Program-made: the position numbers and the translations under genes | Shown here: positions 1-64,000 of the stretch, piece after piece | Layout of the letters: each line of letters opens with the position of its first letter | How positions within the stretch are numbered: position 1 is the stretch's first letter | Notes under the pieces: generated by a model | The model's database searches: none | Seen by the model: only the letters and a program-made list of their open reading frames with translations | What the model was told of the DNA's origin: nothing | Source of the DNA: a bacterium | Lineage (GTDB): Bacteria; Auribacterota; UBA3054 | Length of the DNA stretch: 64,000 nt | Direction: 5' to 3' | Assembly (NCBI GenBank): GCA_017557885.1 | Contig: JAFYXV010000008.1 | Span: 66,843 to 130,842, forward strand

Positions 1-1041
1 AGTTTCACCAAAGCCTGCAACGAATGGCTCCAGACCCTCTCCGGCTCCCCCACCGTGCTTCTCACCCACTCCTGCACCGCGGCGCTGGAAATGTCCGCCC
101 TGCTTTGCGACATCAAGCCTGGCGACGAAGTCATCGTCCCCTCCTTCACCTTCGTGACCACCGTCAGTTCCTTCGTGATGCGGGGCGCCGTGCCGGTCTT
201 CGTGGAGATCAGGCCCGACACGCTCAACATGGACGAGAAGCAGATCGAAAAAAGCATCACTAAAAAGACCAAAGCCATCGTGCCCGTCCACTATGCCGGC
301 GTCGGCTGCAATATGAGCGCCATCATGAAGATCGCGAGAGCCCATGGCCTCAGGGTCGTAGAGGACAACGCCCAGGGCGTCATGTCAAAGTACAAAGGAA
401 AGCCCCTCGGCTCCTTCGGCGATCTGGCGGCGGTCTCCTTCCACGAGACGAAAAACATCATCTCCGGGGAAGGCGGCGCCATTTACATCAACGACCCAAG
501 CCTCAAGGAAAAAGCCGAGATCATCAGGGAGAAAGGCACCAACCGGGCCCGCTTCTTCCGCGGCCAGGTGGACAAATACACTTGGGAAGACCTGGGCTCC
601 TCATACCTTCCCAGCGAGATCATAGCCGCTTTCCTCTATGCGCAAATGGAGGAAGCCGAAAAAATAACCGCCACCAGGCTCAAGATCTGGCACAGATATC
701 ACGAAGCCTTCGCCGATCTGGAAAAGAAAGGCAAACTGCGCCGGCCCATCGTTCCCAAGGAATGCAAGCACAACGCCCATATGTATTACCTGCTGCTCAA
801 TTCCCTGAAGCAGCGCACCAAATTCATCGCCAAGATGCGGGAGAAAGAGATCGGCTGCGTGTTCCATTACCTTCCCCTGCACGATTCTCCGGCAGGGAGA
901 AAATTCGGACGTTTCGACCAAGATCTGCCCATAACAAAAAAAGTCAGCGACACGCTGGTCCGCCTTCCCCTGTGGGTCGGTTTGGAAAAGGACGGCGAGC
1001 AGGACTATGTCATCGAGAATGTCTTGAAAATACTGGGCTGA
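1..1041 (+). CDS. DegT/DnrJ/EryC1/StrS-family sugar aminotransferase (WecE/ArnB-like), 5' end truncated by window edge
   Basis: Frame is open from nt 1; translation ...LLTHSCTAALEMSALLCDIKPGDEVIVPSFTFVTT...VHYAGVGCNMSAIMKIARAHGLRVVEDNAQG matches the PLP-dependent DegT-family pattern; stop at 1039-1041. Confidence 0.8.
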   Translation, partial: SFTKACNEWLQTLSGSPTVLLTHSCTAALEMSALLCDIKPGDEVIVPSFTFVTTVSSFVMRGAVPVFVEIRPDTLNMDEKQIEKSITKKTKAIVPVHYAGVGCNMSAIMKIARAHGLRVVEDNAQGVMSKYKGKPLGSFGDLAAVSFHETKNIISGEGGAIYINDPSLKEKAEIIREKGTNRARFFRGQVDKYTWEDLGSSYLPSEIIAAFLYAQMEEAEKITATRLKIWHRYHEAFADLEKKGKLRRPIVPKECKHNAHMYYLLLNSLKQRTKFIAKMREKEIGCVFHYLPLHDSPAGRKFGRFDQDLPITKKVSDTLVRLPLWVGLEKDGEQDYVIENVLKILG

Positions 1042-1075
1042 ACGCAAAAAAGGAGCGAAACAAAAAAGCAAAATT

Positions 1076-1102
1076 GCCGCCTTTCCAAGGCGGCTTTTTT
1101 TT
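1076..1102 (+). terminator. Rho-independent terminator (GCCGCC-loop-GGCGGC followed by T8)
   Basis: Perfect 6-bp GC stem, 7-nt loop and T-run directly after the aminotransferase stop. Confidence 0.6.
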
Positions 1103-1296
1103 GCCGGATCTAATAAAACATTTCCCGCGCGAGCGATCCGCAGAACGTCAAAAACATATCTTATATATATTTTCCAATATTGACTTTTAAGATTATACTA
1201 TTTAATTTAAGTAGTTTATCATTTAGAGGCACACGCTATATTGTTTCTTAATTTAATTTTTGGTATTATGGAGCAAACAAAATTAAGGAGACAAAC

Positions 1297-2289
1297 ATGG
1301 GCAGAAAGAAACTTGAAAAGAGCAAGGCCAAGGATCCCGCGGCTCCCAAACGCAGATACGAGCGCCGCCAGAAGCAGTTCAAAGAACTTCCCTCTCCGGA
1401 GATCATTCCCATCAACCAGGAGATCATCAGCCTGACGTCCGACCCCGAGATGTATTTTCTCCCGATGGCCCAGGACGAGATCTTCCTCATCAATCCCTAC
1501 GCCTGCGGCGTCTCCAGCTGGCTGCCCAAAGCCAAGCTTCACCGCCGCAACTGCGCTTTCTTCTCCATGGAACTGGTTTTGGAAGGCGAAGGCGAATTGA
1601 CGGTGAACGGCAGCACCTATGCCCTGAAGCCCCACGACGTCTTTTTGCTGCATTTCAACGAAGAGCACACTTACCAGAACGTTGGCACGGGCCGTTGGAA
1701 AAAAGTTTGGATCGCTTTCCGTCACAGCCTTATGACTCCCGGCCTCACTCAGCTGGGCTTGGACATGATCTCAAAGATCACATTAAAGGACCAGGACTTC
1801 GAGCAGATCCGGCGCCTTTTCTTCGACGTTCTGGACGAAGTCAGGGACCGCGGCCGGGACTTCAGGATCGAGTCCTCCGCCACCTGCTACAAGATCTTCC
1901 ATCTCCTGGCCCGCTACGCCAAGGCCATCAGCTCCCAGAGGACCAACGTCGTCCCCGCCCAGATCCAGGCCGTGGTCTCCTATGTCGAGAAACACCTGAG
2001 GGAGCCCATTTCCATGGAAGACCTGGCCAACGTGGCCGGCTGCTGCCGCGTGCATCTCACCAGGCTCTTCAAAAAGCACATGGGCATCCACACCAGGGAC
2101 TGGCTCATCCAGCTTAGGATGCGCCATGCCTGCATGATGCTGAAGACCACCAACCTTCCGGTGCACATCATTGCCGAGGAAGTGGGATTCGACGATCCCT
2201 ACCACTTCAGCACGGCTTTCCGCCGCACTGTGGGACAGCCTCCCACCAAGTTCCGCAAGCAGTCCAAGGGAAGCGGGGACCAGGAATAA
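1297..2289 (+). CDS. AraC-family transcriptional regulator (cupin-type sensor + C-terminal AraC HTH)
   Basis: ATG preceded by AAGGAG; C-terminal region EDLANVAGCCRVHLTRLFKKHMG...DWLIQLRMRHACMMLKTTNLPVHIIAEEVGFDDPYHFSTAFRRTVGQPPTKFR is an AraC HTH; lysine-rich N-terminal extension. Confidence 0.8.
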   Translation: MGRKKLEKSKAKDPAAPKRRYERRQKQFKELPSPEIIPINQEIISLTSDPEMYFLPMAQDEIFLINPYACGVSSWLPKAKLHRRNCAFFSMELVLEGEGELTVNGSTYALKPHDVFLLHFNEEHTYQNVGTGRWKKVWIAFRHSLMTPGLTQLGLDMISKITLKDQDFEQIRRLFFDVLDEVRDRGRDFRIESSATCYKIFHLLARYAKAISSQRTNVVPAQIQAVVSYVEKHLREPISMEDLANVAGCCRVHLTRLFKKHMGIHTRDWLIQLRMRHACMMLKTTNLPVHIIAEEVGFDDPYHFSTAFRRTVGQPPTKFRKQSKGSGDQE

Positions 2290-2365
2290 ATCCGGTCTCT
2301 TTCCCTTCGCTCCCCTTGACTTTAAAAGCGAATTCGGATAGAATTAGTCCTCGTAAAAATTGAGT

Positions 2366-2440
2366 GCCGCAGTAGCTCAATGGCAGAGTACCTGGCTGTT
2401 AACCAGGGTGTTGTTGGTTCGAGTCCATCCTGCGGCGCCA
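2366..2440 (+). tRNA. tRNA-Asn (anticodon GTT)
   Basis: Acceptor stem GCCGCAG/CTGCGGC, anticodon loop CTGTTAA, T-loop TTCGAGT, encoded CCA; 75 nt. Confidence 0.85.
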
Positions 2441-2452
2441 TTTTTACGAAAG

Positions 2453-2483
2453 AGACCGGCCTTCCCAGGCTGGTCTTTTTTTA
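2453..2483 (+). terminator. Rho-independent terminator after tRNA-Asn
   Basis: AGACCGGCC-ttccca-GGCTGGTCT hairpin followed by T7. Confidence 0.6.
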
Positions 2484-2591
2484 TTTCCTGCCGGCCGCCT
2501 TTTCAAGGGCAGCATGTTCTTCGGAAACATTTTTATTTTCCCTCAAAACTGCTAAAATTAGTCAATATAAAAATAAAAAGGCGTGAAGAGC

Positions 2592-5489
2592 ATGAAGAAA
2601 CTTTTGACATTCCTGGCGCTGGCGCTAATTTCCCTGGCCGCGCAAGCCGAGACCGCAAAATTCACCTTTGAGGACAACTCCGGAAACATAGACGATCAGG
2701 ACGGCTGGACCGCCGCCGGAAACGCCGCGGTCGCAACCGACCTTAGCGTTTCCGTGACGAACGAGATCAAAGTAAGCGCCTGGCACGCATACGGCGACAA
2801 AGCCCTGGAGCTTGAAGGCGCCGCGACTATTTCGCGCCAAATTTCGTTCAGGGACGACTTAGAGCAAAGGATCGCTTTTGATTTTTACGCGACCTATCCG
2901 GAGGAAGACGCCAACAGATCCTTGGTCCTGAAGCTTGGCGGCGTTCCTCTCCTCAAGCTGGAGGCGGTCGATACCAACGTCATCTCCGCGGAAATTTTCG
3001 GCGGCTTTTTCGGCAATGATCCAGCCTGGCAGCCTGCCGAGGGCGTGCAGACGCTCTACCACCGCAAATGGCAGCACCTTGAGCTTCTGATTGATAAAGA
3101 TCATCTCCTTAAGCTGAAAGCCCCCAACAAGGACGCGGAGATGGCCGGTTTCGCTTTGAAAAGCCCGCTCTCAGCCGGCGAAACGACGCTTTCGATTGAA
3201 AGCGATTTTGAAAAGATCTATCTTGACAATCTGAGATTCACAGAAGAACCTGTCGCCCACAAGACTCTTCTTGAAAAAAATCCCAACGTTTCCCTGGGGC
3301 TCGGCGAAAGCTACGAGTGTTCTTTCGGAAGGGACTGCTCCTTGGGCGGCATGGAATTCAAATGCGCGCTCACGATCCCCCAGAATTGTCTTGGCTTCAT
3401 GAGCCTGAACGAACACACCCTGCCATTGGGCACCTTTTTGTCGCCCGGCGACAACGAGATCATAATCGGCGTTTTGAAAAACGGCCGCCTGATGAAGGCG
3501 ACCGTCAACGGAGAAGAGTTGGATTATGATCTCTCCTTTGACCTGCCTGAAACTATTAGCCTCAAGATCAGCAACCTTTCTCCGACTGCCGACATAAAAG
3601 TCAAAGGAGTCTTCGCCCAGAACAGCCTGCCTATTCTTTACAGCGAAGTCGCCTCCATCGATCTGTTGATGGTGGCCTATACCGGCGGCGGAAACAACAC
3701 TCCTCCCCAAAACTACACCAACATGTACTATCCGAAGGTCCAGGATTTTTATTACCGCAATTCCAACGCCCAGCTCCTTCTGAAGTACGATCCCGTTTAC
3801 CGCCACATCGTTCCCCCGGCGGAAACTTTCTTCCGCAATTATGAGAACGAATTCGGCGAGCAGGAATTAGGCGGCTACATCATGGCCAGGGATCTCAGGA
3901 AAACGCTGGGCATCTGGGATCAGGAATACGATATTTTCGTCTTCACCTGCGGCAACGGCTGGAACAGCTGGGGCGGCAACTGGGGTGGCGGCAGCTGGGG
4001 ATATACCGGCATGGGCAAGGTCATGTGCTCCCAAGTTGGCAACTACGGCGGCAGCGGCACGGGCTTCGTCACGGTCCACGAGGTCATGCACTCGGTGGAC
4101 CAGATGTACTCCTACAGCGGATACCATGAGTACTCAAGCTCGCACCCGGACGGCTGCAGCTACGGCTGGGCCGGCGGAGGCGACACCTGGTCCTGGTGCG
4201 GCACAGCCATGCGTCCCTTCACGAATTATTTCAAATTAAGGACTCCCTGGAAAAACACCTACGTTTACCGTGACAGCGACCGCGACGGCCTGGCCGACAA
4301 CGACTCCGTGCTGCCCATAGACGAAGTGAGGATGAGTTCCGACCAGACCGAGACCGACACCGACAAGGACGGACTTGACGATCTTCAGGAATACCTGGTC
4401 GGGCTTTATTATCCCAGCGACGCCAACGATCCCGACACTGACAAAGACGGGCTGAAGGACGGCGACGACCCCTACCCCATCATCGCTTACAACAAGAGCA
4501 TTCCCAGGCTCCTGAAAGAGCCCAGCATTAACGGTATCTTGGAAGACGACGACTGGACTTACTGGGGCTCCGGCACAGGCGACAGTGAGGATCCTGAATT
4601 CCAGGTCACAGCTTACGCCGGCTGGCGGGACGACGCCGTGTATTTCGCCTTCAAGACCAACAAGAAAAGTTCCTTCACGATCGAAATAGACGGCTCCGCC
4701 TGGTCAGGCCCCTGGCACGGCGGCGACTATTTCAAATTCAAAGCCCACAACCAGTATTACAACAGAATATACGCCGCTTCCAATGACGACAACAGCGTTC
4801 AGGACTGGACCTGCGGCAACGTTCCCGCCGGTTCCCGCTGCATCAAAAAGGACAATGAGCTGGGCGGCTTCAACGTTGAAGTGAAGATCCCCTGCAACCT
4901 GAGATCCATAAGAGGCTACACTTGCTGGCCCGGCGAAGAGGTCACCAACTGTTTCAAATGCGTCTCCGGAGGACAGCTGGGATTATTGGTAAGCTACGAG
5001 GGCATAGGCCTAGACAGAGTCGATATCAACGACTACCATCCCAGCCCCTGGGCCTCCTCCTTTGAAAGGATGGACTGGCATGTCTTCGACCTCGTGGAAG
5101 CCGACGAATCCTTCGCGCTCCTTTCCGCCAAACCCCAGAATGCTGAGCTTCACCTGGGCGAATCGGAACCCATCGATCTCAAGTACGTGAACTACGGCCA
5201 AGCCGGCAACGCTGAAGTAACCATAGAAGCTCCCGACTATTCCTCCTCCGCTTCCGTATACCTTGCGGGCGGCGGCGAGACCACCGAGAGCACGGTTAGC
5301 ATAGATATCCCCGCAAACGAGGAAGCCGCCGGCACGACCGACTTCAACGTCATAACGAAACTGAACGGTTCAGCCGTGACCAACACCTTCACCTGGAACG
5401 TGGTTCCGGAGCCCGCCGCCGCGGCGCTCCTGCTTCTCGGCCTTGCTCTTTTCAGAAGGAAAGCCGATGATCGCCGTCCGCTCCTTTGA
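2592..5489 (+). CDS. PEP-CTERM-anchored secreted protein with HExxH zinc-metallopeptidase motif and thrombospondin-type-3-like calcium-binding repeats
   Basis: Signal peptide MKKLLTFLALALISLAAQA (ATG 2592; longest-ORF GTG at 2583); HEVMHSVDQMYSYSGYHEY; DxDxDG repeats (DSDRDGLADND, DTDKDGLDD, DTDKDGLKDGDD); C-terminal VPEPAAAALLLLGLALFRRK = PEP-CTERM sorting signal. Confidence 0.7.
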   Translation: MKKLLTFLALALISLAAQAETAKFTFEDNSGNIDDQDGWTAAGNAAVATDLSVSVTNEIKVSAWHAYGDKALELEGAATISRQISFRDDLEQRIAFDFYATYPEEDANRSLVLKLGGVPLLKLEAVDTNVISAEIFGGFFGNDPAWQPAEGVQTLYHRKWQHLELLIDKDHLLKLKAPNKDAEMAGFALKSPLSAGETTLSIESDFEKIYLDNLRFTEEPVAHKTLLEKNPNVSLGLGESYECSFGRDCSLGGMEFKCALTIPQNCLGFMSLNEHTLPLGTFLSPGDNEIIIGVLKNGRLMKATVNGEELDYDLSFDLPETISLKISNLSPTADIKVKGVFAQNSLPILYSEVASIDLLMVAYTGGGNNTPPQNYTNMYYPKVQDFYYRNSNAQLLLKYDPVYRHIVPPAETFFRNYENEFGEQELGGYIMARDLRKTLGIWDQEYDIFVFTCGNGWNSWGGNWGGGSWGYTGMGKVMCSQVGNYGGSGTGFVTVHEVMHSVDQMYSYSGYHEYSSSHPDGCSYGWAGGGDTWSWCGTAMRPFTNYFKLRTPWKNTYVYRDSDRDGLADNDSVLPIDEVRMSSDQTETDTDKDGLDDLQEYLVGLYYPSDANDPDTDKDGLKDGDDPYPIIAYNKSIPRLLKEPSINGILEDDDWTYWGSGTGDSEDPEFQVTAYAGWRDDAVYFAFKTNKKSSFTIEIDGSAWSGPWHGGDYFKFKAHNQYYNRIYAASNDDNSVQDWTCGNVPAGSRCIKKDNELGGFNVEVKIPCNLRSIRGYTCWPGEEVTNCFKCVSGGQLGLLVSYEGIGLDRVDINDYHPSPWASSFERMDWHVFDLVEADESFALLSAKPQNAELHLGESEPIDLKYVNYGQAGNAEVTIEAPDYSSSASVYLAGGGETTESTVSIDIPANEEAAGTTDFNVITKLNGSAVTNTFTWNVVPEPAAAALLLLGLALFRRKADDRRPLL

Positions 5490-5517
5490 GAAGGAGGCGT
5501 AGTTCCTTTTCCCTTGC

Positions 5518-5559
5518 GACCGCCGCGCGCCTTTTCCAGGTGCGCGGCGGTCTGCTTTT
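5518..5559 (+). terminator. Putative intrinsic terminator for the PEP-CTERM gene
   Basis: Perfect 11-bp GC-rich stem GACCGCCGCGC / GCGCGGCGGTC with 13-nt loop followed by TGCTTTTCC, about 30 nt after the stop. Confidence 0.45.
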
Positions 5560-5715
5560 CCAATCGCTTCCGCGGCGTCAGCTCCGGCGCGATCAGGCCT
5601 TCTGTGCGGGTCGCTTCAGCCGGCGCACGATCGGCAGGCGTCCTTGCCAGCCCTTCGCGTTCAGCCAGGCTAAAATTCCTTCCGCAGTGTTTGAACAACG
5701 CCGCCCAAAGGAGAT

Positions 5716-5746
5716 AAAAAAAAGAGACCCGCTTTCGCGGGTCTCT
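5716..5746 (-). terminator. Rho-independent terminator for the 5771..6412 gene
   Basis: AGAGACCCGC-tttc-GCGGGTCTCT hairpin; on the minus strand it is followed by T8. Confidence 0.65.
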
Positions 5747-5770
5747 TCCACAAGAATGCTAATTAGCTTC

Positions 5771-6412
5771 TTATTCGGTCACAGGGTTGACCACGTTCAC
5801 GTTCTTGGCGGTGTAAACCAGGCCAGGAGCAACAACGATGGTGCCGCCAGCCTGTTTGGCCTTGAAGGCGACCTTCTTGGGGGTCGTGATGCCAGTGCCT
5901 TCGACTTCGCCGAACTGACCAGCCTGGATGCTCTTGAAGACGCCTTTGAAGGTGCCTTCGACCTTCGTGGTGGCCTTGACGGCCGTGCCCTTGGCGAAGT
6001 TACCAGCATCGACGCTGCCGGTGATGTTGGCGACCTGAGCGGACTTCAAGCCAGCGGCGACGACGGTGCCGACGGTGATGCCTTTCAGCTTAAGAGCGAC
6101 GCCGTTGAAGCCAGCTTCCACGCCGTTGATCGTGCCGGTGACTTTGCCGCCTTTCTGGGCGATGGCTTTACCAGCAGCAGCCTTGACAACGATGTTGCCG
6201 TTGGCGGTGGTGAACTGGACCTGGCCTTTGTCACCCAGCTGGGTGCCGAAGTCAACGATGGTGGCGCCGGTTTCATCGACGGTGACGACCGGGGTCACTT
6301 CGGGCTTGGAGAAGCCTTCCAGACCTTCGCAGAAGACCTGCGGGGTCTTGGCAGCGTAAGCGATAGCAGCGATGACGAGTAAAGAAGCAACGATGATTTT
6401 AGTAGCTTTCAT
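5771..6412 (-). CDS. Small secreted Gly/Thr/Val/Lys/Ala-rich repetitive protein of unknown function
   Basis: Start chosen at internal ATG (MKATKIIVASLLVIAAIAYA signal peptide) preceded by GGAGA; the longest ORF to 6601 adds an implausible non-hydrophobic N-terminus; mature part is degenerate short repeats (KGTAVKATTKVEGTFKG, KGGKVTGTINGVEAG, LKLKGITVGTVVAAG). Confidence 0.6.
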   Translation of the reverse strand: MKATKIIVASLLVIAAIAYAAKTPQVFCEGLEGFSKPEVTPVVTVDETGATIVDFGTQLGDKGQVQFTTANGNIVVKAAAGKAIAQKGGKVTGTINGVEAGFNGVALKLKGITVGTVVAAGLKSAQVANITGSVDAGNFAKGTAVKATTKVEGTFKGVFKSIQAGQFGEVEGTGITTPKKVAFKAKQAGGTIVVAPGLVYTAKNVNVVNPVTE

Positions 6413-6434
6413 TTTATGTCTCCATAAATGTGGT

Positions 6435-6465
6435 ATTTTAAACAATGTCTCCCAAACGGAATCAA
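6435..6465 (-). promoter_or_regulatory. Putative sigma70-like promoter of the small secreted repetitive gene
   Basis: Minus-strand TTGATT - 18/19 nt - TAAAAT about 25 nt upstream of the RBS/ATG. Confidence 0.3.
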
Positions 6466-6698
6466 CAAAATTGTGACTCCCCTCCGGTGGGACGTTTCCT
6501 CGCCCGAAACTTTTCGGACTAAAAATAAAGGCTCGTTTCCCTGTATCGAAGGCCTTAACGCTCGAAGCTGTTATCCGGCCTTTCCCTCTACATTGTTTCA
6601 ATTATCGTAAGGAATTATAACAGAATGCCTGCCGGAAATCAAGTCCTTCTCCGGCCGGCGGGCTGGCGTTCCTGCAAAAACCGCTGCTTTCAGCCGTT

Positions 6699-9600
6699 TT
6701 ACATAACCTCGTTCAGCTCGTTCTCCCGAACGTGCTGGCGTTCCTTCTCCTCCAGGAGCAGCGCCGCCCCGTCCTTTTTCCGGCGTATCGCCCAGTTCAG
6801 GGGATCGCGTTTCCAATTTTCGGAATATTCTCCGTCTATCCTGCGGAAAGAAACGTCCGTGAACTCCACCGCTCCGGGGGAGGCGACGTTCTCGCTTTCC
6901 AGGCAGAAGAAAGAAATATTTTCTGAGCTGTTGGTTATGATCAGGTGCTCCTGGGTCCATTGGCCGCAGAGAGTCCGCCATTTCTTCACTTGGGAATCCG
7001 TATCGCCTCTTTGCCTGAACCGCATGGAAACTTCCGTGGGCGCTTCCCTGCCCTCCGGGATCCTGGCGTAGGCGGAGGCGGCGTAAACGCCGGGCGGCAG
7101 CATCATCCTGACCGAGGCGCCGGCCTTGCCGCCGGGTTCGCCCTGCTCGGAGAGTTTGAAGCCGGGTGTCAAAAGGAAGGTGGCGGGAAGCTTCTCTTCC
7201 TTTTCGGATTCCGCCCGCCATTCTCCCAGCCCTTTGATGAAGTAGCCGTTCATCAGCTGCTCGGCTCCCTCGAAAACTATAACGGCATGCCTGGGCAAAG
7301 AGTTGGTTATGATGCCGCCCATTTCCTTTTGTGCGCTTTCGGAAGCGGGCAGGTCGCCCCTGGCGTCCATCGATTTCTTAAAGGTATCCCACTCTTTGAC
7401 GAAGATCGCGTTTTCCGGACGATTGAGATAGATCTTGTCGAAGGTCTCGGTAAAAGCGCGGAAGTTCTCGTCCGCGAAACCGTAATTCGCTTTGAATTGG
7501 CTTGGGGCTATGAAGGGGATCAGGCCGCCGGCTTTGTAATAGACGTCGAAGAGGAGCCAGGGATCCGGCGTTTCGTTCTTGAGCATTTCAAAATAAGCCC
7601 TGGCCCCCTGGCGGTTTCCGGTCTTGACGCAGAAGAAAAACCGGCCTATGCAGTTGCGGCTTTTTTTCAGTTCGTCTTCCGAAGCGCCTTCCAATCCTTT
7701 TACGATCCATTTGCGATAGGCTTTCCGGATGCTTATTACCGAATAGTCGTCCTGGGAGAGAGGCGGCAGATAAAGCAGCTGCGGGCTTATTTCATAGAGG
7801 GCATCCTCGCTCCAGGCGGAGCGCACGCATTCCGCCAGAGCCAGCGTCATGGCCGCCAGCTGCTGGGGGGAGTGGACTTTCTCCACGGATCTCAAAAGCG
7901 CCGTGGTGTCGTTGACAGCCATGACCGAGCAAATGTCGCTTATGGAGTTGAAATCCGGCCTGCCTATGGTGGAAATGAACCACCAGGCGTAGCCTGTCTC
8001 GCCCAGGAATCTCTCGTCGGCGGAAAGGTAATCGTTGTTTTCCAAAAACACCCATTTGCGGGAAAGTTTCCTTCTCTGCTCATAGCGCAGCACGTCGTAG
8101 AGAGAGGACAATCCCAGGCTTCCCTCTTCGCTTTTTCCCATGCCGGGAAGAACTATGAAGTCTCCCGAACGGAACCCGTTCTCCTGGCTGTCCAGGACCT
8201 GGCAGACTTTTTCCATGACGTCCGAAAGATCGCTGCCCTCCAGCTCGTAGGAGGAACGCCTGTAGCCGAAGAGGAAGGCGACCAAGGGCAGCACGATGAG
8301 CATCGCCGCCAGCGGGCGCAGGCGCGGATTGCCCAGGAAGCGGCTGAGAAGTCTGGCGCAGAGCGTCGCGAAACGGCCGATGAGGATCCCTCCCTGCCCT
8401 ATCGCCGCGGCCAGGAAGACCGTGGAAGCATAGCCTGCGGTCCCGGGATTCAGCTCGCTGACCCGCAGGTAGAAATAGAATAAAACGGTGCTGAGGATGC
8501 CGTAGAGCCCGCAGCGTTTAAGGTCCGTCAGCCACATTAGGAGAATGCCCAGAACGACCGACAGGCCGCAGAGAAATTCCGTGTTGTTGAGCCAGTGGGT
8601 AACCAGGAAAGGATTGGGCGAGGAGGCGATCCAGAAGTTTCCGTTGACTTCAAATTTGGTCGGGTCAAGAGTGCCGCAGAAGAAATAGATCGACGCGATG
8701 GGCAGCAAAAGCGGCAGAAGCCTTGAAACAACAAGGACGGCGAAACTCGCGAAGCTCTTCTGCCTGGCGTTCCAAATTATTCCTATGATCTGCGTCAAAA
8801 AGATCAGGATAAGGCACAGGAACGCAAAGGACGGCATGGCCCCCGGGAAGCCCGCCAGAAGGGAGATCAGAAGGCAGCGGAAAAGATAATACTTGTAGCC
8901 GCTCTGGTAGCTCTTCAGCGAGGCGCAGTAAGAGGTCAGTATCAAAAGCAGCAAAGTCATCTGCAGAACGAAAAGCCCGCCATCCAGCTGGAGTATATTT
9001 CTCCCGGCCAGGAAGAAGACAAGGCCAATGGTCACCGCGGTGGAGGCGGTCAGGATGCCGACCAATCCCTGGATCAGCGCCAAAACGATCAGGCAGCAGG
9101 CGGAGACCACAAGGGACATAAGGGAGTACTGGGCCGGCGTCACCAGAAGCGCGTAGTTCAGCTTCGCGCAGATCCTGGCGTAGGCTATCTGAAGCGTGGT
9201 GAAAGCGGCGCCGCTGCGGTCCGCGGCTTCGCTCATAAAGACGTCACGGATATTCTCAAACATGTGGGCCTGACGGAACACATGCCCCTGGTCCATGGAG
9301 AAATTGCGGTAAACGTCCTGGGAAACTCTCCAAAGGCAAAAGACTGCCGCCGCTATCACCAGCGCGCCGATCAGCTTCGCGCCGATCTTTACGTAGAGGT
9401 CGTTGCCGCCTCTTAAAAAGCCCTGGCTGAAAACGCCGCGGCTTTCGCTCTTCCTGGGCAGCGAAGAAACGTAGGCGTCCTCCCGGTCGTTGTAGTAAGC
9501 GTCGCCTTCGTTTTTCTTTTGGAAAACGGAGGCAGCCCAATCGGCAAGATCCATTATCCTGAAAAAGGCGAGGAAGGCAAAAAACTTGTCGGAAAGCGAA

Positions 9601-10268
9601 AAGCGCGCGCCCTCTGCCTCCTCTTCCTCCTGGGAGGAGAAAAGGAAAGCGTAAAGGGAGGCGAACCTGTCCTGGCAGTAATCCCGGGTCATCATGAGGA
9701 TCGTGTGGAAAGGACGCGCTTCGTTGTCCTGGACTTCCGAAGAAGCCTCTTCCCCGCCGTTCTCCGCAGCCGCGGCCTCTGTTTCGTCTTCAGCTTTCTT
9801 TTCCGTGCCTTTGAAAACGTACTTCTTGCCCAGAACGTAATTCAAAATTATAACTATGGGCTGGGTGATGTATTTGGCCGCCACGCCTGGCTGGAGCACG
9901 ATAAAGGAGAAACTGCAGCCGCCCAGGACAAAAGCCAGCTGGAGATCCTGAGGCAGAAGGACCGACAGAAGTTTCGTCAGGGCGACGTCCACCACCCCGG
10001 AAAGCCCCCTGACCAAAGCGAAGCGCCAGATCTCCATGCCCAGCTCCTTGTTGTCCTTGCAGTGGGAAGCGAAGACCCAAAGCTTGTTGGAAACGTAGGC
10101 GAAGATCTTGGCGCAAACGACGGAGATGACGCCGGAAGTGGTGACGCCCACCCCCATCCGGTACAGGATGTGGTAAACGCCAACGTTGACCACGGTGGTC
10201 AGGACGCCGCAGATCAGATAAGCTATGATCTCTTTGAGGTTCTTTTTCTTTTTTTGCGCGCCAGCCAT
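6699..10268 (-). CDS. Large polytopic membrane protein with N-terminal GtrA-like domain fused to a multi-TM domain and a C-terminal soluble domain (putative polyprenyl-phosphate-sugar-dependent glycosyltransferase or polysaccharide biosynthesis protein)
   Basis: 1189 aa; N-terminus MAGAQKKKKNLKEIIAYLICGVLTTVVNVGVYHILYRMG...AKIFAYVSNKLWVF matches the GtrA family pattern; then acidic linker, more than 12 predicted TM helices and a roughly 450-aa hydrophilic C-terminal region. Confidence 0.65.
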   Translation of the reverse strand: MAGAQKKKKNLKEIIAYLICGVLTTVVNVGVYHILYRMGVGVTTSGVISVVCAKIFAYVSNKLWVFASHCKDNKELGMEIWRFALVRGLSGVVDVALTKLLSVLLPQDLQLAFVLGGCSFSFIVLQPGVAAKYITQPIVIILNYVLGKKYVFKGTEKKAEDETEAAAAENGGEEASSEVQDNEARPFHTILMMTRDYCQDRFASLYAFLFSSQEEEEAEGARFSLSDKFFAFLAFFRIMDLADWAASVFQKKNEGDAYYNDREDAYVSSLPRKSESRGVFSQGFLRGGNDLYVKIGAKLIGALVIAAAVFCLWRVSQDVYRNFSMDQGHVFRQAHMFENIRDVFMSEAADRSGAAFTTLQIAYARICAKLNYALLVTPAQYSLMSLVVSACCLIVLALIQGLVGILTASTAVTIGLVFFLAGRNILQLDGGLFVLQMTLLLLILTSYCASLKSYQSGYKYYLFRCLLISLLAGFPGAMPSFAFLCLILIFLTQIIGIIWNARQKSFASFAVLVVSRLLPLLLPIASIYFFCGTLDPTKFEVNGNFWIASSPNPFLVTHWLNNTEFLCGLSVVLGILLMWLTDLKRCGLYGILSTVLFYFYLRVSELNPGTAGYASTVFLAAAIGQGGILIGRFATLCARLLSRFLGNPRLRPLAAMLIVLPLVAFLFGYRRSSYELEGSDLSDVMEKVCQVLDSQENGFRSGDFIVLPGMGKSEEGSLGLSSLYDVLRYEQRRKLSRKWVFLENNDYLSADERFLGETGYAWWFISTIGRPDFNSISDICSVMAVNDTTALLRSVEKVHSPQQLAAMTLALAECVRSAWSEDALYEISPQLLYLPPLSQDDYSVISIRKAYRKWIVKGLEGASEDELKKSRNCIGRFFFCVKTGNRQGARAYFEMLKNETPDPWLLFDVYYKAGGLIPFIAPSQFKANYGFADENFRAFTETFDKIYLNRPENAIFVKEWDTFKKSMDARGDLPASESAQKEMGGIITNSLPRHAVIVFEGAEQLMNGYFIKGLGEWRAESEKEEKLPATFLLTPGFKLSEQGEPGGKAGASVRMMLPPGVYAASAYARIPEGREAPTEVSMRFRQRGDTDSQVKKWRTLCGQWTQEHLIITNSSENISFFCLESENVASPGAVEFTDVSFRRIDGEYSENWKRDPLNWAIRRKKDGAALLLEEKERQHVRENELNEVM

Positions 10269-10406
10269 AATCGGAATGTCTTTTCTTTCTAATCAGCAAT
10301 AAGAATTTTACCACAAATCCCTCCCAACTCCCAAGGAAGGGGCAGGGAGCCCTGCGCCTCCCTTGAAAAAGGAAGGCCCTTTTGCTAAACTTTTCTTCAC
10401 CACTGT

Positions 10407-10499
10407 GGAGAGATGGCTGAGTGGACGATAGCAACGGCTTGCTAAGCCGTCATACGGTGTTTAACCGTATCGAGGGTTCGAATCCCTCTCTCTCCGCCA
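10407..10499 (+). tRNA. tRNA-Ser (anticodon GCT)
   Basis: Acceptor stem GGAGAGA/TCTCTCC, anticodon loop TTGCTAA, long variable arm, T-loop TTCGAAT, encoded CCA; 93 nt. Confidence 0.85.
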
Positions 10500-10507
10500 C
10501 TTTTATC

Positions 10508-10543
10508 AGCCGCTTTCCTTGATCTTAAGGAGCGGCTTTTTTT
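10508..10543 (+). terminator. Rho-independent terminator after tRNA-Ser
   Basis: AGCCGCT...AGCGGCT hairpin followed by T7. Confidence 0.5.
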
Positions 10544-10563
10544 AACCTTCATTTTAAAGCGCT

Positions 10564-11457
10564 ATGTTTTCATTCCTGAACCGCGACCTGGACAACTACT
10601 CCCCTCCCAAGGAACGGGAGATCATGCCGTTGGGCAAGCTTCTCGCCTACGCCCAGCCTCACATCGTCCCCTATGTGGTCTACGGCGTCTGCACCGCGGT
10701 CCTGGGCAAGATAATCAACCCCTACCAGGCTTACATCTTCGCTTTCCTCCTGACGCTTCTGGTCATCGGGATCTATTATGTCAAGGGCGATTATCCGGAG
10801 CTCACCTTTAAGGGCCTGAAGTTCCGGGACTGGCTCCTGGCCTTCGCCGTAGGCGTGGTGGGCATCGTCCTTTGGATCCTTCCCTATCACTTCGCCTGGA
10901 AAGTAATGTTCGCCCGCATCCCCATTCTGGGCAACGACAACATCTACCTTTCCCTGACCTACGGCTTCCAGTTCGCGGAGGACGCTTTCCACAAAGCCTC
11001 AGGAGCGCTCGTGATGCTGCCGACGGAATATCCCGAAGCCGCTTATTCCAAGGAAGTCCTGGCGGACGGCGCCGCCAAGCTCAAGGATTTCTTCTCCCTT
11101 TCCTGCGACGCGAATTTCCTGGCCGGCTTCCTGACCTTCGTAAGGATCGCCGGCGCCTCGCTGATGGTTCCGCTTTTCGAGGAGCTTTTCAGCCGCTCCG
11201 CCCTGACCCGTTTCTGCGTGGCTGAAAAATACAAGGAAGTGCCGGTCGGCTACTACACCAAGAAGAGTTTCCTGATCGCCATCGGCTTCTTCATCCTTTC
11301 CCACCCCTGGTGGTTCGTGGCCCTGATCTGGGGCGGCCTGATCTTCTTCCTCTATTACTACAAAAAAAGCCTTCCCCTCTGCATTTTCGCCCACGGCGTG
11401 TCCAATCTTCTCCTGGGCCTTTATGTCATTGCCACCGGCAACTATTACCTTTGGTAA
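10564..11457 (+). CDS. CPBP-family (CAAX protease-like) intramembrane metalloprotease
   Basis: Multi-TM protein with the CPBP motifs EELFSRSALTRF (EExxxR) and FAHGVSNLL (FxxxH...N). Confidence 0.7.
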   Translation: MFSFLNRDLDNYSPPKEREIMPLGKLLAYAQPHIVPYVVYGVCTAVLGKIINPYQAYIFAFLLTLLVIGIYYVKGDYPELTFKGLKFRDWLLAFAVGVVGIVLWILPYHFAWKVMFARIPILGNDNIYLSLTYGFQFAEDAFHKASGALVMLPTEYPEAAYSKEVLADGAAKLKDFFSLSCDANFLAGFLTFVRIAGASLMVPLFEELFSRSALTRFCVAEKYKEVPVGYYTKKSFLIAIGFFILSHPWWFVALIWGGLIFFLYYYKKSLPLCIFAHGVSNLLLGLYVIATGNYYLW

Positions 11458-11526
11458 AGAGAAGCTGACCTAAGTAAAGATCTTCGCCTCCCGGCTATGT
11501 TTTCAGAAAGAGCCGCGGCTCTTTCC

Positions 11527-11556
11527 TTGACATTGAAACGCTCTTTTTGCTAATAT
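11527..11556 (+). promoter_or_regulatory. Putative sigma70-type promoter upstream of rho
   Basis: TTGACA - 18 nt - TAATAT, about 155 nt upstream of the rho ATG, implying a long leader. Confidence 0.4.
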
Positions 11557-11713
11557 GGCTTCAAAGAATAAGGGCGTTTCTCTTAGAACATTTTTTCCAA
11601 CGCGCCCTTCCGGCGGTCATATCCGCGCTTTTTCCCTCCCCGGTCGCCACCGCGCCGAACTTTTTCAAGAATTTCATTAGCTGCAGGCGGCCATTTATAT
11701 AACTGTTATTCAT

Positions 11714-12949
11714 ATGATCAATTACAACAACAAATTCCGTAAAGGGCGTTTTAACAAAGTGCGTCAGAACGCCAAGCCAAAGTATTACGGACGTTACAGA
11801 CATTACTCCAACCGCTTCCAAAGAGACCCCATACTGCAGGATGAAGGCTACGAGCTTACGCCGGTCTGCGGATATTACCGCCGCAATGACAAAGGCGCTG
11901 TTTTAAGGAAACAGGAGCGGGCTTTCAAGCCGGAGGAAACCGAGATCTACATCCGCCAGGAACTCTGCCGGCGCTACGGGCTCGTTCAGGGCGCCTACAT
12001 CGAAGGCGGCATGGCTGAGATAAACGGGAAAAAATGGGTCATCGAGATCGACTCAATCAACGGGCTTGTTCCCGAGATCTTCCGCTTCCGTCCCCAGCTG
12101 ACCGAGCTTCCCGCCGTGGCGCCCACGGAACGCTTCGACCTTGGCAGCACCGGTGACGAGACCATGCGCATAGTGGATCTGGTCGCTCCCATCGGCAAAG
12201 GCACCAGAGCCCTCATCGTCTCGCCTCCCAAAGCAGGCAAGACCACGATTTTGGAAAAGCTGGCCTCCTCCATAAAAGCCGTTTCCCCGGAAAGCCATGT
12301 GATCGTCCTCCTGGTGGACGAGCGCCCGGAGGAAGTCACCCATTTCCGCCGCGCTCTCCCAAACGTGGACGTATTGGCCTCCAACAACGACCAGACTCCC
12401 AGGGAACACGTGGAACTTGTGCGCGCCGTCATGGACATGGTCAAGGCCGAACTGGAGTGTTCCAAGGACATCGTGGTGCTTATGGATTCCATCACCAGGA
12501 TCGGACGGGCATTCAACCTCAACAATGTTTACAGCAACAAACTCATGTCCGGCGGCCTGGCCCCCGGCTCCATGGAGATACCCAGGCGTTTCTTCGGCAT
12601 GGCCAGGAAAATTGAGAACGGCGGCTCCCTCACGATAATCGCCACCGCGCTCATCGACACCGGCTCCCGCATGGACGAGCTGATCTTCCAGGAATTCAAA
12701 GGCACCGGCAACTGCGAAATAGTGCTCGACCGTTCTTTGGCGGACGCCCGCATTTTCCCGGCCATCAACATCAACCAGAGCGGAACGCGGCGGGAAGAGC
12801 TTCTCTACCCGGAAAAGGAATACGCCAAACTGGTGACCCTCCGCCGCGCCCTGGCGGACGAAAGCACCAAGAACGCCATTATTTCCCTGAAGGAGTCCGT
12901 CGAGCGCAACCCGAGCAACAAGGACCTTCTGGCCGCGCTAAGGGGCTGA
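11714..12949 (+). CDS. rho: Transcription termination factor Rho
   Basis: RecA-type ATPase core with Walker A PPKAGKTT and ...VLLVDERPEEVTHFRRAL...LTIIATALIDTGSRMDELIFQEFKGTGNCEIVLDRSLADARIFPAININQSGTRREELL. Confidence 0.9.
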   Translation: MINYNNKFRKGRFNKVRQNAKPKYYGRYRHYSNRFQRDPILQDEGYELTPVCGYYRRNDKGAVLRKQERAFKPEETEIYIRQELCRRYGLVQGAYIEGGMAEINGKKWVIEIDSINGLVPEIFRFRPQLTELPAVAPTERFDLGSTGDETMRIVDLVAPIGKGTRALIVSPPKAGKTTILEKLASSIKAVSPESHVIVLLVDERPEEVTHFRRALPNVDVLASNNDQTPREHVELVRAVMDMVKAELECSKDIVVLMDSITRIGRAFNLNNVYSNKLMSGGLAPGSMEIPRRFFGMARKIENGGSLTIIATALIDTGSRMDELIFQEFKGTGNCEIVLDRSLADARIFPAININQSGTRREELLYPEKEYAKLVTLRRALADESTKNAIISLKESVERNPSNKDLLAALRG

Positions 12950-12993
12950 ACGGCGCTTTTTTGTTAGAATGTAAATAAGATTAAGATAAAATC

Positions 12994-13662
12994 ATGCGCA
13001 ATATACTTTCAATTATGCTTTGCCTTGTCTTCCTCGGCGCGGCAGCCGCCGCGGCCGACGGCGTTCAGGCCCGGGTGGTGAGCCAGAAAAAAACCTCGAC
13101 CACCGTTCTTTCCGGCTACCTCCAGGAGCGATTGATCGATACGCTGAAAAATCCGGAAGGAGGCCTCTATGTAATCGTCAAGGATTCGGAAGGAGCGCTT
13201 TTCCCCTGGGTCTTATTTCCCGCGCCTTTCAGCGCCGCAAAGAAAGGCTGCGAGTATAAGGACGAATACTGCAGCATGAGCGTCAACTCTAAAAACGGGA
13301 AATACAAATTCGAATCCCGCTTCCCTCTCGAACCCTACCGGTTTTTCTTCAGCGACGGCGTCACCACCGCGGCTGTCGAGGAGACCAGCATAAAGATCAG
13401 CGGAACTTCCCAAGATCTGCCCGACGTTATCAAAGCCGGCAACGATGTCGGCATATTCATTCACGGCCCCGATAAAGGATCGCTTTTCAACACCCTGATA
13501 CAGTTTGAGCAGAAGGGCAAGAATCTCAAGGCTTCCTACAAGGAATACGGCGGCCTCATGAAGATCAATGCCGTCATTGACAAAAGAGGTTATCTGAAGC
13601 TGACCGTCAAGAACAACCCTCTGTATGAACTGATGGCGCTTATAGACAGCAAGAGCGAATAA
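12994..13662 (+). CDS. Secreted hypothetical protein
   Basis: Signal peptide [21 protein letters not shown]; no recognised domain. Confidence 0.5.
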
Positions 13663-13667
13663 ACAAG

Positions 13668-14702
13668 ATGAGTTCCCTCATACGCAACATACCTCAGAAA
13701 GACGACTCCGTCGACCTGACCCTCAGGCCGCAGCGTTTCTCCGACTTCACCGGCCAGGAGAGGATCAAGGAGCAGCTGCACATTGCGGTGGAAGCCGCCA
13801 GAAGAAGAGACGAGGCCGTGGACCACATCCTGCTCTACGGCCCTCCGGGCCTGGGCAAGACCACGCTGGCCAACATCATCGCCCAGGAAAGGGGCGTCAA
13901 CATCAAGACGACCTCCGGCCCGATCATCGAGAAACCCGGCGATCTGGCAGGACTTCTGACTAACCTGGAGAACGGCGACATTCTCTTCATCGACGAGATC
14001 CACCGCCTGGATTCTTCCGTGGAAGAGTATCTCTACTCCGCCATGGAGGACTTCTTCATCGACATCATGATCGACCAGGGACCACAGGCGCGTTCGGTCA
14101 GGCTTGAACTCAAGAACTTCACGCTCATTGGCGCCACCACGAGGATGGGCAATCTCACGGCTCCCTTGAGGGAGCGCTTCGGAATTTCTTTAAGGCTGGA
14201 ATTCTACAGCGAAAAAGAGCTTTGCGAGATCGTGCGGCGCTCCGCCAGGATCCTGAAGACCGGCATCGAAGAGGAGGCCCTTTCGGAAATAGCCGGAAGA
14301 TCCAGAGGCACGCCCAGAATCGCAAACTTCCTGGTCCGAAGAGTCCGCGACTACGCCCAGGTCAAAGGCGACGGCGTCATAACGCCGAAGCTGGCCAAGG
14401 AAGCCCTGGACATGCTCAGGATAGACGAGCTTGGCCTGGACGACATGGACCACGCCTACCTGACGGCCCTCATCGAAAAATTCGGCGGCCGCCCCACCGG
14501 CGTCAACAACATCGCCGTGACCATCAGCGAGGAAGTCTCCACCATCGAGGAAGTGATAGAGCCCTACCTCATACAGCAGGGCTTCATCATGCGGACGCAG
14601 AAGGGCCGCGTCCCTCTGAAAAAAGCTTACGATCATCTTCACATGAATTACGACGGTCCCATCGCGGACGAACTTTTCAACTTCAACAACAATCAAGAAT
14701 AA
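13668..14702 (+). CDS. ruvB: Holliday junction branch-migration ATPase RuvB
   Basis: [19 protein letters not shown]...[20 protein letters not shown]...[10 protein letters not shown]; AAA+ Walker A/B. Confidence 0.95.
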
Positions 14703-15586
14703 TGGACACTTTTGAAGGAAAACTGGTGCTCGGGCTCCCCAAGGGAAGCCTGGAGGCCGCCACCTGCGAGATATTCCGCAAAGCCGGCTACACGATCAAC
14801 ATTAGCAGCCGCTCATATTACCCCACTATCAACGACGACGACATCAAGCCCATTCTCATCCGCTCCCAGGAAATGTCCCGCTACGTGGAAGCCGGACACT
14901 TGGACTGCGGCATCTGCGGGCACGACTGGATCGTTGAGAACCAGAGCGACGTGGTGGAGATCTGCGAGATGATGTATTCCAAAGCCACCTCCAACCCGGT
15001 CAGATGGGTGCTTTGCGTCCACAACGACAGCCCCTATAAAAAGCCCGAGGATCTGGAAGGAAAGCTTATCGCCACGGAAGCCGTCAACATGACGAAGAAA
15101 TATTTCGCGGAAAAAGGCATCAACGTAAAAATAGAATTTTCCTGGGGCGCCACGGAAGTGAAGTGCCCGAACCTGGTGGACGCCATCGTCGAGCTGACGG
15201 AGACCGGCTCATCCATAAGAGCCAACAACCTCAGGATCATCGACGAGCTTACCACCTCCACCACCCGCTTCATCGCCAACAAGGAAGCGATGAAAGACCC
15301 CTTCAAGCGGACCAAGATAGAGAATCTCGCCATGCTTCTTCAGGGCGCCCTGAGAGCCCGCGACAAAGTCGGACTGAAGCTCAACGCCCCCCTTGCCAAG
15401 CTGGAGGAGATCTCCGCAAAACTTCCCTGCATGAGGGAGCCCACCATCTCTCCCCTGAAGGACAAAGACTGGGTGGCCATGGAAGTGGTCCTGGATGAAG
15501 TGACATCCAGGGACATCATCCCGCAGCTGAAATCACTGGGCGCCCAGGACATCATCGAATATCCCCTTTCCAAAGTTATTCCCTGA
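14702..15586 (+). CDS. hisG: ATP phosphoribosyltransferase (long-form HisG)
   Basis: ATG overlaps the ruvB stop (TAATG); [30 protein letters not shown]...; the track ORF from 14222 is an out-of-frame overlap with ruvB. Confidence 0.85.
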   Translation: MDTFEGKLVLGLPKGSLEAATCEIFRKAGYTINISSRSYYPTINDDDIKPILIRSQEMSRYVEAGHLDCGICGHDWIVENQSDVVEICEMMYSKATSNPVRWVLCVHNDSPYKKPEDLEGKLIATEAVNMTKKYFAEKGINVKIEFSWGATEVKCPNLVDAIVELTETGSSIRANNLRIIDELTTSTTRFIANKEAMKDPFKRTKIENLAMLLQGALRARDKVGLKLNAPLAKLEEISAKLPCMREPTISPLKDKDWVAMEVVLDEVTSRDIIPQLKSLGAQDIIEYPLSKVIP

Positions 15587-15588
15587 TC

Positions 15589-15831
15589 ATGGCTAAAGTT
15601 GATTTTGATCTGAAATACCTGGCGGACGAACTGAAGGACGTTACCTTCGTCAGCTGGTTCGTGGAGGAAGGCCAGGAGGTCAAGGAAGGCGACGACCTCT
15701 GCGAGATCGTCACCGACAAGGCTTCCCTTACTCTTTCCGTCCCCGCCGACGGCGTTATCTCCGAACTGAAATGCCAAAAGAACGACAAACTTGAGGGCGG
15801 CTCCGTCCTCCTTTCCATGGAAGTAAAATGA
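15589..15831 (+). CDS. Stand-alone lipoyl/biotinyl-attachment-domain protein (80 aa)
   Basis: EGDDLCEIVTDKASLTLSVPADGVISEL resembles the lipoyl-domain lysine motif; coupled to hisG (2-nt gap) and to the next gene (ATGA overlap). Confidence 0.5.
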   Translation: MAKVDFDLKYLADELKDVTFVSWFVEEGQEVKEGDDLCEIVTDKASLTLSVPADGVISELKCQKNDKLEGGSVLLSMEVK

Positions 15832-16781
15832 TCGTTTTTGCGGATGATTACGAAAACGGGCAGCCCATCAAACGCCAGCCGCTCTCCGAAGGGCTGGTGG
15901 CTGTCATCCTGGCCCACAACGACGAGAAGACCATCCAATCCGTCATCAAGAAAGCCTCCCGCAAATGCGAGCGCTGCCTGGTGGTGGACGACGGCTCCGA
16001 CGACAAGACCGTGGAGATAGCCAGACAGTCCAGGGCGGAGATCATCACCCACGTAAGTTCCAGGGGCATGATAGCGGCCTTCAACACCGCCGTGGCCTAC
16101 CTGAGGCCCCTCAGCTACAAATACGCCATTTTCCTCTCCGCCAGCGGGCAGCACGAGCCCGGCGACATGCACCGCTTCGTCAGGGCCGCGCAGATAAGGA
16201 ACGCCGACGTCATCTGCGGCAGCCGCGAGAAGAACAGAAGAAGCATCCCGCGTCTCACCAAATGGGCCAACAACATGGCGGACGGCTGCATCAAGTTCAA
16301 GTACGGCTACCGTCTCAACGACCCCCTTTGCAACTACCGCCTGCTCTCCAAGAAGGCCCTGGACACGCTGCCTCCCTGCAGGCACAATTATCTTCTTACC
16401 GCCCACATCCTGCGCCACGCCTACGGATTGAAACTGAGAGTGGGGCATCTGGCCGTCACAGTAGGCCACAACTACGTGACCAAGCCGGCCAGGGCCAGGA
16501 GAGACTTCAAGCAGAGCCTCTACATGTCGCTCTTCATACTCTTCACCCCCAATCCCGATCTGGAAAAGAAAGAGAAGAAGGCCGCCAGAAAACTGGCTGA
16601 GGAAAGCTCGAAACCCATCGTCAAACCGATCGACGAAACGCATAGGAAGCCCAGGAACAAAAAGCGCCGCTACGGAAACAGAAGACGCAGCGCTTCGGAC
16701 ATAAGAGCCATCAAAGACCGCATCATGGACAGCAAGAGTCCGGAAGTCCTGAAAGAGGAACAGGAAGCGAAATTCAATTAA
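15828..16781 (+). CDS. Family 2 glycosyltransferase (DPM1/GtrB-like polyprenyl-phosphate sugar synthase type) with basic C-terminal tail
   Basis: VAVILAHNDEKTI...CLVVDDGSDDKT (GT-A DxD region); C-terminal tail rich in K/R. Confidence 0.7.
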   Translation: MIVFADDYENGQPIKRQPLSEGLVAVILAHNDEKTIQSVIKKASRKCERCLVVDDGSDDKTVEIARQSRAEIITHVSSRGMIAAFNTAVAYLRPLSYKYAIFLSASGQHEPGDMHRFVRAAQIRNADVICGSREKNRRSIPRLTKWANNMADGCIKFKYGYRLNDPLCNYRLLSKKALDTLPPCRHNYLLTAHILRHAYGLKLRVGHLAVTVGHNYVTKPARARRDFKQSLYMSLFILFTPNPDLEKKEKKAARKLAEESSKPIVKPIDETHRKPRNKKRRYGNRRRSASDIRAIKDRIMDSKSPEVLKEEQEAKFN

Positions 16782-16806
16782 AAACCAAACATAAAAGAGG
16801 ATCATT

Positions 16807-17997
16807 ATGGGTAGGATCTTGATAATAGGCGCCGGCGGCGTCGGCAACGTGGCGGCGCACAAATGCGCGGCCAGAAAAGAAGTTTTCGATTACATCTGCT
16901 TGGCGAGCCGCACCAAGAGCAAATGCGACGCCATCAAGGAAAAGATCAAACGCAACGTCGGCAGAGACGACATCGTGACCGATCAAATTGACGCCGACGA
17001 CCCCAACCAGGTCGCCGCCATGATCAAAAAGCACAACGTCGAGACCGTCCTCAACGTGGCTCTCCCCTACCAGGATCTCTCCATCATGAAAGGCTGCCTC
17101 ATGGCCGGCGCCAACTACGTTGACACCGCCAACTACGAGCCCCCCGAAGAGGCGAAGTTCTGCTACAAGTGGCAGTGGGACATGCAGGATGATTTCAAGA
17201 AGGCCGGCTTGACCGCCCTTTTAGGCAGCGGCTTCGACCCGGGCGTCACCAGCGTTTTCACGGCCTACGCCCTTAAGCACGAACTCGACGAGATCCAGTA
17301 CCTCGACATCGTGGACGCCAACGCCGGCGACCACGGGCACCCCTTCGCCACCAACTTCAACCCCGAAATAAACATCCGCGAGATCACCCAGCGCGGCAAA
17401 TATTGGGAAGACGGGCAGTGGAAGGAGACCGATCCCCTTTCCGTGCACAAGACCTTCGACTTCCCCTCCATCGGCGACAAGGAAATGTACCTTATGTACC
17501 ACGAGGAGCTGGAGTCCCTCACCAAACATATCCCGACCATCAAGAGAGCCCGCTTCTGGATGACCTTCTCGGAAAACTATCTCAACCACCTCCGCGTCCT
17601 CCAGAACGTCGGCATGACCAGGATCGACGAAGTGGAATACGAAGGCCACAAGATCGTCCCATTGAAGTTCCTGAAAGCCCTCCTTCCCGACCCCGGCACC
17701 CTGGGCGTCAACTACACCGGCAAGACCTGCATCGGCTGCATCCTGGAAGGAACCAAGGACGGCAAGCCCAAGAAAGTCTTCATCTACAACGTCTGCGACC
17801 ACGCCCAGTGTTTCAAAGAAGTTGAAGCCCAGGCCGTCTCCTACACCACCGGCGTCCCCGCCATGATCGGTACATCGATGATCGTTGAGAAAAAATGGCA
17901 AGGTCCGGGCGTCTTCAACATGGAAGAGTTCGATCCCGATCCCTTCATGAACGACCTTAATCTCTACGGTCTGCCGTGGCAAATCAAGCGCTTCTAA
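16807..17997 (+). CDS. Carboxynorspermidine/carboxyspermidine dehydrogenase (saccharopine dehydrogenase family)
   Basis: N-terminal Rossmann MGRILIIGAGGVGNVAAHKCA; family-typical length; adjacent to nspC. Confidence 0.8.
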   Translation: MGRILIIGAGGVGNVAAHKCAARKEVFDYICLASRTKSKCDAIKEKIKRNVGRDDIVTDQIDADDPNQVAAMIKKHNVETVLNVALPYQDLSIMKGCLMAGANYVDTANYEPPEEAKFCYKWQWDMQDDFKKAGLTALLGSGFDPGVTSVFTAYALKHELDEIQYLDIVDANAGDHGHPFATNFNPEINIREITQRGKYWEDGQWKETDPLSVHKTFDFPSIGDKEMYLMYHEELESLTKHIPTIKRARFWMTFSENYLNHLRVLQNVGMTRIDEVEYEGHKIVPLKFLKALLPDPGTLGVNYTGKTCIGCILEGTKDGKPKKVFIYNVCDHAQCFKEVEAQAVSYTTGVPAMIGTSMIVEKKWQGPGVFNMEEFDPDPFMNDLNLYGLPWQIKRF

Positions 17998-19142
17998 ACT
18001 GCTTTCCGGAACTTAAAACTCCGGCTTTCGTCATTACGGAATCCGACCTCATAAAAAACGGCCGGATCCTCCTGGACGTCCAGGAAAAAGCCGGATGCAA
18101 AATACTCTGGGCCCTGAAGTGCTTCGCCATGCCGGAGGCCGCTAAGGCCCTGAAGCCCTATCTAGCCGGCACCTGTGCCAGCGGCCTTTTTGAAGCCAGA
18201 TTCGGGAAAGAGAATTTCGGCGGCGAAAATCACGTTTACGCCCCGGCCTTTTCCGACGAGGATATGGCTGAGATCGTAAAGTACGCCGACCACATCTCCT
18301 TCAATTCCTACTCCCAACTTAGGCATCACAAGAAGACCGTTGAGGGAGCAAACAAAGAGATCAAAGTCGGCCTCAGGATAAATCCCGGCTACTCGGAAGT
18401 CGAGACCATGATCTACAACCCCTGCGCCCCCTACTCCCGTTTCGGCGTCAGCGAAAAAGACTTGGAAAAAGAAGGCGTAGCTGAGATCTCCGGATTGCAT
18501 TTCCACACCATGTGCGAACAAAAAAGCGACGTGCTGGAAAGAACGCTGGAGGTCGTCGCCAAAAAATTCGGACCTTTCCTCCGCGACCTTGAATGGCTCA
18601 ACATGGGCGGCGGACAATTGATCACGAAGCCTGACTACGACCGGGAACATCTCATAAAGCTCATCAGTGAGTTCAAGACCGCCTTCGGCCTTAAGACGAT
18701 CTATCTCGAGCCCGGCGAGGCCGTGGCCGTTGACGCGGGATATCTCGTGACAAGCGTCCTGGACATCATAGAAAACGGCATGCCAATAGCTATATTGGAT
18801 ACCTCCGCCGCCAACCATATGCCGGACGTTCTGGAAATGCCTTACCGCCCCTGCATAATCGGCTCCGGCGAACCGAAGGAATTTCCCTACACTTACCGCT
18901 TAGGCGCCCTGACCTGCCTGGCCGGCGACTATATCGGCGACTACTCCTTCCCAAAACCGCTGAAAGTTGGCGACCGCTTAGTCTTCACCGACATGGCGAT
19001 CTATTCCTTCGTCAAGACCTGCATGTTCAACGGCATCAATCTTCCATCCCTCGCCTACCAAAAAGAAAACGGCGAAATAAAACTTGTCCGGGAATTCACC
19101 TACGAAGACTATGCCGGCAGATTGGGAGAAAAACTATGCTGA
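17976..19142 (+). CDS. nspC: Carboxynorspermidine/carboxyspermidine decarboxylase
   Basis: GTG start overlapping the upstream gene by 22 nt; 388 aa, PLP-dependent decarboxylase-like sequence; context with the dehydrogenase. Confidence 0.8.
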   Translation: MANQALLNCFPELKTPAFVITESDLIKNGRILLDVQEKAGCKILWALKCFAMPEAAKALKPYLAGTCASGLFEARFGKENFGGENHVYAPAFSDEDMAEIVKYADHISFNSYSQLRHHKKTVEGANKEIKVGLRINPGYSEVETMIYNPCAPYSRFGVSEKDLEKEGVAEISGLHFHTMCEQKSDVLERTLEVVAKKFGPFLRDLEWLNMGGGQLITKPDYDREHLIKLISEFKTAFGLKTIYLEPGEAVAVDAGYLVTSVLDIIENGMPIAILDTSAANHMPDVLEMPYRPCIIGSGEPKEFPYTYRLGALTCLAGDYIGDYSFPKPLKVGDRLVFTDMAIYSFVKTCMFNGINLPSLAYQKENGEIKLVREFTYEDYAGRLGEKLC

Positions 19143-19972
19143 ATTTTCTGGAATCCGAATTCACGCCCGCCAAGCCCGACAAAGCCGCTTTCCACATCAT
19201 TCCCGCTCCCTATGAAAAAAGCGTCTCCTACGGCTCGGGAACAAAGCTTGGCCCCAAGACCATCATAGAATCCTCCCAGCAGCTTGAAAAGATCCAGCGC
19301 GGCAAGAAGCCCGGAGCGAAAGGCATATATACCGCTCACCCCGCCTCCACTCTCAAAGCAATAGAGAAAGCCGTCTCCTACGCCATTGCGTGCAAATCCC
19401 TGCCCTTTACCCTGGGAGGCGAGCACACAGTCACCCTCGGCGCCATACGCGCCTTAAAAGCGCGCCTGGGCTCTGAAATTGGCCTCATACAGTTCGACGC
19501 TCACGCCGATCTCCGCTTCGCTTACGAGGACAATCCCCTTTCCCACGCCTCAGTCATGCGCCGCGTCAGCGAACTCGGGATCCCAATCGCCCAATTCGGC
19601 ACCCGCTCCTATTGCGAAGAAGAGCAAGCCTACAGGAAAGACAGGAAAAACAAAATTACTTTCCACGACGCCGAGGAACTCTTCCTGCGCTTCAAAGAAA
19701 ATAGGAAGACAAAACTTCTTCCCGCAAACTTCCCAAAGAAGATCTACCTTTCCTTCGACATCGACGGCCTAGACTCCTCCATCATGCCCGCCACCGGAAC
19801 GCCAGTTCCCGGAGGCCTCCTCTGGTACCAGACCTTAAGCCTTCTTACTGAACTCACCAAAGGCCGAACTATAATCGGCATGGATCTCGTGGAATACGCC
19901 CCCATCAAAGGCTTCCACGCCTACGACTTCACCGCCGCCACCCTGGCCTACGAAATGATGGCTTTGGTTTGA
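19136..19972 (+). CDS. speB: Agmatinase-like ureohydrolase (arginase family)
   Basis: Mn-binding motifs GGEHTVTLG, DAHADL, SFDIDGLDSS; pathway context with polyamine genes. Confidence 0.75.
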   Translation: MLNFLESEFTPAKPDKAAFHIIPAPYEKSVSYGSGTKLGPKTIIESSQQLEKIQRGKKPGAKGIYTAHPASTLKAIEKAVSYAIACKSLPFTLGGEHTVTLGAIRALKARLGSEIGLIQFDAHADLRFAYEDNPLSHASVMRRVSELGIPIAQFGTRSYCEEEQAYRKDRKNKITFHDAEELFLRFKENRKTKLLPANFPKKIYLSFDIDGLDSSIMPATGTPVPGGLLWYQTLSLLTELTKGRTIIGMDLVEYAPIKGFHAYDFTAATLAYEMMALV

Positions 19973-19991
19973 CGATCGCAAAAGCATAAAA

Positions 19992-20032
19992 AGACAAAAG
20001 CAGCGATGGATTTCCCATCGCTGCTTTTGTCT
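19992..20032. terminator. Bidirectional terminator hairpin (18-bp perfect stem)
   Basis: AGACAAAAGCAGCGATGG-loop-CCATCGCTGCTTTTGTCT between convergent genes ending at 19972 (+) and 20053 (-). Confidence 0.6.
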
Positions 20033-20052
20033 TCAAACAGTAATAAACCTGC

Positions 20053-20262
20053 TTACTTGTTTTCTTCCTCTTTGCGTTTGGCAAGCAAAGCTTTCAAATC
20101 ATCAAGAGTCTTGTACTCATGATGCTTTTCCTTTTGGTATTCCTTAACGGCTTCCTTGGCCCAAATCTCATCCTGATAGTCTTCGGCAGCATCAGCATCT
20201 CCGCAGGGCATCACAACGACCTTGGATTCCAAATCATCTGTTTTAATCTTGGCCTTTCTCAT
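20053..20262 (-). CDS. Small acidic hypothetical protein, possible cognate partner/antitoxin of the upstream toxin
   Basis: 69 aa; ATG overlaps the toxin stop (ATGA); no recognisable HTH or RHH motif. Confidence 0.4.
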   Translation of the reverse strand: MRKAKIKTDDLESKVVVMPCGDADAAEDYQDEIWAKEAVKEYQKEKHHEYKTLDDLKALLAKRKEEENK

Positions 20263-20552
20263 TTCAACCTCCTGTATATTTCCTTTCTGTTATCGATCTT
20301 GATCACTTCGACTGTTATTATATCATCAATGATATTATACACGCACCTGTATTGCCTAAATCTGAAACGATAATAAGAACTGTTTTTTAATTTTTTTGCA
20401 AATGGAATCTGAGCATATGGATTTCTCAATACGATCTCCAATTTGTTATAAAACAATCTTATATCGGATGTGGGCAATGTCTCCAAAAACTCAAACGCTT
20501 TTTTATCAATTTTCAGTTTATAAATATTATCACGAAAATTTTTAAAAAGCAA
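20259..20552 (-). CDS. RelE/ParE-family type II toxin (mRNA interferase-like)
   Basis: C-terminal YRFRFRQYRCVYNIIDDIITVEVIKIDNRKEIY matches the RelE/ParE pattern; N-terminal region YKLKIDKKAFEFLETLP...NPY; apparent TTG start. Confidence 0.65.
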   Translation of the reverse strand: MLFKNFRDNIYKLKIDKKAFEFLETLPTSDIRLFYNKLEIVLRNPYAQIPFAKKLKNSSYYRFRFRQYRCVYNIIDDIITVEVIKIDNRKEIYRRLK

Positions 20553-20876
20553 TTAAAAGAATCATAAACAACGATACAATTCTTCTTGAATCTCTGTGAA
20601 AGTTAGATTTGATGCTGCGCATTTCGTTTTACCTCCTGTGTCCATGCGTTAATTTGATTTTTCACATGTTAGCAGATAAAATTCAATGTACAAAGCATTT
20701 TTGAAAAAACTATTATTTACAATAGTCAAAACAATAAAAATTTAATTCGTATAGTCGAATAAGCGTTTTAGCGCTAGCAACAAAAATAGCCGTGACCTTC
20801 TCGCTAACAAAGGTCGCGTTTTAAAAAGATAAATTGCCTTCAGTCCGCGCGGCCGGCTATGATCTTAGGGCCGGTC

Positions 20877-20905
20877 TTGCTTTTAAAATCGGGTTTAGGT
20901 ATAAT
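20877..20905 (+). promoter_or_regulatory. Putative sigma70-type promoter for rpmE
   Basis: TTGCTT - 17 nt - TATAAT about 45 nt upstream of the rpmE ATG. Confidence 0.4.
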
Positions 20906-20948
20906 ATTCTCTACCTTAAAAAATAACTATAACTGATTAGGTTCAAGT

Positions 20949-21152
20949 ATGAAAGAAAAGATCCATCCTAACTACGAACAGACGACCATCACCTGCGCCT
21001 GCGGCCACGTTTTCAAAGTTGGCACCACGGTAAAGGATATGCACATCGGCATTTGCTCCGAATGTCACCCCTTCTTCACCGGTAAGCAGAAATTTGTCGA
21101 CACGGCAGGCCGCGTCGAGAAGTTCAACCGTCGTTACGGCAAAAAAGACTGA
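20949..21152 (+). CDS. rpmE: 50S ribosomal protein L31
   Basis: [64 protein letters not shown] with Cys zinc ribbon. Confidence 0.95.
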
Positions 21153-21254
21153 TAAGCCTTCTTTGCCTTTCAGCGAAGCTCATGACGCGCGTCATTACCA
21201 AGACGAGCCGTGGGCTTCGTTTTTTTTGCCCTCTTTCCCCTTCTCAGATGATCC

Positions 21255-22331
21255 ATGAAAGTTTTTGATATCACGGCCCAGATAGCCGAGATGAAAAAGC
21301 TCGAGGACGAGCTCTCCAAAGCGGAAACAGTCGCTGATCCCGCGCTTTTCCGCAACCTGACCCGCAGGCACAAACACCTGAGCGAGGTCGTGGACACCGG
21401 AAGCCGGCTGGCGAAAGCCCAGGCGGCGGTGGCGGACTGCGAAAAGATCATCGGCGAGAATTCCGATCACGAACTTGTGGAACTGGCCAAGGAGGAAATG
21501 GCGGAAGCGCAGAAACAGTCCGAAGAGCTGGAAAAGGCCATGATGGTCCTTTTGCTTCCCAAGGACCCTTACGACGACGCCAACACCATCATGGAAATAA
21601 GGGCCGGAACCGGCGGCGAGGAAGCGGCGTTGTTCGCCTCCGAGCTTTTCAGAATGTATTCCCGCTATGCGGAAAGACAAGGCTGGAAGATCGAGACGAT
21701 GAACACCTCCCCCGCCGCGGCCGGAGGCTTGAAGGAAATCATCTTCAGCATCCAGGGCGACGCCGTATTTTCGCATATGAAGTACGAAGCCGGCGTGCAC
21801 AGAGTCCAGCGCGTGCCGGAAACCGAGACCCAGGGCAGGATCCACACTTCCGCGGCCTCGGTGGTCGTTCTGCCGGAGCAGGAGGAAGTGACCGTGGACA
21901 TCAAGCCGGAGGATCTCAGGATCGACATCTACCGCTCCACCGGCGCCGGCGGCCAGCACGTCAACACCACCGACTCCGCCATCAGGATCACGCACCTGCC
22001 CACCGGGCTGGTGGTGACCTGCCAGGACGAAAGAAGCCAGTATAAGAACAAAGCCAAAGCCATGCGCGTATTGCAGGCCAGGCTCTTGGAAAAAGAACGC
22101 CAGGAAGCCGCCAAGGAAAGGTCCGACCAGAGAAAGACCATGGTGGGCAGCGGCGACCGCAGCGACAAAAATAGGACTTACAACTTCCCCCAGAACCGCG
22201 TGACAGACCATCGCATCGGGCTGACCGTGCATGCTCTGGGCGAAATAATGAACGGCGACCTCGACCGTCTAATCTTGCCACTTATCGAGCATGACACCGA
22301 GGAAATGCTCAAAGCATGCACTTCTCTATGA
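21255..22331 (+). CDS. prfA: Peptide chain release factor 1
   Basis: GGQ motif in [28 protein letters not shown]; RF1-type recognition region [19 protein letters not shown]. Confidence 0.95.
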
Positions 22332-23440
22332 AAAAAAGCCTTTTATTGTTTACGGCCCTTTTGCTTTTGTCCGCTTGTGATAAAAACTCCTTTCAGGAGC
22401 AGACAGAGGAAGAACTGCAGATAGTTCCCGTCGTCCTCAGGGAAAGCGGAACGAAGACCACCGTCGCCAACAAAAGCGCGGCCAAACTTTCCGGCGCCAC
22501 CGTGGTGACGGTGACCGTTTTCCAGGCCAGCGCTCCTTCGGAGAGCGCTGCTGCGGCGAAAGCGAGCGTTGGAAGCCAGCTGATATCGCTGCCGGTGCAT
22601 ACGGTCTCCGATCACTGCACCTCCAACGACCTGGCCCTTGTGGGCGGCATCTCCGTGCCGGCCCAGGAATTCTACCAGCTCTTCTCCCAGCCGAACCTAG
22701 ACGCCATGCCCAACTATCTTAGAAGGACCTTTGACAAGGAAAGAAGCGCCTACATCACCCAGCTCATCAACAACAAAGTCTTCGAATACGCCGCGGCCCA
22801 CGAGGACTTCAGCAATGAAGCCGGCTATGCCGAAGCGGTGGAAGACGCCGTGCACAAAGTCAACCTGGAATATTTCTACGACCGCTACATCAACAACAAA
22901 GTCAACGTGACGGACGAGGAAGTGAAAAATTATTACGAGGCCCACAAGAGCGAATACACCAAGCCCGCCCAGTTCAGGGCCGCGCATATCCTGGTGAAAG
23001 TCGCGCCCAACGCTTACAGGGCGGAAGTCAGCAACGCCTACGCCAGGGCCACGGACCTAAGAAGAAGAGCTCTGGAAGGCGAAGACTTCGGACAATTGGC
23101 CTCCGCTTTCTCGGACTGCCCCTCGAAAGTCAAGGGCGGAGACCTGGATTTCTTCACCAAAGGCCAAACTCACCCCGCGTTTGAAAAAGCCGTGGAAAGG
23201 CTGCAGATCGGCGACATTTCCCCGGTGGTGGAAACCTCCCAGGGCTACCATGTGATCAAGCTTCTCGACAGGATACCGGAAAGAGTCCGCTCCTTCGACG
23301 AAGTCAAGGAAGAACTTAAAAATACGCTGGCGCTGCAGCGCACTGGCGAACTTTACGAAAATGTGCTGCAGTCCCTAACCAACAAATACAAGGTGATCCG
23401 CAATGAAAGCCTCATCAGAAAACTGGTCAAACAGTATTAA
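22316..23440 (+). CDS. Parvulin-type peptidyl-prolyl cis-trans isomerase lipoprotein (PrsA/SurA-like)
   Basis: Signal peptide with lipobox LLLSAC (alternative ATG at 22328); PpiC domain [10 protein letters not shown]...[20 protein letters not shown]...GYHVIKLL. Confidence 0.75.
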
Positions 23441-25160
23441 AGCCTTTTTCCTTCTCGCCGCTATCCTGACCGCTTTTTCTTCAGGCGCGGCTGAAGTGAA
23501 CAGCATCGTGGCCAAAGTCGGCGACGCTTCCATCACGTCCGTGGAACTGGACCGCTACGTCAACCCGACTCTAAAATCTTACATGAAGATGATGCCCGAC
23601 GACCCGCAGATCCGGGAGGAATACAACCTGGAAAGAGTCGACGCCCTGAAAGGCATCATCGACAGCAAGCTCCTTGTGAGGGAAGCCAACAAGCTGGAAT
23701 TCACCATTCCGCCCATGGAGATCGACAAGCAGCTTAGCAAGGAAAGGGAGCGCTACACCTCCGAGGAAGAGTTCCAGGCCTACCTCAAAGAAAACAAGAT
23801 CACCCTGCAGGAATTCAAGGAACACCTCTCCGACTCCATCAAGGCCCAGGCCGTCCTTCAGGAAAAGGTCTTCAAAAGAGTCCGCGTGCTTCCCCATGAA
23901 GTGCACAAATTCTACGTGGACAACAAAAATCTGCTCTACTCCAGCCAGCCCAGCGTCCACCTCTACCAGATCCTCATAAAGGACGATCCTTCCAAGGAAG
24001 GCAGAGACCCTTACGCCAGAATATCCGATATTAAAAACCAGCTGGCTTCCGGCGCCAACTTCCAGCAGCTGGCCCTGATGTACTCCGAGGGCCCCATGAG
24101 AGCCAGCGGCGGCGACTGGGGCATCATCGAGCAGGGCCACTTCGGCGAAGAGATGGCCGCGGTGGAAAGCGCCGCCTTCACCCTCGCCCCCGGCACCTAC
24201 AGCGATATTATCAGGACGCGCTTCGGCTATCACATCGTCTATGTCAGCGCCAAAAAGGACGCCCATGTCCAGACGGAACGCGAAGCCTACGACGACATCT
24301 ACCGCAGAGTGGCGGAATCCAAGAGCGCCGCTGTTTACGAACCTTACATGAACGGCCTCAGGAGATCCTGCGCGATCGAGATCTTCGATCCGGAGCTTAT
24401 GGCCGCCAAACCCCAGATCAAACCCGGCAAAAAGATCGGCGACTTCATGACCAGGAAGATGGAGGAAGCGGAAAGCGCTCCTTCTCAAGTTGAGAGCGTG
24501 AGCACGGCTCCCGTGACCGTTACCGAAACCGCGGAAATTAAGGAAGCGTCTACTCCCGTCTTGGTGACTGAAAACGAAGGAAACGAGGAACAAACTCAAG
24601 TTACGGAAAGCGCTGAAAAATCTTCCGAAGAAGTTATTCCCGCTGAAAGCAAAGAGGAAGGCGACAGCGCCTGGAAAGAAGATCCGCGCAACAAGGAGAT
24701 AAAATCGGATCCCGGATCCGACGTCTGGGAAAAAGGCCCCGAAGACAAAACGGAAGTCGATCCCAACGCCTCAAGCGCCTTCGACGCCGACAGCAGCGTC
24801 TCCGAAACGGTCGAAGTGAAGAGCGAGGAAACGAAGGAAGAAGCCGAGGCTGCCAATGAGAAAAAGGAAGACGTCTTCGTGGAACTGAAGGCCGCGGAAA
24901 CGAACGCCGAGACCGAAAATCCCGAAGTGGTCAAAGAAGATGTTTTCGTGGAACTGAAGGCCGCGGAAATGAAGGAAGAAACTCCGGCGGAAACAAAGGC
25001 CGCGGAGCCGAAAGAGGAAAGCAAGAAAGCCGATCCTTTCGACGAGCTGGAAAAGAAAATGGACCAGAACATGGCCGACCCCAATCTTCCCGGCGCCCAG
25101 CCCAGCACTGATCCTCCCCTCTTCGAGATGAAGGAAGTCTCTGCTCCCGCCAATAACTGA
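23403..25160 (+). CDS. SurA-like periplasmic chaperone/PPIase with long acidic repetitive C-terminal tail
   Basis: Signal peptide; SurA N-domain-like region; PpiC domain (FQQLALMYSEGPMRASGGDWGIIEQGHFGEEMAAV...GYHIVYV); about 230-aa E/K/T/A-rich tail. Confidence 0.7.
   Translation: MKASSENWSNSIKAFFLLAAILTAFSSGAAEVNSIVAKVGDASITSVELDRYVNPTLKSYMKMMPDDPQIREEYNLERVDALKGIIDSKLLVREANKLEFTIPPMEIDKQLSKERERYTSEEEFQAYLKENKITLQEFKEHLSDSIKAQAVLQEKVFKRVRVLPHEVHKFYVDNKNLLYSSQPSVHLYQILIKDDPSKEGRDPYARISDIKNQLASGANFQQLALMYSEGPMRASGGDWGIIEQGHFGEEMAAVESAAFTLAPGTYSDIIRTRFGYHIVYVSAKKDAHVQTEREAYDDIYRRVAESKSAAVYEPYMNGLRRSCAIEIFDPELMAAKPQIKPGKKIGDFMTRKMEEAESAPSQVESVSTAPVTVTETAEIKEASTPVLVTENEGNEEQTQVTESAEKSSEEVIPAESKEEGDSAWKEDPRNKEIKSDPGSDVWEKGPEDKTEVDPNASSAFDADSSVSETVEVKSEETKEEAEAANEKKEDVFVELKAAETNAETENPEVVKEDVFVELKAAEMKEETPAETKAAEPKEESKKADPFDELEKKMDQNMADPNLPGAQPSTDPPLFEMKEVSAPANN
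24867..24969 (+). repeat. In-frame tandem direct repeat (period 69 nt) inside the SurA-like tail
   Basis: GAAGACGTCTTCGTGGAACTGAAGGCCGCGGAAA at 24867-24900 repeated as GAAGATGTTTTCGTGGAACTGAAGGCCGCGGAAA at 24936-24969 (peptide EDVFVELKAAE twice). Confidence 0.8.
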
Positions 25161-25169
25161 GGGAAAACA

Positions 25170-25658
25170 ATGCTCATCCTAGGCATCGATCCCGGCACCA
25201 GGATCACGGGCTACGGTCTCATCCGCTATGAGAACAACGTAATGGAGTGCGCGGAATTCGGAGTCATCAAAAACTCCGCCTCCCTCTCCCCTACGGAATG
25301 CTACGCCCGGATCTTCGAAGGCATCGACGAAATATTGAAAAGCTACGACGTCACGGCCATAGCGGTGGAGAGCCAGTTCTTCTACAAGAACGCCCGCACC
25401 GCCCTGAAAATAGGCGAAGCCCGCTGCGCCGCCATCATGCCCGCCGCCCTGAGGCGCATACCCATCCAGGAGTTCGCGCCCACCAGGGTGAAAAAAGCCG
25501 TGGTGGGAATAGGCGCCGCCACCAAGGAGCAGGTCCAGGCCATGATCTTGAGCATGCTGAAAATAAAGGACCGCAGAATGCTGCCGGACGCCTCCGACGC
25601 CCTGGCCATAGCCATTACTTACGTCCATGCCCTGAAGTATCCCAAAACTCAATTTTAA
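25170..25658 (+). CDS. ruvC: Crossover junction endodeoxyribonuclease RuvC
   Basis: MLILGIDPGTRITGYGLI...; catalytic acidic residues in the conserved GIDPG and AVE contexts. Confidence 0.95.
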   Translation: MLILGIDPGTRITGYGLIRYENNVMECAEFGVIKNSASLSPTECYARIFEGIDEILKSYDVTAIAVESQFFYKNARTALKIGEARCAAIMPAALRRIPIQEFAPTRVKKAVVGIGAATKEQVQAMILSMLKIKDRRMLPDASDALAIAITYVHALKYPKTQF

Positions 25659-25660
25659 AA

Positions 25661-26248
25661 ATGATCACTTTTCTTGAAGGCATACTGGATGAAAAAGAAC
25701 CCTCTTCCGTTGTTCTGAACGTAGGGGGCGTAGGCTACGAAGTGGCCGTTTCCCTTAACACCTATGAAGCCCTGCCTCCCCTGGGCGACAAGATCCGTCT
25801 CCTGACCTATCATCATTTGAGGGAGAACGAGGAAAAACTCTTCGGCTTCGCCGACAAGGACGAAAGGGAGTGCTTTTTAAAACTCATCGACGTCTCCGGA
25901 GTCGGCCCCGCCTCCGCCCTGCTGATCCTCAGCAGCCAGCCTCTGAAGTCCCTCTGCCACATCATCGCCACCGAGGATATCAAAGCCTTGTCCAGCGTCA
26001 AAGGCATCGGAAAAAAGACCGCGGAAAGGATCATCGTGGAACTGAAAGACAAGATCGCTCCCTTGAGCGCCAAATTGGGAAGTTCCGGAAAATCCTTCTC
26101 CAAGGACGCCGCGGACGCCGTCATGGCCCTGGTGGCCCTCGGCTACAGGCAAAACGAAGCCCAGGAGGCCGTCAACAGAGCCTTGCAGAAAGATCCCGAC
26201 GCCTCCACCGACCAGCTGGTCAGAGTCGTTATCCAAAACAAGATCTGA
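25661..26248 (+). CDS. ruvA: Holliday junction DNA helicase subunit RuvA
   Basis: MITFLEGILDEKEPSSVVLNVGGVGYEVAVSLNTYEALP...LIDVSGVGPASALLILS...VKGIGKKTAERIIVELKDK; the track ORF from 25247 is an out-of-frame overlap with ruvC. Confidence 0.9.
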   Translation: MITFLEGILDEKEPSSVVLNVGGVGYEVAVSLNTYEALPPLGDKIRLLTYHHLRENEEKLFGFADKDERECFLKLIDVSGVGPASALLILSSQPLKSLCHIIATEDIKALSSVKGIGKKTAERIIVELKDKIAPLSAKLGSSGKSFSKDAADAVMALVALGYRQNEAQEAVNRALQKDPDASTDQLVRVVIQNKI

Positions 26249-26251
26249 AGC

Positions 26252-27148
26252 ATGAAAAAAGTCGTCTGCTACGGTTCCTTGGTGCGCGACATCATCTATC
26301 ACGTCCCCCACTTCGTAAAGCCGGGGGAAACTCTGCCGGCTGAAGACCGCAACGTTTTTTACGGCGGCAAAGGCTTCAACCAGTCGATCGCGCTGAAAAG
26401 AGCCGGGCTCGCGGATGTCTGTCAGGCCGGGAGCTACGGACCGGACGGATACGATTTCCTGGAATATCTGGAAAAAGAAGGCGTAGCCACAGACTTTGTC
26501 TATCCCGTCTCGATTTCCCAGGGGCACGCCGTCGTTCAGGTGATCCCCTCCGGCCAGAACGCCATCGTGCACTTCGGCGGCTCCAACCACTGCGTGCCCG
26601 AAAAGCTCATAGGCGACCTTAAAAACTCCCTTTCCGAAGGCGACTGGTTCATAGCCCAGAACGAAGTGAACCTTCTGCCGGAATTAATGAACGCACTGGC
26701 GGAAAAAGGCGTCACGATCGCCTTCAATCCCTCCCCCTGCGACGACTCTATAAAAGCTCTTCCGCTGGAAAAAACCTCCTTCCTCATAGTCAACGAATTG
26801 GAAGGCGCGGCCATTTCCGGCATTCCCTCCGACCGTCCCGAAGAGATACTCCTGAAGATGCGGGAAAAATTCCCGAATACCAAAACGGTCCTGACATTAG
26901 GAGAAAACGGCGCTTATTACGACGACGGGAAAGATGTGATCAGACAGGGATCTTACAAAGTGAAAGCCATAGATACCGTGGGCGCCGGCGACACTTTCGC
27001 AGGCTACTTCTTCGCCTCCCTTATAAACGGATTGGCGCCCAAAGACGCCCTTGACCTCGCCTCCAAAGCCGCCGCCATTTCCGTCACGAGACCCGGCGCG
27101 GCCCCCTCCATCCCTTCCCTTAAAGAAGTCTTGCACTATAAATTATAG
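26252..27148 (+). CDS. rbsK: Ribokinase / PfkB-family carbohydrate kinase
   Basis: GGKGFNQSIA (ribokinase GGKGANQA-like) and C-terminal DTVGAGDTFAGYF motif. Confidence 0.7.
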   Translation: MKKVVCYGSLVRDIIYHVPHFVKPGETLPAEDRNVFYGGKGFNQSIALKRAGLADVCQAGSYGPDGYDFLEYLEKEGVATDFVYPVSISQGHAVVQVIPSGQNAIVHFGGSNHCVPEKLIGDLKNSLSEGDWFIAQNEVNLLPELMNALAEKGVTIAFNPSPCDDSIKALPLEKTSFLIVNELEGAAISGIPSDRPEEILLKMREKFPNTKTVLTLGENGAYYDDGKDVIRQGSYKVKAIDTVGAGDTFAGYFFASLINGLAPKDALDLASKAAAISVTRPGAAPSIPSLKEVLHYKL

Positions 27149-27156
27149 GAACCACT

Positions 27157-28947
27157 ATGTCGAATGATCTTCCCCATTGGCAATTGAATGAGCTTTACCC
27201 TTCCCTGGATTCCCCGGAACTCAGAGCGGATCTTATCAAGATCAAAAACAACGTCGCCTCTTTGAAGGAATATGAATTTCCTCCCTGCCCGGATAGCGTC
27301 GATAAACTGGCGGATGAACTCGCCAAAATGATCAAGCGGGAAGAAGAATTGATAGAACCTGTGGAAGCGATCGGCGTTTACTGCCATTCCATCATAAGCA
27401 CGGATTCCTACAACGGCGAAGCCGTCAAAATAGATTCTTCCTTGGACGGCGCCAAGATCGCCCTTAGCCTTCTGCGGGTCCGCTATCTCAAATGGCTGGA
27501 CAATATCCCTCAAAAGCTGTGGAACGAGCTTTGGAGTTCCCCCGCTTCCGAAAAGATCAAGGACTTCCGTTTCGCCCTGCAGGAGGAACGCGACAACGCC
27601 GCTCATCTTCTGAGCGAAAAGGAAGAAGAACTGGCCGCCAAACTGGAGCAGTGCGGGACGCAAGCCTGGGCCAAGATGCAAGGCCTTATCACTTCCAGGG
27701 CCACCGCCGACTTCACCGTTGACGGCGAAACGAAAAGAATGCCACTGACCGCCATCAGAGCCTACCAGACCAACAGCGACCCCGAGGTTAGATTAAGAGC
27801 TCAGAAGACCGAAGAAGCCGCCTGGAAGACTATAGAGGACCAGATCGCCGCCTGCCTGAACGGCGTCAAAGGCAGCGCCAACACCATGGCGAAAGCCAGA
27901 GGCTACTCCTCCGCCCTTGAGCAGAGCCTGAGGATCTCCCGCCTTGACGACGAGACCTTCGCCGCCCTCTGGGACGCAATGCAGCGATCCTTCCCGCTTT
28001 TCAGGCGCTACTTCAAGAGCAAAGCCAAGAAGCTCGGGCTTCCGAAACTGCGCTGGTGCGACCTGGACGCCCCCGTGGGCAGCAGCACCAAACGTTATTC
28101 CTTTGAAGACTGCCAAAGCTTCCTGCTCAGACATTTCGCAAATTTCACACCGGAAATGCATGACCTGGCCAAAAGAGCTTTCGACAACAACTGGATCGAC
28201 GCCGAGCCCAGGGACGGCAAACGCGGCGGCGCTTTCTGCATGCCTATAAGGAAACTTGAAGAATCCCGCGTCATGGCCAACTACGGCTACAATTTCGATT
28301 CCGTCAACTGCCTGGCCCACGAACTGGGACATGCCTTCCACAACTACTGCATGAAAGGCCTTCCCGCCAAGCAGCGCAAGTGCCCAATGACGCTGGCCGA
28401 GACCGCCTCCATCATGAACGAGGTCGTGGTCTCCAGCTCCGCCATCAAAGAAGCCGAAAGTAGAGGCGAGGAACTCTACATCCTGGAAAACATGCTGACC
28501 AGCGCCAGCGGCGTCATCGTGGACATCGCCTCCCGCTTCCTCTTCGAAAAAGAAGTCATGAAGCGCCGGGAAGAAAACGAGCTTACGGCCAAGGAACTCT
28601 GCGCCATCATGGAAGAGGCCCAGAATGCCACCTTCGGCGACGCCCTGGACGAGAACTGCCGCGGGCCCTATATGTGGACCTGGAAGCCGCACTATTACTT
28701 CTCAAGCTTCAACTTCTACAACTACCCCTACGCCTTCGGCCAGCTTTTCGCCCTGGCGCTCTATTCGCTTTACAAAAAGGAAGGACAGACCTTCATTCCC
28801 AAGTACATGGGCTTCCTGCGCTCCGCAGGACAAGATTCGCCCAGAGGCCTGGCCGCGCGTTTTGGGTATAATATAACCAAGAAAGAATTTTGGGACAATT
28901 CCCTTTCAGTTATTGAAGGTTGGATAAACAGATACGAAGAACTTTGA
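27157..28947 (+). CDS. pepF: Oligoendopeptidase F-like M3-family metallopeptidase
   Basis: 596 aa with HELGHAFHNYC zinc-binding motif and M3B-like length. Confidence 0.75.
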   Translation: MSNDLPHWQLNELYPSLDSPELRADLIKIKNNVASLKEYEFPPCPDSVDKLADELAKMIKREEELIEPVEAIGVYCHSIISTDSYNGEAVKIDSSLDGAKIALSLLRVRYLKWLDNIPQKLWNELWSSPASEKIKDFRFALQEERDNAAHLLSEKEEELAAKLEQCGTQAWAKMQGLITSRATADFTVDGETKRMPLTAIRAYQTNSDPEVRLRAQKTEEAAWKTIEDQIAACLNGVKGSANTMAKARGYSSALEQSLRISRLDDETFAALWDAMQRSFPLFRRYFKSKAKKLGLPKLRWCDLDAPVGSSTKRYSFEDCQSFLLRHFANFTPEMHDLAKRAFDNNWIDAEPRDGKRGGAFCMPIRKLEESRVMANYGYNFDSVNCLAHELGHAFHNYCMKGLPAKQRKCPMTLAETASIMNEVVVSSSAIKEAESRGEELYILENMLTSASGVIVDIASRFLFEKEVMKRREENELTAKELCAIMEEAQNATFGDALDENCRGPYMWTWKPHYYFSSFNFYNYPYAFGQLFALALYSLYKKEGQTFIPKYMGFLRSAGQDSPRGLAARFGYNITKKEFWDNSLSVIEGWINRYEEL

Positions 28948-28950
28948 TCG

Positions 28951-29901
28951 ATGATTAAAGAATTATTATTGTTTACTCTTGGACTCGCCTTACTAATATC
29001 CGGCGGAGAACTAATGATCAAGGGCGCCGTGGCGCTCTCTAAGATACTCTCCATATCCGCCATGGTGATAGGTATCGTCATAGTGGGGTTCGGGACATCC
29101 GTTCCCGAGCTTTTGGCCAGCCTTTTTGCCGTTGTGAAAATGAACTCCCCGGGACTCCACTTCGGAAACATCATCGGCTCCAACATAGCCAACGTGCTTC
29201 TGATCCTTGGCTTGACAGCGGTAATTAATCCCATAACATTCCCGGCCAAACCTTCCAAAAGAGACATAACGTTCCTCATACTCAGCATAGTTCTTTTGGG
29301 GATCGCCTTTTTCGGCTTAAAACAAATCGATATCTTTTACGGAATATTCCTTACGCTCGCTATGGGTGTTTATATTGTCTGGAGTTTCTTAAAACGCGAT
29401 GTGCAGACCGAAGAGATACCGGAGCTTACCGGCCCGTGGGCCAACGTTTTCTTCAGCTTGCTCATGACAGTGATCGGTATCGCGGTAATGGTCGGCGGCG
29501 CCGACATGATGGTCGACAACGCCGTAAAGATCGCCAAGGATCTGAATGTCAGCAACACCCTTATCGGACTGACGATCGTTGCGGTCGGCACCAGCCTTCC
29601 GGAATTGGCCGCTTCGCTAATGTCCGCGCTTCACAAACACTCTGATCTGGCCGTCGGCAACATAATCGGCTCGAACATCTTCAACGCCATATTTATTCCT
29701 GGCCTTACGGCCATAGCGAATAAAATATGCAATGACAAGGCCATTGTTATTGGCGAAAACAAGCTCATTGAAGAGTTCTTGATAATGGGCATCGTCACCG
29801 CGGTCTTCATTTTCTTCTCCATAAGAGGTCGCATCGGACGTGTTGTCGGCGCATTGTTCCTTATTTCCTACGCGGTCTTCATCTTCTACGCCGCGAAATA
29901 A
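28951..29901 (+). CDS. Sodium/calcium exchanger (CaCA family) membrane protein
   Basis: Two alpha-repeat motifs GTSVPELLASL and GTSLPELAASL with GNIIGSNI(A/F)N. Confidence 0.85.
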   Translation: MIKELLLFTLGLALLISGGELMIKGAVALSKILSISAMVIGIVIVGFGTSVPELLASLFAVVKMNSPGLHFGNIIGSNIANVLLILGLTAVINPITFPAKPSKRDITFLILSIVLLGIAFFGLKQIDIFYGIFLTLAMGVYIVWSFLKRDVQTEEIPELTGPWANVFFSLLMTVIGIAVMVGGADMMVDNAVKIAKDLNVSNTLIGLTIVAVGTSLPELAASLMSALHKHSDLAVGNIIGSNIFNAIFIPGLTAIANKICNDKAIVIGENKLIEEFLIMGIVTAVFIFFSIRGRIGRVVGALFLISYAVFIFYAAK

Positions 29902-29942
29902 AGTTTGACCGCCAGGTCGCGATCTGTTTTAAGTTTGCAAAC

Positions 29943-30002
29943 AAAAATCCCTGCGCCTACTCCACAGAGAACTGTTCTTCGGGAAGTCGGCGCAGGGATT
30001 TT
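29943..30002. terminator. Putative bidirectional terminator / structured 3' region between convergent genes
   Basis: 14-bp stem AAAATCCCTGCGCC / GGCGCAGGGATTTT enclosing an inner AGAAC-tg-TTCT hairpin. Confidence 0.35.
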
Positions 30003-30032
30003 ACTTCGGCGCACAGAAGCTAAAGCGCCCGG

Positions 30033-30830
30033 TTATTCAGTTTTCGTCTTTTTCTCAGCAGCGGCTTCCTTGTTGGCGGCCCTCCAGTCCGCTTCCAGCT
30101 CCTTCGCCGACTTTCCGGTCGCTTTCTTCCAGAACTTGCCGTCGTCGAAAGAATGATCGCGGAGCGCGGCGTTGAGTTTCTTCATCGTCCCGGGGAAACG
30201 GCTCTCTACGAAACCGAAGAAATGCGCAGTGACGCGGTAGGAGTCGTTGTAGTGGTATTTATCGGGGGCCTTGAGCACAAAATCGCAGCCTTTGGACTCA
30301 GGTTCGAAAAGGACCCACCTGATGTAGTCCGCGTAGCCCTCGCTCGCCCATTCGGGGCAGTTCTTCTCGTTGCACCCCTCCGTCCAATAGTTCTGCAAAA
30401 CGTGGGTGAGTTCGTGTATGGTAGAACCAAGCGCCTCGCCATCCAGATTCTCCCTGAACCAATCGACGCGAAGGCAGACCTGATTCTCACTGGGCAAAGC
30501 CCAGGCCGGCGCACCGTCGGCGGATTTTAGTTTTACGACAACGAACTGGAAGTTGATTTTTTTCGGCGGCTTCCAGCCGTCGGACGCCATGGTGTCGGTC
30601 AGCTTCACGACCCACTCTTTAACGGCGGGTGCGAACTTTTCCTTCGTCCACTTGTTCAGGTCCGGGGCGTTTGATGTGTCGAATACGAGTTTCGAAACGC
30701 TTGTCGCGACTTCAAATTTGTTGTTATCGCTCTTTTCCTTGCCGCCCTCAGCCGCATAAAGGGAAACCGTCGGCAGCATTAAAAAGCAAGCCATCGTTAA
30801 CATTAACCAGCTTTTGTCGTAGTTCTTCAT
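30033..30830 (-). CDS. Secreted BSP-family-like (basic secretory protein / peptidase of plants and bacteria) putative metallopeptidase
   Basis: Signal peptide; HELTHVLQNYW...EGYADYIRW resembles the BSP-family HExxH pattern. Confidence 0.5.
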   Translation of the reverse strand: MKNYDKSWLMLTMACFLMLPTVSLYAAEGGKEKSDNNKFEVATSVSKLVFDTSNAPDLNKWTKEKFAPAVKEWVVKLTDTMASDGWKPPKKINFQFVVVKLKSADGAPAWALPSENQVCLRVDWFRENLDGEALGSTIHELTHVLQNYWTEGCNEKNCPEWASEGYADYIRWVLFEPESKGCDFVLKAPDKYHYNDSYRVTAHFFGFVESRFPGTMKKLNAALRDHSFDDGKFWKKATGKSAKELEADWRAANKEAAAEKKTKTE

Positions 30831-30880
30831 TTTGTTCTCCGTTTATTTTATTTCGTTTGTTTTATTTCCTTTGATCATTT

Positions 30881-32545
30881 TTATTGCTTCTCAGGCAGAT
30901 CCCAATCGTATGTTTTGATCTCGCTGCCGAAGCGCCAGCGCGCGGGCCGAAGGTTTTCCTGCCAGTCCAGCGGTTCGCCGGTAGGCTGCGGCTTGGCCGA
31001 GCGGCGCAAAGCCTGCTCCAGCGCCGTACGGATCTCCGGCGTCGTAAAATTGCGCTTCCATGAGACGAACAGCGCCGTGCCGGAACGCGAGACAAGATCG
31101 AGCCACTGCGAATTCAACTTCCAGGGAATTGCGTCCTTATCCGAAAGCCCGAAGCAGTCGCCATCCGCAAAATAGAACGTGCCGTGATGGATCGTGCGCA
31201 TGCCAACCGTGTTCGGACCCATCTGGCGCGTCCGCCCCCAGTCGTTTCCGCTCGTGTCGTCGCCTGTGCGCTGGATCTCAAAGAGTCCGGCGGCGAAGTG
31301 ATCGATCGCGTTGCAGCCGATGATGACCATTTTGTCGCCTGCGGCCTCGCGAAGCACCGTGTAGAGTCCCTTCACGACTTCCGCCGTGGTACGGCTCCTG
31401 TCGCTCCACTCGGGAAGGTCGCGGTTAATGGGGGCTAGCCCGCCGCCCCAGGATACGCACCAGTCGAAAGTGATGTAGTCTGTTTTGATTAGCTCAAATC
31501 CCCAATCGACAAAACGCGCCACGTCGGCGCGGATGCGCTTTTCAAGCGTCGGATCGGTCGGATCCATGGGAAGGCCTTCGTTCGGCAGCCCGTCGTCGGG
31601 AAGGAAGGGACGGTACCAGAGTCCCGGCTTGGCGTCCATCGCTTTGACGTGTTTTGCCACTTCGTCCATCTCCATCCCCCACTTTTCGTTCACTCCCGCC
31701 CAGCGCTTGTCGGCCGTTGTCTCAGCGCACCCCTGCTTGCCGCGCTGCCAGCCGTCGTCCACGACGACATAGGGACGCACCAATTCGCCCTTGACGAGCG
31801 AAATTATGAATTCGGCGTCCGCAAGGAAGTTCGTCGCCGTGTTATTGCCGTAGGCGCAGTACCAGTCGTTGTAGCCATAGATGGGTTCCTTCGGAAGACG
31901 CGGTTTCGGACACATCTTCCGGCAGAACTCCTGACCGGCCTTGAAGGGCGTCTCGTTATCATTGCCGCGCCGGGAGACGAGGGTGCAGGCCTGAAGCTCA
32001 CGGCCCTTTAGTTCCAAAGGACTCGAACCGGCGCGAACATCAATTGATAGCAACAGGCGCTCCGGATCGACTTTCCAGGAGCCGAAAGCGTTCGGCTGGA
32101 CCATGAGCCCGTAGCCGTCCGTGCGCTTCCCGTCGTTCACAAGGCAGTACCACGGCTTCCAGCCGTCGTGGGGAGCGGATGAGCCATCAATGCCAAACCA
32201 TCCCGAGTCCCCATAGGTGCGCTCCCAGTCGCCGCCGTAAACGAGGGCGTTTTTGGGTAGCGAGGCGTTCCATATAAGCTCGACCTTGGAGATGGGAGCT
32301 TCGCCTGAAATGGTTACCGTTACTTCTTGACGCGGGTCGTGGCAGAGCGCCAGTTTCACGCGATTAGCGGAATCCTCAGCGCCGTCCACAAGAATTTTGT
32401 CGGGTTTAGCGATGTCGACAAAGGGCATCTCAGTGCATTTCGCCGCGCCCTGTTTGGAAGCAGACGCATCTGCACAGCCGTGCAGAGCGCCGGACGCAAA
32501 CGTTGCCACACCAAATAAAGATAAGATCGAAAAAACGTTTCTCAT
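30881..32545 (-). CDS. Secreted glycoside hydrolase, alpha-galactosidase-like (clan GH-D, GH27/GH36-type)
   Basis: Signal peptide; YGYNDWYCAYGNN...VVVDDGWQ (DDxW motif) and FVDWGFELIKTDYITFDW (nucleophile-region K(V/T)D(Y/F) pattern). Confidence 0.6.
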   Translation of the reverse strand: MRNVFSILSLFGVATFASGALHGCADASASKQGAAKCTEMPFVDIAKPDKILVDGAEDSANRVKLALCHDPRQEVTVTISGEAPISKVELIWNASLPKNALVYGGDWERTYGDSGWFGIDGSSAPHDGWKPWYCLVNDGKRTDGYGLMVQPNAFGSWKVDPERLLLSIDVRAGSSPLELKGRELQACTLVSRRGNDNETPFKAGQEFCRKMCPKPRLPKEPIYGYNDWYCAYGNNTATNFLADAEFIISLVKGELVRPYVVVDDGWQRGKQGCAETTADKRWAGVNEKWGMEMDEVAKHVKAMDAKPGLWYRPFLPDDGLPNEGLPMDPTDPTLEKRIRADVARFVDWGFELIKTDYITFDWCVSWGGGLAPINRDLPEWSDRSRTTAEVVKGLYTVLREAAGDKMVIIGCNAIDHFAAGLFEIQRTGDDTSGNDWGRTRQMGPNTVGMRTIHHGTFYFADGDCFGLSDKDAIPWKLNSQWLDLVSRSGTALFVSWKRNFTTPEIRTALEQALRRSAKPQPTGEPLDWQENLRPARWRFGSEIKTYDWDLPEKQ

Positions 32546-32572
32546 GCTATCATTCCTTAATTAATGCCCATA

Positions 32573-34192
32573 TTACCACGTATTGCCGAAAGGCTTCATA
32601 GCTTCGTCAAATTCGGGGATCGTCGCAGCCTTGCCGGCGAGATACTCATCCACGCGGCGCTTGGCCTCCTCCATGCGCGCCAATACGCTGGAGTTGCGCT
32701 TTTGGATCAGATCGAAGCCGAAGGGCTGGGATGTTTCGTTCCAGTTGTCGCGGTAGATCTCACAGAATTCGCGCATCGCAGTAACCGCCTTGTCGAGCTT
32801 CGCCGCAGCTTCCTTGATCTTCTCAGCGTCCTTTTCCTTCCAGGCGTCCAGCATCGCGAGCGAATAGTCTAATTTTGTCAGCGTCGCGCAGCTGTAAGCG
32901 CAGGAGACGGGAGCTCCCGACCCCTCAAATCCTGCTTCCGCGTCGGCAAGAGCATCGCGCCACACACGGAGGCGATTGATGCCGTCGCCGTCCCACTTTG
33001 CCATGGCGTTCCTTATTTCCAGCATATAAAGCGGATCGTCATAGAAGAACGTCGTATCGTGTTTCCCCAGATTGAAATTCGGGTGGCTCTGGATATTGGA
33101 GATCTTGGAGATGGTTTTGAAGTCCATGCCCGTTATCGCCTTAAAGCGCGCGCAATTGTCGTCGTTGGGTTCCACGGGGCGTCCGGCGGCAAGTTCGGCG
33201 CAGGTGAACATGGCCTCGTCGATGGTCTCGGGAATATGGTAGGCGCCGTTGTCGCCCCAGAGAGTTATCCACATTTCAGGGCACCCCTTCTCCTTTGCGG
33301 CGGTAAGAAATGCGCCCAAGGCTTTGAGCGTATATTCACGGAAGTGAATGAAGCGGTCCCACACCAGGGCTCCGCCCGCCAAAACCGGCTTGCCGTTTAA
33401 TTCGGCGTGTCCGTCGATAGTCCTGCGATAATGATCAGTATCAAGATTGTAGTAATCCCAGAAAACGAGGCGCACTCCGGCGGGGATCTTTTTTGAGATC
33501 TCTTCTGCGGACAGTTCTTTGTTGTCGCGGTACATTCCGTAGAACATGTCGCTCCAGATCAAAATTTCCTTGTAGCCGTGGCGATTGCAGATCTCGCAGA
33601 CTTTTTTTAGATGCTCGAGAAAAACATCGAATTTCGGGCGATTGCCGTTGCGCTTGGCGTATTCGCCGTCCGCAAAGCCCCAAGCCTCGTCCATGCCGAC
33701 GTGGATGCGGCTGCCGCCGGCGCCCTCCTGCCAGAAGGCGACCATCTTCTCGATGAGCTCGTAGGTCTTGGGCTCGCCCACCAGCACCGTGGAGTCGTTG
33801 CAGCGCACGTCCGCCGAATCGCTCCAGCGCAGCCATTTTTCGAGATGCCCCAGTGTCTGGATGCAGGGAACGAGTTCAAGTCCGTTCGCATCCGCGGCCG
33901 CCTTGATCTCCTTCACGTCTTCCAACGTTAAGCCGCCGCGCGTTAAGCCCCACTTCGGCACGCCTTCAAGGCAATAGGTGTCCTCGGTATAGAGCATGAC
34001 GCTGTTGTAGCCCATCTTGGACATGCGCTCAAAGCAGCCTTTCAAATAAGGGACCTTATAGACGCGTCCGCGCGAGAGGTCGAGCATCGCGCCGAGCCTT
34101 TTAAGCCCCGCCCCTTCGGACTGAGGCTCCGCGGCTGTGCAAACCAGCGCGCCCGCAAGCGCCGCGACCGAGGCAATAGTTTTCATTGTCAT
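32573..34192 (-). CDS. Secreted glycoside hydrolase with GH20-like (beta-N-acetylhexosaminidase-type) catalytic domain
   Basis: Signal peptide; DLSRGRVY...MSKMGYNSVMLYTEDT...LTLEDVKEIKAAADANGLELVPCIQTLGH...RIHVGMDEAW aligns by eye to GH20 motifs (D-SR, H-x-GGDE-like D-E pair). Confidence 0.5.
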   Translation of the reverse strand: MTMKTIASVAALAGALVCTAAEPQSEGAGLKRLGAMLDLSRGRVYKVPYLKGCFERMSKMGYNSVMLYTEDTYCLEGVPKWGLTRGGLTLEDVKEIKAAADANGLELVPCIQTLGHLEKWLRWSDSADVRCNDSTVLVGEPKTYELIEKMVAFWQEGAGGSRIHVGMDEAWGFADGEYAKRNGNRPKFDVFLEHLKKVCEICNRHGYKEILIWSDMFYGMYRDNKELSAEEISKKIPAGVRLVFWDYYNLDTDHYRRTIDGHAELNGKPVLAGGALVWDRFIHFREYTLKALGAFLTAAKEKGCPEMWITLWGDNGAYHIPETIDEAMFTCAELAAGRPVEPNDDNCARFKAITGMDFKTISKISNIQSHPNFNLGKHDTTFFYDDPLYMLEIRNAMAKWDGDGINRLRVWRDALADAEAGFEGSGAPVSCAYSCATLTKLDYSLAMLDAWKEKDAEKIKEAAAKLDKAVTAMREFCEIYRDNWNETSQPFGFDLIQKRNSSVLARMEEAKRRVDEYLAGKAATIPEFDEAMKPFGNTW

Positions 34193-34273
34193 TGATTTGT
34201 TCCTTTTGATTATGTCTTTCTTTAGTTACTATGCTTGCATGATCTTTGTCAGGAAATAAAGGCCCGCGTTTTA

Positions 34274-35395
34274 TTAGTGATAAATTTTCTTGATTCCGGG
34301 ATGCCTGTGGATGTGGCTCTCTCTTTCTCTCTCCCTCTCCCAGAGGCTCAGCTTCTTCCTCTCGGGCGGTTCGGCGTCTTCTTCATCCAAAACTTTCTGC
34401 CATTTAGCCAGCGCTAAGGGATCAGCCATGGGCTCTTTGGTCAAGGGATAAAACACCCTCTTCTTCAGCCCGTTGCAAAAATCGTCGAAACTTCCGGCCC
34501 ATTTGTCGCTGACATAGAGATTTTGAAAGCTGTTGCGGAAGCCGGAATTCCCGCCTTTTACGGTTTTTATGTATTCCACGAATTTTGGTTCGCTTGCCAG
34601 GAATATATTGCTGACCAACGCTCTCGACTGTATGGTGAAATAAAGCTTCTTTTCCAGGTCGTCCATCTTGGGAGGCCAGAAGAGGTCGGTTGGCAGCAGC
34701 AGCTTGTCTTCCAGAAGGTAAGGCAGCGTGACGATCCTGCTCGGCTCCACCACCGCGTTCAGGCGGGAACAGTGCGCGCAGAACCCTACTCTCAGCGCGT
34801 CGCAAAGCTCTCCCTCGGGATTGACGCTGTCCATGTATTCCTTCAGGATCATGCTGGCCACGCCGTATTTCATGCTGTTTCCCAATTGCAACCTGTTGCC
34901 AGGAGTTGCGCAGACCAATACGGAGCGGGCCTTGCTGTCAACGGAAACGTTGTCCGCAGGAGTTAGACCATCCTTCCCCTTCAGGGCCGCAAACAGCTTG
35001 GGATCGGTCAAAACATAGATCTTGCAGCGATCGTCGGAAAAATCAAAGATATCTCCAGCCTGCAGTTGGGTCAAGGTTTTTTGAAGAAAGTTGATCAGAT
35101 CAATGCTGATCGGGATAAATTTATAGTATTGGAAAGTGTCTGTTTCCTTGAGCATATTGACATGTTTTTTAATTTCTTCCTTTTCCCCCTCTTCCGAAGA
35201 AATAACGACTGTTTCTTCCTCGAAAAAGCCCTGGCATTTTTTTGGAAAATAAAAAACAAAAAAATCCGTCTTCCAGCTCTTGTAACCCTCGCCTGCGCAA
35301 ACCGCTTCCCACCGATCCGCGCCGGCACCGCGAACGTTGATCGGCAGAAGAAACGCCGCAGCCAAAAGGCATAATATCAGTTTTAAGGAGCGCAT
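34274..35395 (-). CDS. Secreted hypothetical protein (first gene of the minus-strand glycan-degradation cluster)
   Basis: Signal peptide MRSLKLILCLLAAAFLLPINVRGAGA; no recognised domain. Confidence 0.5.
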   Translation of the reverse strand: MRSLKLILCLLAAAFLLPINVRGAGADRWEAVCAGEGYKSWKTDFFVFYFPKKCQGFFEEETVVISSEEGEKEEIKKHVNMLKETDTFQYYKFIPISIDLINFLQKTLTQLQAGDIFDFSDDRCKIYVLTDPKLFAALKGKDGLTPADNVSVDSKARSVLVCATPGNRLQLGNSMKYGVASMILKEYMDSVNPEGELCDALRVGFCAHCSRLNAVVEPSRIVTLPYLLEDKLLLPTDLFWPPKMDDLEKKLYFTIQSRALVSNIFLASEPKFVEYIKTVKGGNSGFRNSFQNLYVSDKWAGSFDDFCNGLKKRVFYPLTKEPMADPLALAKWQKVLDEEDAEPPERKKLSLWERERERESHIHRHPGIKKIYH

Positions 35396-35557
35396 GCTGG
35401 ATGCTCTTTCTTTGACGATTAAAATAAACTTTACTAATTAAATCAATTATAGCATAAGAAATGTTGTCTTTTTGTTTTTCTTTGCGAACAGATCGGGCTG
35501 GCCAAAAGGGCGGGACTTTCTGATATAATAAATAAAATTAAAATAAGGAATGATCTT

Positions 35558-36619
35558 ATGTTGGAACAAATCGCTAACGAATTGGAAAACCTTAAGAAGG
35601 AAGCGACTTCCGCCATCGAAGCCGCCGGCAGCACGGCGGAACTGGCGGAGCTTGACATCAAATATTTGGGACGCAAGGGCTCCTTCGCCGCTTACATGTC
35701 CCGCATGAAAGACCTTTCCAATGAGGAAAGGCCCTCTTTCGGCAAGATCGTGAACGAAGCCAAGACCGCCGTCTCCACGGCTCTTTCCGACCGCCGCATC
35801 GCCCTTTTGGTGGCGGAAGACACCGCCAAACTGAAAAAGGACAGGATCGACGTGACGCTGCCCGGGCGCTTCGCCTCGGTGGGCTCCATTCATCCAACCT
35901 CCGCGGCTTTGAAAGAGATCTCGGATATCTTCCTTCGTTTGGGCTTCACCATTGAGGAAGGCCCGGACGTGGAGGATGAATGGCACAACTTCGACGCCCT
36001 CAATATTCCCGACACCCATCCGGCCCGCGACGTGCAGGACACCTTCTTCGTGAAGTCCCCCAAGGAAGTCGCCGAGTCAGGCAACAAGATCCTGATGCGC
36101 ACCCACACCTCGCCTGTGCAGGCCAGGACCATGGAAAAGCAGCAGCCTCCCATCCGCTTCATAGCGCCCGGCAGAGTTTACCGCAACGAAAGGATCGACG
36201 CCTCCCACTACACCATCTTCCATCAGATCGAAGGATTATATGTGGACAAGAACGTGACCTTCGCGCAATTGAAGGGAACCTTGATGAACTTCGCGAAGAT
36301 CTACTACGGCCCGCAAGCCTCCATCAGGCTGCGCCCGGGTTTCTTCCCCTTCACTGAGCCTAGCGCTGAAGTTGACATCACCTGCACGGTCTGCGGCGGC
36401 AAAGGCTGCAGCGTCTGCAAAGGCACGGGCTGGGTGGAAGTTTTGGGCGCCGGCATGGTCCATCCCAACGTCTTCAAAGCCGCCGGCTACACTGATCCCG
36501 ATATCACGGGCTACGCCTTCGGATTGGGCGTCGAGCGCCTCGCGATCCTAAAGTACCGCATCGACGACATCCGTCTCTTCTACGATAACGACATCCGCTT
36601 CCTGGAGCAGTTCATCTAA
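35558..36619 (+). CDS. pheS: Phenylalanine--tRNA ligase alpha subunit
   Basis: Class II aaRS motifs (FPFTEPSAEVD, GAGMVHPNV...GLGVERLAIL) and zinc-ribbon-like CTVCGGKGCSVCKGTGW. Confidence 0.95.
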   Translation: MLEQIANELENLKKEATSAIEAAGSTAELAELDIKYLGRKGSFAAYMSRMKDLSNEERPSFGKIVNEAKTAVSTALSDRRIALLVAEDTAKLKKDRIDVTLPGRFASVGSIHPTSAALKEISDIFLRLGFTIEEGPDVEDEWHNFDALNIPDTHPARDVQDTFFVKSPKEVAESGNKILMRTHTSPVQARTMEKQQPPIRFIAPGRVYRNERIDASHYTIFHQIEGLYVDKNVTFAQLKGTLMNFAKIYYGPQASIRLRPGFFPFTEPSAEVDITCTVCGGKGCSVCKGTGWVEVLGAGMVHPNVFKAAGYTDPDITGYAFGLGVERLAILKYRIDDIRLFYDNDIRFLEQFI

Positions 36620-36622
36620 GTC

Positions 36623-37099
36623 ATGATCAGAGTTGGCCAGGGATTCGACGTTCACGCTTTCGCGCCGGGAAGGCCTCTCAAGCTTTGCGGCGTCACTGTT
36701 CCCTTTGAATTGGGACTGCTCGGCCATTCAGACGCCGACGTGGCTGTCCACGCTTTGATGGACGCGCTGCTGGGCGCCGCCGCGCTTGGCGATATCGGCA
36801 AACTCTTTCCCGACACCGACCAAAAATACGCCGGCGCGGACAGCATACTGCTTTTGAAGAAAGTGGTCGCGCTCCTGAAAGAAAAAAATTTTACGATCAT
36901 AAATTTCGACATAACCATCATTGCGCAGGAACCGAAGATCAGTCCTTATGTCGACGGGATGCGGGCGATACTGGCGTCTTGCTGCGGCCTGTCCCTCGAC
37001 TGTGTCAGCGTCAAAGCGACCACCACGGAAAAACTGGGCTTCACGGGAAGAAAGGAAGGCATCGCCGCCCTGGCCTGCGCTCTTATTGAAAAAGCTTAA
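36623..37099 (+). CDS. ispF: 2-C-methyl-D-erythritol 2,4-cyclodiphosphate synthase
   Basis: MIRVGQGFDVHAF...GHSDADVAVHALMDALLGAAALGDIGKLFPDTD. Confidence 0.95.
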   Translation: MIRVGQGFDVHAFAPGRPLKLCGVTVPFELGLLGHSDADVAVHALMDALLGAAALGDIGKLFPDTDQKYAGADSILLLKKVVALLKEKNFTIINFDITIIAQEPKISPYVDGMRAILASCCGLSLDCVSVKATTTEKLGFTGRKEGIAALACALIEKA

Positions 37100-38686
37100 A
37101 TGGCAGAGAAAAAAGAACACTGGGGATCCTCTTTCGGATTCATAATGGCCATGGCCGGTTCCGCCGTGGGACTTGGCAATATCTGGCGCTTTTCCTTCAT
37201 AACGGGCCAGAACGGCGGCAGCGCTTTTTTGATCGTTTACCTTGCCTGCGTGATCTTCGTAGGCATTCCCATCATGCTCTGCGAACTGACCATGGGCAGG
37301 GCTTCCCAATCGAACCCTGTCAGGACCTTCCACAAGCTTGGCGCGGAAAAATCGAAACTGTCCTACGGATTAGGCGTCATAGCGCTTCTGATGGCCGTGG
37401 GTTTCCTGAGTTTCGGGCATTTCTTCTACGCCGCGCTGCTTTCCATTGTCGGCGTATCTTTCATCTACTTCGGCTGGGTGACGCTGGGCGTCATCTACGG
37501 CGCCGTCACTCCCCTTTTCATTCTGGCCTATTACGGCGTGGTGGGCGGCTGGACGCTCATTTACGTCTGGAAATCGCTTTTAGGGCAGCTTAACGTGCAG
37601 ACCGTAGAGGAAGCCTCCGCCATCATGACCCCCATCATTATGGCGCCCAAGGGCGCCTGGACGGCCCCGCTCCTGTCCACTCTGCTCTTCGTTCTCGCCA
37701 CCGCCGCCATCATCTGGGTTGGCGTGCAGAAAGGCATCGAGCGCTTCTCGAAGATCTTCATGCCCGTTTTGTTTCTTCTTCTCATCGTGCTAATTTTCCG
37801 CGGGCTGACGCTTCCCAACGCTTCCAAGGGCTTGAAATTCCTTTTCGTGCCTGATTTTTCACAGCTTTCCGGAAGCTCGGTTTTGGCCGCTTTGGGACAC
37901 GCCTTCTATTCCCTTTCCCTGGGCATGGGCATTACCATCACCTACGGCGCCTACCTAAAATCTGACAACAATATTCCAAGATCCACCGTCACGGTCGCCA
38001 TGCTCGACACTCTTGTTTCCGTCATGGCAGGATTGGCGATCTTCCCGGTGGTCTTCGCCATGGGCTTCGCTCCTGACAGCGGGCCGTCTCTCATTTTCAA
38101 AGTCCTGCCGCTGGCTTTCCAGAAACTGCCGCTTTCCGCCCTCTGGAACGTCATCTTCTTCGTCGCGGTCCTTATCGCCGCTCTGACCAGCGCAGTGAGC
38201 CTCATGGAAGGCCCTGTCTGCCTCATGGTGGAAGAGCTGAAGTGGAAGCGCAGCAAAGTCCTTTTGATCCTTGTCCCCTGCCTTTGCGTCGTCTCCTCCG
38301 TGATCGCGCTCTCCGCCGGCGACTGGAGCAATTTCCCGCAGCTCGGAGAATTCATCCAGAAAACTTTCATGACCTCCAAGGGCAGCCTCTTCGACGCCTT
38401 CGACTGCGGCGCCTGCCAGTGGCTCATCCCCATCGCCTGCTTCCTGACGCTCCTTTACGCCAGCTGGGTCTGGGGGCCGCACTGCGCCGTAAAAGAAATG
38501 CGCACAGGCTCCACCGGCGCCATGGACACGAACCTCTGGCACCTTGTCTCCGGCGTCTATGATAAGAACGACACCGGCATTCCCTCTCCTCTGGCGCCCT
38601 GCGTGCTGTGGGCTTTCTTCGTGCGCTGGATCTCACCCATATTGGTCCTCCTGGCTTTCCTGGACGGACTGGGAGTTTTCAGGTGA
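37100..38686 (+). CDS. Sodium-dependent transporter, neurotransmitter:sodium symporter (NSS/SNF) family
   Basis: N-terminal GFIMAMAGSAVGLGNIWRFSFITGQNGGSAF signature; 12 TM. Confidence 0.85.
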   Translation: MAEKKEHWGSSFGFIMAMAGSAVGLGNIWRFSFITGQNGGSAFLIVYLACVIFVGIPIMLCELTMGRASQSNPVRTFHKLGAEKSKLSYGLGVIALLMAVGFLSFGHFFYAALLSIVGVSFIYFGWVTLGVIYGAVTPLFILAYYGVVGGWTLIYVWKSLLGQLNVQTVEEASAIMTPIIMAPKGAWTAPLLSTLLFVLATAAIIWVGVQKGIERFSKIFMPVLFLLLIVLIFRGLTLPNASKGLKFLFVPDFSQLSGSSVLAALGHAFYSLSLGMGITITYGAYLKSDNNIPRSTVTVAMLDTLVSVMAGLAIFPVVFAMGFAPDSGPSLIFKVLPLAFQKLPLSALWNVIFFVAVLIAALTSAVSLMEGPVCLMVEELKWKRSKVLLILVPCLCVVSSVIALSAGDWSNFPQLGEFIQKTFMTSKGSLFDAFDCGACQWLIPIACFLTLLYASWVWGPHCAVKEMRTGSTGAMDTNLWHLVSGVYDKNDTGIPSPLAPCVLWAFFVRWISPILVLLAFLDGLGVFR

Positions 38687-40197
38687 GTCCTAACAGGGAA
38701 TTCTGGTCTTCCTCCAAAGGTTTCGTTCTCGCCATGGCGGGCTCCGCCATCGGGCTTGGAAACATTTGGCGCTTTTCCTACATCATGGGGAAGTACGGCG
38801 GCGCCGCTTTCATACTTGTCTATCTCGCCGCCATATTCCTTATCGGCCTGCCAATCATGCTTTGCGAGCTTAGTTTGGGCCGCGCCTCCGGGAAAGGGCC
38901 TCTGGAAGCCATGACGAATTTGGCTCCCAAAAGAACGACGCTTTCGTTTCTGACAGCCGTTGCGCTTACACTTGGCGCGGCGGCTTTTGCTTTCAAAGGC
39001 ATGTATTTTCACGCCGGCGTCGCGGGATTCTTCGCTTTGGGCGCATTTGCTTTCGGCTGGGGATTTTTGGGCTTCACGGTGACGTTCCTCACTCCTCTTA
39101 TGATCGCGGTCTTCTATTCCGTGGTGGGAGGCTGGATCATCATTTACACCATCATATCCCCCGTAGGAAAGATCTTCCGCGAACCGGCAGCCGCCTCTCA
39201 CCTTCTTGACAACGTCGTCACGGCCTCAGGCAATCAATATTGGGTGACCATAGCGGCGGCCGCCGCCTTCTTCCTCGCCACCGCCTTTATCGTCATGGCC
39301 GGCGTGCAGAAAGGCATCGAGCGCTTCTCCAGGATCTTCATGCCGATCATTTTCATCCTGATCGTCGTGATAATCATAAGAGCGCTGATGCTTCCCGGCG
39401 CCAAGGAAGGCTTGCGCTTTCTCTTTTTGCCGGACTTTAGCAAAATGAGCGCCGAGGGCATTATGGCCGCTTTGGGCCAGGCCTTCTTCACGCTCTCTTT
39501 GGGAGCAGGCGTAGGCATCGCCTACGGCTCCTACCTTGGAAAGAGCAGTTCGCTGCCCAAGACCGCGATCACCATCGTCATAATGGACACCATCGCCTCC
39601 ATACTGGCGGGGCTTGCCATCTTCCCTCTGCTTTTCGCCACCGGCCTCTCACCGCAGGAAGGGACCTCTTTGGTCTTCAAAGTCCTGCCCGCCGCCTTCG
39701 GTAAACTTCCCCTGTCCCCGCTTTGGGGAACCATATTCTTTTTCACGCTGCTCCTTGCCGCGCTCACAAGCTCCATCAGTATGCTGGAGGGCGCCGTTCA
39801 GGGGCTCATGCAGAAACTGTATCTTTCCCGCGGGAAAGCCGTTCTTCTTCTCATCATGGTGCTTGGGCCGCTGGTTCCCCTGACCGCCGTCTCTTCGGCC
39901 AGTTTCGCGAACGTCCCGAAACTCGGTAAGTTTTTCAGCGAGACTTTGCAGCTGCGCTCCGGTTCCTTCTTCGCGATCCTTGACAACACCACCTGCCTCT
40001 GGCTCATGCCCATCGCCGGATTGATGACGCTGCTGTTCGTCAGTTATGTCTGGGGTAAGAAAAAGGCCCTGGAAGAAATGAACTGCTTCAACGCTTTCGA
40101 CTGGCTCTTTTCCAACATCTGGTTCTTCGTAGTCCGCTATATCTCCCCCGTTCTGGTCATTCTGGCCTTCCTGAAAGGCCTTGGCATATTCTTTTAA
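38683..40197 (+). CDS. Sodium-dependent transporter, NSS/SNF family (tandem paralog)
   Basis: GTG start overlapping the upstream stop (GTGA) chosen because the N-terminus SPNREFWSSSKGFVLAMAGSAIGLGNIWRFSYIMGKYGG aligns with the paralog start; the track ORF ATG at 38608 would overlap the upstream gene by 79 nt. Confidence 0.8.
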   Translation: MSPNREFWSSSKGFVLAMAGSAIGLGNIWRFSYIMGKYGGAAFILVYLAAIFLIGLPIMLCELSLGRASGKGPLEAMTNLAPKRTTLSFLTAVALTLGAAAFAFKGMYFHAGVAGFFALGAFAFGWGFLGFTVTFLTPLMIAVFYSVVGGWIIIYTIISPVGKIFREPAAASHLLDNVVTASGNQYWVTIAAAAAFFLATAFIVMAGVQKGIERFSRIFMPIIFILIVVIIIRALMLPGAKEGLRFLFLPDFSKMSAEGIMAALGQAFFTLSLGAGVGIAYGSYLGKSSSLPKTAITIVIMDTIASILAGLAIFPLLFATGLSPQEGTSLVFKVLPAAFGKLPLSPLWGTIFFFTLLLAALTSSISMLEGAVQGLMQKLYLSRGKAVLLLIMVLGPLVPLTAVSSASFANVPKLGKFFSETLQLRSGSFFAILDNTTCLWLMPIAGLMTLLFVSYVWGKKKALEEMNCFNAFDWLFSNIWFFVVRYISPVLVILAFLKGLGIFF

Positions 40198-40321
40198 ATA
40201 TCTGCTCGCAAATTATTTAATTTTCAATCCGTTCAATATAATTTCCTAGTAAATTGTTTACCTTTCAATTTTTCTTTTTTTATGTTATGATATAAGCGTC
40301 AACAAAATCGAGGAGGCTTTT

Positions 40322-41644
40322 ATGCAGAACGAACAATCTCAAGATCAAAAAGGCAGGACCCCCGTCGTCGCCAAAGTTATCCTTTTGTTCGGCATACTCG
40401 TCGTGGGATTGGGTTTTGTATATTTTCTCTCCGACGTGTGGAGAGAGCTCTTTGAGAAAAAAAGTTTCTTTGTCGCCTGCAGCGTGATCTTTTATGCCGC
40501 CGGCGGTTTTCTGCATTATAAGAACAGGTCGAAAATTCTGAGGGAGATCTTCTACCTGATCGCCGCAGGCTTTACCGTCTCGGGCTTCTGGCTGTTTTTT
40601 CCGGAGCTGAAATATATGCCGGAGGAATACAAAGCCTTCTACGCCCTGGTCTTCATTTTCGCCCTGGGCTTTTTGCTGGATTCCCTCTCCCACTATCTTT
40701 TTGCCGCAGCGATCTACGTGTACGCGTATTTTTACGCTGCTGACGAAGCCCGGAACATCCAGAGCGTTTTTTGCGTCGCAAGTTTCTTCGCCATGAACCT
40801 GGTTTTCCTGGGCGCTTTCCTCTGGCGCCGCAGGGTCTCCCTGCTGCTGCTTTTTCTGATCGCTCTGTTTTCGAACAATTTTTATTTCTCCCCTTACCTT
40901 CCCGTAAAGTTGGTTTATCTGCCAATAGTAATCCTGACCTTCTGGGCGGTAGCCGCCTGGCCTTCCATAAGGAACGACAAAGCCGGTCTTGGCAAAGCGG
41001 CCATGATGCTTGCGGTGATCGTAACATCCTGCGTTTACGCCATGCTCTTAAGCGACGATTTCTGGCATGAGGGTTTTCAGTTCCTGGAGACAGATGATAT
41101 TTATGACAGCAATATCAAAAACGTCATAAGCTGCTTTTTCTTCGGTGCGGAAACGGTGTTTGTCCTGGTCGCTTATCTGAAATTTTATCTTGACCGCCCG
41201 GAAAAGCAGGAGCTTTTCTTCTATTCCTCCGGCATTCTTTTCGCCCTGCTTCCCTTCGTCTTTTATCCCTTCTGCCGTCTGCATGTGTCTTACAGGGTCG
41301 AGGGCTGCAGCGAACCGGTGCATGAAATATGGAACAATTGCAATAAAGTCGCGAAAGTTTTCTTCAACGTCTTCTGCGCGGCGATGGCTTACTTCATTTT
41401 CATAGGCTTCAGATTGAAGAGCCTGTCCATGAAGATCTTCGTCATTCCCTTCGCCATCGTCACAGGCGTTGCGCATATCTGCTTCACCTACTGGGGCCGC
41501 CACACTCCCGACGGCTTGTGGCTTATCTACGCCGGGCTGGTCATAGTTTACTCGGTGGGATGTTATTTCTTTTGCAGGAAATTGGAAAGCCGTGAAAAAA
41601 CTCCCGCTGCTGACGCTGACAGTAATAAAACAGACATGGCGTAA
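40322..41644 (+). CDS. Polytopic membrane protein of unknown function (paralog A; possibly DUF2157-like)
   Basis: GAGGAGG RBS; at least 10 TM helices; N-terminal region similar to the next gene. Confidence 0.55.
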   Translation: MQNEQSQDQKGRTPVVAKVILLFGILVVGLGFVYFLSDVWRELFEKKSFFVACSVIFYAAGGFLHYKNRSKILREIFYLIAAGFTVSGFWLFFPELKYMPEEYKAFYALVFIFALGFLLDSLSHYLFAAAIYVYAYFYAADEARNIQSVFCVASFFAMNLVFLGAFLWRRRVSLLLLFLIALFSNNFYFSPYLPVKLVYLPIVILTFWAVAAWPSIRNDKAGLGKAAMMLAVIVTSCVYAMLLSDDFWHEGFQFLETDDIYDSNIKNVISCFFFGAETVFVLVAYLKFYLDRPEKQELFFYSSGILFALLPFVFYPFCRLHVSYRVEGCSEPVHEIWNNCNKVAKVFFNVFCAAMAYFIFIGFRLKSLSMKIFVIPFAIVTGVAHICFTYWGRHTPDGLWLIYAGLVIVYSVGCYFFCRKLESREKTPAADADSNKTDMA

Positions 41645-41673
41645 TTATTTTCTTTAATCATCTTTTCAAGGAG

Positions 41674-43020
41674 GTGTGTATGGAAAATTTTGAGAAAAAC
41701 AAGGTCAAAGAGATCGATGCGAAAAGAGACACCGTAAAATTCATTGCGGTCCTCGGCTGCGTTGCCATGGGGATCGGTTTAATGCTTCTTCTCGCCAACT
41801 ATTGGCAGAGCATTCTCTCCTCCAAGTGGTTCCTTTTGTGCTGCGGCATTGCTTTGCACGGATTGGCGCTTGCGCCATCCACAAAAAAGATCTTCAAGGC
41901 TTTTCCGGAAATCCTGGCCGCCATGGGCACGACGCTCATTGGTTTCGCGCTCTGGCACCTGCTGCCTTCGCTTTGGGATGACGACACGAAAATTGGCTGC
42001 ATCCTTGTTTTTTCACTGATCGTTGGCTTCATCAGGAATTACAAACTGCATGACGTCCTCAGCTATGCGCTTGTCATGGCGCTATTCATAAAGGGGCTGA
42101 TTGGCGACAATTTCCACACAAGCTTTTATTACTTGGGAATCTTTCTGGTCATGGGCGTTTTTTCCATTAACGCTTACCTAAGGAAAAGCGTCGTATCTTT
42201 CGCCGCGGCCCTCGCCACGCTCGGCATGGCTCAGTTCATCTTCGGGAACATCCTCCCCTTCCGGCCGCTTCAGCTTTCCCTGAACGCGCTGGTCTTCTGG
42301 GGCCTGGCCTGTTCTCCGCAGATCAGGGAATTCAACGAGAAATTCTCCAAGACCGCTTACGTGATCGCTTTTCTGGAAACGTCTGTGGTTCTCTACATCC
42401 TTGCTTTCGAGGATACCTGGGAACTCGACTGGTTCAACAATCACCTGAGCCTGGCCGTCTTCAAGAAAAACATCCCCTACTCGGTCTTCACCTCTATCTT
42501 CTATATTCTGGAGCTGGCGGTCACCGCGTACGCTTTCATATTCTTCTGGAAAACCGGTCCCAAGGCCAGGGCGAAGATCACCTTCCTTATTCCCTTGACG
42601 ATAACGGTCATTTTCCTTCTTTGCAATATAGGAACGGGCACGAAAGTCGGCGACGCCTTGTATCTCCTGCCCGAGTCTTTCTACTCCAATCTCTTTTTCC
42701 TGATCTGGTTCGTTTACCTCTTCTTCAACGTCTGGGTAAGCTTCAAAGAAAGCCGCCTGCTCTTGAGAGTATTCGGGCTCGTCTTCATAGTGATCGGCGG
42801 CATAGCGAGGATAATCGTCGAGAATTCCCTGGAGGAGATCACCACCGCATTCTGTTTCATCTACGCCGGAATGGTCCTCCTCTTCACGGCCTACTGCGCT
42901 TTCAAAGTCGTCTCTGACGAAGAGGAGAAGCTGGCGGAGGAAGAAGAGAAAAAGTACGCCGAAAACTTCAAGTTCAACTCCGCCCTGAACGAGGGCGGCG
43001 CGCATGACGAAGTTCAGTGA
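41674..43020 (+). CDS. Polytopic membrane protein of unknown function (paralog B)
   Basis: AAGGAGG RBS; multi-TM; acidic C-terminal tail EEEKLAEEEEKKYAE. Confidence 0.55.
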   Translation: MCMENFEKNKVKEIDAKRDTVKFIAVLGCVAMGIGLMLLLANYWQSILSSKWFLLCCGIALHGLALAPSTKKIFKAFPEILAAMGTTLIGFALWHLLPSLWDDDTKIGCILVFSLIVGFIRNYKLHDVLSYALVMALFIKGLIGDNFHTSFYYLGIFLVMGVFSINAYLRKSVVSFAAALATLGMAQFIFGNILPFRPLQLSLNALVFWGLACSPQIREFNEKFSKTAYVIAFLETSVVLYILAFEDTWELDWFNNHLSLAVFKKNIPYSVFTSIFYILELAVTAYAFIFFWKTGPKARAKITFLIPLTITVIFLLCNIGTGTKVGDALYLLPESFYSNLFFLIWFVYLFFNVWVSFKESRLLLRVFGLVFIVIGGIARIIVENSLEEITTAFCFIYAGMVLLFTAYCAFKVVSDEEEKLAEEEEKKYAENFKFNSALNEGGAHDEVQ

Positions 43021-43028
43021 GACCTAAG

Positions 43029-43078
43029 GCGCAAAAATAAAAAAGCCCTCCTTGCGGAGGGCTTTTTTATTTTTGCGC
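43029..43078. terminator. Bidirectional rho-independent terminator (50-nt near-perfect palindrome)
   Basis: GCGCAAAAATAAAAAAGCCCTCC-ttgc-GGAGGGCTTTTTTATTTTTGCGC between convergent genes. Confidence 0.7.
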
Positions 43079-43090
43079 ACAAAACGTCTT

Positions 43091-43441
43091 TTACGCTTCT
43101 TTGGCGACTTTCACGAGCTCGGCGAAAGCCTTGGGCTCGGTGGCGGCCAGGTTGGCGAGAACCTTGCGGTTCAGCGTCACGCCGGCTTTGGCGAGACCGG
43201 ATATAAAAGCGTTGTAAGAAATGCCGGCTTCGTTGGCGGCGATGTGGATGCGGGTGATCCACAGGGCGCGGAAGCTGCGCTTTTTGTTGCGGCGATCGCG
43301 ATACTGGTAAACCAGACCGCGGACCACGGTTTCCTGCATGTTGCGGTTACCGTTGCGGCGCAGACCGAAGAAACCCTTGGCGAGTTTCTGCATTTTGCGT
43401 TTGCGTTCCCTGCTGGCGGGACTATTAGTGGCTCTTGGCAT
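43091..43441 (-). CDS. rplT: 50S ribosomal protein L20
   Basis: ...RKRKMQKLAKGFFGLRRNGNRNMQETVVRGLVYQYRDRRNKKRSFRALWITRIHIAANEAGISYNAFISGL. Confidence 0.95.
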   Translation of the reverse strand: MPRATNSPASRERKRKMQKLAKGFFGLRRNGNRNMQETVVRGLVYQYRDRRNKKRSFRALWITRIHIAANEAGISYNAFISGLAKAGVTLNRKVLANLAATEPKAFAELVKVAKEA

Positions 43442-43482
43442 AAGTAGATTCTCCTATGATTAGTTATTACCGCAGGTGGCCC

Positions 43483-43680
43483 TTAACCGTACGGCAGCAT
43501 TTCTTTGACATTGCGGGCATCGGTGGTGCCGCAAATGGACGTGTCACGGAAAGAACGTTTGTTCTTTCTGGTCTTGCCCGTCATCAGGTGGCGGGACTTG
43601 GTGTTTGTGCGTTTCACTTTGCCGCTCTTGGTGACGGAAAAGCGCTTGCTCACAGACTTTTTGGTTTTGACTTTTGGCAT
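43483..43680 (-). CDS. rpmI: 50S ribosomal protein L35
   Basis: MPKVKTKKSVSKRFSVTKSGKVKRTNTKSRHLMTGKTRKNKR. Confidence 0.95.
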   Translation of the reverse strand: MPKVKTKKSVSKRFSVTKSGKVKRTNTKSRHLMTGKTRKNKRSFRDTSICGTTDARNVKEMLPYG

Positions 43681-43760
43681 AATTGCTCCTGTCTTTTTTT
43701 GTTTTTAGTTGATTGAAGGCGCGCATCGAGGAGGAGTCTGTAATCCCGCGCGACGCTAGT

Positions 43761-44306
43761 TTATTGTTCCTTGGGCTTCTTGGTCTTCAGCGGCCCAAAG
43801 ACAATAGTGTAATTCGCGCCCGTTTTCTTGACGGGTATCTCTACCGCGCCAAAATCCTTTATTTCAGCGGTCAGACGTTCCAGCAGTTCCTGGCCCATTT
43901 CCTGGTGAGCCGCTTCGCGGCCCTTGTGGAAACAGACCACTCTCACATGGTAGCCGTCCGCCAAAAATTCCAATATGTGTTTGCGTTTGATCTCAAGATC
44001 GCCGCTGTCGATGCCTGGCCTGAATTTGATCTCCTTGGTGCGGGTCTTCTGGCCCTGCTTGCGGGAATCTTTTTCGCGGCGAGTCTGCTCGTAGCGGTAC
44101 TTGCTGTAGTCGATGATGCGGCAGACCGGAGGCTGGGCGCCGGGCGCCACTTCCACGAGATCCAGATTGCGCTTTTCAGCTTCTTCCAGAGCCTGCTGGC
44201 GGGTGACGATGCCCAACTGTTTGCCGTCATCGGTTATAAGACGCACCTCGGGGGCTTTGATGTCCTCGTTTACCCTGGTGCTGTCAGTTTGATTGTACTT
44301 GCGGAT
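43761..44306 (-). CDS. infC: Translation initiation factor IF-3, probably initiating at a non-AUG codon
   Basis: Track ORF starts at GTG 44246, but the frame is open upstream to 44336 and encodes conserved IF-3 N-terminal residues (TRVNEDIKAPEVRLITDDGKQLGIV); candidate starts ATC (44306, preceded by GAGGGT) or ATA (44330). Confidence 0.85.
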   Translation of the reverse strand: MRKYNQTDSTRVNEDIKAPEVRLITDDGKQLGIVTRQQALEEAEKRNLDLVEVAPGAQPPVCRIIDYSKYRYEQTRREKDSRKQGQKTRTKEIKFRPGIDSGDLEIKRKHILEFLADGYHVRVVCFHKGREAAHQEMGQELLERLTAEIKDFGAVEIPVKKTGANYTIVFGPLKTKKPKEQ

Positions 44307-44326
44307 AGTTTTACCCTCGCTTTTGG

Positions 44327-46105
44327 TTATTCTTCTTTATCCCATTCGCTCTTCGGGGCGTGGGTGTCGCGCTCCTTGCAGAGAGAGTTGATCAGAGTTT
44401 CAAGGGGCAGCGCGTTCGCCTGGGAGCCCTGGCGGGTCCTCAGCGAGACAGTCTTCTCGCTGGCTTCCTTGTCGCCCAGAACGAGCGTGTAGGGAACCTT
44501 GTCGAGTTTGCCCTGGCGGACCTTGGCGCCCATGGGGCGGTGAGTCTCGTCCACGGTCGCTCTAAGCCCGCGTTCCTGAAGAGCCGCGAGCACTTCCTTG
44601 GCGTAGTCGAGATGCGCGTCCTTGATGGGCACGATCCTGACCTGCTCCGGAGCGAGCCACAGGGGGAAGTTGCCGCCGCAGTTCTCCAGATAGACCGCGA
44701 AGAAGCGCTCTATGGCGCCCAAAAGCGCCCTGTGGATCATGTACGGCACATGTTCCTGCCCGTCTTCGCCGACATAGGTCATATTGAAGCGCTCAGGCAG
44801 GTTGAAGTCGAACTGGATGGTGGAGCACTGCCACTCGCGGCGCAGCATATCCTTGATCTTGATGTCGATCTTGGGGCCGTAGAAAGCGCCGCCGCCTTTG
44901 TCGATGTCGTACTTCAGGCCGAGCTTGGCCACGATCTTCTCCAGGGCGCTCTGAGCGGCGTTCCAGCGGCTCTCCTCGCCCACGCACTTGCCTTCCGGCC
45001 TGGTGGAGATATAGACGTGGTATTCGGTGAAACCGAAGTTGTGCAGCATCTGGAGGCAGAACCTGAGCGTTCTCTCCAATTCCTCTTCCATCTGATCTTC
45101 GCGGCAGAAGATGTGCGCGTCGTCCTGCGTAAATCCTCTCACTCTCAGAAGACCGTGCAAGACGCCGCTTCTTTCGAAACGATAGACCGTGCCGAGTTCC
45201 GCCATGCGCATGGGCAGATTGCGGTAAGAGCGGGTCTTGTTTTTGTAGATCAAAATATGGAAGGGGCAGTTCATGGGCTTCACGAAATATTCCTGAGTCT
45301 GGTCGTTGTCCAGGGGAACATCCATGGAGGGGAACATATTTTCGCGATAGAAGGAAAGGTGTCCGCTGGTCTCCCACAGGGTGGATTTTCCCACGTGCGG
45401 CGAATAGACCAGATCGTAGCCGTTCTTAAGATGCTCGTTGCGCCAGAAGTTTTCGATCTCGTTCCGGATGACGGCGCCGCGGGGATGCCAGACCATAAGG
45501 CCCGGGCCCAGCTCTTCGTGGAAGCTGCCGAGATCCATGTCCTTCAGAAGGACACGGTGGTCTCTTCTCTTGGCTTCCTCAAGATAATTCAGATATTCGT
45601 CAAGCTGAGCCTGTGTCGGAAAAGCCACGCCGTAAATGCGCTGAAGCATCGGGCGATGCTCATCGCCGCGCCAGTAGGCACCCGCAACGCTAAGGAGCTT
45701 AACGGCCTTCACGGGGCCAGTCGATTCAAGATGCGGTCCGCGGCAGAGGTCTAAGAATTCGCCCTGCTTGTAAACGGAAACTTCCTTAGCATCCAGATCT
45801 TCTATGATCTCGACCTTGTAGGTCTGGTCTTTTTCCTTGAAATATTCCAGGGCCTTTTCCCTGGGCCACTCTTCGCGCTCCAGCTTATAATCAGCCTCGG
45901 CGATCTTCTTCATTTCCTCTTCGATCTTGACTAAGTCTTCGGGAGAGAAAGGCGTCACGGTGTCGAAATCATAGTAAAAACCTTCCTCTATAGCCGGGCC
46001 GATGGCCAGCTTAACATCAGGATAAAGGCGCAGGACCGCCTGAGCCAGACAGTGGCTCGCGGTGTGCCAGAAAGTTTCACGATATTTCGGATCTTCGAAG
46101 TTCAT
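44327..46105 (-). CDS. thrS: Threonine--tRNA ligase (short form lacking the N-terminal TGS domain)
   Basis: Editing-domain HxxxH (FWHTASHCLAQAV), class II catalytic core and anticodon-binding domain; 592 aa. Confidence 0.95.
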   Translation of the reverse strand: MNFEDPKYRETFWHTASHCLAQAVLRLYPDVKLAIGPAIEEGFYYDFDTVTPFSPEDLVKIEEEMKKIAEADYKLEREEWPREKALEYFKEKDQTYKVEIIEDLDAKEVSVYKQGEFLDLCRGPHLESTGPVKAVKLLSVAGAYWRGDEHRPMLQRIYGVAFPTQAQLDEYLNYLEEAKRRDHRVLLKDMDLGSFHEELGPGLMVWHPRGAVIRNEIENFWRNEHLKNGYDLVYSPHVGKSTLWETSGHLSFYRENMFPSMDVPLDNDQTQEYFVKPMNCPFHILIYKNKTRSYRNLPMRMAELGTVYRFERSGVLHGLLRVRGFTQDDAHIFCREDQMEEELERTLRFCLQMLHNFGFTEYHVYISTRPEGKCVGEESRWNAAQSALEKIVAKLGLKYDIDKGGGAFYGPKIDIKIKDMLRREWQCSTIQFDFNLPERFNMTYVGEDGQEHVPYMIHRALLGAIERFFAVYLENCGGNFPLWLAPEQVRIVPIKDAHLDYAKEVLAALQERGLRATVDETHRPMGAKVRQGKLDKVPYTLVLGDKEASEKTVSLRTRQGSQANALPLETLINSLCKERDTHAPKSEWDKEE

Positions 46106-46233
46106 GTGACGACCTTTTTATAGTTGCTCGAAAGAGAGTTATATTTTTTTATGTTAGGAATAGATATTTTACGATAAGAGGCTTTCAAAGTCAATAAGCC
46201 TCTCCTCCTTGCCGGGATACCCCGCAAGCATGA

Positions 46234-46265
46234 AAAAAGGAGGGGCCTCACCGGCCCCTCCTTTC
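46234..46265 (-). terminator. Rho-independent terminator for the 46287..47609 gene
   Basis: AAAGGAGGGGCC-tcacc-GGCCCCTCCTTT 12-bp stem; minus strand followed by T6. Confidence 0.6.
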
Positions 46266-46286
46266 AAAGTTCAATTCTACGGACTG

Positions 46287-47609
46287 CTATCTACTTTGTT
46301 TAAGGATTTCAGAAATGATCTCGTTGAGATGTCCTGAGTTATTGGGCATGGCATCCCCTATTATGTAGTACCAATAATCTTTTTCTCTCTGGTCAAATGG
46401 CTTTTTATAATATTCCGCTATCTCCTCCGCCCACTTTTTCAAAATTTCCGGCTCCTTGGGATCCGTTCCCAGGAAGCGTACGGAGCACTCGGCGTTTTTC
46501 AAAGCCTTTTCCAAGCCCTCTTCGGCGGAAAGATTTCTGTCGTAAGCGTCTTTGTTCGCTTCCCACCAAGTCAGGACTTCTTTTTTTTCGACTTTATGAC
46601 CAAGCGACGCTTTGTCCATTTCCAAAAACAAAAGCGTTTCGTCGCCAGCATTCAAAGCTTCATATGAAAACGGCATAAGAAAAACTTCAAAGGAATGATA
46701 ATCTCTTGCTAAACCTTCAAGCACCGGTTCTCTCGCCCCATGCCTTTTAAATTCAGAAGTCCAGCAAGCGTACCATTCTTCCCAAAAATCTTTGGCATAA
46801 GCTCTGCCAATGAACCAGAAAAATCTTTGAGCTAAGCTGTTGCCTTGACCGCCAACGTCAAATTGTCCGTTTTGGCAATCTGTTTTCCTCCAGGCACCTG
46901 CAAAATCATGTTTGTCAAGACATGAAACCACGCCGTGCCCGCAATTAGGTTTCAAAAGATTCCAGCACCAGTTAAGATTGTTGGTGCCTCCGTTCGCTTT
47001 TTTTACAGCCTCGACGTCTTCATTAGCCAGCTTCTCCAATGCGTCATAGTTCATCTTTAAGCGGTAGGCGGGCCGCATGGTTTCCAATTCAAATGAATTG
47101 GGAGCGTTTTTTGCCATATCTTTCGCATAATCCACCAGCATGTTTTTCCATCCTTCCGCAGAAAAATTCTCAACCAGGCGGTAGCGAAGGAATTTTATGT
47201 TTTTGACAGAATTTGTTTTGTGTTCCACATTGCCAAAAAGCACAGGCAATTTGTTTCCATCAACACCTGTCAGAACTTCAAGTTTAGCTGAAGAATGCAA
47301 CAATCCGTCTCTGCTTCCCGGATCTGCAAAATCCACGTCGCAGCTAACAGTGAAGGATGCTTTTCCGGAAGGCGCTTTGACAAAAATATAAGAACCGCTG
47401 GAAACTGCTTCGGCGTCCACTATATCATGCCATTTGACGCGATAAATATAAGAATCGTCCAACCCGTCTAATACAACTTTATACTTAGTTACGGAGCCGC
47501 TCAAAACATAGCAGGGGCCTTCTATTTTGGCACCATATTTATCTGCAAAGACTGAAAAGCAAAAAAGTATAGCAAATAAAAAAAGTATCTTAGCTGTCTT
47601 ATTATCCAT
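46287..47609 (-). CDS. Secreted hypothetical protein encoded in a low-GC (about 45%) segment
   Basis: Signal peptide MDNKTAKILFLFAILFCFSVFA; Cys/Trp-rich central region (NLNWCWNLLKPNCGHGVVSCLDKHDF); no recognised domain. Confidence 0.5.
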   Translation of the reverse strand: MDNKTAKILFLFAILFCFSVFADKYGAKIEGPCYVLSGSVTKYKVVLDGLDDSYIYRVKWHDIVDAEAVSSGSYIFVKAPSGKASFTVSCDVDFADPGSRDGLLHSSAKLEVLTGVDGNKLPVLFGNVEHKTNSVKNIKFLRYRLVENFSAEGWKNMLVDYAKDMAKNAPNSFELETMRPAYRLKMNYDALEKLANEDVEAVKKANGGTNNLNWCWNLLKPNCGHGVVSCLDKHDFAGAWRKTDCQNGQFDVGGQGNSLAQRFFWFIGRAYAKDFWEEWYACWTSEFKRHGAREPVLEGLARDYHSFEVFLMPFSYEALNAGDETLLFLEMDKASLGHKVEKKEVLTWWEANKDAYDRNLSAEEGLEKALKNAECSVRFLGTDPKEPEILKKWAEEIAEYYKKPFDQREKDYWYYIIGDAMPNNSGHLNEIISEILKQSR

Positions 47610-47669
47610 AAAAACTGTCCTTCCTCACATGACGCGAAGCGTTGAGATTAGTTTATTTAATTCTACCAG

Positions 47670-47709
47670 AAAAAAAAAAAAGCAAGGCGCGCTGAAAAGC
47701 GCGCCTTGC
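47670..47709 (-). terminator. Rho-independent terminator for the giant PEP-CTERM gene
   Basis: GCAAGGCGCGC-tgaaaa-GCGCGCCTTGC hairpin; minus strand followed by T12. Confidence 0.7.
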
Positions 47710-47731
47710 TTAATTCGCTTATCGTTCGCTC

Positions 47732-50700
47732 TTATTTTCTGCGAAGAACGGCTATGCCGAGAAGAGCCAGCAGGAAGAGCGCGGCGGGTTCGGGGACCAC
47801 GGGCGTCAGCTTGACGCTCACGCTTTCCACGCAGACACTGTCGTTGGCAGTGCTGAGGAGCATCCTGAGGGCGTCCACGCCTTCCGTAGCCTTGACGGAG
47901 CCGCTGGTTATGGGCGCGTCAACAACGACAGGATCAGCGGCCCAGGTGAATTCCCTGAACTGCTTGTTGCCGGTCTTGGTGTTAAGTTTGACGGCGTAAT
48001 CGAAAGTTTCGCCGACGGCCGGTCTGGCGGTGGCCAAAGCGGTGGCCGGAGAGTAATCGTTGAAGGTGGGGACAAAAGCGTCGCCGCTTCTGGAGACTAC
48101 GACTTTCATCTGCCTGTGCTCGGAGTCCTGAGTGAGCGTCAGGTCGCCGGCAGGAGCTTTGGTGAAGAGCAGCTTGTAAGCGATCTCAAGATCGTATTTG
48201 TCAGCGATGCCTTCGCCGATGCCGAGAGCGTAGAAGAGGCCGCCTTCGCCGGCCGTGGGATTCTCGGAGGTCTTGGCGTATTCCAGAACGAGGCCGTCGG
48301 AGAAGGTCTGGCTCAAGTCTCCCCTGTCGGTCGCAATGGCTTCGACTTTCAGATCGTCGATATCGAAGGTGCCTTCGCCCCACTGGAAGAAGCGCAGAAT
48401 GGAGAAGGTCTGCGTCTCGTTCTCCTGGTCGCAGAGATATTCGCCGGATTCTTCGTTATTGCCGATCCTGACCTGTCTGAGGACGTGGCGGGCATGTCCT
48501 TCGCTGTCCGTAATAGTGTCGGCGCTGAAGACGGCGCTGAACTCGGTCCACTCGTCCTTTGCGATGGCGTTCTCGGAAACGAATTCCGGATGCGTCTCGT
48601 CGGACTTGTTGCTGGCGAATCTGTAGGATCCGTCGTCATAGCGGAACTGCGTTTCCACGCACTGCGGCGTCCAGAGGCCGAGGTTCTTGGCGGTGGTTCC
48701 GCCCAGTCTAACTTTGAAGCTGACCTTGAAGAAGCCCTTGGCTTTGCCGCTGGCCGCGACCCAGTCGTTGTCCAAAGTCTTGTCCAGCTTCTTGTGGATG
48801 CCGAAGAGGCCGGTAATATCTTTCAATCTAAGATATTTGTTGCCGTTCTCTTCTTTGACGATGGTGCTGCCGTTGACGTCGATGGCGCCGTAGGCCACGC
48901 TCCAGTTGTCCTCGCCGCAGAGATCCTTGCCGTTTTCATATTTCTCAAAGTCTTCCGTAAGCAGCGTGTCGTAAACTTCCCAATCGGCGGTGCTCTTAAT
49001 TTGGGCGTTGACGTCGGCTTCGCCCTTTATGTTCCGGTCGAAGAATCTGGGATCGCCCTTGGGGAACTCGGCGAAATTGGCGCTGTAAACTTCATAGCCT
49101 TTTTCCGGAGTGCCGTTGGGAGCGCCGACTCTGAAAGTGCCCTTGCCCGCTTCGCCGAGATCGATAGTTGCCAAAGTGGAGGCGTACTTCGCTTCCGCAG
49201 GCAGCGTCTTGGGCGTCACCTTGATGGACTGGAATCTCTGGAAGGTGCCGCTCGCAGGCTCAGCCCTGAAGAGATCTTCGTTCTCGAAGGAAACGCTGAA
49301 GTTGGCGGTGGTGCCAGGCAGTTCGTTGGTGATCGTGATCGTCCCGTATTCCTTGGAGAAGGTGATGGGGTCGTAATCGAGGGCAAGTATGGGAACGGAC
49401 TGCTTTTTCGGGGTGAGCTTGGCGTCCACCGCTCCCACGCGGGCCTGGCCGGAACTGAGGGAGAACTTGATCTTGTCAATGGCAGTTGTAGCGTCAGCGC
49501 CGGTAATAGGCAGATTCTCCTTGTAATAGGTGCCGTCCCAGTAGAGCTGCCTCAGGTTCTTCTCGGTGGTAGAGATGTCGTAGCCATAGGTGAACCATTC
49601 GCCGGCGTTGGCTGTGAAGGTGCCCTGCACGCCCTTGACGTTCGAATAAGTCAGGTTGACCTTGTTCTCGAAAAGCCTGAATTCCGTGGCAAACTGCTTG
49701 TGGAAGTCGTCCTGCCCGAAAGTCAGCGCTCCGTTGAAACCGGAGGGAAGCATCATCTGGGCGGCCACGGTGATGTCGTACTTCTTGGCCATGGCTTCCG
49801 TAAATCCCAGTTTGATTTCGACCGAACGCCCGTTATCGTTGCCTAAGAAGAGATCCATGGGATCCTCGTCCGGGAAGTCCAGGGTGTCGTAATCGGTCTC
49901 GGAAACGATGGTCTCGACTTTCAGATTGTCAAGGCAGAAGGTGCCGCTGCCCCAGAGGAAGAAGCGCAAGGTGTTGAAGAAGTCACTGTTGCTGCTCTGA
50001 TCGAGGAAAGCTTTGCAATTTTCAACCTTGTCGCCAACCTTGTACTGGCGCAGGATGTGGCGGTAGTTGTCCCCGGAAGCATCCGACACGGGCTTCGCCT
50101 CTATGATCATGCTGACTCTCGTCCAGCTGGCCTGGGAAATGTAATTCTGGGAAACGAACTCCGTATGGTTGGCGTCGCTGGCGTTGCTGCGGAAGCGGTA
50201 GCCGCTGCCGTTGACATACTCGAAGTTGCCCTCCACCATCTGGGGATCCCAGAGTCCGAAGAACTTGCTGGAAGTGCCGGTCAGCATGGCGTCGAAGCTG
50301 ATGCGGAAGTAGCCTTTGGCGTGGCCTTCCCACCAGTTGGGCTTCATCTGGACGTCCAGCTTTTTGTGGGCGCCGAAGAGATTGTTGACGTAGGCGATCT
50401 CGCAATATCTGTTGCCGAATCTTTCCCTGACGTAGATCGATCCGTCCCTGTCGATGGTGCCGTAGCCGCTTCCCCAGCCGCCGACGCCGCCAAGGTTGGT
50501 GTTGCCGGGATAATCTTCGAAGTCTTCGTCAAGCAAGACTTCCGTAACGTAGTGGTCGAAAGCGTAGTCAAGGTTGCCGCCGTTTTCCCAGAGGCAGTCG
50601 TAATCGCCGGGATTGCCTTTCGGGAACGTGGAGAGATCGGCGGAGTAGAGGCCGTAGCCGTCAGTTTCGTTGCCGCAGGGCGCGCCGAGGCGCACTCTCT

Positions 50701-52825
50701 TCGTGCCGGCGTAACCGGCTTCCACTTCCACCACGCATTCCAGGAACTGGGGAGTGGTGGGAAGATCGAAAGCTTCCACCTGGATCGTGGCGTCGCTCTT
50801 GAAAAGGCCTTCCACCGGGGAGATCGTGAAGTGATCGGCGCCTTTTACGATCTTGGCTTTATATTTGATGGTGGTGTTCTCGTGGCAGTTCGTCAGAGCG
50901 ATGGCGGTAAGGGTGGAGCCTATTTCCATCGGCTTGGCGGAAAGCTTAAGTTCGCCGATGCCGCAGTCCACATGGATGTCGTCGAAGTCGGCACCGCCCG
51001 AGCTGACGTCCTTGAGCCAGACAGAGCTGATGTAAACGTCGTCGGAGCCCGCGACGTAGCATTCGGTCGCGCTGTGGTACTCGTTATTGACGGACCAGCC
51101 AATGAACTCCTTGCTGTTTTCGTCAATAAAGAAGGTCCAGGTCTGCCAGCCGGTACTGATCTGCTGCAGAGTGGTGGATTTGTTGACGCTGCCGCCGGGA
51201 GTGGAAGAGCAGGCCAGGCTCAGCTTTCCGTCGCTGGTGACGTAAGCGTAGCAGAGAGCGTCCTTGGCGCCCCTGATGTCGAAGTAGGTGCCGCCGAAAG
51301 TCGGCTTGACCTTTACGCTGACCTTGTAGGTGCCGTATCCGTTGTCGGACTTGACGTTGACGGGAACCTGGAAGCCGTTGCCGCCCTGGCTGTGAAGGTA
51401 ATAGTTGCCGTTCTGTTCCTTGATCTGGCCGGTGGCGCTAAGATTGATTATGCCCTGTTGCCAGGTGGCGTCGCCCAGATAGAAGTCTTCGTCCGCTTCA
51501 AATCCGCAGTTGAATTCGGAAAGCACGGGAGGCGTGCGGTACAGAGAGGCGTACTTCCTGATCTTCTGCCAGACGGTGGCGCATCTGGTCTTGCTGTTGT
51601 AATAGACCGCGGAGCCGCCGTACTGGAGAAATTGTTCGGAGAAATAAGGCACCCTGTAGCCGTAGTAGGTGCCGTTCCAGCTGCCGTGGTAGGTCATGAT
51701 GGAAAGGCATCTCTGGGTAAGGTTGGTGGCGTAGAAGTAGCAGCCCAGGCTGTGTCCGAAAAGACCGCCGTCCGACGGTCCGGGGCTGCTCGACTGTTCG
51801 GCGGAGTGGTTGCAGCCCATGTTGTGGCCCCACTCGTGGACCCAGGAAAGATCTTCCAGATAGCTGTAGAGCACGATGTGGAAACCGCAGCCTTCCGCGC
51901 CGGTGGGGCTGCCGTGGACATAGCCTAAACCGGCCCAGCCGGAAGTCATGTATCTCGGGGCGTAGCAGACGAAGTCGGCGCCCAGCTTGTCCCTCAAGGC
52001 GGGCACGAACTCGAAGCCTTCCTTGCCCTGCTGCATGCGGGAAAGGTCAGTGCTCGAGTCCTTCGTTTCCTCGTAGTCGCAAAGGTAAGTGCCGACGCAG
52101 GTCAGCTTCGCTTTTATAAGGCTGTTCTGCATGGCCTGGTTGCAGACCGCGATGCCGGCGGCCACCTTCGTGTTGGCGGCTTCCAGACTGCCGGCGGACT
52201 CGATGGATTGGTTGGAGAAGAGGACAATGATGGTCAGCTCCACCACTTCGTCGTCGTCCCAGTTGGCGGCCCAGGCGGACTGCTCGGGAGTAAGGTCAGC
52301 GGCGGGAACGCCGAAGCTGGAAATAGAGTTCTGTTCCTCCCAGACGGGCGCTTCGTGATCCTCCGGATTGGACATCTGGGCGCAGCGCTCGCTGTAAGAA
52401 CATTCCTTAACTTCGTAAACGCCTTTCTGCTTGGTGCCGCTGATCTCGTAGCGGGCGTCGGCCGTAAGGTCTTCCACAACGCCGAAAAGCACGTTGGGGC
52501 CGGCCGCGATGCGCCACTGGCCGGCGAAATTGTCCAGATTACCGGCCCGGCAGACGATGCCGTTCACGTCTTTGACAGCGTAAGTGACGTCGCCCTTCAG
52601 TTCGCCCTGGGGCGTCAGGAAAGTCACCCTGTCGCCTATTTTAAGCTCGGCTAGGGCGAACATAGCGTTCTCGACCTTCGGCTCAGGCGCACTGGGGTAC
52701 GTCGAGAAAATTTGGGCTGTCTGAGCCCCGCTGGGGTCAAGAGTAAGGCAGAAATCCGCGGCGAAGGACGTCGCGGCAAAGATGACCGCGATAACGGCGG
52801 CCAGGATCTGGTAGTGCTTGCGCAT
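47732..52825 (-). CDS. Giant (1697 aa) PEP-CTERM-anchored secreted protein with N-terminal metzincin-type zinc metalloprotease domain and internally duplicated beta-rich domains
   Basis: Signal peptide MRKHYQILAAVIAVIFAATSFA; HEWGHNMGCNH (HExxHxxGxxH); two homologous roughly 200-aa modules (LLDEDFEDYPGNTNLGG...DNLKVE and LLTEDFEKYENGKDLCG...DDLKVE); C-terminal VPEPAALFLLALLGIAVLRRK. Confidence 0.75.
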   Translation of the reverse strand: MRKHYQILAAVIAVIFAATSFAADFCLTLDPSGAQTAQIFSTYPSAPEPKVENAMFALAELKIGDRVTFLTPQGELKGDVTYAVKDVNGIVCRAGNLDNFAGQWRIAAGPNVLFGVVEDLTADARYEISGTKQKGVYEVKECSYSERCAQMSNPEDHEAPVWEEQNSISSFGVPAADLTPEQSAWAANWDDDEVVELTIIVLFSNQSIESAGSLEAANTKVAAGIAVCNQAMQNSLIKAKLTCVGTYLCDYEETKDSSTDLSRMQQGKEGFEFVPALRDKLGADFVCYAPRYMTSGWAGLGYVHGSPTGAEGCGFHIVLYSYLEDLSWVHEWGHNMGCNHSAEQSSSPGPSDGGLFGHSLGCYFYATNLTQRCLSIMTYHGSWNGTYYGYRVPYFSEQFLQYGGSAVYYNSKTRCATVWQKIRKYASLYRTPPVLSEFNCGFEADEDFYLGDATWQQGIINLSATGQIKEQNGNYYLHSQGGNGFQVPVNVKSDNGYGTYKVSVKVKPTFGGTYFDIRGAKDALCYAYVTSDGKLSLACSSTPGGSVNKSTTLQQISTGWQTWTFFIDENSKEFIGWSVNNEYHSATECYVAGSDDVYISSVWLKDVSSGGADFDDIHVDCGIGELKLSAKPMEIGSTLTAIALTNCHENTTIKYKAKIVKGADHFTISPVEGLFKSDATIQVEAFDLPTTPQFLECVVEVEAGYAGTKRVRLGAPCGNETDGYGLYSADLSTFPKGNPGDYDCLWENGGNLDYAFDHYVTEVLLDEDFEDYPGNTNLGGVGGWGSGYGTIDRDGSIYVRERFGNRYCEIAYVNNLFGAHKKLDVQMKPNWWEGHAKGYFRISFDAMLTGTSSKFFGLWDPQMVEGNFEYVNGSGYRFRSNASDANHTEFVSQNYISQASWTRVSMIIEAKPVSDASGDNYRHILRQYKVGDKVENCKAFLDQSSNSDFFNTLRFFLWGSGTFCLDNLKVETIVSETDYDTLDFPDEDPMDLFLGNDNGRSVEIKLGFTEAMAKKYDITVAAQMMLPSGFNGALTFGQDDFHKQFATEFRLFENKVNLTYSNVKGVQGTFTANAGEWFTYGYDISTTEKNLRQLYWDGTYYKENLPITGADATTAIDKIKFSLSSGQARVGAVDAKLTPKKQSVPILALDYDPITFSKEYGTITITNELPGTTANFSVSFENEDLFRAEPASGTFQRFQSIKVTPKTLPAEAKYASTLATIDLGEAGKGTFRVGAPNGTPEKGYEVYSANFAEFPKGDPRFFDRNIKGEADVNAQIKSTADWEVYDTLLTEDFEKYENGKDLCGEDNWSVAYGAIDVNGSTIVKEENGNKYLRLKDITGLFGIHKKLDKTLDNDWVAASGKAKGFFKVSFKVRLGGTTAKNLGLWTPQCVETQFRYDDGSYRFASNKSDETHPEFVSENAIAKDEWTEFSAVFSADTITDSEGHARHVLRQVRIGNNEESGEYLCDQENETQTFSILRFFQWGEGTFDIDDLKVEAIATDRGDLSQTFSDGLVLEYAKTSENPTAGEGGLFYALGIGEGIADKYDLEIAYKLLFTKAPAGDLTLTQDSEHRQMKVVVSRSGDAFVPTFNDYSPATALATARPAVGETFDYAVKLNTKTGNKQFREFTWAADPVVVDAPITSGSVKATEGVDALRMLLSTANDSVCVESVSVKLTPVVPEPAALFLLALLGIAVLRRK

Positions 52826-52992
52826 AAAAAAACCTCCTAGGGATTATTTCATTCATTTTATCAAATTTTGGGCTTCCGGCAAATTTTGAGCCCTCCGCAC
52901 CTTGTTTCATTTTCCCTTTTTGGATAAAATAGAAAGATACTGAAATAAAATTGATAATTATGCTCACATTCATCCCACAAAGGAGAATAGTC

Positions 52993-54441
52993 ATGAAACT
53001 GCACAAATATCTCCCGGCTCTGCTCGCTGGCCTTATGTCCGTCGGCCTTTTGGCTGACGTCCTCATCAGCGAATTCACCTATGACGCCAAGAAGCCCTTT
53101 AAGAGCGACGACTGGGTGGAGATCTGCAACTACGGCGACGGCGCCGTCGATATCTCCGGCTGGAAGCTCGGCGACGACAAATACGACGAGGGCGGAACGC
53201 TGTTCACTATCCCGGAAGGCACCACTCTTGCCGCCGGCGAATGCGTAGTCCTCTATTCCGACGCGGCTTTCACCAGCATCTACCCTGACGTTGAGAATAT
53301 CCTCGGCCCCACCGGCATCGGCTTTGGCAAAAACAGCGACGACGTGGTCTTAATTGACAAGACCGGCAAAGTTCAGCACAAGATCGAATATTCCACCATC
53401 TCTGACGGCGGCGAATGGCCGGACGGCTCCGCTTATTCCAACGTGCTCGTCTATCCCTACGCCGACTACAACAACACCTGGCAGACCTGGAACGTCAGCA
53501 ACTCCGAAGGCGGCTCCCCCGGCACGAAGAATCCCGAGACCTGCGGACTCTATGTCGGCAAGCACAGCCGCAACCCCAACGCCCCCACTTCCGTCACTTC
53601 CCCCGAGATCCACATCTGGGCCTATGACAACAGCAGGAACGACAAGGCCGTAAAGAGCGCCAAGATCTTCTACTCCACTTCCGAAAGCGGCGAATACACT
53701 TCCAAGAGCATGACTTTGCTGGAAGGCAACGAATGGGTCTGCAACCTTCCCGCCATGGAAGAAGGCACCACTGTCTTCTATTATGCGCTTGTTGAAGATT
53801 ACAGCGGCAACACTCTGAGAAAATACTGGAACGCCTACAGGGCCCCCTACATGTACGTCGTCACCAACGAGCCCGTCTATTCCGGCGTCGTCATCAACGA
53901 GATCATGTACCAGTGCCTCGACATAGCCTACACCAACACGAAGGGCAACTGCAAGAACTACGAATACGTGGAGCTCTTCAACCGCACCGACGAAGACATA
54001 GACGTCAGCTACTGGCGTTTTGAGACCAGCGACGACAAGTACCGTCTGCCCAAGGACACCATCCTGGGCGCCAGGGAATTCCTGCTCATCACCGACCGCC
54101 AGGCCGCCATTGAGACCGTTTACTCTCTGCCTGTGGGCGCCGCCATCTACGAATTCGACTTCGGCCTTTCCAACACCGGCGACACTATCTCTTTGCAGAA
54201 CGCCAACGGTCAGGAAGTGGACGTTGTCACTTTCAAATCCACCGCCCCCTGGCCCACCGGCTGCGCCGGACTTGGCCCCTCTCTGGAATTGAGCGATCCC
54301 AACGCCGACAACACCCAGCCCAACGCCTGGGCCGCGTCGATCGCGATCTACGGAACTCCCTGCGAGACCAACAGCGTGCCGGAACCGGCTTTCGCCCTGA
54401 TGGCTCTGCTGGCTTTTGCCGGAGCCTTCCTCAGAAGGTAG
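52993..54441 (+). CDS. PEP-CTERM-anchored protein with two lamin-tail-domain (LTD)-like modules
   Basis: ATG at 52993 preceded by AGGAGA (track ORF TTG 52951); signal peptide MKLHKYLPALLAGLMSVGLLA; LTD-like LISEF...DDWVEICNYGDGAVDISGWKLGDD and VVINEIMYQ...YEYVELFNRTDEDIDVSYWRF; C-terminal VPEPAFALMALLAFAGAFLRR. Confidence 0.65.
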   Translation: MKLHKYLPALLAGLMSVGLLADVLISEFTYDAKKPFKSDDWVEICNYGDGAVDISGWKLGDDKYDEGGTLFTIPEGTTLAAGECVVLYSDAAFTSIYPDVENILGPTGIGFGKNSDDVVLIDKTGKVQHKIEYSTISDGGEWPDGSAYSNVLVYPYADYNNTWQTWNVSNSEGGSPGTKNPETCGLYVGKHSRNPNAPTSVTSPEIHIWAYDNSRNDKAVKSAKIFYSTSESGEYTSKSMTLLEGNEWVCNLPAMEEGTTVFYYALVEDYSGNTLRKYWNAYRAPYMYVVTNEPVYSGVVINEIMYQCLDIAYTNTKGNCKNYEYVELFNRTDEDIDVSYWRFETSDDKYRLPKDTILGAREFLLITDRQAAIETVYSLPVGAAIYEFDFGLSNTGDTISLQNANGQEVDVVTFKSTAPWPTGCAGLGPSLELSDPNADNTQPNAWAASIAIYGTPCETNSVPEPAFALMALLAFAGAFLRR

Positions 54442-54456
54442 ATCGAGAGTCGCGAA

Positions 54457-55551
54457 GTGTGGCTTTGGCTTAGATATTTCCTCATCATCGCCCTTTCCGG
54501 CGTCGTGTTGTATTTCGTTTTGCAGACCGACGTCGCCGCTTTGAAGTGTCCTTTTGAACTGGAAGCTTCCGAGCAGTGGACCATCCAGCAGGAAAGGCCC
54601 GGGGACTTTATAGCCAAGCACCTCAAGGGCCGCATGCAGGCCCTGGCGGGCGTTACGACCTTCCGCTTCGACCGCTACGACGTGGTCAACACGGAACTGG
54701 CGCCCGGCATCAAAGAAGGGTCCCTGGTCAAAGTTGGCGACCATGTCCTGACCTTCCACTCCCTCTACGACGAATCGCAGAAGAAGATGCTCCAGGCCAA
54801 GGTCGATATGTACCAGGCAACGCTGGACAATCTCCTCTCCGGCGAATTGCAGGAGCGCGTCACGGAAGGCGAAAAGCTCGTCTCCCTGGCCTACACGAAT
54901 TACTACAGCTATCTTCCCTTGGTGGAGCGCCGCCGGGAACTTTACAACACCGGCTACATCTCCAACGACGAAGTCCAGCAGGCGGAGGAAGAACTGAACA
55001 GCCGCTTCGCGGAGATCAGCGTGGCGGAGGCCGATCTGAACGCCCGCAAAATGGCCTGCTCCTCCAACGTCATCAACACGGCCAGGGCGGAGCTGCGCGT
55101 CGCTCAGAAAGAGCTTGAAATGGTCAACGACCGCCTGGAAGCCAGAACGGTTACGACTCCCGTAAACGGCCGCGTTACCCAGGTCTCCCTTGACCCGGAA
55201 ATCAAGACCATCCTAAGAGTTGTCAACGAGGATCCCATTTACGCCCGCGTAGTGGCCCCGCTGAATTTCTCCAACGAGATCCAGCCCGGCCTTGAAGCTG
55301 TCCTGTCCTTCCACAACGAAGACCTGACCGTCACCGGCAAAGTGGAATCCGTTTCCATCGTTCCGGTCCCCTTGATGGGTCTTTCCGTCGTGCACGCTCT
55401 TATTCCCATAAGGGACGTCCCCTTCTCCGCCATCTCCTCCATGACCGGCGAAGCCATCATCCCCTCCATCAAGATAGACCCTTACCACTCCTCTCTTGCG
55501 GCTCTGCGCTCTCTCTATCAGAAATTCAACAACTCCCTTCGCAAGGAGTGA
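54457..55551 (+). CDS. HlyD-family membrane fusion protein / periplasmic adaptor-like protein
   Basis: GTG start 15 nt after the upstream stop; N-terminal TM helix, coiled-coil region (QAEEELNSRFAEISVAEADLNARK...AELRVAQKELEMVNDRLEA) and beta-barrel motif TVTTPVNGRVTQVSLDP. Confidence 0.6.
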   Translation: MWLWLRYFLIIALSGVVLYFVLQTDVAALKCPFELEASEQWTIQQERPGDFIAKHLKGRMQALAGVTTFRFDRYDVVNTELAPGIKEGSLVKVGDHVLTFHSLYDESQKKMLQAKVDMYQATLDNLLSGELQERVTEGEKLVSLAYTNYYSYLPLVERRRELYNTGYISNDEVQQAEEELNSRFAEISVAEADLNARKMACSSNVINTARAELRVAQKELEMVNDRLEARTVTTPVNGRVTQVSLDPEIKTILRVVNEDPIYARVVAPLNFSNEIQPGLEAVLSFHNEDLTVTGKVESVSIVPVPLMGLSVVHALIPIRDVPFSAISSMTGEAIIPSIKIDPYHSSLAALRSLYQKFNNSLRKE

Positions 55552-55554
55552 AAA

Positions 55555-56298
55555 ATGGCGAATTTCCACGGCCGCTACGAGCTGAAGTATTTTCTTCCCT
55601 ATGACCTTATAGACAAGGCCATAGCGTACGCCTCGCCTTACGTCCAGCCAGACCAGCACGCCAAGCCCAACGGCCTGGGCGTTCCCGGCTACACCATCCG
55701 CTCCGTTTATTTTGACGACGACAACCTGACGCTTTACAAAGAAAAACTCATAGGCTTGAAAGACCGCAGAAAATTCCGCGTCAGGGGCTACGCCAACGTC
55801 ACGCCCGACAACAACGTTTTCCTGGAAATAAAATACCGCTCCCGTCAGCAGGTCGGCAAGGACCGCGCGCCCATGAAATTAAGCGAACTTCAGGAGATCA
55901 TGGACCGCAGCAAGACTCTCGACGAAGTAGAGTTTCCCACCGACTACCTGAGGGCCAACGCCCACCGCTTCCTGCACAACTGCTTCGTCAAAGGGTATCG
56001 TCCCATGACCACCGTCATCTACGACCGCAACCCCTTCATCGGAAAAGACGACGGCGAAGTCAGGTTCACCATCGACACGAACCTCAGGGCCGTGGATCAC
56101 TCCTATTCCTACACGCTTTTCGAACCCTACGAGGAAGAGCAGATCGCGCTTCCCGGAGCCATATTGGAACTGAAATTCGACCGCCTCATGCCGGAATGGA
56201 TGCGGCGCTTTTTAACCAAATTCGAGATCACCCAGACTTCCATATCCAAATACGCGCACTGCATAGAAAAAGTAATATTGCGCGAGGAGGAAAGTTAA
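55555..56298 (+). CDS. VTC-domain protein (CYTH-like, polyphosphate-polymerase-domain family)
   Basis: N-terminal RYELKYFLPYD...RSVYFDDDNL...RRKFRVRGYANVTPDNNVFLEIKYRSRQ pattern typical of bacterial VTC domain proteins; 3-nt gap from the upstream gene. Confidence 0.6.
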   Translation: MANFHGRYELKYFLPYDLIDKAIAYASPYVQPDQHAKPNGLGVPGYTIRSVYFDDDNLTLYKEKLIGLKDRRKFRVRGYANVTPDNNVFLEIKYRSRQQVGKDRAPMKLSELQEIMDRSKTLDEVEFPTDYLRANAHRFLHNCFVKGYRPMTTVIYDRNPFIGKDDGEVRFTIDTNLRAVDHSYSYTLFEPYEEEQIALPGAILELKFDRLMPEWMRRFLTKFEITQTSISKYAHCIEKVILREEES

Positions 56299-56301
56299 TT
56301 T

Positions 56302-57027
56302 ATGAATCAGACTGCCGAATATGAAATGATGCAGTGGACGCTGAACGCCCTGGCGCCGACCACCTGGATAGACGTGGTCAACAACTTCGCCGTGGCCGCG
56401 CTCTTCGCGTTCCTCTTGGTTTTGCTCTACCGCTTCTGCCGCGGCGTGCACGGCAACAAGACCTTCATGCAAACGCTGGTCATGATGGAGATCATCATAA
56501 CGCTTGTGATGATGGTCATCCTGAATGTCCGCGGCTCCTCCGCCGTGGCCGTGGCTTTCGGGTTGATGGGCGCCATGAGCGTTGTCCGCTTCCGCACCAT
56601 CATAAAGGATAACCGCGACACTGCCTTCGTCTTCATGGCCGTGGCCCTGGGCATGGCCGCCGGCACCGGCCAGCACAGGATCGGCGCCATCGGCTTCGTC
56701 ATCATCTGGCTCTCCTTCGTCTTCACGGAATACACTCCCTGGAGCCTCCGCCACAGAGAGATCATCGCCAAGATCATCTTCAGCACCGAAAATTCCGAGA
56801 GCAAGCTTGATTCTGGCGCTGAGATCATGGGCCGCATGAAGCAATTGGGCACCTCCATAAAAATGCTGCACTCCCGCACCATAAAATCCGGCACCGCCAT
56901 CGAGGCCACCTACTCCTTCCGTCTGAGATTCAGAGTCAGCGAGGAATACGCCACCGCCCAGCTGATGGGCTTAAAGTGCGTGGAATCCGTCAGCCTCTTC
57001 TCACCTTCAGAAGTCGAGGAGCCCTGA
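56302..57027 (+). CDS. DUF4956-like membrane protein (usual partner of bacterial VTC-domain proteins)
   Basis: Multi-TM; GLMGAMSVVRFRTIIKDNRDTAFVFMAVALGMAAGTG resembles the DUF4956 core. Confidence 0.55.
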   Translation: MNQTAEYEMMQWTLNALAPTTWIDVVNNFAVAALFAFLLVLLYRFCRGVHGNKTFMQTLVMMEIIITLVMMVILNVRGSSAVAVAFGLMGAMSVVRFRTIIKDNRDTAFVFMAVALGMAAGTGQHRIGAIGFVIIWLSFVFTEYTPWSLRHREIIAKIIFSTENSESKLDSGAEIMGRMKQLGTSIKMLHSRTIKSGTAIEATYSFRLRFRVSEEYATAQLMGLKCVESVSLFSPSEVEEP

Positions 57028-57028
57028 C

Positions 57029-57334
57029 ATGAACGCTTACCGCAAAGCCGCGGACGCGCTGGCGGTTGTGGTCCTTCTCTGGGCTATCGCCATGCTCATA
57101 GCCTTCGCTCCCAGGTTCGCCAACTTCACCTCATTGCATGAGGAAGCAGTAGCGGCTTTCCAGAACGCCCCCACCCTCACAAACGAACTCAAGGCCAACG
57201 TTATCAAGCTCTGGAACGCCGAGGCCGCCAGCAACGGCCTTCTCGTCATCAGCTGGACCGGCTTCGCCGCCGCCGAGCTTATCCAGGTAATCCTCGCCTT
57301 CATCGCCCGCCGCAAGGAAAAGCAGAATGCCTGA
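57029..57334 (+). CDS. Small membrane protein of unknown function (101 aa, two predicted TM helices)
   Basis: ATG 1 nt after the upstream stop; hydrophobic segments ALAVVVLLWAIAMLIAF and LLVISWTGFAAAELIQVILAFIA. Confidence 0.45.
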   Translation: MNAYRKAADALAVVVLLWAIAMLIAFAPRFANFTSLHEEAVAAFQNAPTLTNELKANVIKLWNAEAASNGLLVISWTGFAAAELIQVILAFIARRKEKQNA

Positions 57335-58466
57335 CCGCGAACCAAACTCTTACGAAGAGATAATCGCCGCCGCGCCCCATGGCAGCAAAAAATATTGGAC
57401 CGAGATCCCTGACGATTACCAGAGCATGGTTTTAAGCTCCCTGCGGGCCCGTATAGCGGGCTGCAACCTGGGAGCCATAGTGGAAGGCTGGTCTCTCATA
57501 AAGATGGAAAATTACGCCAAGGAGATCGGCGTCCCCTACCCTATGACCGACTACTGGCCCTCCTCCCCGGACCCGGAGGAACCGCGCTACATCCTCGGCA
57601 GGAACCGCCAGTACACCAAGGGCGAGATGAGATATTCTCCCGTGGACGACGACACCACCTACACCATTCTGGGTCTCCTAATAGCGGAAGAAGCGAAGAA
57701 TTTCCCATTCGCTCTCGACGACGTGGCAAATGCCTGGCTCAAATATCTGCCCATGGCCTGCACCGCCGAGAAAGTGACCTTGGACAATCTCAAAGCCGGC
57801 GTCGCTCCAGAAAAAGCCGCTGAGATAAACAATCCTTACGACGAATGGATCGGCGCGGACATCCGCTGCGACGGCTTCGCCTACATGGCACCAGGCAACC
57901 CGAGATTAGCCGCCAAATTAGCCTACACAGACGCTTATCTGAGCCACCGCAAAAACGGCATCTACGGGGAAATGTATTTTGCGGCCGTCATCAGTTCCGC
58001 CTTCGCCCTGAAAGATACCAAAGCCGCCCTGGAAGCGGGACTGTTTGAGATCCCGGAAAACTGCGACCTGGCGGCAGCGGTTAAATGGGCCCTCTCCCTT
58101 TACGGCAAAATAAAAGACTACAGAGAAGCCGCGAAACTAGTCGATGAGCGCTTCCCGAATATGTCTCCCGTCCACACCATCAACAACGCCTGCCTGACCA
58201 TATTCGCCCTGGGCCTCGGGCATGAAACGAAGTCCATAGACACCGTCATCTCGCAGTGCGTCGCCATGGCCCACGACTGCGACTGCACCGCCGCCACCGC
58301 CGGCTCGATCGCAGGCGCGGCCTGGGGAAACGCCACGCTCTCAGATCACTGGTATGAACCTTTCAACGACATCCAGGAAAGCTACCTCATAGGCCGCCGC
58401 GTCTTCGGCATCGAGGACCTCTCCTTCCGCTTCGCCGCCCAGGCCAAGCGCCATAAAAAACTTTAA
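57327..58466 (+). CDS. ADP-ribosylglycohydrolase (ARH/DraG) family protein
   Basis: C-terminal MAHDCDCTAATAGSIAGAAWG matches the ARH D-x-D-x-T...AG..GA motif; overlaps the upstream gene by 8 nt. Confidence 0.65.
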   Translation: MPDREPNSYEEIIAAAPHGSKKYWTEIPDDYQSMVLSSLRARIAGCNLGAIVEGWSLIKMENYAKEIGVPYPMTDYWPSSPDPEEPRYILGRNRQYTKGEMRYSPVDDDTTYTILGLLIAEEAKNFPFALDDVANAWLKYLPMACTAEKVTLDNLKAGVAPEKAAEINNPYDEWIGADIRCDGFAYMAPGNPRLAAKLAYTDAYLSHRKNGIYGEMYFAAVISSAFALKDTKAALEAGLFEIPENCDLAAAVKWALSLYGKIKDYREAAKLVDERFPNMSPVHTINNACLTIFALGLGHETKSIDTVISQCVAMAHDCDCTAATAGSIAGAAWGNATLSDHWYEPFNDIQESYLIGRRVFGIEDLSFRFAAQAKRHKKL

Positions 58467-58483
58467 TTTTCTATAAAAAAAAG

Positions 58484-58525
58484 ACAACAAAAAAAGAGTC
58501 GTGCAAACGACTCTTTTTTTGTTGT
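58484..58525. terminator. Bidirectional rho-independent terminator (A-run / hairpin / T-run palindrome)
   Basis: ACAACAAAAAAAGAGTCG-tgcaaa-CGACTCTTTTTTTGTTGT between the + strand operon end (58466) and the minus-strand tRNA-Gly. Confidence 0.7.
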
Positions 58526-58532
58526 ATCCTGC

Positions 58533-58608
58533 TGGAGCGGGCGACCGGACTCGAACCGGCAACCAACAGCTTGGAAGGCTGTGACTCTGCCAATTGAGTT
58601 ACACCCGC
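58533..58608 (-). tRNA. tRNA-Gly (anticodon TCC)
   Basis: Minus-strand GCGGGTG acceptor stem, anticodon loop CTTCCAA, T-loop TTCGAGT, encoded CCA; 76 nt. Confidence 0.85.
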
Positions 58609-58642
58609 AAAAGCAGATATGATAGCCCGAAGGGCGATCTCT

Positions 58643-59143
58643 TTAACGCTTCGAGAACTGGAAGCGGGCGCGGGCGCCGCGCTGGCCGTATTTCTTGCGC
58701 TCTTTCTCGCGGGCGTCCCTGGTCAGAAGACCGTTGGACTTCACGAGAGCCTTGGTCGCGTCATCGATGAGAGCAAGGGCTCTGGCGATGCCGTGACGGA
58801 TGGCGCCGGCCTGTCCGGAGATGCCGCCGCCGGCTACGGTGGCGACCACATCGAACTTGCCGATGATCTTGGCGGCTTCGAAAGCTTCCTGGACCAGCTG
58901 CCTGGTGGTGTCCACGGGGAAGTAATCCTCAAAGGCGCGGCCGTTGACGGTAATGGTTCCATTGCCGGGTTTCAGGACCACGCGGGCGCTGGATCTTTTG
59001 CGGCGGCCGGTGGCGGAGTAACTTTCGGTGAAGACACGGGTGTCCTCAACGGGAGCGGCCTGGACCTCAGGAGTGGTTTCGACTTCGGGAACCTCGACGG
59101 TTTCCGGGGTGACGTTGCTGTTTTCGCTCATATTATCACTCAT
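58643..59143 (-). CDS. rpsI: 30S ribosomal protein S9 with acidic N-terminal extension
   Basis: ...YSATGRRKRSSARVVLKPGNGTITVNGRAFEDYFP...KKYGQRGARARFQFSKR. Confidence 0.95.
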   Translation of the reverse strand: MSDNMSENSNVTPETVEVPEVETTPEVQAAPVEDTRVFTESYSATGRRKRSSARVVLKPGNGTITVNGRAFEDYFPVDTTRQLVQEAFEAAKIIGKFDVVATVAGGGISGQAGAIRHGIARALALIDDATKALVKSNGLLTRDAREKERKKYGQRGARARFQFSKR

Positions 59144-59158
59144 TTATTAAGAGGTTTG

Positions 59159-59605
59159 TTACAGGGTGATCTCAACGGGTTTCTGGGCGCTGTGCGGATG
59201 TTCCGGGCCGGCGTAAATTTTAAGCTTCGCGAGAATGGAGTATCCGAGCTTATTCTTGGGAAGCATGCCCTTGACAGCGTGAAGAATAACACGTTCAGGA
59301 TGGGATTCGATGACATCCGCGAAATTGCGGCGCTTGAAGCCGCCGGGATAACCGGAGTGGCTGGTGTAGCTCTTGTCGGTCGCTTTGCGGCCGGTGACGC
59401 TGACTTTTTCGGCGTTGATGATAACGCAGTAGTCACCGCCGTCCACGTTCGGCGTGAAGGTGGCTTTGTTTTTGCCGCGCAGAATGTCGGCCACTTTGGT
59501 GGCGAGTCGGCCGAGGTTCTGGCCTTCGGCGTTGATCAGATACCATTTCTGATCGACATCCTGGGCTTTCAGAACAAAGGTCTTGTTGACGTCTTGCTGT
59601 TTCAT
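59159..59605 (-). CDS. rplM: 50S ribosomal protein L13
   Basis: Start at internal ATG preceded by AGGAA: MKQQDVNKTFVLKAQDVDQKWYLINAEGQNLGRLATKVADILRGKNK...; the track ORF extends 81 codons upstream without support. Confidence 0.95.
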   Translation of the reverse strand: MKQQDVNKTFVLKAQDVDQKWYLINAEGQNLGRLATKVADILRGKNKATFTPNVDGGDYCVIINAEKVSVTGRKATDKSYTSHSGYPGGFKRRNFADVIESHPERVILHAVKGMLPKNKLGYSILAKLKIYAGPEHPHSAQKPVEITL

Positions 59606-59786
59606 AATTTCCTCAGTTAAAGAAAGAAAAATGTTTCGGTACTTAAACCCGCGGAAAGAGGCAACCGTCATGCTCGGAAACGCTTGTCCTTTTTTTAGGT
59701 TTAGGTTAAGTATAATACCACTTTGCCTTTTCAAAGTCAACACGGGACCCAAGGCCGGGCTCTTCCGGGAAGCGGACGCTATCCCT

Positions 59787-59815
59787 TGCGCCGATTTGGG
59801 GGTTGTGCTAGAATA
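59787..59815 (+). promoter_or_regulatory. Putative promoter for gap (extended -10)
   Basis: TTGCGC - 17 nt - TGcTAGAAT about 75 nt upstream of the gap ATG. Confidence 0.35.
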
Positions 59816-59831
59816 GATTTTAATACTGTAA

Positions 59832-60911
<1,080 letters not shown>

Positions 60912-60932
60912 GCGCAACAAAGCGATCCTATA

Positions 60933-60969
60933 AAAGGGGCGGGAGGCGTCAGCCGCCCGCCTCTTTTTT
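60933..60969 (+). terminator. Rho-independent terminator after gap
   Basis: GC-rich hairpin (AAAAGGGGCGGGAGGC-gtca-GCCGCCCGCCTCTTTT) plus T-run. Confidence 0.6.
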
Positions 60970-60993
60970 AATAAAACTTAACAGGAATTTTAT

Positions 60994-62286
60994 ATGAACA
61001 AGAAGACTTTAAGAGACGTTGATCTCAAAGGCAAAAGAGTCGTCATGCGCGTGGACTTCAACGTCCCCATGGCCAAGGACGGCTCCGGCAAAATAACGGA
61101 CGACACGAGGATCGTGGCCGCCCTTCCCAGCATCAAGTACGTCCTGGAGCAGGGCGGATCACTTGTCCTCATGAGCCATCTGGGCCGTCCCAAAGGCAAA
61201 GGCTTTGAACCGGAATTCACCCTGAAGCCCGTCTCGGAAGCGCTGAGCGCCAAATTAGGCCTCGAAGTTAAGTTCGTTCCGGACTGCATGGCCGCCGACG
61301 AAGTGGTTAACGCCCTGAAGCCCGGCGAAGTCGCCCTGCTGGAAAACACCCGCTTCTACAAAGCGGAAGACGGCAAAGTCAAAAAGGACGACGAGAAGAA
61401 AGGCATCCATCTGACGGAAGAGGAATATCAGCAGAAGAAAGCCGAATTGAAGACAAAGCGTCAGGAAATGGCCAAGAAGCTCGCCTCTTACGGCGACCTC
61501 TACTGCAACGACGCCTTCGGCACGGCTCACCGCGCCCACGCCAGTACGGCCGTCATCGCCGACTATCTGAAGCCCGCTGTTTCCGGCTTCCTGCTTGAGA
61601 AAGAGATCCAGTTCCTGGGCGACGCCGTCGAGAACCCGGTGCGTCCCTTCGTCGCGATCCTTGGCGGCGCCAAGGTCTCTGACAAACTGGCGGTGGTCAA
61701 AGCCCTCCTGGCCAAGGTCGATACTCTCATCATCGGCGGCGGCATGGCCTACACCTTCAAGAAAGCCCAGGGCATGAAGATCGGCAATTCTCTCTGCGAA
61801 GACGAACAGGTCGCCTACTGCAAGGATATGCTTGACGAAGCCGAGAAGAAAGGCGTCAAGATCCTGCTGCCGGTGGACAACCTCATCGCCGACAAATTCC
61901 CCGAGACCAAGGATGCTTCCGACATTCAGATCAAGGAATGCGAAGGCGACATCCCCGACGGCTGGATGGGCCTCGACATCGGCCCCAAGAGCGTTGCGCT
62001 TTTCAGCGATGCTCTGAAAGGCGCCAAGACCGTGGTCTGGAACGGCCCCATGGGCTGCTTTGAGTTCGCGCCCTTGTCCAAGGGCACCTACGGCGTCTGC
62101 GACGCTGTGGCGACCGTAAAAGCCAACGGCGGCGTTTCCATCATCGGCGGCGGCGACTCCGTCAGCGCTGTCAAGAAGAGCGGCAAGGCCGGCGAAATGA
62201 GCCATGTCTCCACCGGCGGCGGCGCCTCATTGGAATTCCTGGAAGGCAAAGTCCTCCCCGGCGTGGCCTGCCTGGACGAAAAGTAA
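60994..62286 (+). CDS. pgk: Phosphoglycerate kinase (with about 30-aa K/E-rich insertion)
   Basis: N-terminal [12 protein letters not shown]; ...[13 protein letters not shown]...; length 430 aa. Confidence 0.95.
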
Positions 62287-62289
62287 GCA

Positions 62290-63096
62290 ATGCCAAAAAA
62301 AGCGCTCAGCATAGCCGGCTCCGACAGCGGGGGCGGCGCGGGGATCCAGGCGGACCTGAAGACCTTCACAAGTTTGAAAGTTTTCGGCACGACCGCCATC
62401 ACCGCCGTCACCGTCCAGAACACTCTGGGAGTCAGTGGCTATGAGCTTATGCCGCCAAAACTCGTTTCCGACCAAATCGAAGCGGTCTTGGAAGACATAG
62501 GCGCGGACGCCGTGAAATCCGGCATGCTGGGAAGCGCAGCTATAATCGCGGCGGTGGCGCAGACTCTGCGTCATCGCCGCCTTCTTTATGTCCTCGATCC
62601 CGTCATGATCGCCAAAGGCGGCGCCAAGCTTTTAGCCGACGACGCCATCGAAAACTTAAAGCAATTGCTCATCCCGATCGCAACCGTCGTTACGCCGAAC
62701 ATTCCGGAAGCCGAGGAAATAAGCGGCGTGAAGATCGAATCTGAAGCGGCGCGTCAAATGGCCGCAAGAAAGATCTTATCCTTGGGGCCGCAGGCTGTCA
62801 TAATAAAAGGCGGACACGGGAAGGCGGAACAGGGTCCCCGGGCCTTCGACGACCTGCTTGTCATTAAAGAAGGCGAAAACGAAAAAGAGCATTATCTTCC
62901 CACCGAAAGAATAGAGACCCGCTGCGACCACGGCACCGGCTGCACTTTCTCCGCGGCCCTGACCGCTTTTCTGGCCAAGGGCGAAAGCGTTTTGTCCGCC
63001 GCGGAAAAAGCCAAAGCTTATTTGACCGACGCCCTGAGATCCGCCGAGCCAACCGGACACGGCCACTGCTCCGTCGATCACATGCACGCTCTTTAA
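62290..63096 (+). CDS. thiD: Hydroxymethylpyrimidine/phosphomethylpyrimidine kinase
   Basis: [22 protein letters not shown]...; C-terminal [19 protein letters not shown]. Confidence 0.9.
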
Positions 63097-63115
63097 CACT
63101 AAAGACAGTTAAAAT

Positions 63116-63151
63116 AAAAACAGCGCCGCTTTTTTGCGGCGCTGTTTTTTT
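63116..63151. terminator. Bidirectional rho-independent terminator
   Basis: AAAAACAGCGCCGC-tttttt-GCGGCGCTGTTTTTTT between convergent thiD and the 63167 gene. Confidence 0.7.
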
Positions 63152-63166
63152 ATCGCGGGATAAGAT

Positions 63167-64000
63167 TTATTCCCTGGTGATGACCACGTCCCTGATGTCC
63201 ATGTAGCAGTTGGTGGATTCGCCCATCAGGTAGAAACAAATAGCGAAAGCAAGGTTGGGATCCTGTTCGGTCTTGCTGGCGTGGTGGGCGTCGTGGATGA
63301 AGCTCAAGTCGGCGAAATCCTCGCTGAGGCTGAATTTTTCGTCGTGATCGTATTTCACCTGATACACCGTGTCGCCTCTGATCTCGTCTTCCCAGTTCTG
63401 CTCCATGTACAGCCGGCCTTTCCCGCCCCTGCCCCTGGCTTTGAAGCTTATGCGGTAATTCCTGCCGTCAACGACCCGCATGTCGCCCTTATGAATGCCG
63501 CCCGTGCCGCCGATGTAGCCGTCGGCGTAGGTCAGGTGGAAAAAGTCCACCACGGCGGTCTCGCCGGTCATGCGGTTTATGATGACCGTCTCGGATTTAA
63601 CGTCCGCTATAGGCGCGGAGTTGTCAGGCCATTTCTGATCCTCTGTCCAGCCGGGGATCGCTTTGTAAGGCTTGTAAACGTCCTTGCCCTTCAGCTGGGT
63701 TATGGGTCCGAAGGCTGGGCGCATTTTGACGCCGATGTTGCGGGAGACGTAAAAATAGCCCTTGACGTCGGACAAGATGAGGTCCAGAAGGCCGTCCTTG
63801 TCGATGTCGTAAACGTAACAGCGGGCTCCCTCGCCCACCGGAGTGGTGGAGCCGTTCACCATAAGTTCGCCGGCGAAATCAAGCAGCCTGGGGTTCTCCG
63901 GATCGTCCTTTTCCGGGGAGTAGTACAGCAAAAGTTTGCCGTCGGCGTCGGCCACCAGAAGGTCCATCTTGCCGTCGCCGTTCAAGTCTCCGTGGCAGGG
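63167..64000 (-). CDS. FG-GAP/VCBS-repeat protein, 5' end beyond window edge
   Basis: Frame remains open to nt 64000 (...PCHGDLNGDGKMDLLVADADGKLLLYY); repeats DxDxDG (DIDKDGLLDLIL). Confidence 0.6.
   Translation of the reverse strand, partial: PCHGDLNGDGKMDLLVADADGKLLLYYSPEKDDPENPRLLDFAGELMVNGSTTPVGEGARCYVYDIDKDGLLDLILSDVKGYFYVSRNIGVKMRPAFGPITQLKGKDVYKPYKAIPGWTEDQKWPDNSAPIADVKSETVIINRMTGETAVVDFFHLTYADGYIGGTGGIHKGDMRVVDGRNYRISFKARGRGGKGRLYMEQNWEDEIRGDTVYQVKYDHDEKFSLSEDFADLSFIHDAHHASKTEQDPNLAFAICFYLMGESTNCYMDIRDVVITRE

Follow-up and report, generated by a model that had tools for sequence, protein, structure and literature searches.

A candidate zinc metallopeptidase of an undescribed family, joined to thrombospondin-type-3-like repeats and a CBM9-like domain, in a PEP-CTERM-tailed protein of ruminant-gut Kiritimatiellae

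Is the HExxH motif of a large PEP-CTERM-tailed protein the active site of a protease, and if so, of which family? The question is raised by a gene in a 64,000-nucleotide stretch of DNA (hereafter the window) from a ruminant-gut Kiritimatiellae bacterium, whose product the earlier note took for a surface protease with HExxH and a downstream Glu, DxDxDG calcium-binding repeats, a beta-rich domain and a PEP-CTERM signal. HExxH, the repeats, beta-rich domains and a tail of VPEP, hydrophobic and basic segments are all present in a real ORF (Table 1), which has an alternative GTG start at 2583; the N-termini of the orthologues fall at the MKK of the ATG start. The overall interpretation of that note is partly supported by the analysis below. 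We consider it reasonably likely that the product is a secreted, probably cell-surface or exopolysaccharide-associated, predicted zinc metallopeptidase of an undescribed family.

Table 1. Coordinates of the target gene, its predicted domains and residues, and its upstream neighbours in the window
Feature	Position	Strand	Remarks
AraC-family regulator (cupin sensor and HTH)	1297..2289	+	Syntenic with target in 7/7 class-A loci
tRNA-Asn(GTT)	2366..2440	+	Between AraC gene and target; same spot in 7/7 class-A loci
Terminator-like hairpin	2448-2481		3' of tRNA-Asn(GTT)
Target gene	2592..5489	+	965 aa counted from ATG; 16 orthologues; product a secreted multidomain protein; looks monocistronic, with terminator-like hairpins before (2448-2481) and just after (5518-5552)
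Signal peptide MKKLLTFLALALISLAAQA	2592..2648	+	Predicted from sequence; cleavage probable before ET; helix 2-20 in model
N-terminal lectin-like jelly-roll domain, aa 22-222	2655..3257	+	AF2 pLDDT 65-90; Foldseek
Second beta-sandwich, aa 223-340	3258..3611	+	Model; 25% identity between classes, the most variable domain
Conserved core, aa 341-556	3612..4259	+	Predicted zincin catalytic domain, adamalysin-like topology
F-Y-Y-R-N-S motif, aa 386-391	3747..3764	+	C-terminal end of helix A
H496-E497-V-M-H500-S-V-D503 (HExxHxxD)	4077..4100	+	Predicted zinc-binding/catalytic motif; in long helix aa 487-508
H518	4143..4145	+	Proposed third metal ligand; counts from alignment, putative role
R541	4212..4214	+	End of C-terminal helix; invariant 23/23
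Three thrombospondin-type-3-like (TSP3) calcium-binding repeats	4260..4496	+	DSDRDG 561, DTDKDG 589, DTDKDG 615
CBM9-like beta-sandwich, aa 636-840	4497..5111	+	Region HMM, Foldseek
Ig-like beta-sandwich stalk, aa 841-937	5112..5402	+	AF2 pLDDT 70-85
PEP-CTERM-like sorting tail (VPEP, hydrophobic helix, RRK)	5403..5489	+	Motif, conservation, sub-threshold HMMs

HEVMH occurs once in the protein (aa 496-500), where a count of 0.017 would be expected from the protein's own composition. H496, E497 and H500 are invariant in the 16 orthologues (49-99% identity) and in 19 remote relatives (about 20-30% identity), and D503 joins them as invariant in 23/23 superfamily sequences. Poor conservation among orthologues had been named in the earlier note as a possible refutation; the motif is invariant there and hence survives. 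As in zincins generally, the motif lies on an alpha-helix (487-508 of the model) and keeps its two His and its Glu among homologues.

The core of ~215 residues around this motif (aa 341-556) is covered by no Pfam, NCBIfam or PDB sequence model, and PDB sequence searches with the protein and two profiles gave no match for it. When 1.84 billion representatives were searched exhaustively by profile, only 21 relatives (representative clusters) were found, all of them unnamed. When AF2 modelled the whole protein from the 16 orthologues, the core came out with a pLDDT of about 25, too low for use; the core was therefore modelled with the remote relatives added (alignment A3), and a further homologue search with this alignment found 3 proteins only, leaving the family no deeper. 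The predicted order of elements, b1-aA-b2-aB-b3-b4-b5-aC with HExxH on aC, matches that of adamalysin/ADAM catalytic domains, and the model has the five-stranded sheet, single antiparallel edge strand and active-site helix of the metzincin fold; its top fold matches are ADAM, ADAMTS and SVMP domains, ADAM22 among them. With this it is hardly credible that HExxH arose by chance in a protein that is no enzyme: so short a motif is weak evidence alone, but its low expected count, its invariance in both family and superfamily and its position on the helix where a protease-like fold would have it all argue otherwise.

The fold matches bring up another possibility: the core may belong to a family already known, adamalysin/reprolysin (M12B) or another of the metzincins, as an unremarkable member that has diverged beyond HMM detection. 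Sub-threshold Reprolysin_5 and Reprolysin_3 matches in two to three remote members favour it further; the strongest Reprolysin hits among the 23 members, seen in 2 of them, are to Reprolysin_5 (E 9e-4, under the cutoff). However, the query itself has no match to the Reprolysin_2-5 HMMs at E<=10, and the active site does not follow the metzincin pattern. Metzincins carry the extended motif HExxHxxGxxH/D, in which, counting from the second His, Gly stands at +3 and the third ligand at +6. This motif is missing here: 23/23 sequences have Asp at +3, the sole conserved H/D lies at +18, and the helix runs on to +8. Nor is a Met-turn apparent, since no Met is invariant downstream among the 23 sequences in what is a sequence-level comparison, a structural equivalent being possible; position 540 is M in 8, L in 13, F in 1 and A in 1, and is within a helix. 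Compared with the catalytic domains of ADAM8 (4dd8), ADAMTS-5 (6yjm) and atrolysin C (1dth), the core shows 9-14% identity without a significant HMM or hhalign match, carries HExxHxxD...SG...[H/D] instead of HExxHxxGxxHD, and is part of a protein in which neither a cysteine-switch prodomain nor a disintegrin domain was detected. The window supplies its own comparison: a 1,697-aa metzincin (47732-52825, minus strand), which the earlier note had correctly picked out, shares with the target the genome, a VPEP tail and a zincin catalytic domain, but it is recognisably of Reprolysin type by its domain matches and its canonical HEWGHNMGCNH motif, and the target has no detectable sequence kinship to it. 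Alignment of A3 to its reprolysin domain by hhalign gave a probability of 0.9%, which is not significant, although a single-sequence template is weak and makes poor negative evidence. Other metzincins whose third ligand is non-standard or which bear accessory domains for glycan binding, such as M6 InhA2 (4yu5), M64 IgA protease (9qa6, 9qdh, 4df9), OgpA (6z2o), Amuc_1438 (8df2) and CpaA (6o38), likewise show no sequence relationship to the target (M64, one member at E 0.32; M6, none), and their accessory modules differ from its TSP3 repeats and CBM9-like domain. We therefore regard ordinary M12B or metzincin membership as unlikely, and the core as probably the founding member of an undescribed zincin family.

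Where, then, would the third zinc ligand be? The downstream Glu of the earlier note, E513, exists and is invariant in the close family, but the column across the 23 sequences reads E 16, D 3, Q 1, G 1, K 1 and S 1, and E513 was dropped as a ligand because the position is not conserved. The same column bears on the proposal that the protein is a glycoprotease of M60-like, M6 or M66 type, in which a Glu or Asp soon after HExxH serves as third ligand: this column shows no such conservation, and HMM searches with Peptidase_M60, Peptidase_M6 and Peptidase_M66 gave no match at E<=10 in the query or any of the 23 members. We consider membership in these families, suggested earlier, very improbable. 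D503 was judged an unlikely ligand because it sits only three residues past H500 on the same helix, a geometry for which we know of no precedent among zincins. The position of H518, after a conserved S509-G510 helix stop, is His in 11/23 and Asp in 12/23 and is our candidate.

The several DxDxDG repeats of the earlier note are three copies (aa 561, 589 and 615), invariant in 16 orthologues. TSP3 repeats follow the core directly in 18/19 remote relatives, the exception, P0031 (279 aa), ending just past the core; an HMM of aa 556-640 detects 17 of the relatives at E 1e-13 to 1e-34 and P0028 weakly (2.5e-3). Pfam TSP3_bac is found at the homologous position of P0018, P0021, P0027 and P0030 with 16.6-24.5 bits (cutoff 25), none being reported for the query, and the repeats weakly match a TSP3-repeat OmpA protein (5wtl, E 0.04). 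Similarly, an HMM of aa 636-840 matches the regions of P0020, P0021 and P0022 that Pfam annotates as CBM9_1 above cutoff, as well as seven other relatives (E 1e-4 to 1e-38 overall); the query itself has no direct Pfam CBM9_1 match, and Foldseek pairs this region with CBM9 7nwn. Judged from these sequence matches, the core, the repeats and the CBM9-like domain make up a single module, conserved throughout the superfamily wherever a relative is long enough to contain it, and because they travel together they probably function as one unit. The flanking domains are more variable. Each genome has two target paralogues (classes A and B), between which the N-terminal jelly-roll domain is 48% and the Ig-like stalk 44% identical; beyond the close family the former was found by its domain HMM only in P0017, and the HMM of the latter, which is specific to the close family, had no match. 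Foldseek likens the jelly-roll to clostridial toxin Hc lectin-like domains, the L-type lectin Emp47p, CBM22 and galectin, with the query ranges of the matches unspecified. No other part of the protein evolves as slowly as the core.

Such a domain inventory could also belong to a non-proteolytic surface adhesin or lectin with a relic zincin-like domain, or to a hydrolase that cleaves something other than peptide bonds, such as linkages in exopolysaccharide or cell-wall material. Beta-sandwich, lectin, CBM or Ig-like folds make up five of the six globular domains; the sequence diverges more rapidly than the products of neighbouring genes, as is typical of surface adhesins; ADAM22, among the top fold matches, is a catalytically dead ADAM; and for the invariant RNS motif (F386, R389, N390 and S391 are unchanged in 23/23 superfamily sequences) and for R541 we know of no metzincin counterpart. 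Dead zincins, however, normally lose HExxH, whereas in this case 35/35 sequences, down to about 20% identity, retain H, E and H, in the very domain that evolves most slowly. We hold this alternative to be unlikely.

Let us suppose, then, that the core is an active metallopeptidase. H496, H500 and H518 (His or Asp in every relative) would hold the zinc, and E497 would act as general base, activating the zinc-bound water. In neprilysin-type zincins the Asp of HExxHxxD orients a His ligand, and D503 might be a second-shell residue of this kind. The nearly invariant [W/F/Y]-G-G strand (aa 464-466) perhaps forms the upper rim of the cleft, pairing with the substrate backbone, and R541 is a candidate for contact with the substrate or transition state. 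The TSP3 repeats would bind calcium and hold the CBM9-like domain beside the catalytic cleft, and together the CBM9-like and lectin-like domains might steer the protease to glycosylated targets, either glycoproteins or protein embedded in polysaccharide. Going further, we tentatively propose, while thinking it rather less likely than not to hold in full, that the core founds a new metallopeptidase family in which an adamalysin-type scaffold has had its metzincin site (HExxHxxGxxH and Met-turn) swapped for HExxHxxD...SG...[H/D] and the invariant RNS/Arg; that it is active only as a fixed unit with the three TSP3 repeats and the CBM9-like domain; that it is a glycan-guided protease acting on glycoproteins or polysaccharide-embedded protein, which in the rumen might be plant cell-wall glycoproteins, salivary mucins or the surface layers of other microbes; and that different lineages equip it with different sorting tails (PEP-CTERM, T9SS).

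If the protein is active, it would add a family to the zincin clan, and an adamalysin-like scaffold with a different third-ligand arrangement would bear on the evolution between metzincin and non-metzincin zinc sites. The fixed union of a protease core with TSP3 calcium repeats and a CBM9-like domain would represent an accessory architecture new to the targeting of proteases to glycans. An active protein would, in addition, offer a first insight into function in rumen Kiritimatiellae, a gut group that is common but uncultured, and into the roles of their PEP-CTERM surface proteins. In the literature we found no relevant report of PEP-CTERM HExxH metalloproteases, of metzincins with CBM9 and TSP3, or of Kiritimatiellae PEP-CTERM proteins. 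The family is rare, with its 21 clusters among 1.84 billion proteins, and known principles are not overturned.

The C-terminal tail (...VVPEPAAAALLLLGLALFRRKADDRRPLL) has the [V]PEP motif, transmembrane helix and basic cluster of a PEP-CTERM signal, conserved in orthologues (VVPEPAAAALLLLGLALFRRK): P939 is invariant and E940 and P941 are kept in at least 90% of them. The earlier word "canonical" is slightly generous, because the PEP-CTERM HMMs, which are short models, score just under their cutoffs (PF07589, 16.5 against 20.7 bits; TIGR02595, 14.7 against 16). The tail otherwise resembles known exosortase cargo in its VPEP, hydrophobic helix and basic cluster, and in occurring several times per genome (TIGR02595, PF07589; Haft et al., 2006, PMC1569441), and differs from it in these scores and in that the scanned ORFs of at least 200 aa in the 64-kb window include no exosortase. 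After export, an exosortase whose gene lies outside the window might process the tail. A motif scan bears out three PEP-CTERM proteins in the window, the target, the metzincin and a protein with Lamin Tail Domain matches (52951-54441, plus strand), the LTD protein of the earlier note. We rejected the idea that they make up an operon or a PEP-CTERM protease island, since about 42 kb separates the target from the other two genes, whose neighbours are housekeeping genes.

We likewise rejected co-transcription of the target with the upstream AraC-family gene: between the two stand a tRNA gene and a terminator-like hairpin. The AraC-family gene is a possible regulator of the target and may govern its expression.

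We think it reasonably probable that the target, the 965-aa product of the open reading frame beginning at 2592, is a secreted, surface-sorted zinc metallopeptidase of an undescribed family, with an adamalysin-like fold but a non-metzincin zinc motif, permanently joined to calcium-binding TSP3 repeats and a CBM9-like domain. The protease reading of the earlier note would then be broadly right, but its candidate families and the Glu as ligand do not hold up. The features reported for the gene (the reading frame, HExxH, DxDxDG and a VPEP tail) were all found where they had been placed. The frame has two candidate starts, of which the ATG at 2592, opening with MKK, is the one where orthologues begin. 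Three DxDxDG motifs (aa 561, 589 and 615) precede the C-terminus, VVPEPAAAALLLLGLALFRRKADDRRPLL. The PEP-CTERM-like signal is a VPEP tail kept among orthologues, with scores just below cutoff for PF07589 (16.5 bits, cutoff 20.7) and TIGR02595 (14.7 bits, cutoff 16).

The alternative that HExxH is a chance motif is contradicted by its conservation. The single occurrence, HEVMH at aa 496-500, compares with 0.017 expected from the protein's own composition. A search of 5.8 billion proteins turned up just 16 relatives, at 49-99% identity and all unannotated. H496, E497, H500, S501 and D503 do not vary among them and fall in a conserved block, VHExMHSxDxM...SG..EY.SSH.D. An exhaustive profile search of 1.84 billion representatives with the core (aa 335-560, E<=1e-3) yielded only 21 proteins: P0008, representing the close family; P0019, a fragment of a close relative; and 19 remote relatives with about 20-30% identity over the core. 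Nine positions are invariant in A3, the 23-sequence superfamily alignment that includes remote relatives: F386, R389, N390, S391, H496, E497, H500, D503 and R541. We take the motif, on this conservation, to be real. The downstream Glu pointed out earlier fares differently; E513 is Glu in only 16 of the 23 sequences (otherwise D in three, Q, G, K or S), and it is probably not the third ligand. Position 518 is His in 11 and Asp in 12, a swap typical of a metal ligand. H518 would be a zinc ligand and D503 a second-shell residue, while the [W/F/Y]-G-G strand might form the upper rim and R541 might contact substrate.

Searched both as the query and through the family profiles (A2 and A3), the core matched none of the sequence models in Pfam, NCBIfam or PDB, with the threshold relaxed to E<=10; M60, M6 and M66, the families named earlier, gave zero matches in these searches. 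Weak sub-threshold matches scattered among family members numbered nine, of which six were to zinc peptidase families, namely Reprolysin_5 (9e-4, two members), Reprolysin_3, M43, M90, M91 and M64. The full-length AF2 model built with the 16 orthologues had a core pLDDT of about 25, and addition of the remote relatives gave a core model with pLDDT 79.4 and pTM 0.80. Its elements run b1, aA, b2, aB, b3, b4, b5, followed by the long HExxH-bearing helix at aa 487-508, an order by which the predicted fold is adamalysin-like. Despite this fold, the family fails the metzincin sequence definition. Where metzincins have Gly at +3 after the second His, this family has an invariant Asp; the HExxH helix extends 8 residues further, up to a conserved Ser-Gly; the sole conserved His/Asp lies 18 residues past the second His; and A3 shows no conserved Met further downstream. 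An hhalign comparison of the core family with the window's own reprolysin domain was not significant.

HMMs made from sub-regions of the orthologue alignment were run on the remote relatives. That of the TSP3 segment (aa 556-640) matched immediately past the core in 18 of 19, 17 of them at E 1e-13 to 1e-34 and P0028 weakly (2.5e-3); the exception, P0031, is 279 aa long and stops just beyond the core. The HMM of aa 636-840 matched 10 of 19, including above-cutoff Pfam CBM9_1 regions in P0020, P0021 and P0022, and Foldseek with the full-length model found a true CBM9, 7nwn. Because of these HMM and Foldseek matches, we regard core, TSP3 and CBM9-like domain as one module conserved superfamily-wide, a coupling that may steer the putative protease to glycosylated substrates. 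For the remaining beta-sandwiches, the Foldseek matches were jelly rolls of lectin type (clostridial toxin Hc, Emp47p, CBM22, galectin). Lineage-specific additions to the module are the N-terminal sandwiches N1 and N2 and the Ig-like stalk. Identity between the two paralogue groups, class A and class B, is 73% in the core, 71% in TSP3, 56% in the CBM9-like domain, 48% in N1, 44% in the Ig-like stalk and 25% in N2.

Every remote relative looked up is an uncharacterised protein from a metagenome, and its cluster has 1-3 sequences. Sorting and export signals of the relatives match lineage (PEP-CTERM in P0017, T9SS tails in P0033-P0036), which fits an extracellular enzyme. Among P0018 and P0033-P0036, which belong to other lineages, the module occurs with other accessory domains and sorting signals: T9SS Por_Secre_tail with CBM60 or GEVED, FG-GAP/DUF11, and GH43_C2/DUF1349. 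P0018 matches DUF7743 and ends in a hydrophobic segment and basic tail.

The family is encoded at 14 genome loci, each from a ruminant gut MAG (yak, sheep, goat, buffalo) or from UBP3_UBA3054. Phosphoglycerate kinase from the window shares 85-87% identity with proteins whose names refer to Kiritimatiellae MAGs. Six RGIG MAGs each carry two paralogues, class A (75-85% identity to the target) and class B (51-54%). The target outpaces its neighbours in divergence, at 75% in locus L009 versus 96% for AraC, 95% for CPBP, 91% for DegT and 79% for the GtrA-domain protein. Most of this change falls in the outer (N-terminal and Ig-like) beta-sandwiches, with the core about 91% identical within a class, a pattern to be expected of a surface-exposed protein.

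DegT aminotransferase, AraC regulator, tRNA-Asn and target form a block at all seven class A loci (L004, L005, L006, L008, L009, L010 and L017), with the tRNA at the same spot; class B genes lie outside such a block, and at L001 the class B gene adjoins FGE-sulfatase-domain genes and a Na+/H+ antiporter. With one terminator-like hairpin after the tRNA and a second after its own stop codon, the target seems to be transcribed as a single gene, which leaves the AraC gene as a candidate regulator and no more. The 276-aa ORF beyond the target is a real conserved gene, given its identity of 98.5% in L008 and 80% in L009. The next gene, syntenic in both loci, encodes an N-terminal GtrA/DPMS transmembrane domain and about 1,000 aa without family match, comprising many predicted membrane helices and a soluble C-terminal part.

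Features of the window, with positions and strands
Feature	Position	Strand	Remark
Promoter-like site	2316-2344		upstream of tRNA-Asn(GTT)
tRNA-Asn(GTT)	2366-2440	+	between AraC gene and target
Terminator-like hairpin	2448-2481		downstream of tRNA-Asn(GTT)
Target	2583/2592-5489	+	two candidate starts
G/K/T/V/A-rich ORF	5771-6601	-	276 aa, without Pfam match; directly downstream of target
GtrA/DPMS-domain gene	6699-10268	-	1,189 aa
CPBP/Rce1-like intramembrane protease	10564-11457	+	
M3 oligopeptidase F	27157-28947	+	
BSP-family peptidase	30033-30830	-	PF04450
SNF symporter genes	37100-38686 and 38608-40197	+	tandem
ORFs near GC dips	41674-43020 and 46287-47609 (-)		Pfam match none or faint (DUF2157)
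Giant metzincin	47732-52825	-	1,697 aa
Lamin Tail Domain protein	52951-54441	+	496 aa

A motif scan bore out the count of three PEP-CTERM-type proteins in the window. Besides the target, these are the giant metzincin, with Reprolysin matches, a canonical HEWGHNMGCNH motif and a VPEP tail, and the product of the divergently transcribed gene, which matches the Lamin Tail Domain twice and likewise ends in VPEP-type fashion. In the giant metzincin, about 1,300 aa beyond the catalytic domain are without Pfam match. These two genes lie about 42 kb from the target amid housekeeping genes, and a protease island was therefore rejected. No exosortase was found among the scanned ORFs of at least 200 aa in the 64-kb window; the M3, BSP-family and CPBP/Rce1-like proteases are none of them exosortases. 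GC content dips to 0.455-0.476 at about 20000-22000, 40000-42000 and 46000-48000, compared to about 0.55 elsewhere. The tandem sodium:neurotransmitter symporter (SNF) ORFs overlap by about 80 nt, and the first matches its model in two pieces.

Follow-up and report, generated by a model that had tools for sequence, protein, structure and literature searches.

Proteins of the GtrA/GtcA/Rv3789 type (PF04138) are small 'flippases' of 120-150 amino acids that stand alone. Flippase activity has never been directly shown for GtrA proteins, founding members included (PMC11127046). They are thought to work as dimers (PMC8035078), and members of the family are tied to polyprenyl-monophosphate monosaccharides rather than to Und-PP-oligosaccharides (PMC11127046, PMC8035078). 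Residues conserved to more than 99% have been reported for GtcA, including two that are essential, R95 in TM3 and N132 in TM4 (PMC7389260). Such proteins take part in three-component extracytoplasmic glycosylation systems, namely GtrA/GtrB/GtrC of Shigella and Salmonella phages, and CsbB/GtcA/YfhO and GtlA/GtcA/GtlB of Firmicutes. According to a review, the GT-C enzymes of these systems may share very low sequence similarity (PMC8035078). A GtrA-like TM domain also occurs fused to a GT2 domain in the type-III dolichyl-phosphate mannose synthase of Pyrococcus, for which flipping of the lipid-linked product has been proposed (PMC12992685). Finally, GT-C enzymes of the PMT_2 type (P0031-P0034, identified in this analysis; ArnT/PMT-like, of the CAZy GT39/GT83 type) carry C-terminal carbohydrate-binding or TPR domains, as exemplified by P0031, a divergent PMT_2 family with NPCBM and CBM_4_9 domains.

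In the window (the whole stretch of 64,000 nucleotides that was analysed), a gene on the minus strand at 6699..10268, stop codon included, encodes a protein of 1189 amino acids, of which a GtrA module makes up the N-terminal eighth. The open reading frame is as the preliminary description had given it, with the ATG at 10268 as the earliest possible start in this frame. Upstream, a promoter-like site (TTGGGA-18-TAAAAT with TG; 10305..10334, minus strand) agrees with the consensus at 9 of 12 positions, which is a pattern match only. The gene's source is an uncultured rumen bacterium, judged from its SurA and LpxI genes to be a diderm. We found 27 homologues of 1187-1232 amino acids (one truncated), which align end to end at 47-100% identity. 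The gene is under purifying selection, with a dN/dS of 0.13-0.17 overall and below 0.25 in each segment, the linker included; its dN is 3-5 times that of the neighbouring genes, and it is the fastest evolver within a conserved housekeeping block. We read the high dN together with this dN/dS as fitting a functional, surface-directed enzyme whose specificity is drifting. Measured against the group at about 50% identity, conservation is highest in the GtrA module (70%) and lies at 35-60% in the other segments.

The GtrA module comprises residues 17-152 (9813..10220, minus strand), which match GtrA_DPMS_TM (PF04138) over practically the whole model (positions 2-117 of 117; E 7.3e-18; 65.3 bits against a cut-off of 26.1). 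The same match is present in all 27 homologues, bearing out the GtrA-like N-terminal domain that had been proposed earlier. The NCBIfam subfamily gtrA_1 scores below its threshold (18.3 bits against 50). AlphaFold places helices at 12-37, 42-64, 73-104 and 127-145, and the N-terminus (5.2), loop 2 (5.0) and the stretch after TM4 (3.6) have higher K+R counts than loops 1 and 3 (about 1.0); the module is thus predicted to cross the membrane four times and to have its two ends on the cytoplasmic side. A further hydrophobic insertion of about 19 amino acids in the TM3-TM4 loop (residues 105-127) is predicted not to span the membrane. When mapped by motif spacing rather than by a computed alignment to GtcA, the essential R95 and N132 correspond to R87 and N143, both of which are invariant in the 27 sequences. 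The other highly conserved GtcA residues, mapped in the same way, correspond to the invariant Y17, G21, T24, T25, N28, A57, N61, V65, F66, F83, K132 and F152. Judged from its sequence, this is a true GtrA module that seems to be functional.

Next to the module is a linker (residues 153-294; 9387..9812, minus strand) that is predicted to be cytoplasmic. Its description as acidic agrees with the charge counts, as residues 155-300 contain 28 D/E against 17 K/R and the family-wide average for the loop at 146-288 is 30 against 15. The linker is the least conserved segment (35% identity); nevertheless, it evolves under purifying selection (dN/dS 0.11-0.23) and retains the conserved motifs RPFH (185-188), Q199/F202/Y206/L209-F210 and D243-W244.

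Beyond the linker lies a bundle of TM helices (residues 295-668; 8265..9386, minus strand). Hydropathy and AlphaFold secondary structure give 11 helices between residues 289 and 668, which with the four helices of the GtrA part amount to about 15, in keeping with the earlier estimate of more than 12. Hydropathy, the AlphaFold helices and the positive-inside rule (K+R of 11.0 in the short inside loops versus 4.2 in the outside ones) together predict a GT-C-like topology, with the N-terminus inside and the C-terminal domain outside. The first predicted periplasmic loop (residues 320-377; 9138..9311, minus strand) is 58 residues long, contains helices at 328-336, 340-345 and 351-372 in the AlphaFold model, and is a candidate active or binding site. 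In this loop 23 of 63 positions are invariant, among them Q327, H329, R332, Q333, H335, E338 and R351. E338 is the only invariant acidic residue, and the 27-sequence alignment shows no invariant Asp in the loop, the Asp positions being variable (D/N/T/E at 326, G/D/T at 328). Across the bundle, 58 of the 140 outer-loop positions (41%) are invariant, versus 23% in the inner loops, and conserved outer-loop motifs include QLDGG, FRQxHMxE and SSPNP. The invariant residues are hence concentrated on the predicted periplasmic face.

The preliminary description had taken the architecture to suggest a GT-C-type glycosyltransferase. In the predicted topology, the 11 helices, the cytoplasmic entry and the long first outer loop with its short surface helices agree with the GT-C layout, in which 8-13 TM helices are usual, and there is a precedent for a fusion of GtrA to a real GT-C of the YfhO type with the same domain order (P0028). 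The profile searches that had been suggested gave a divided answer. With the E limit set at 1, GtrA was the only match of the whole protein in Pfam and NCBIfam, residues 156-1189 matched nothing in Pfam, NCBIfam or the PDB, and the TM region of 11 family members, scanned at E up to 10, matched no GT-C HMM. Likewise, hhalign against a YfhO protein gave no match (probability 0.1%), and against the PMT_2-like family the alignment was limited to the juxtamembrane domain and the final TM helices, the first nine being left unaligned. Apart from members of the family, a profile search of 1.84 billion representative proteins retrieved a single weak relative, a divergent PMT_2-type GT-C whose likeness is confined to the juxtamembrane domain; for the TM bundle, no relatives beyond its own family were found in this set. 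Both AlphaFold models are poor across the TM bundle, so that fold searches with this part were uninformative. The GT-C reading is thus supported in part, by the predicted topology, by the C-terminal sandwich described below and by the P0028 precedent, but finds no backing in HMM searches, in hhalign of the TM bundle or in an invariant loop Asp.

The hydrophilic C-terminal part, predicted to be periplasmic, is present as the preliminary description had it, although it is larger than stated (about 520 amino acids, residues 669-1189, rather than about 450). It begins with a juxtamembrane alpha/beta domain (residues 669-800; 7869..8264, minus strand; pLDDT 60-85), itself predicted to be periplasmic, which is the sole region with a relative outside the lineage, the P0031 family (HMMER E 8.8e-4; hhalign 83% and 53%). 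A helical-repeat domain follows (residues 801-970; 7359..7868, minus strand), which is all helical and the best-modelled part of the protein (pLDDT 75-90); it matches nothing in Pfam and, at 35% identity, is among the fastest-evolving parts. The third domain is a beta-sandwich (residues 1046-1145; 6834..7133, minus strand), for which Foldseek returned CBM22, CBM16, CBM4 and CBM61 with a probability of 1.00, E of 2e-3 to 5e-2 and target TM-scores of about 0.45-0.5. In hhalign, it aligned to the CBM_4_9-like end of P0031 over 50 columns (E 2e-4, 47% probability), while the Pfam search found no match. On these weak fold and profile matches, the sandwich resembles carbohydrate-binding modules of the CBM4/16/22 kind. 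The protein ends in a charged helix (residues 1146-1189; 6702..6833, minus strand), modelled by AlphaFold at 1146-1188.

The fusion protein probably modifies surface glycans and brings along its own flippase. In the mechanism that we tentatively prefer, and to which we give somewhat less than an even chance, a single inner-membrane chain would join two steps of extracytoplasmic glycosylation from a polyprenyl-phosphate-linked sugar, following the logic of GtrA plus a GtrC/YfhO-type (GT-C-like) enzyme. A polyprenyl-phosphate-linked monosaccharide would be synthesised in the cytoplasm and then received or flipped by the N-terminal GtrA module, with the conserved acidic linker as a possible docking site for the synthase. 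On the outer side of the inner membrane, the flipped sugar would then be used by the lineage-specific 11-helix bundle, in which invariant His, Arg, Glu, Gln and Asp residues lie in the predicted periplasmic loops. The 520-residue periplasmic part (alpha/beta domain, helical repeat and CBM-like sandwich) would hold the acceptor, which might be a glycan of the cell surface or a protein that is secreted. Glycosyl transfer from a polyprenyl-phosphate donor is what we infer from the fusion to GtrA and the conservation of the outer loops; flipping, and the identities of donor and acceptor, are likewise put forward as parts of this model.

Set against known systems, the module resembles the stand-alone GtrA proteins in its whole-model match, its four TM helices and its retention of the residues essential in GtcA, and differs from them in the TM3-TM4 insertion and the failed gtrA_1 cut-off. 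With the three-component systems the protein would share the logic by which a lipid-linked sugar crosses the membrane and is passed to a polytopic enzyme that has an outward domain; however, its polytopic part matches no GT-C family (YfhO, PMT_2, ArnT and others), its host is a diderm, and, unlike gtrA in the gtrA-gtrB-gtrC locus, the gene is not in an operon with a GtrB-type synthase. The PMT_2-type enzymes P0031-P0034 are alike in build, a multi-TM part being followed by a periplasmic alpha/beta domain and by one or more CBM-type beta-sandwiches, with TPR repeats in P0034, and the weak homology concerns the juxtamembrane domain, at the same position, and the last CBM strands. In contrast, the TM bundles do not align, the 'W-x-DE' first-loop motif of P0031 is absent here, and P0031-P0034 have no GtrA. 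The Pyrococcus synthase likewise fuses a GtrA-like 4-TM module to an enzyme of the same pathway, but its partner is a cytoplasmic synthase, whereas the partner here is polytopic with an outward part and would be at the consuming rather than the producing end.

A GT2 gene at 15828..16781 (plus strand) had been proposed to supply the donor. The gene is real (PF00535, E 2.4e-15), but its role as donor synthase is doubtful. It lies on the opposite strand, 5.5 kb from the fusion gene and behind the Rce1-like, Rho, RuvB and HisG genes; it carries SAS, invariant in four relatives, where ArnC has the metal-binding DAD, and hence lacks DxD; and no TM or hydrophobic segment above threshold was detected that could serve as an anchor. 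Its best NCBIfam matches are polyprenyl-phosphate glycosyltransferases, at no more than 54 bits against cut-offs of 325-529. Its adjacency is accounted for by synteny across the whole block. There is no second GT2 within the window, and gene annotation of the neighbourhood found no other glycan genes clustered with the fusion gene. The GT2 is therefore a weak candidate.

Two other neighbours bear on an alternative that we consider rather unlikely, namely that the TM bundle, rather than transferring a monosaccharide, works on polyprenyl-linked glycans at the periplasmic face in another way (as a polymerase or ligase of the Wzy or WaaL kind, of GT-C_B logic, or as a protein O-oligosaccharyltransferase), with GtrA as anchor or recruiter and the 213-residue protein encoded downstream, or an exopolysaccharide, as target. 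Enzymes of the WaaL/Wzy type bind (pyro)phosphate by His and Arg, whereas GT-C_A enzymes typically use Asp, and in the first outer loop it is mostly His and Arg that are invariant (H329, R332, H335, R351). The 213-residue protein (5771..6412, minus strand) is secreted, Thr-rich and lineage-restricted (composition rich in V, G, T, A and K; 84-99% identity; no Pfam or PDB match), and its gene lies directly downstream in all 10 loci examined, with its own promoter-like site (6614-6642) and terminator (5720-5749). On the other side, divergently transcribed and adjoining the fusion gene in all loci, is an Rce1-like membrane protease (10564..11457, plus strand; PF02517), which scores 96.6 bits against a cut-off of 81 for TIGR03008, labelled by NCBIfam as a PEP-CTERM-associated CAAX protease; a PEP-CTERM-like protein also flanks the fusion gene. 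More broadly, PEP-CTERM systems are associated with exopolysaccharide loci. Nevertheless, such adjacency carries little weight because the whole region is syntenic in the lineage, and the divergence of the 213-residue protein does not track that of the fusion protein. Moreover, no Wzy_C, O-antigen polymerase or PglL-type HMM was matched at E up to 10, and the monosaccharide association of GtrA members described at the outset speaks against an Und-PP-oligosaccharide substrate. That the 213-residue protein is an acceptor is speculative.

An equally unlikely alternative is that the part after GtrA is non-catalytic, either a membrane-anchored carbohydrate-binding protein or scaffold, such as a surface-polymer tether, or a transporter or channel with GtrA as its ancestral membrane module. 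It would be in keeping with the searches, which identified no catalytic signature, with the helical repeat and CBM-like sandwich, both typical binding modules, being the best-modelled parts, and with the fast evolution of the soluble domains. However, the proportion of invariant outer-loop positions, charged and polar ones included, exceeds what is expected of a passive anchor, and the GtrA part has lost none of its functional residues.

Less likely still is a bolder form of the glycosylation reading, in which the bundle would be a new family of polyprenyl-phosphate-sugar-dependent glycosyltransferases, possibly of a new fold, unrelated to the catalogued GT-C enzymes and fused to its own flippase, with the downstream 213-residue protein as acceptor; this would make a compact, lineage-specific surface-protein glycosylation system in an uncultured rumen phylum. 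Finally, a joining of adjacent gtrA and membrane-protein genes by sequencing or assembly error, for which the sole prior reason was that GtrA proteins are usually small and stand-alone, is refuted, with a negligible probability left to it, because one uninterrupted frame is common to the 27 homologues, drawn from independent assemblies of the rumen of yak, buffalo, goat and sheep, four contigs carry the identical protein, and the gene, linker and its invariant motifs included, is under purifying selection.

It has yet to be settled whether GtrA proteins really flip lipid-linked sugars, and how they pass these on to the transferase that faces outward (PMC11127046, PMC7389260, PMC12992685). Because a natural fusion holds both activities in one chain, their stoichiometry and proximity are fixed, and the protein would therefore be convenient for structural and biochemical study of the hand-over. 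The fused partner is an orphan, with one weak match outside its lineage among the representative proteins searched. Should it prove to be a glycosyltransferase, a new CAZy family would start with it; should it have no enzymatic role, the protein is no more than a membrane protein peculiar to this lineage and anchored by GtrA. Taken together, our results point to a new form of GtrA-coupled extracytoplasmic glycosylation, by a mechanism such as the one that we propose, and the fusion gene would mark a fast-evolving surface-glycan determinant of abundant but uncultured rumen bacteria.

The fusion gene (6699-10268, minus strand) encodes 1189 aa from the first possible ATG to the stop codon, and its product shows the same layout by Kyte-Doolittle hydropathy as by AlphaFold secondary structure. 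Residues 17-152 match the whole of the Pfam model PF04138 (GtrA_DPMS_TM; 65.3 bits versus a gathering score of 26.1, E = 7.3e-18), so that the possibility, raised in the preliminary description, of an N-terminal region lacking a GtrA HMM match falls away. This GtrA part forms four helices and is followed by an acidic stretch at 153-294 (28 D/E versus 17 K/R; family mean, 30 versus 15), 11 hydrophobic helices between residues 289 and 668, and a hydrophilic C-terminal part. The fusion of a GtrA-like module through an acidic linker to a polytopic membrane part is thus as had been described, while the soluble C-terminal part is longer than the approximately 450 aa given for it, measuring about 520 aa. 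When the whole protein was compared with Pfam and NCBIfam, GtrA was the sole match at E up to 1. Searching 5.8 billion proteins yielded 27 homologues (1187-1232 aa, with one truncated; 47-100% identity), all of which align end to end with the fusion protein and carry PF04138. Eight of the 27 are encoded on MAG contigs in GenBank, whose sources are the rumen of yak, water buffalo, goat and sheep, and ‘bacterium UBP3_UBA3054’, which belongs to a candidate phylum and is unclassified. Relative to its two closest relatives, the gene has a dN/dS of 0.13-0.17 overall and below 0.25 per segment, linker included.

The GtrA module looks functional, judging from its conserved residues. In homologues of GtcA, the GtrA-family protein of Listeria, A65, N69, V73, F74, F91, R95, K121 and N132 are conserved at >99%, further highly conserved residues include Y24, G28, T31, T32, N35 and F141, and R95 and N132 are essential (Rismondo et al., PMC7389260). 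By motif spacing, and not by a computed alignment with GtcA, the counterparts in the fusion protein are Y17, G21, T24, T25, N28, A57, N61, V65, F66, F83, R87, K132, N143 and F152; all of these positions are invariant in the 27-sequence alignment. Against the group of relatives at about 50% identity, the GtrA module is also the most conserved segment (70%, versus 35-60% for the others). It is peculiar in that its TM3-TM4 loop carries an extra hydrophobic stretch of about 19 residues (105-127), for which no membrane crossing is predicted.

GtrA is assumed to be N-in/C-in, in agreement with its K+R counts (cytoplasmic, 5.2, 5.0 and 3.6; outside, about 1.0). Given this orientation and the 11 helices, helix 289-319 is predicted to run from inside to outside, which places the 58-residue loop 320-377 in the periplasm and residues 669-1189 outside. 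Within the TM bundle, the K+R sum of the short loops is 11.0 for those predicted to be cytoplasmic versus 4.2 for the periplasmic ones, and invariant positions make up 58 of 140 outer-loop residues versus 14 of 60 inner-loop residues. Examples of conserved motifs with such positions are F-x-M-x-Q-x-H-x-F-R-Q-x-H-M-x-E (residues 323-338), N-x-x-Q-L-D-G-G (424-431), P-G-x-x-P (475-479), D-P ... F-W-I-x-S-x-P-x-P (535-553) and P-x-T-x-G-Y-A-S (608-615). The invariant outer-loop residues point to a putative site on the outer side of the membrane, which is where enzymes that draw on flipped lipid-linked sugars have theirs. The family alignment lacks the invariant Asp that classically marks the first outer loop of GT-C enzymes; the sole invariant acidic residue of this loop is E338, which lies amid invariant His and Arg.

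The full-length AlphaFold2 model, built from only 27 closely related sequences, has a mean pLDDT of 53. Two stretches of it are confident: a small alpha/beta domain with a helical repeat after it (residues 690-970, pLDDT 70-90), and a beta-sandwich (1049-1143, pLDDT 55-80). When this model was compared with the PDB by Foldseek, the sandwich alone was matched, to CBM22, CBM16, CBM4 and CBM61 (probability 1.00, E = 2e-3 to 5e-2, target TM-score about 0.45-0.5). A second model, of residues 283-800, reached a pLDDT of 58 and gave no Foldseek match below E = 0.1; its top match, the GT-C enzyme ALG12, was discounted in view of its scores (probability 0.38, TM-score 0.2).

By sequence and profile searches, the rest of the protein is an orphan. 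Alignment A2, covering residues 156-1189, was turned into a HMMER profile; run exhaustively against all 1.84 billion cluster representatives, it recovered the protein's own family (one full-length member and two fragments), a weak outsider, P0031 (E = 8.8e-4), and no other family. The PDB yielded no match to the single fusion sequence or to the profile, and residues 283-800 of 11 family members had no relevant Pfam match even at a permissive E of up to 10. P0031 (1182 aa) belongs to a tiny family with NPCBM and CBM_4_9 domains at the C-terminus. The N-terminus of this family aligns at 32% identity with P0034, a protein with a solid PMT_2 match (E = 7e-19), and P0033, which is a member of the family, has a PMT_2 match below threshold; on these grounds, together with the family's domains, we take P0031 to be a divergent GT-C protein of the ArnT/PMT type (PMT_2). 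It resembles the fusion protein solely in the final TM helices and the alpha/beta domain after them (hhalign, 83% for the single sequence, 53% profile-profile), apart from a weak match that covers the end strands of the terminal beta-sandwich (E = 2e-4, 47%). Such confined similarity is therefore no proof of GT-C membership. By sequence, the outer domains of the fusion protein are of a kind that occurs on a GT-C enzyme, and its TM bundle is without a link to any family. As for the P0031 family itself, P0031-P0033 are 870-1182 aa long and have a divergent PMT_2-like N-terminus with the motifs ‘GLW-x-DEYIT’ and ‘YYSREARYY’, which falls short of the Pfam PMT_2 threshold; NPCBM is clear in P0031 and P0032 and weak in P0033, and the weak CBM_4_9 match is found in P0031 only.

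The fusion gene seems to possess a promoter-like site of its own (10305-10334) and lies in a housekeeping region. Upstream and divergent are a tRNA-Ser (GCT; 10407-10499, plus strand), inside the 296-bp intergenic region, and an Rce1-like membrane protease gene (10564-11457, plus strand) that scores above the NCBIfam cut-off for ‘pepcterm_CAAX’ (TIGR03008, 96.6 bits versus 81). Beyond it follow Rho, an unknown ORF, RuvB, HisG, a biotinyl-lipoyl protein, a GT2 glycosyltransferase and polyamine genes; as all relatives share this arrangement, adjacency is weakly informative on function. The GT2 (15828-16781, plus strand) had been proposed to supply the lipid-linked sugar. Its best NCBIfam matches are all polyprenyl-phosphate glycosyltransferases (PpgS, AglJ, ArnC), far under the cut-offs, and in alignment with ArnC it has ‘LSASGQHEP’ opposite ‘LDADLQNPP’, with SAS, invariant in four relatives, in place of the metal-binding DxD (DAD). 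It has no hydrophobic or TM segment. We have accordingly downgraded it as a dedicated donor synthase: given SAS instead of DAD, the missing TM segment and the intervening housekeeping genes, the role of a GtrB-type enzyme suits it poorly. Its strong conservation (79-96% identity) nevertheless suggests that it is functional, though non-canonical. A charge-complementary contact between the acidic linker and the highly charged C-terminal tail of the GT2 (about 75 aa) was considered and dropped, the tail being mixed in charge. Within the 64-kb window, the only other glycan-related gene detected encodes a DegT/DnrJ/EryC1-type sugar aminotransferase (55-1041, plus strand), about 5.6 kb past the 3′ end of the fusion gene. 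Two PEP-CTERM-related genes flank the fusion gene, the Rce1-like protease and that of a 968-aa protein (2583-5489, plus strand) whose C-terminal matches to PEP-CTERM models are weak and below cut-off; no exosortase was seen within the window. Elsewhere in the window, a 1697-aa ORF (47732-52825, minus strand) has a reprolysin-like M12 metallopeptidase domain (residues 207-387) as its sole recognisable part, and a protein with two lamin-tail domains (52951-56298, plus strand) precedes an unknown ORF and a VTC-domain protein with a possible link to polyphosphate.

Directly downstream on the same strand, in 10 of 10 loci examined, is a gene for a secreted 213-aa protein (5771-6412, minus strand) that has MKATKIIVASLLVIAAIAYA as its signal peptide and a mature part in which V, G, T, A and K abound. 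This protein has no match in Pfam or the PDB and is confined to the same lineage as the fusion protein. Its gene has a promoter-like site at 6614-6642 (minus strand; TTGATT-17-TATAAT with TG, 10/12, the best of the region) and a terminator at 5720-5749 (minus strand; 13-bp stem). Between the two genes there is no terminator-like site, and hence read-through is possible. A 298-aa ORF with a TTG start on the opposite strand (5486-6382, plus) is probably spurious: it runs antisense to the gene of the conserved 213-aa protein, and at its start is a strong plus-strand terminator (5518-5552) that closes the preceding gene. The 213-aa protein shares 98-99% identity with its copies in genomes where the fusion protein is at 48-50%, yet no more than 84-90% with the copies in certain others, the closest relative (L001) among them. 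Its divergence does not follow that of the fusion protein, and the pattern, at odds with the neighbouring genes, may stem from recombination. That the 213-aa protein could be an acceptor for the fusion protein is speculation.

Between the window and six relatives (loci L003, L004, L006, L008, L009 and L011), RuvB, HisG and saccharopine dehydrogenase are 90-98% identical, the GT2 79-86%, and the Rce1-like protease and Rho 78-84%, while the fusion protein, at 48-50%, is the fastest-evolving of the block. Compared with the neighbouring genes, its gene shows 3-5 times the dN at a dN/dS that is still low, and its most divergent segments are the periplasmic helical domain and the linker. This pattern, in our reading, fits surface-directed specificity domains.

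Multi-component transmembrane glycosylation systems contain a GtrA protein paired with a GT-C enzyme (PMC8035078, PMC11127046), and the simplest reading, which we tentatively hold quite possible, is that the fusion protein is a single-chain form of such a pair. The GtrA module would supply or flip a polyprenyl-phosphate sugar, the orphan 11-TM bundle would transfer the sugar at the periplasmic face, and the alpha/beta, helical and CBM-like domains would bind the acceptor. The likeness would lie in the way of working; by sequence, the protein does not qualify for the GT-C superfamily, and the models of its TM bundle speak neither for nor against a GT-C fold. The earlier reading as a GT-C-type glycosyltransferase therefore stands in part: the kind of outer domains and the invariant outer-face residues favour it, but the TM bundle has no GT-C profile match and its first loop lacks the Asp. 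The His/Arg-rich first outer loop would also suit a ligase, a polymerase, an O-oligosaccharyltransferase or some other enzyme of polyprenyl-linked glycans, a reading that we consider rather unlikely. It is likewise improbable, in our estimate, that the protein is a non-catalytic binding, scaffold or transport protein. An artefact, notably the merging of two genes by error, has a negligible probability and is ruled out by the 27 homologues of the same layout, from several rumen hosts, and by the low dN/dS in each segment.

Fusions of GtrA to GT-C enzymes already exist, as in the GtrA-YfhO protein P0028, and the architecture as such will thus not surprise specialists. Like the fusion protein, P0028 has GtrA joined to its partner in one chain; unlike it, the partner is a recognised GT-C, and hhalign finds no similarity between the two proteins besides GtrA. 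What is unusual here is the isolation of the gene amid housekeeping genes, with no canonical synthase seen in the window, and, in the protein itself, a strictly lineage-restricted orphan partner, a conserved acidic cytoplasmic linker and a CBM-like outer domain.

Follow-up and report, generated by a model that had tools for sequence, protein, structure and literature searches.

A low-GC, toxin-first RelE-type cassette with a small, putative antitoxin lacking a recognisable DNA-binding domain, inserted between agmatinase and rpmE in a rumen bacterium

An AT-rich island of 0.9 kb lies between the genes for agmatinase and ribosomal protein L31 (rpmE) in the window, which is the whole 64-kb stretch of DNA analysed here (Table 1). 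The region at ~19,975-20,875 is the lowest-GC part of the window (35% versus 54.5%), and the minimum-GC 800-bp segment of the entire 64 kb falls within the island (33.9%; window mean 54.5%, sd 4.1%). Calculated in 200-bp steps, the GC content is 28-43% from ~20,000 to 20,900 and 49-62%, mostly above 51%, in the flanks; the island from 19,997 to 20,855 has 35.2%. An earlier note on this DNA had described a sharp drop from about 60% at this position. The drop itself was confirmed, whereas the flanks are at about 54-56% and not at 60%.

The island carries two small genes on the minus strand, arranged as a toxin-first operon in which the TGA of the toxin gene and the ATG of its partner overlap as ATGA at 20262-20259. 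Both open reading frames of the earlier description are present with this overlap (20259..20552, 97 aa when counted from a TTG, and 20053..20262, 69 aa). The partner gene is preceded by a Shine-Dalgarno (SD) motif (GGAGG at about 20272-20268). Downstream, a hairpin with a 19-20-bp perfect stem at 19,991-20,033 had been taken for the agmatinase terminator. It belongs to the cassette instead, because its T-tract is on the minus strand and because the related genomes without the island have no counterpart; it may also stop agmatinase transcription.

Table 1. Features of the agmatinase-rpmE region, in coordinates of the window.
Feature	Position	Strand	Evidence or remark
Agmatinase (arginase family), left flanking core gene	19136..19972	+	PF00491, 198 bits
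Inserted island, outer limits	19973..20876	.	Agmatinase stop codon to rpmE -35 box; without counterpart in related genomes
12-bp direct repeat, left copy TAAAAAGACAAA	19987..19998	+	Repeat search; right copy 20822-20833, 11/12 identical
Cassette intrinsic terminator	19991..20033	-	Terminator scan; inverted repeat; missing at empty sites
Partner gene, putative antitoxin, 69 aa	20053..20262	-	Open reading frame; family searches; pairing; HigA-like N-terminal match
RelE-type toxin gene (predicted), 88 codons + stop	20259..20525	-	Pfam, PHROG, fold, homologue alignment
Predicted promoter P2: TTGCTT, 17 nt, TG-n-TAATAT	20524..20552	-	Layout common to other cassettes
Nine in-frame codons from upstream TTG (not family protein)	20526..20552	-	P0001-P0003 and all other cassettes start MY(K)...
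Upstream ORF, 26 codons (MRSIKSNFHRDSRRIVSLFMILLIAF)	20542..20622	-	Strong SD (AGGAGGT) at 20637-20631
Predicted operon promoter P1: TTGTAC, 16 nt, TG-n-TAACAT	20666..20693	-	Conserved with L013
Inverted repeat CTATT-N6-AATAG, candidate operator	20710..20725	-	Upstream of P1
Hairpin GACCTT-N10-AAGGTC, then T-rich run	20794..20815	-	Right arm
rpmE promoter TTGCTT, 17 nt, TATAAT	20877..20905	+	Filled versus empty site alignment
rpmE (ribosomal protein L31), right flanking core gene	20949..21152	+	PF01197, 107 bits

The earlier note had proposed a comparison with related genomes. Using blastn and alignment, we found that agmatinase is directly followed by rpmE in six related rumen genomes or species (L018, L019, L020, L021, L022 and L024), which identifies the island as an insertion. 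The alignment to these empty sites also placed the junctions: similarity of the flanks ends at 19,960-19,977 and restarts at 20,851-20,876, with 11-40 bp in between in the six genomes, and the insert proper likely comprises about 19,999-20,833. The rpmE promoter is intact and kept in all relatives, the island stopping just upstream of it. A seventh related species has a different insert at the same site, and the cassette of a sister species in the agmatinase-rpmE spacer is a PIN/RelB pair. Between strains, the island is 99.3-99.5% identical and the flanks are 93-95% identical, so that the island is about 10-fold less diverged. Empty sites in relatives and deviant composition, together with homologous cassettes in prophages, demonstrate that the island was horizontally acquired, as had been suggested from its composition. 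No integrase, transposase, nearby tRNA or clear att site was found at the island. The only candidate is the imperfect 12-bp direct repeat at its ends, a possible target duplication; just one ATAAAAGACA is present at the empty site of L018. Being short and rich in A and T, the repeat could have arisen by chance. Integration into a tRNA gene was dropped as a route, with the three tRNAs of the whole window all lying away from the island.

An HMM search of both reading frames, likewise proposed before, matched the first one to the Pfam family ParE_toxin (PF05016), only ~1 bit above the threshold (24.1 bits, cut-off 23), and the second one to no Pfam, NCBIfam or PADLOC model. The first protein also matched no NCBIfam family and no PADLOC defence model. 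It hit PHROG 1213, 'RelE-like toxin' (1e-17, 2.7e-19), its homologue P0003 carries a precomputed PF05016 assignment, and phmmer aligned it over the full length with the RelE proteins of E. coli and archaea. The AlphaFold2 model, built from an alignment of three sequences, has the topology E-H-H-E-E-E-E-H of the RelE-type alpha/beta fold, in which a pair of N-terminal helices packs against an antiparallel sheet of four or five strands (pLDDT 83.4, pTM 0.73). Best Foldseek matches of this model were 1wmi, 4fxh, 4fxe and 4v7k (TM 0.74-0.77), ahead of HigB and ParE; RelE structures as a whole reached TM 0.66-0.77 with E-values of 5e-6 to 5e-4, and ParE entries were weaker. These comparisons assign the first gene to the RelE/ParE superfamily of toxins, with a predicted fold of the RelE type, and agree with the family originally named.

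In the phmmer alignment to 4v7k, R60, R80 and Y84 of the toxin correspond to R61, R81 and Y87 of RelE, while RelE K54 is replaced by R53 and RelE K52 by Y51. R53, R55, R60, R80 and Y84 are invariant in the toxin family alignment. Since Arg61, Arg81 and Tyr87 of RelE have conserved equivalents, the toxin would be expected to cleave mRNA in the ribosomal A-site in a ribosome-dependent manner. Position 57, within the motif RFRFGxYR, is Arg in the toxin of this species and Gly in every other compared sequence. The toxin may therefore have been weakened already before the change of its start codon, described below.

Members of the toxin family start with MYKLK..., which corresponds to 88 codons from 20525. 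In the window, the codon at 20525-20523 reads ATT and not ATG. Of seven strain sequences, only the window has the underlying G to T change at 20523: the six other strains have ATG, which every other family member uses as well. Because the family start codon reads ATT here, the 97-aa toxin of the earlier note results from extending the frame mechanically to the TTG upstream; the real start is MYKLK.... Neither the ATT nor the in-frame TTG (20552) is preceded by an SD motif. The island copy of the window has four private changes in ~860 bp, and four or five of the other strains are identical to one another. With the toxin ATG turned into ATT in the sequenced genome, the cassette is most likely toxin-attenuated or toxin-silent at present and has kept its antitoxin intact, which would be an early step of decay; we infer the loss of toxin expression from the start codon. 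The suspicion of a decaying pair thus holds for the start codon of the toxin, and for this genome only. The toxin might still be translated to some extent from ATT or TTG, for instance by ribosomes that re-initiate once past the upstream ORF, and an error in sequencing or assembly could account for the G to T change.

It is possible, if doubtful, that the cassette continues to function in full as a toxin-antitoxin (TA) module, in which the toxin is made from the ATT or from the TTG nine codons upstream and the altered start only tunes expression. ATT is a rare but known bacterial start codon, for example in infC. The reading frame is otherwise intact and contains the catalytic residues, the 97-aa frame from TTG is open, and an upstream ORF with a consensus SD ends 17 nt before the toxin start, an arrangement suited to re-initiation. 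This reading has to be set against the ATG in the six other strains and in all remaining family members, against the lack of an SD motif before either codon and against the private changes, which contrast with the identity of four or five other strains to one another and fit relaxed constraint.

Conservation of the pair was analysed in 41 metagenome loci with a partner relative. A full toxin gene is located directly upstream in 31 of them and a truncated toxin remnant in 6; at 3 loci the contig ends, and a single one has no toxin. This amounts to pairing with a toxin or its remnant at 37 of the 38 informative loci. The partner start overlaps the toxin stop, as in the window, or adjoins it within a few bases. 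In-frame deletion fusions of toxin and partner recur, in which the helical part of the partner is kept, and wherever the toxin has been truncated or lost, the partner persists. With two small genes that share orientation and operon and stay paired across genomic contexts, the locus agrees with the general definition of a type II TA module. The toxin-first order had been called atypical. This does not hold for the clade in question: related toxins precede their antitoxins in Gordonia and Mycobacterium phages, in Burkholderia phages and on proteobacterial plasmids, and their genes usually overlap the antitoxin gene (4 nt in phages, ~20 nt in Piscirickettsia) or lie just upstream of it.

Homologous cassettes were detected in prophages, where they are flanked by the small terminase gene and ninG, and at several other chromosomal sites. 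A tblastn search with the phage-type partner P0008 gave no match in GenBank phages and one with the partner of the window none in PLSDB plasmids. IMG/VR contained neither partner relatives nor exact matches to two 23-29-mers of the island, and consequently no donor element was found. A role mainly in phage-host conflict and not in addiction, with the cassette aborting or excluding phages and free-standing phage antitoxins serving as counter-defence, appears rather unlikely. It would explain why the cassette is a moron-like unit in prophages, why PHROGs files the toxin family under morons and why a lone partner gene, from which the toxin is precisely missing, adjoins an ORF6N gene on the short metagenome contig L017; an antitoxin without a DNA-binding part would also be easily deployed in trans. 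The failure of both proteins to match PADLOC and of the partner to find relatives in IMG/VR or GenBank phages argues against it, and such a role would be compatible with addiction in any case.

The partner belongs to an unannotated and very rare family (23 clusters among 1.84 billion representatives). Both proteins are under purifying selection (partner: pS 0.69-1.0, saturated, and pN 0.19-0.40; toxin similar). The partner had been described as acidic, which it is only mildly, with 18 D/E versus 15 K/R (counted by eye). As no Pfam, NCBIfam or PADLOC model matched, neither a helix-turn-helix (HTH) nor a ribbon-helix-helix (RHH) domain is detectable in it, in line with the earlier observation. 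HTH, RHH, AbrB and complete Phd/YefM domains were absent from all 26 family members scanned, and an exhaustive search of the family revealed no member with a recognised DNA-binding domain. The AlphaFold2 monomer model was poor (pLDDT 67, pTM 0.32) and has a disordered N-terminus; PDB sequence searches with the partner profile returned chance matches only (YadA, SMAD MH1).

Profile comparison gave a clearer result. Using hhalign, the partner family matched eight HigA-like antitoxins with a probability of 92.7% (E 4.4e-7), beginning at Met1 of both and stopping before the HTH. Controls with a reversed template (0.1%) or 30 column shuffles (at most 1.6%) were negative. The confident part of the match comprises the first ~27 residues, and a weak alignment continues to about residue 60. 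Both N-termini share the motif M-x-x-[IV]-Q-[FV]-I...P-x-F-x-V-[VL]-P. All eight HigA-like antitoxins match PF01381 (HTH_3), and the partner ends where HTH_3 begins; their genes follow a RelE-like toxin gene in the annotated records. The NCBIfam model antidote_HigA did not match the partner of the window. By these profile alignments, the partner is equivalent to a HigA-like antitoxin reduced to its N-terminal module, the HTH being absent. The pair had been considered possibly novel, and this stands as far as the partner family is rare and unannotated; it does not stand in the sense of an orphan fold.

A second resemblance is far weaker. Against PF02604 (Phd/YefM), 12 of the 26 partner members scored below the threshold (11-15 bits, cut-off 29.8). 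Since all these hits cover profile positions 27-61, the first 26 positions are absent. The hhalign comparison with YefM-like antitoxins of actinophages reached a probability of 1.7-3.4%. Neither a truncated Phd/YefM protein nor the C-terminal half of DUF6290 was accepted as an identity for the partner: the register was consistent, but scores fell far short of the threshold and the hhalign result lacked significance. We retain the likeness to Phd/YefM as a distant resemblance only. Some HigA-like relatives gave similarly weak Phd hits in their N-terminal modules.

The closest characterised analogue is HigBA2 of Vibrio cholerae, which is toxin-first like the cassette and has a toxin with RelE-like fold and active site (PMC5416850, PMC11006873). 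VcHigA2 neutralises the RelE-like HigB2 via an N-terminal disordered segment (PMC5416850). The HigA-like match and the modelled disorder suggest the same mode for the partner, with an N-terminal segment that folds on the toxin. The HigA2 segment forms a helix followed by a strand; in the partner, by contrast, it is the conserved strand motif that leads. In PDB searches neither the partner profile nor gp69 had a sequence match to any HigA2 chain. Other toxin-first relatives include the HigA-like Xre antitoxins of Burkholderia phages (phi644-2 gp70/gp69) and of plasmids of Piscirickettsia, Haematospirillum, Pantoea and Shewanella. The toxins of these Burkholderia-phage and proteobacterial pairs are related (36% identity to P0003), while their antitoxins continue into HTH_3, before which the partner stops. 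The cassette thus has the inverted order and the RelE/ParE-superfamily toxin of HigBA modules but not an Xre-type HTH antitoxin.

Actinobacteriophages contain pairs of RelE-like and 'RelB-like' (Phd/YefM) genes, for example genes 29/28 of Gordonia phage Bunnybear, which are toxin-first with a 4-nt overlap and whose toxins share as much as 45% identity with P0003. Their antitoxins are full Phd/YefM domains (54.9 bits); the partner aligns colinearly with the second half of these antitoxins and lacks the first ~26 profile positions. The nearest solved structures to the toxin model are E. coli RelBE and archaeal RelBE (4fxe, 1wmi), with conserved catalytic Arg/Arg/Tyr. In these systems, in contrast, the antitoxin comes first, and RelB is an RHH repressor to which the partner has no similarity.

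Upstream of the partner gene, two candidate promoters were recognised. The counterpart of P1 in L013 reads TTACAA, 17 nt, TGATAACAT, and L013 also has CTAC-N8-GTAG at the position of the candidate operator. The -10 box of P2 extends into the toxin start codon and covers its first two bases. In L013, L015, L098, L125 and L126, a site of the same layout (-35, 17 nt, TGnTAnnAT) likewise reaches 2 nt into the ATG, with differing spacer sequences. Both P1 and P2 are consensus matches in AT-rich DNA, an automated promoter scan listed neither of them, and other clades of the family have a different promoter layout. Extra promoters serve the antitoxin in reverse-order modules (PMC7167474, PMC6918082). 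The 26-codon upstream ORF is specific to the cassette copy of this species. Because the leader at 20,526-20,665, which contains it, has no similar sequence in any other cassette, we rejected this ORF as an RHH antitoxin remnant or a conserved third component.

Taken together, we consider it probable that the locus is an inserted, self-contained type II TA cassette, consisting of an 88-aa RelE-type toxin that has lost its ATG and a 69-aa HTH-less antitoxin. The insertion took place in the short spacer that separates agmatinase from the rpmE promoter, in one species of uncultured rumen bacterium. The antitoxin would be a stand-alone N-terminal module of HigA-like, and more distantly Phd/YefM-like, antitoxins without DNA-binding or dimerisation domain, in which a predicted beta-strand motif (PKFVVLPFG) is followed by helices (DYxDELWA...). 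By analogy with V. cholerae HigA2, it probably lacks an ordered structure on its own and adopts its fold on the toxin. An excess of antitoxin would probably arise from its own strong SD, from the missing SD before the toxin gene and from P2, which would give rise to an mRNA with the partner as its only translatable product. The DNA-binding domain for operon autoregulation, usual and not universal in type II antitoxins, is absent from the partner, and autorepression by it is unlikely. Toxicity, neutralisation and promoter activity are all predictions from the DNA sequence.

This is no new kind of system; the cassette is of a well-known selfish-module type with an unusually small antitoxin. Type II antitoxins normally combine a DNA-binding part with a toxin-binding part. 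The partner family, which is under purifying selection, appears to represent the toxin-binding part alone, in inverted order with a RelE-type toxin. The cassette thereby offers a compact natural test of how antitoxin excess is achieved without autoregulation and of the minimal protein needed to silence RelE. As a clean TA insertion in a housekeeping spacer, with filled and empty sites, an alternative cassette in a sister species and one strain without the start codon, the locus is also useful for studying how TA modules arrive and decay.

A more far-reaching version, which we regard as unlikely, treats the 60-71-aa proteins as a class of 'bare' antitoxins that have shed all DNA-binding and dimerisation domains. 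They would circulate in gut anaerobes (rumen, termite gut) and phages, together with a RelE toxin or alone (orphans, toxin-deletion fusions), and act in trans as anti-toxin or anti-defence proteins, and the agmatinase-rpmE spacer would serve as a dedicated site of capture for various TA cassettes, by a mechanism independent of any recombinase encoded on the cassette.

The missing DNA-binding domain raises the question of operon control. PaaA2 from a prophage of E. coli O157:H7 is likewise a small antitoxin without DNA-binding domain. It is encoded in the three-gene system paaR2-paaA2-parE2, in which a separate regulator is present, the antitoxin precedes the toxin and the toxin is a gyrase-poisoning ParE. 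PaaA2 of this system is named in PMC7167474. That the cassette is likewise part of a three-part system, with a host factor or the upstream ORF product controlling the operon as PaaR2 does, seems improbable to us. The domain-free partner, the inverted repeat upstream of P1 with its position conserved in the window and L013, and the strongly initiated upstream ORF in this species would fit. No third gene is conserved beside the pair across contexts, though, the ORF has only 26 codons and is absent from all other cassettes, and prophage copies have a near-consensus promoter directly before the toxin, which leaves no room for an operator gene.

A solitary RelE-like gene, with a second gene that codes not for an antitoxin but, for example, for a small regulator or for something unrelated that is co-transcribed, is very improbable: no curated family matches the partner and its structure model is of low confidence, but the near-universal pairing with overlapping or adjacent start, the match to the non-HTH part of HigA-like antitoxins and the retention of the partner where the toxin is truncated or deleted, an asymmetry expected of an antitoxin, all speak against it. 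Hardly tenable is an ancestral segment lost from the related genomes, which would suit the lack of a mobility gene and of a clean target duplication but requires either that the segment was lost precisely six times over, independently, or that it was lost once in a common ancestor and the phylogeny is wrong, and conflicts with a GC content 20 points below that of the genome, with the low divergence of the island relative to its flanks and with homologous cassettes in unrelated contexts including prophages.

The right arm of the island (20,726-20,876), in which a further hairpin is located, is specific to this cassette and not common to the others. A structured RNA element was dropped as a candidate, as a permissive Rfam scan of the island gave sub-threshold matches only, which fell on the terminator hairpin. 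Elsewhere in the window, two other low-GC stretches (46,951-47,750 and 34,801-35,600) lie inside long secreted-protein genes and are not comparable islets.

The intergenic DNA between the agmatinase gene and rpmE measures 976 bp in the window and differs clearly from its surroundings in composition. In 200-bp windows, GC content was 28-43% in the spacer versus 49-62% (mostly >51%) on either side, and the minimum of the complete 64 kb in 800-bp windows was located here (33.9% versus a mean of 54.5%, sd 4.1%). The next-lowest stretches, 46,951-47,750 (41.6%) and 34,801-35,600 (43.6%), are not small islets; they are internal to long genes whose products are secreted proteins of 440 aa and 373 aa. 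By eye only, the C-terminus of a secreted 1697-aa protein (47,732-52,825, minus strand) resembles a PEP-CTERM-type sorting signal (VPEPAALFLLALLGIAVLRRK). The spacer encodes two minus-strand ORFs that share an ATGA overlap and are followed by a closing hairpin, and together with the GC drop these features confirm the low-GC island with a two-gene locus described in an earlier note. Its interpretation as a whole was largely right: the locus is a real, horizontally acquired toxin-antitoxin cassette of the RelE type.

Features of the island, its flanks and the related loci (window positions unless a locus is named)
Feature	Location	Strand	Remarks
Agmatinase gene	19136-19972		PF00491, 198 bits
12-bp direct repeat, left copy	19,987-19,998		TAAAAAGACAAA
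Perfect hairpin closing the gene pair	19,991-20,033		19-20 bp, minus-strand T-tract
Second ORF (partner)	20053..20262	minus	69 aa
First ORF (toxin)	20259..20552	minus	97 aa counted from TTG
26-codon ORF	20,622-20,542	minus	MRSIKSNFHRDSRRIVSLFMILLIAF; ends 17 nt before toxin start
Second promoter-like site, farther upstream	20,693-20,666		common to L013
12-bp direct repeat, right copy	20,822-20,833		TAAAAAGATAAA
rpmE promoter	20,877-20,905		TTGCTT, 17 nt, TATAAT
rpmE	20949-21152		PF01197
Insert in related rumen MAG RGIG9765	L023:2042-3730		RelB-family, PIN_3, DUF1016_N fragment
Pair in prophage regions	L001-L006		between small terminase gene and ninG, opposite strand
Pair beside PfkB kinase gene	L013, L014
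Pair on short contigs	L015, L016		no informative neighbour
Pair after aroA	L098-L102
Pair in other contexts	L104-L107
Intact partner behind 5'-truncated toxin gene	L135, L138, L140, L146, L149, L159
Orphan partner	L017:784-987		behind cassette promoter and Shine-Dalgarno, toxin precisely missing; adjoins ORF6N gene on 1.4-kb metagenome contig

Syntenic loci retrieved with the agmatinase protein came from uncultured rumen MAGs of buffalo, goat, sheep and yak; the agmatinase relatives found include Kiritimatiellia, Lentisphaerae and Verrucomicrobiota, which, taken with the signal-like C-terminus noted above, hints at a host within the PVC group. In all six empty-site loci (L018-L022 and L024, flanks with 79-92% DNA identity to the window), the alignment ended at window position 19,960-19,977 and restarted at 20,851-20,876. 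Just 11-40 bp separate the aligned flanks in these loci, and the rpmE promoter follows almost immediately after the agmatinase stop codon. The segment between agmatinase and rpmE is an insertion and was acquired horizontally. The hairpin, previously read as the agmatinase terminator, has no counterpart in the six empty-site genomes and must therefore have arrived with the cassette. The direct repeat at the island ends, present as a single copy in the closest empty site (ATAAAAGACA), may represent a target duplication, but it is short and rich in AT and could have arisen by chance. Neither an integrase nor a transposase or tRNA was found near the island in the gene and tRNA inventory of the window. 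The spacer is also occupied in a seventh species (L023), by a different insert of 1.7 kb, in which a RelB-family antitoxin (96 aa, PF04221) precedes a PIN_3 toxin (134 aa, PF13470) with a 4-nt overlap and which also carries a DUF1016_N fragment of 149 aa. Toxin-antitoxin cassettes seem to have landed in this spacer repeatedly.

The first ORF had been assigned to the RelE/ParE family, and several lines of evidence support this and specify it as RelE-type. The protein narrowly passed the Pfam ParE_toxin threshold (24.1 bits, threshold 23), matched PHROG 1213 'RelE-like toxin' (1e-17) and aligned over its full length with E. coli RelE and archaeal RelE. In this alignment, R60, R80 and Y84 of the toxin correspond to R61, R81 and Y87 of RelE, while R53 is opposite K54 and Y51 opposite K52. 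The top structure matches of the AlphaFold2 model (pLDDT 83, pTM 0.73) were all RelE (1wmi, 4fxh, 4fxe, 9g12 and 4v7k; TM 0.69-0.77), and HigB and ParE structures ranked below them. On these grounds, the protein belongs to the RelE type and not to the ParE type. The length of 97 aa in the earlier note did not hold: all three related clusters in the database begin with MY(K)..., and the 88-aa protein P0001 (99% identical) has its ATG exactly at the window ATT (20525-20523), so the family start lies at 20525 and the longer ORF is a mechanical extension. Position 57 (20,355-20,357), three residues ahead of the catalytic Arg60, is Arg in all copies from this species and Gly in every other compared family member and phage relative (RFRFGxYR). 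Arg57 may already have weakened the toxin throughout the species. A related RelE-like toxin with 41% identity to the homologous protein P0003 is encoded on an unverified phage contig of human faecal origin (MT837714.1, L112:35-468); there, a 60-aa acidic ORF, likewise without Pfam domain, precedes the toxin in the usual antitoxin-first order, with an ATGA overlap.

For the 69-aa partner, there was no match in Pfam, NCBIfam and PADLOC and no significant one in PHROGs. A profile search resulted in 30 clusters of 43-86 aa each, none with a Pfam domain and only two with an informative source name, namely a Candidatus Termititenax 'hypothetical protein' and one clearly spurious label. Exhaustive HMMER searching of 1.84 billion representatives recovered just 23 clusters at E <= 0.001; the family is real but rare. 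Best conserved are an N-terminal segment, P-K-F-V-V-L-P-F-G-D, and a helix start, D-Y-x-D-E-L-W-A. The AlphaFold2 monomer model was poor (pLDDT 67), and with this low confidence it shows residues 1-22 as unstructured, followed by helices at 23-44 and 53-68, a shape that would be expected for an antitoxin folding on its target and that proves nothing.

Across 126 records from annotated phages, related toxins were always encoded toxin-first with a 4-nt overlap. Downstream of the toxin, Gordonia and Mycobacterium phages encode a complete Phd/YefM antitoxin, whereas Burkholderia phages encode an HTH_3 protein there. Among 26 partner members, no match to Phd/YefM or DUF6290 came anywhere near threshold; sub-threshold matches occurred to Phd/YefM in 12, always at profile positions 27-61, and to the C-terminal half of DUF6290 in five. 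Using hhalign, the partner family was colinear with the actinophage antitoxins at a non-significant level (Prob 1.7-3.4%), matched phi644-2 gp69 alone with Prob 51% (E 1.5e-4) and reached 92.7% (E 4.4e-7) against a profile built from eight HigA-like phage and plasmid proteins. With the HigA-like N-terminal part as sole template the value was 95% (E 3e-8). In control runs, a reversed template scored 0.1% and 30 column-shuffled ones <=1.6%. The confident core of the alignment comprises the first 27 residues. All eight HigA-like proteins contain HTH_3 in the C-terminal half, and three show weak Phd/YefM matches. Since the aligned region extends from Met1 of both proteins to a point just ahead of the HTH, the partner is best described as a stand-alone N-terminal module of HigA-like antitoxins. 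Judged from these profile matches, the putative antitoxin is a previously unannotated variant, without DNA binding, of the HigA/YefM-type neutralising module.

The gene pair, with a toxin of 86-88 aa ahead of a partner of 60-71 aa, occurs in a range of settings (see the table). All five contigs with the cassette after aroA have a 45-codon gene 3' of the partner (e.g. L098:3231-3368). Between cassettes, pS was saturated (0.62-1.0) and pN low (0.10-0.40) for both genes, indicating that both are coding and constrained. In 31 of the 41 JGI metagenome loci that encode a relative of the partner, a complete toxin gene lies immediately upstream; six have a 5'-truncated remnant, three run into the end of the contig and one has no toxin gene there. 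Orphan partners were detected in L017 and L103. The latter (Candidatus Termititenax dinenymphae, BGZP01000007.1) is a dense toxin-antitoxin array (PemK, PIN, DUF4160/DUF2442, ParE, HicAB) in which a ParE pair and a PIN gene flank the partner homologue P0030 (60 aa), and directly upstream of P0030 there is no toxin of the cassette's type. Furthermore, four separate 50%-identity clusters (P0040, P0041, P0043 and P0049) are in-frame deletion fusions of toxin residues 1 to 10-20 (MYKIVMTEK...) with the helical part of the partner (...DYxDELWAEKAV...). Decay thus appears one-way, with the toxin lost and the partner kept as a toxin-antitoxin pair predicts, in a survey for which all searches were seeded with the partner and the opposite case (toxin kept, partner lost) lay outside the sampling.

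Six short metagenome contigs (L007-L012) from other strains have the same junctions as the window. Their flanks are 93-95% identical to it (L010: 99.7-100%), and within the island (19,997-20,855) each shares 99.3-99.5% identity with the window. The island is therefore about ten times less diverged than the surrounding core genes, which suggests a recent spread among strains by sweep or transfer. Inside the island, four or five strains are mutually identical. Four changes are private to the window copy, two of them in the leader (a 1-bp deletion and an A-to-G exchange), one in the partner (Val to Ala) and one, G-to-T at 20,523, that converts the toxin ATG to ATT. L010, the nearest strain by flanks, retains the ATG and has two private island changes, one of them affecting the second base of the -10 box predicted for the operon promoter (A-to-G at the equivalent of 20,670, TAACAT to TGACAT). 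Thus, these sister strains may have lowered toxin expression through different mutations. In L007, the 3' end of the partner (L007:1740-1862, ...DDLKKDISKNLEVAK) diverges from all other strains until the contig end, which reflects either a different C-terminus or a chimeric assembly.

No Shine-Dalgarno sequence precedes the ATT or the upstream TTG in the window, and we lean slightly towards a toxin that is silenced or strongly attenuated in this genome next to an intact antitoxin. Alternatively, the toxin might be translated by re-initiation after the 26-codon ORF, which has a consensus Shine-Dalgarno sequence (AGGAGGT; 20,542-20,637 including the ORF), is situated between operon promoter and toxin gene and occurs in all seven strain copies and in no other cassette. 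Residual translation of the toxin may also be sufficient, or the base call at 20,523, private to the window genome among the strain copies, may be wrong.

The closest characterised system to the cassette is HigBA2 of V. cholerae, which has an inverted gene order and a toxin with a RelE-like active site; in HigA2, a disordered N-terminal segment folds on the toxin, and the operator is bound by a C-terminal HTH (PMC5416850, PMC11006873). The 69-aa partner would, by analogy, neutralise the toxin by folding onto it. In contrast to HigA2, it has no DNA-binding part and for this reason probably does not repress its own promoter. An excess of antitoxin could arise from three features, namely the Shine-Dalgarno sequence of the partner, the ATGA coupling and an internal promoter-like motif. 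GGAGG precedes the partner in every cassette. Ahead of the toxin, no Shine-Dalgarno sequence occurs in the window, in its relatives of the rumen clade or in the prophage copies; an SD-like GGAGG or GAGG is present there in a few other cassettes. The motif (TTGxxx, 17 nt, TGnTAnnAT) is conserved in the rumen clade (window, L013, L015, L098, L125 and L126) and ends two bases inside the toxin ATG, so a transcript starting from it could express the partner only. Additional antitoxin promoters of this kind are known from modules with reversed gene order (PMC7167474, PMC6918082). Neither the internal motif nor the site farther upstream was listed by a promoter scan of the region, and we infer both promoters and the antitoxin-excess scheme from sequence. 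In the prophage copies, a TTGACA / 17 nt / TATAAT box is positioned 7 nt ahead of the toxin ATG, which suggests that the toxin mRNA is leaderless there.
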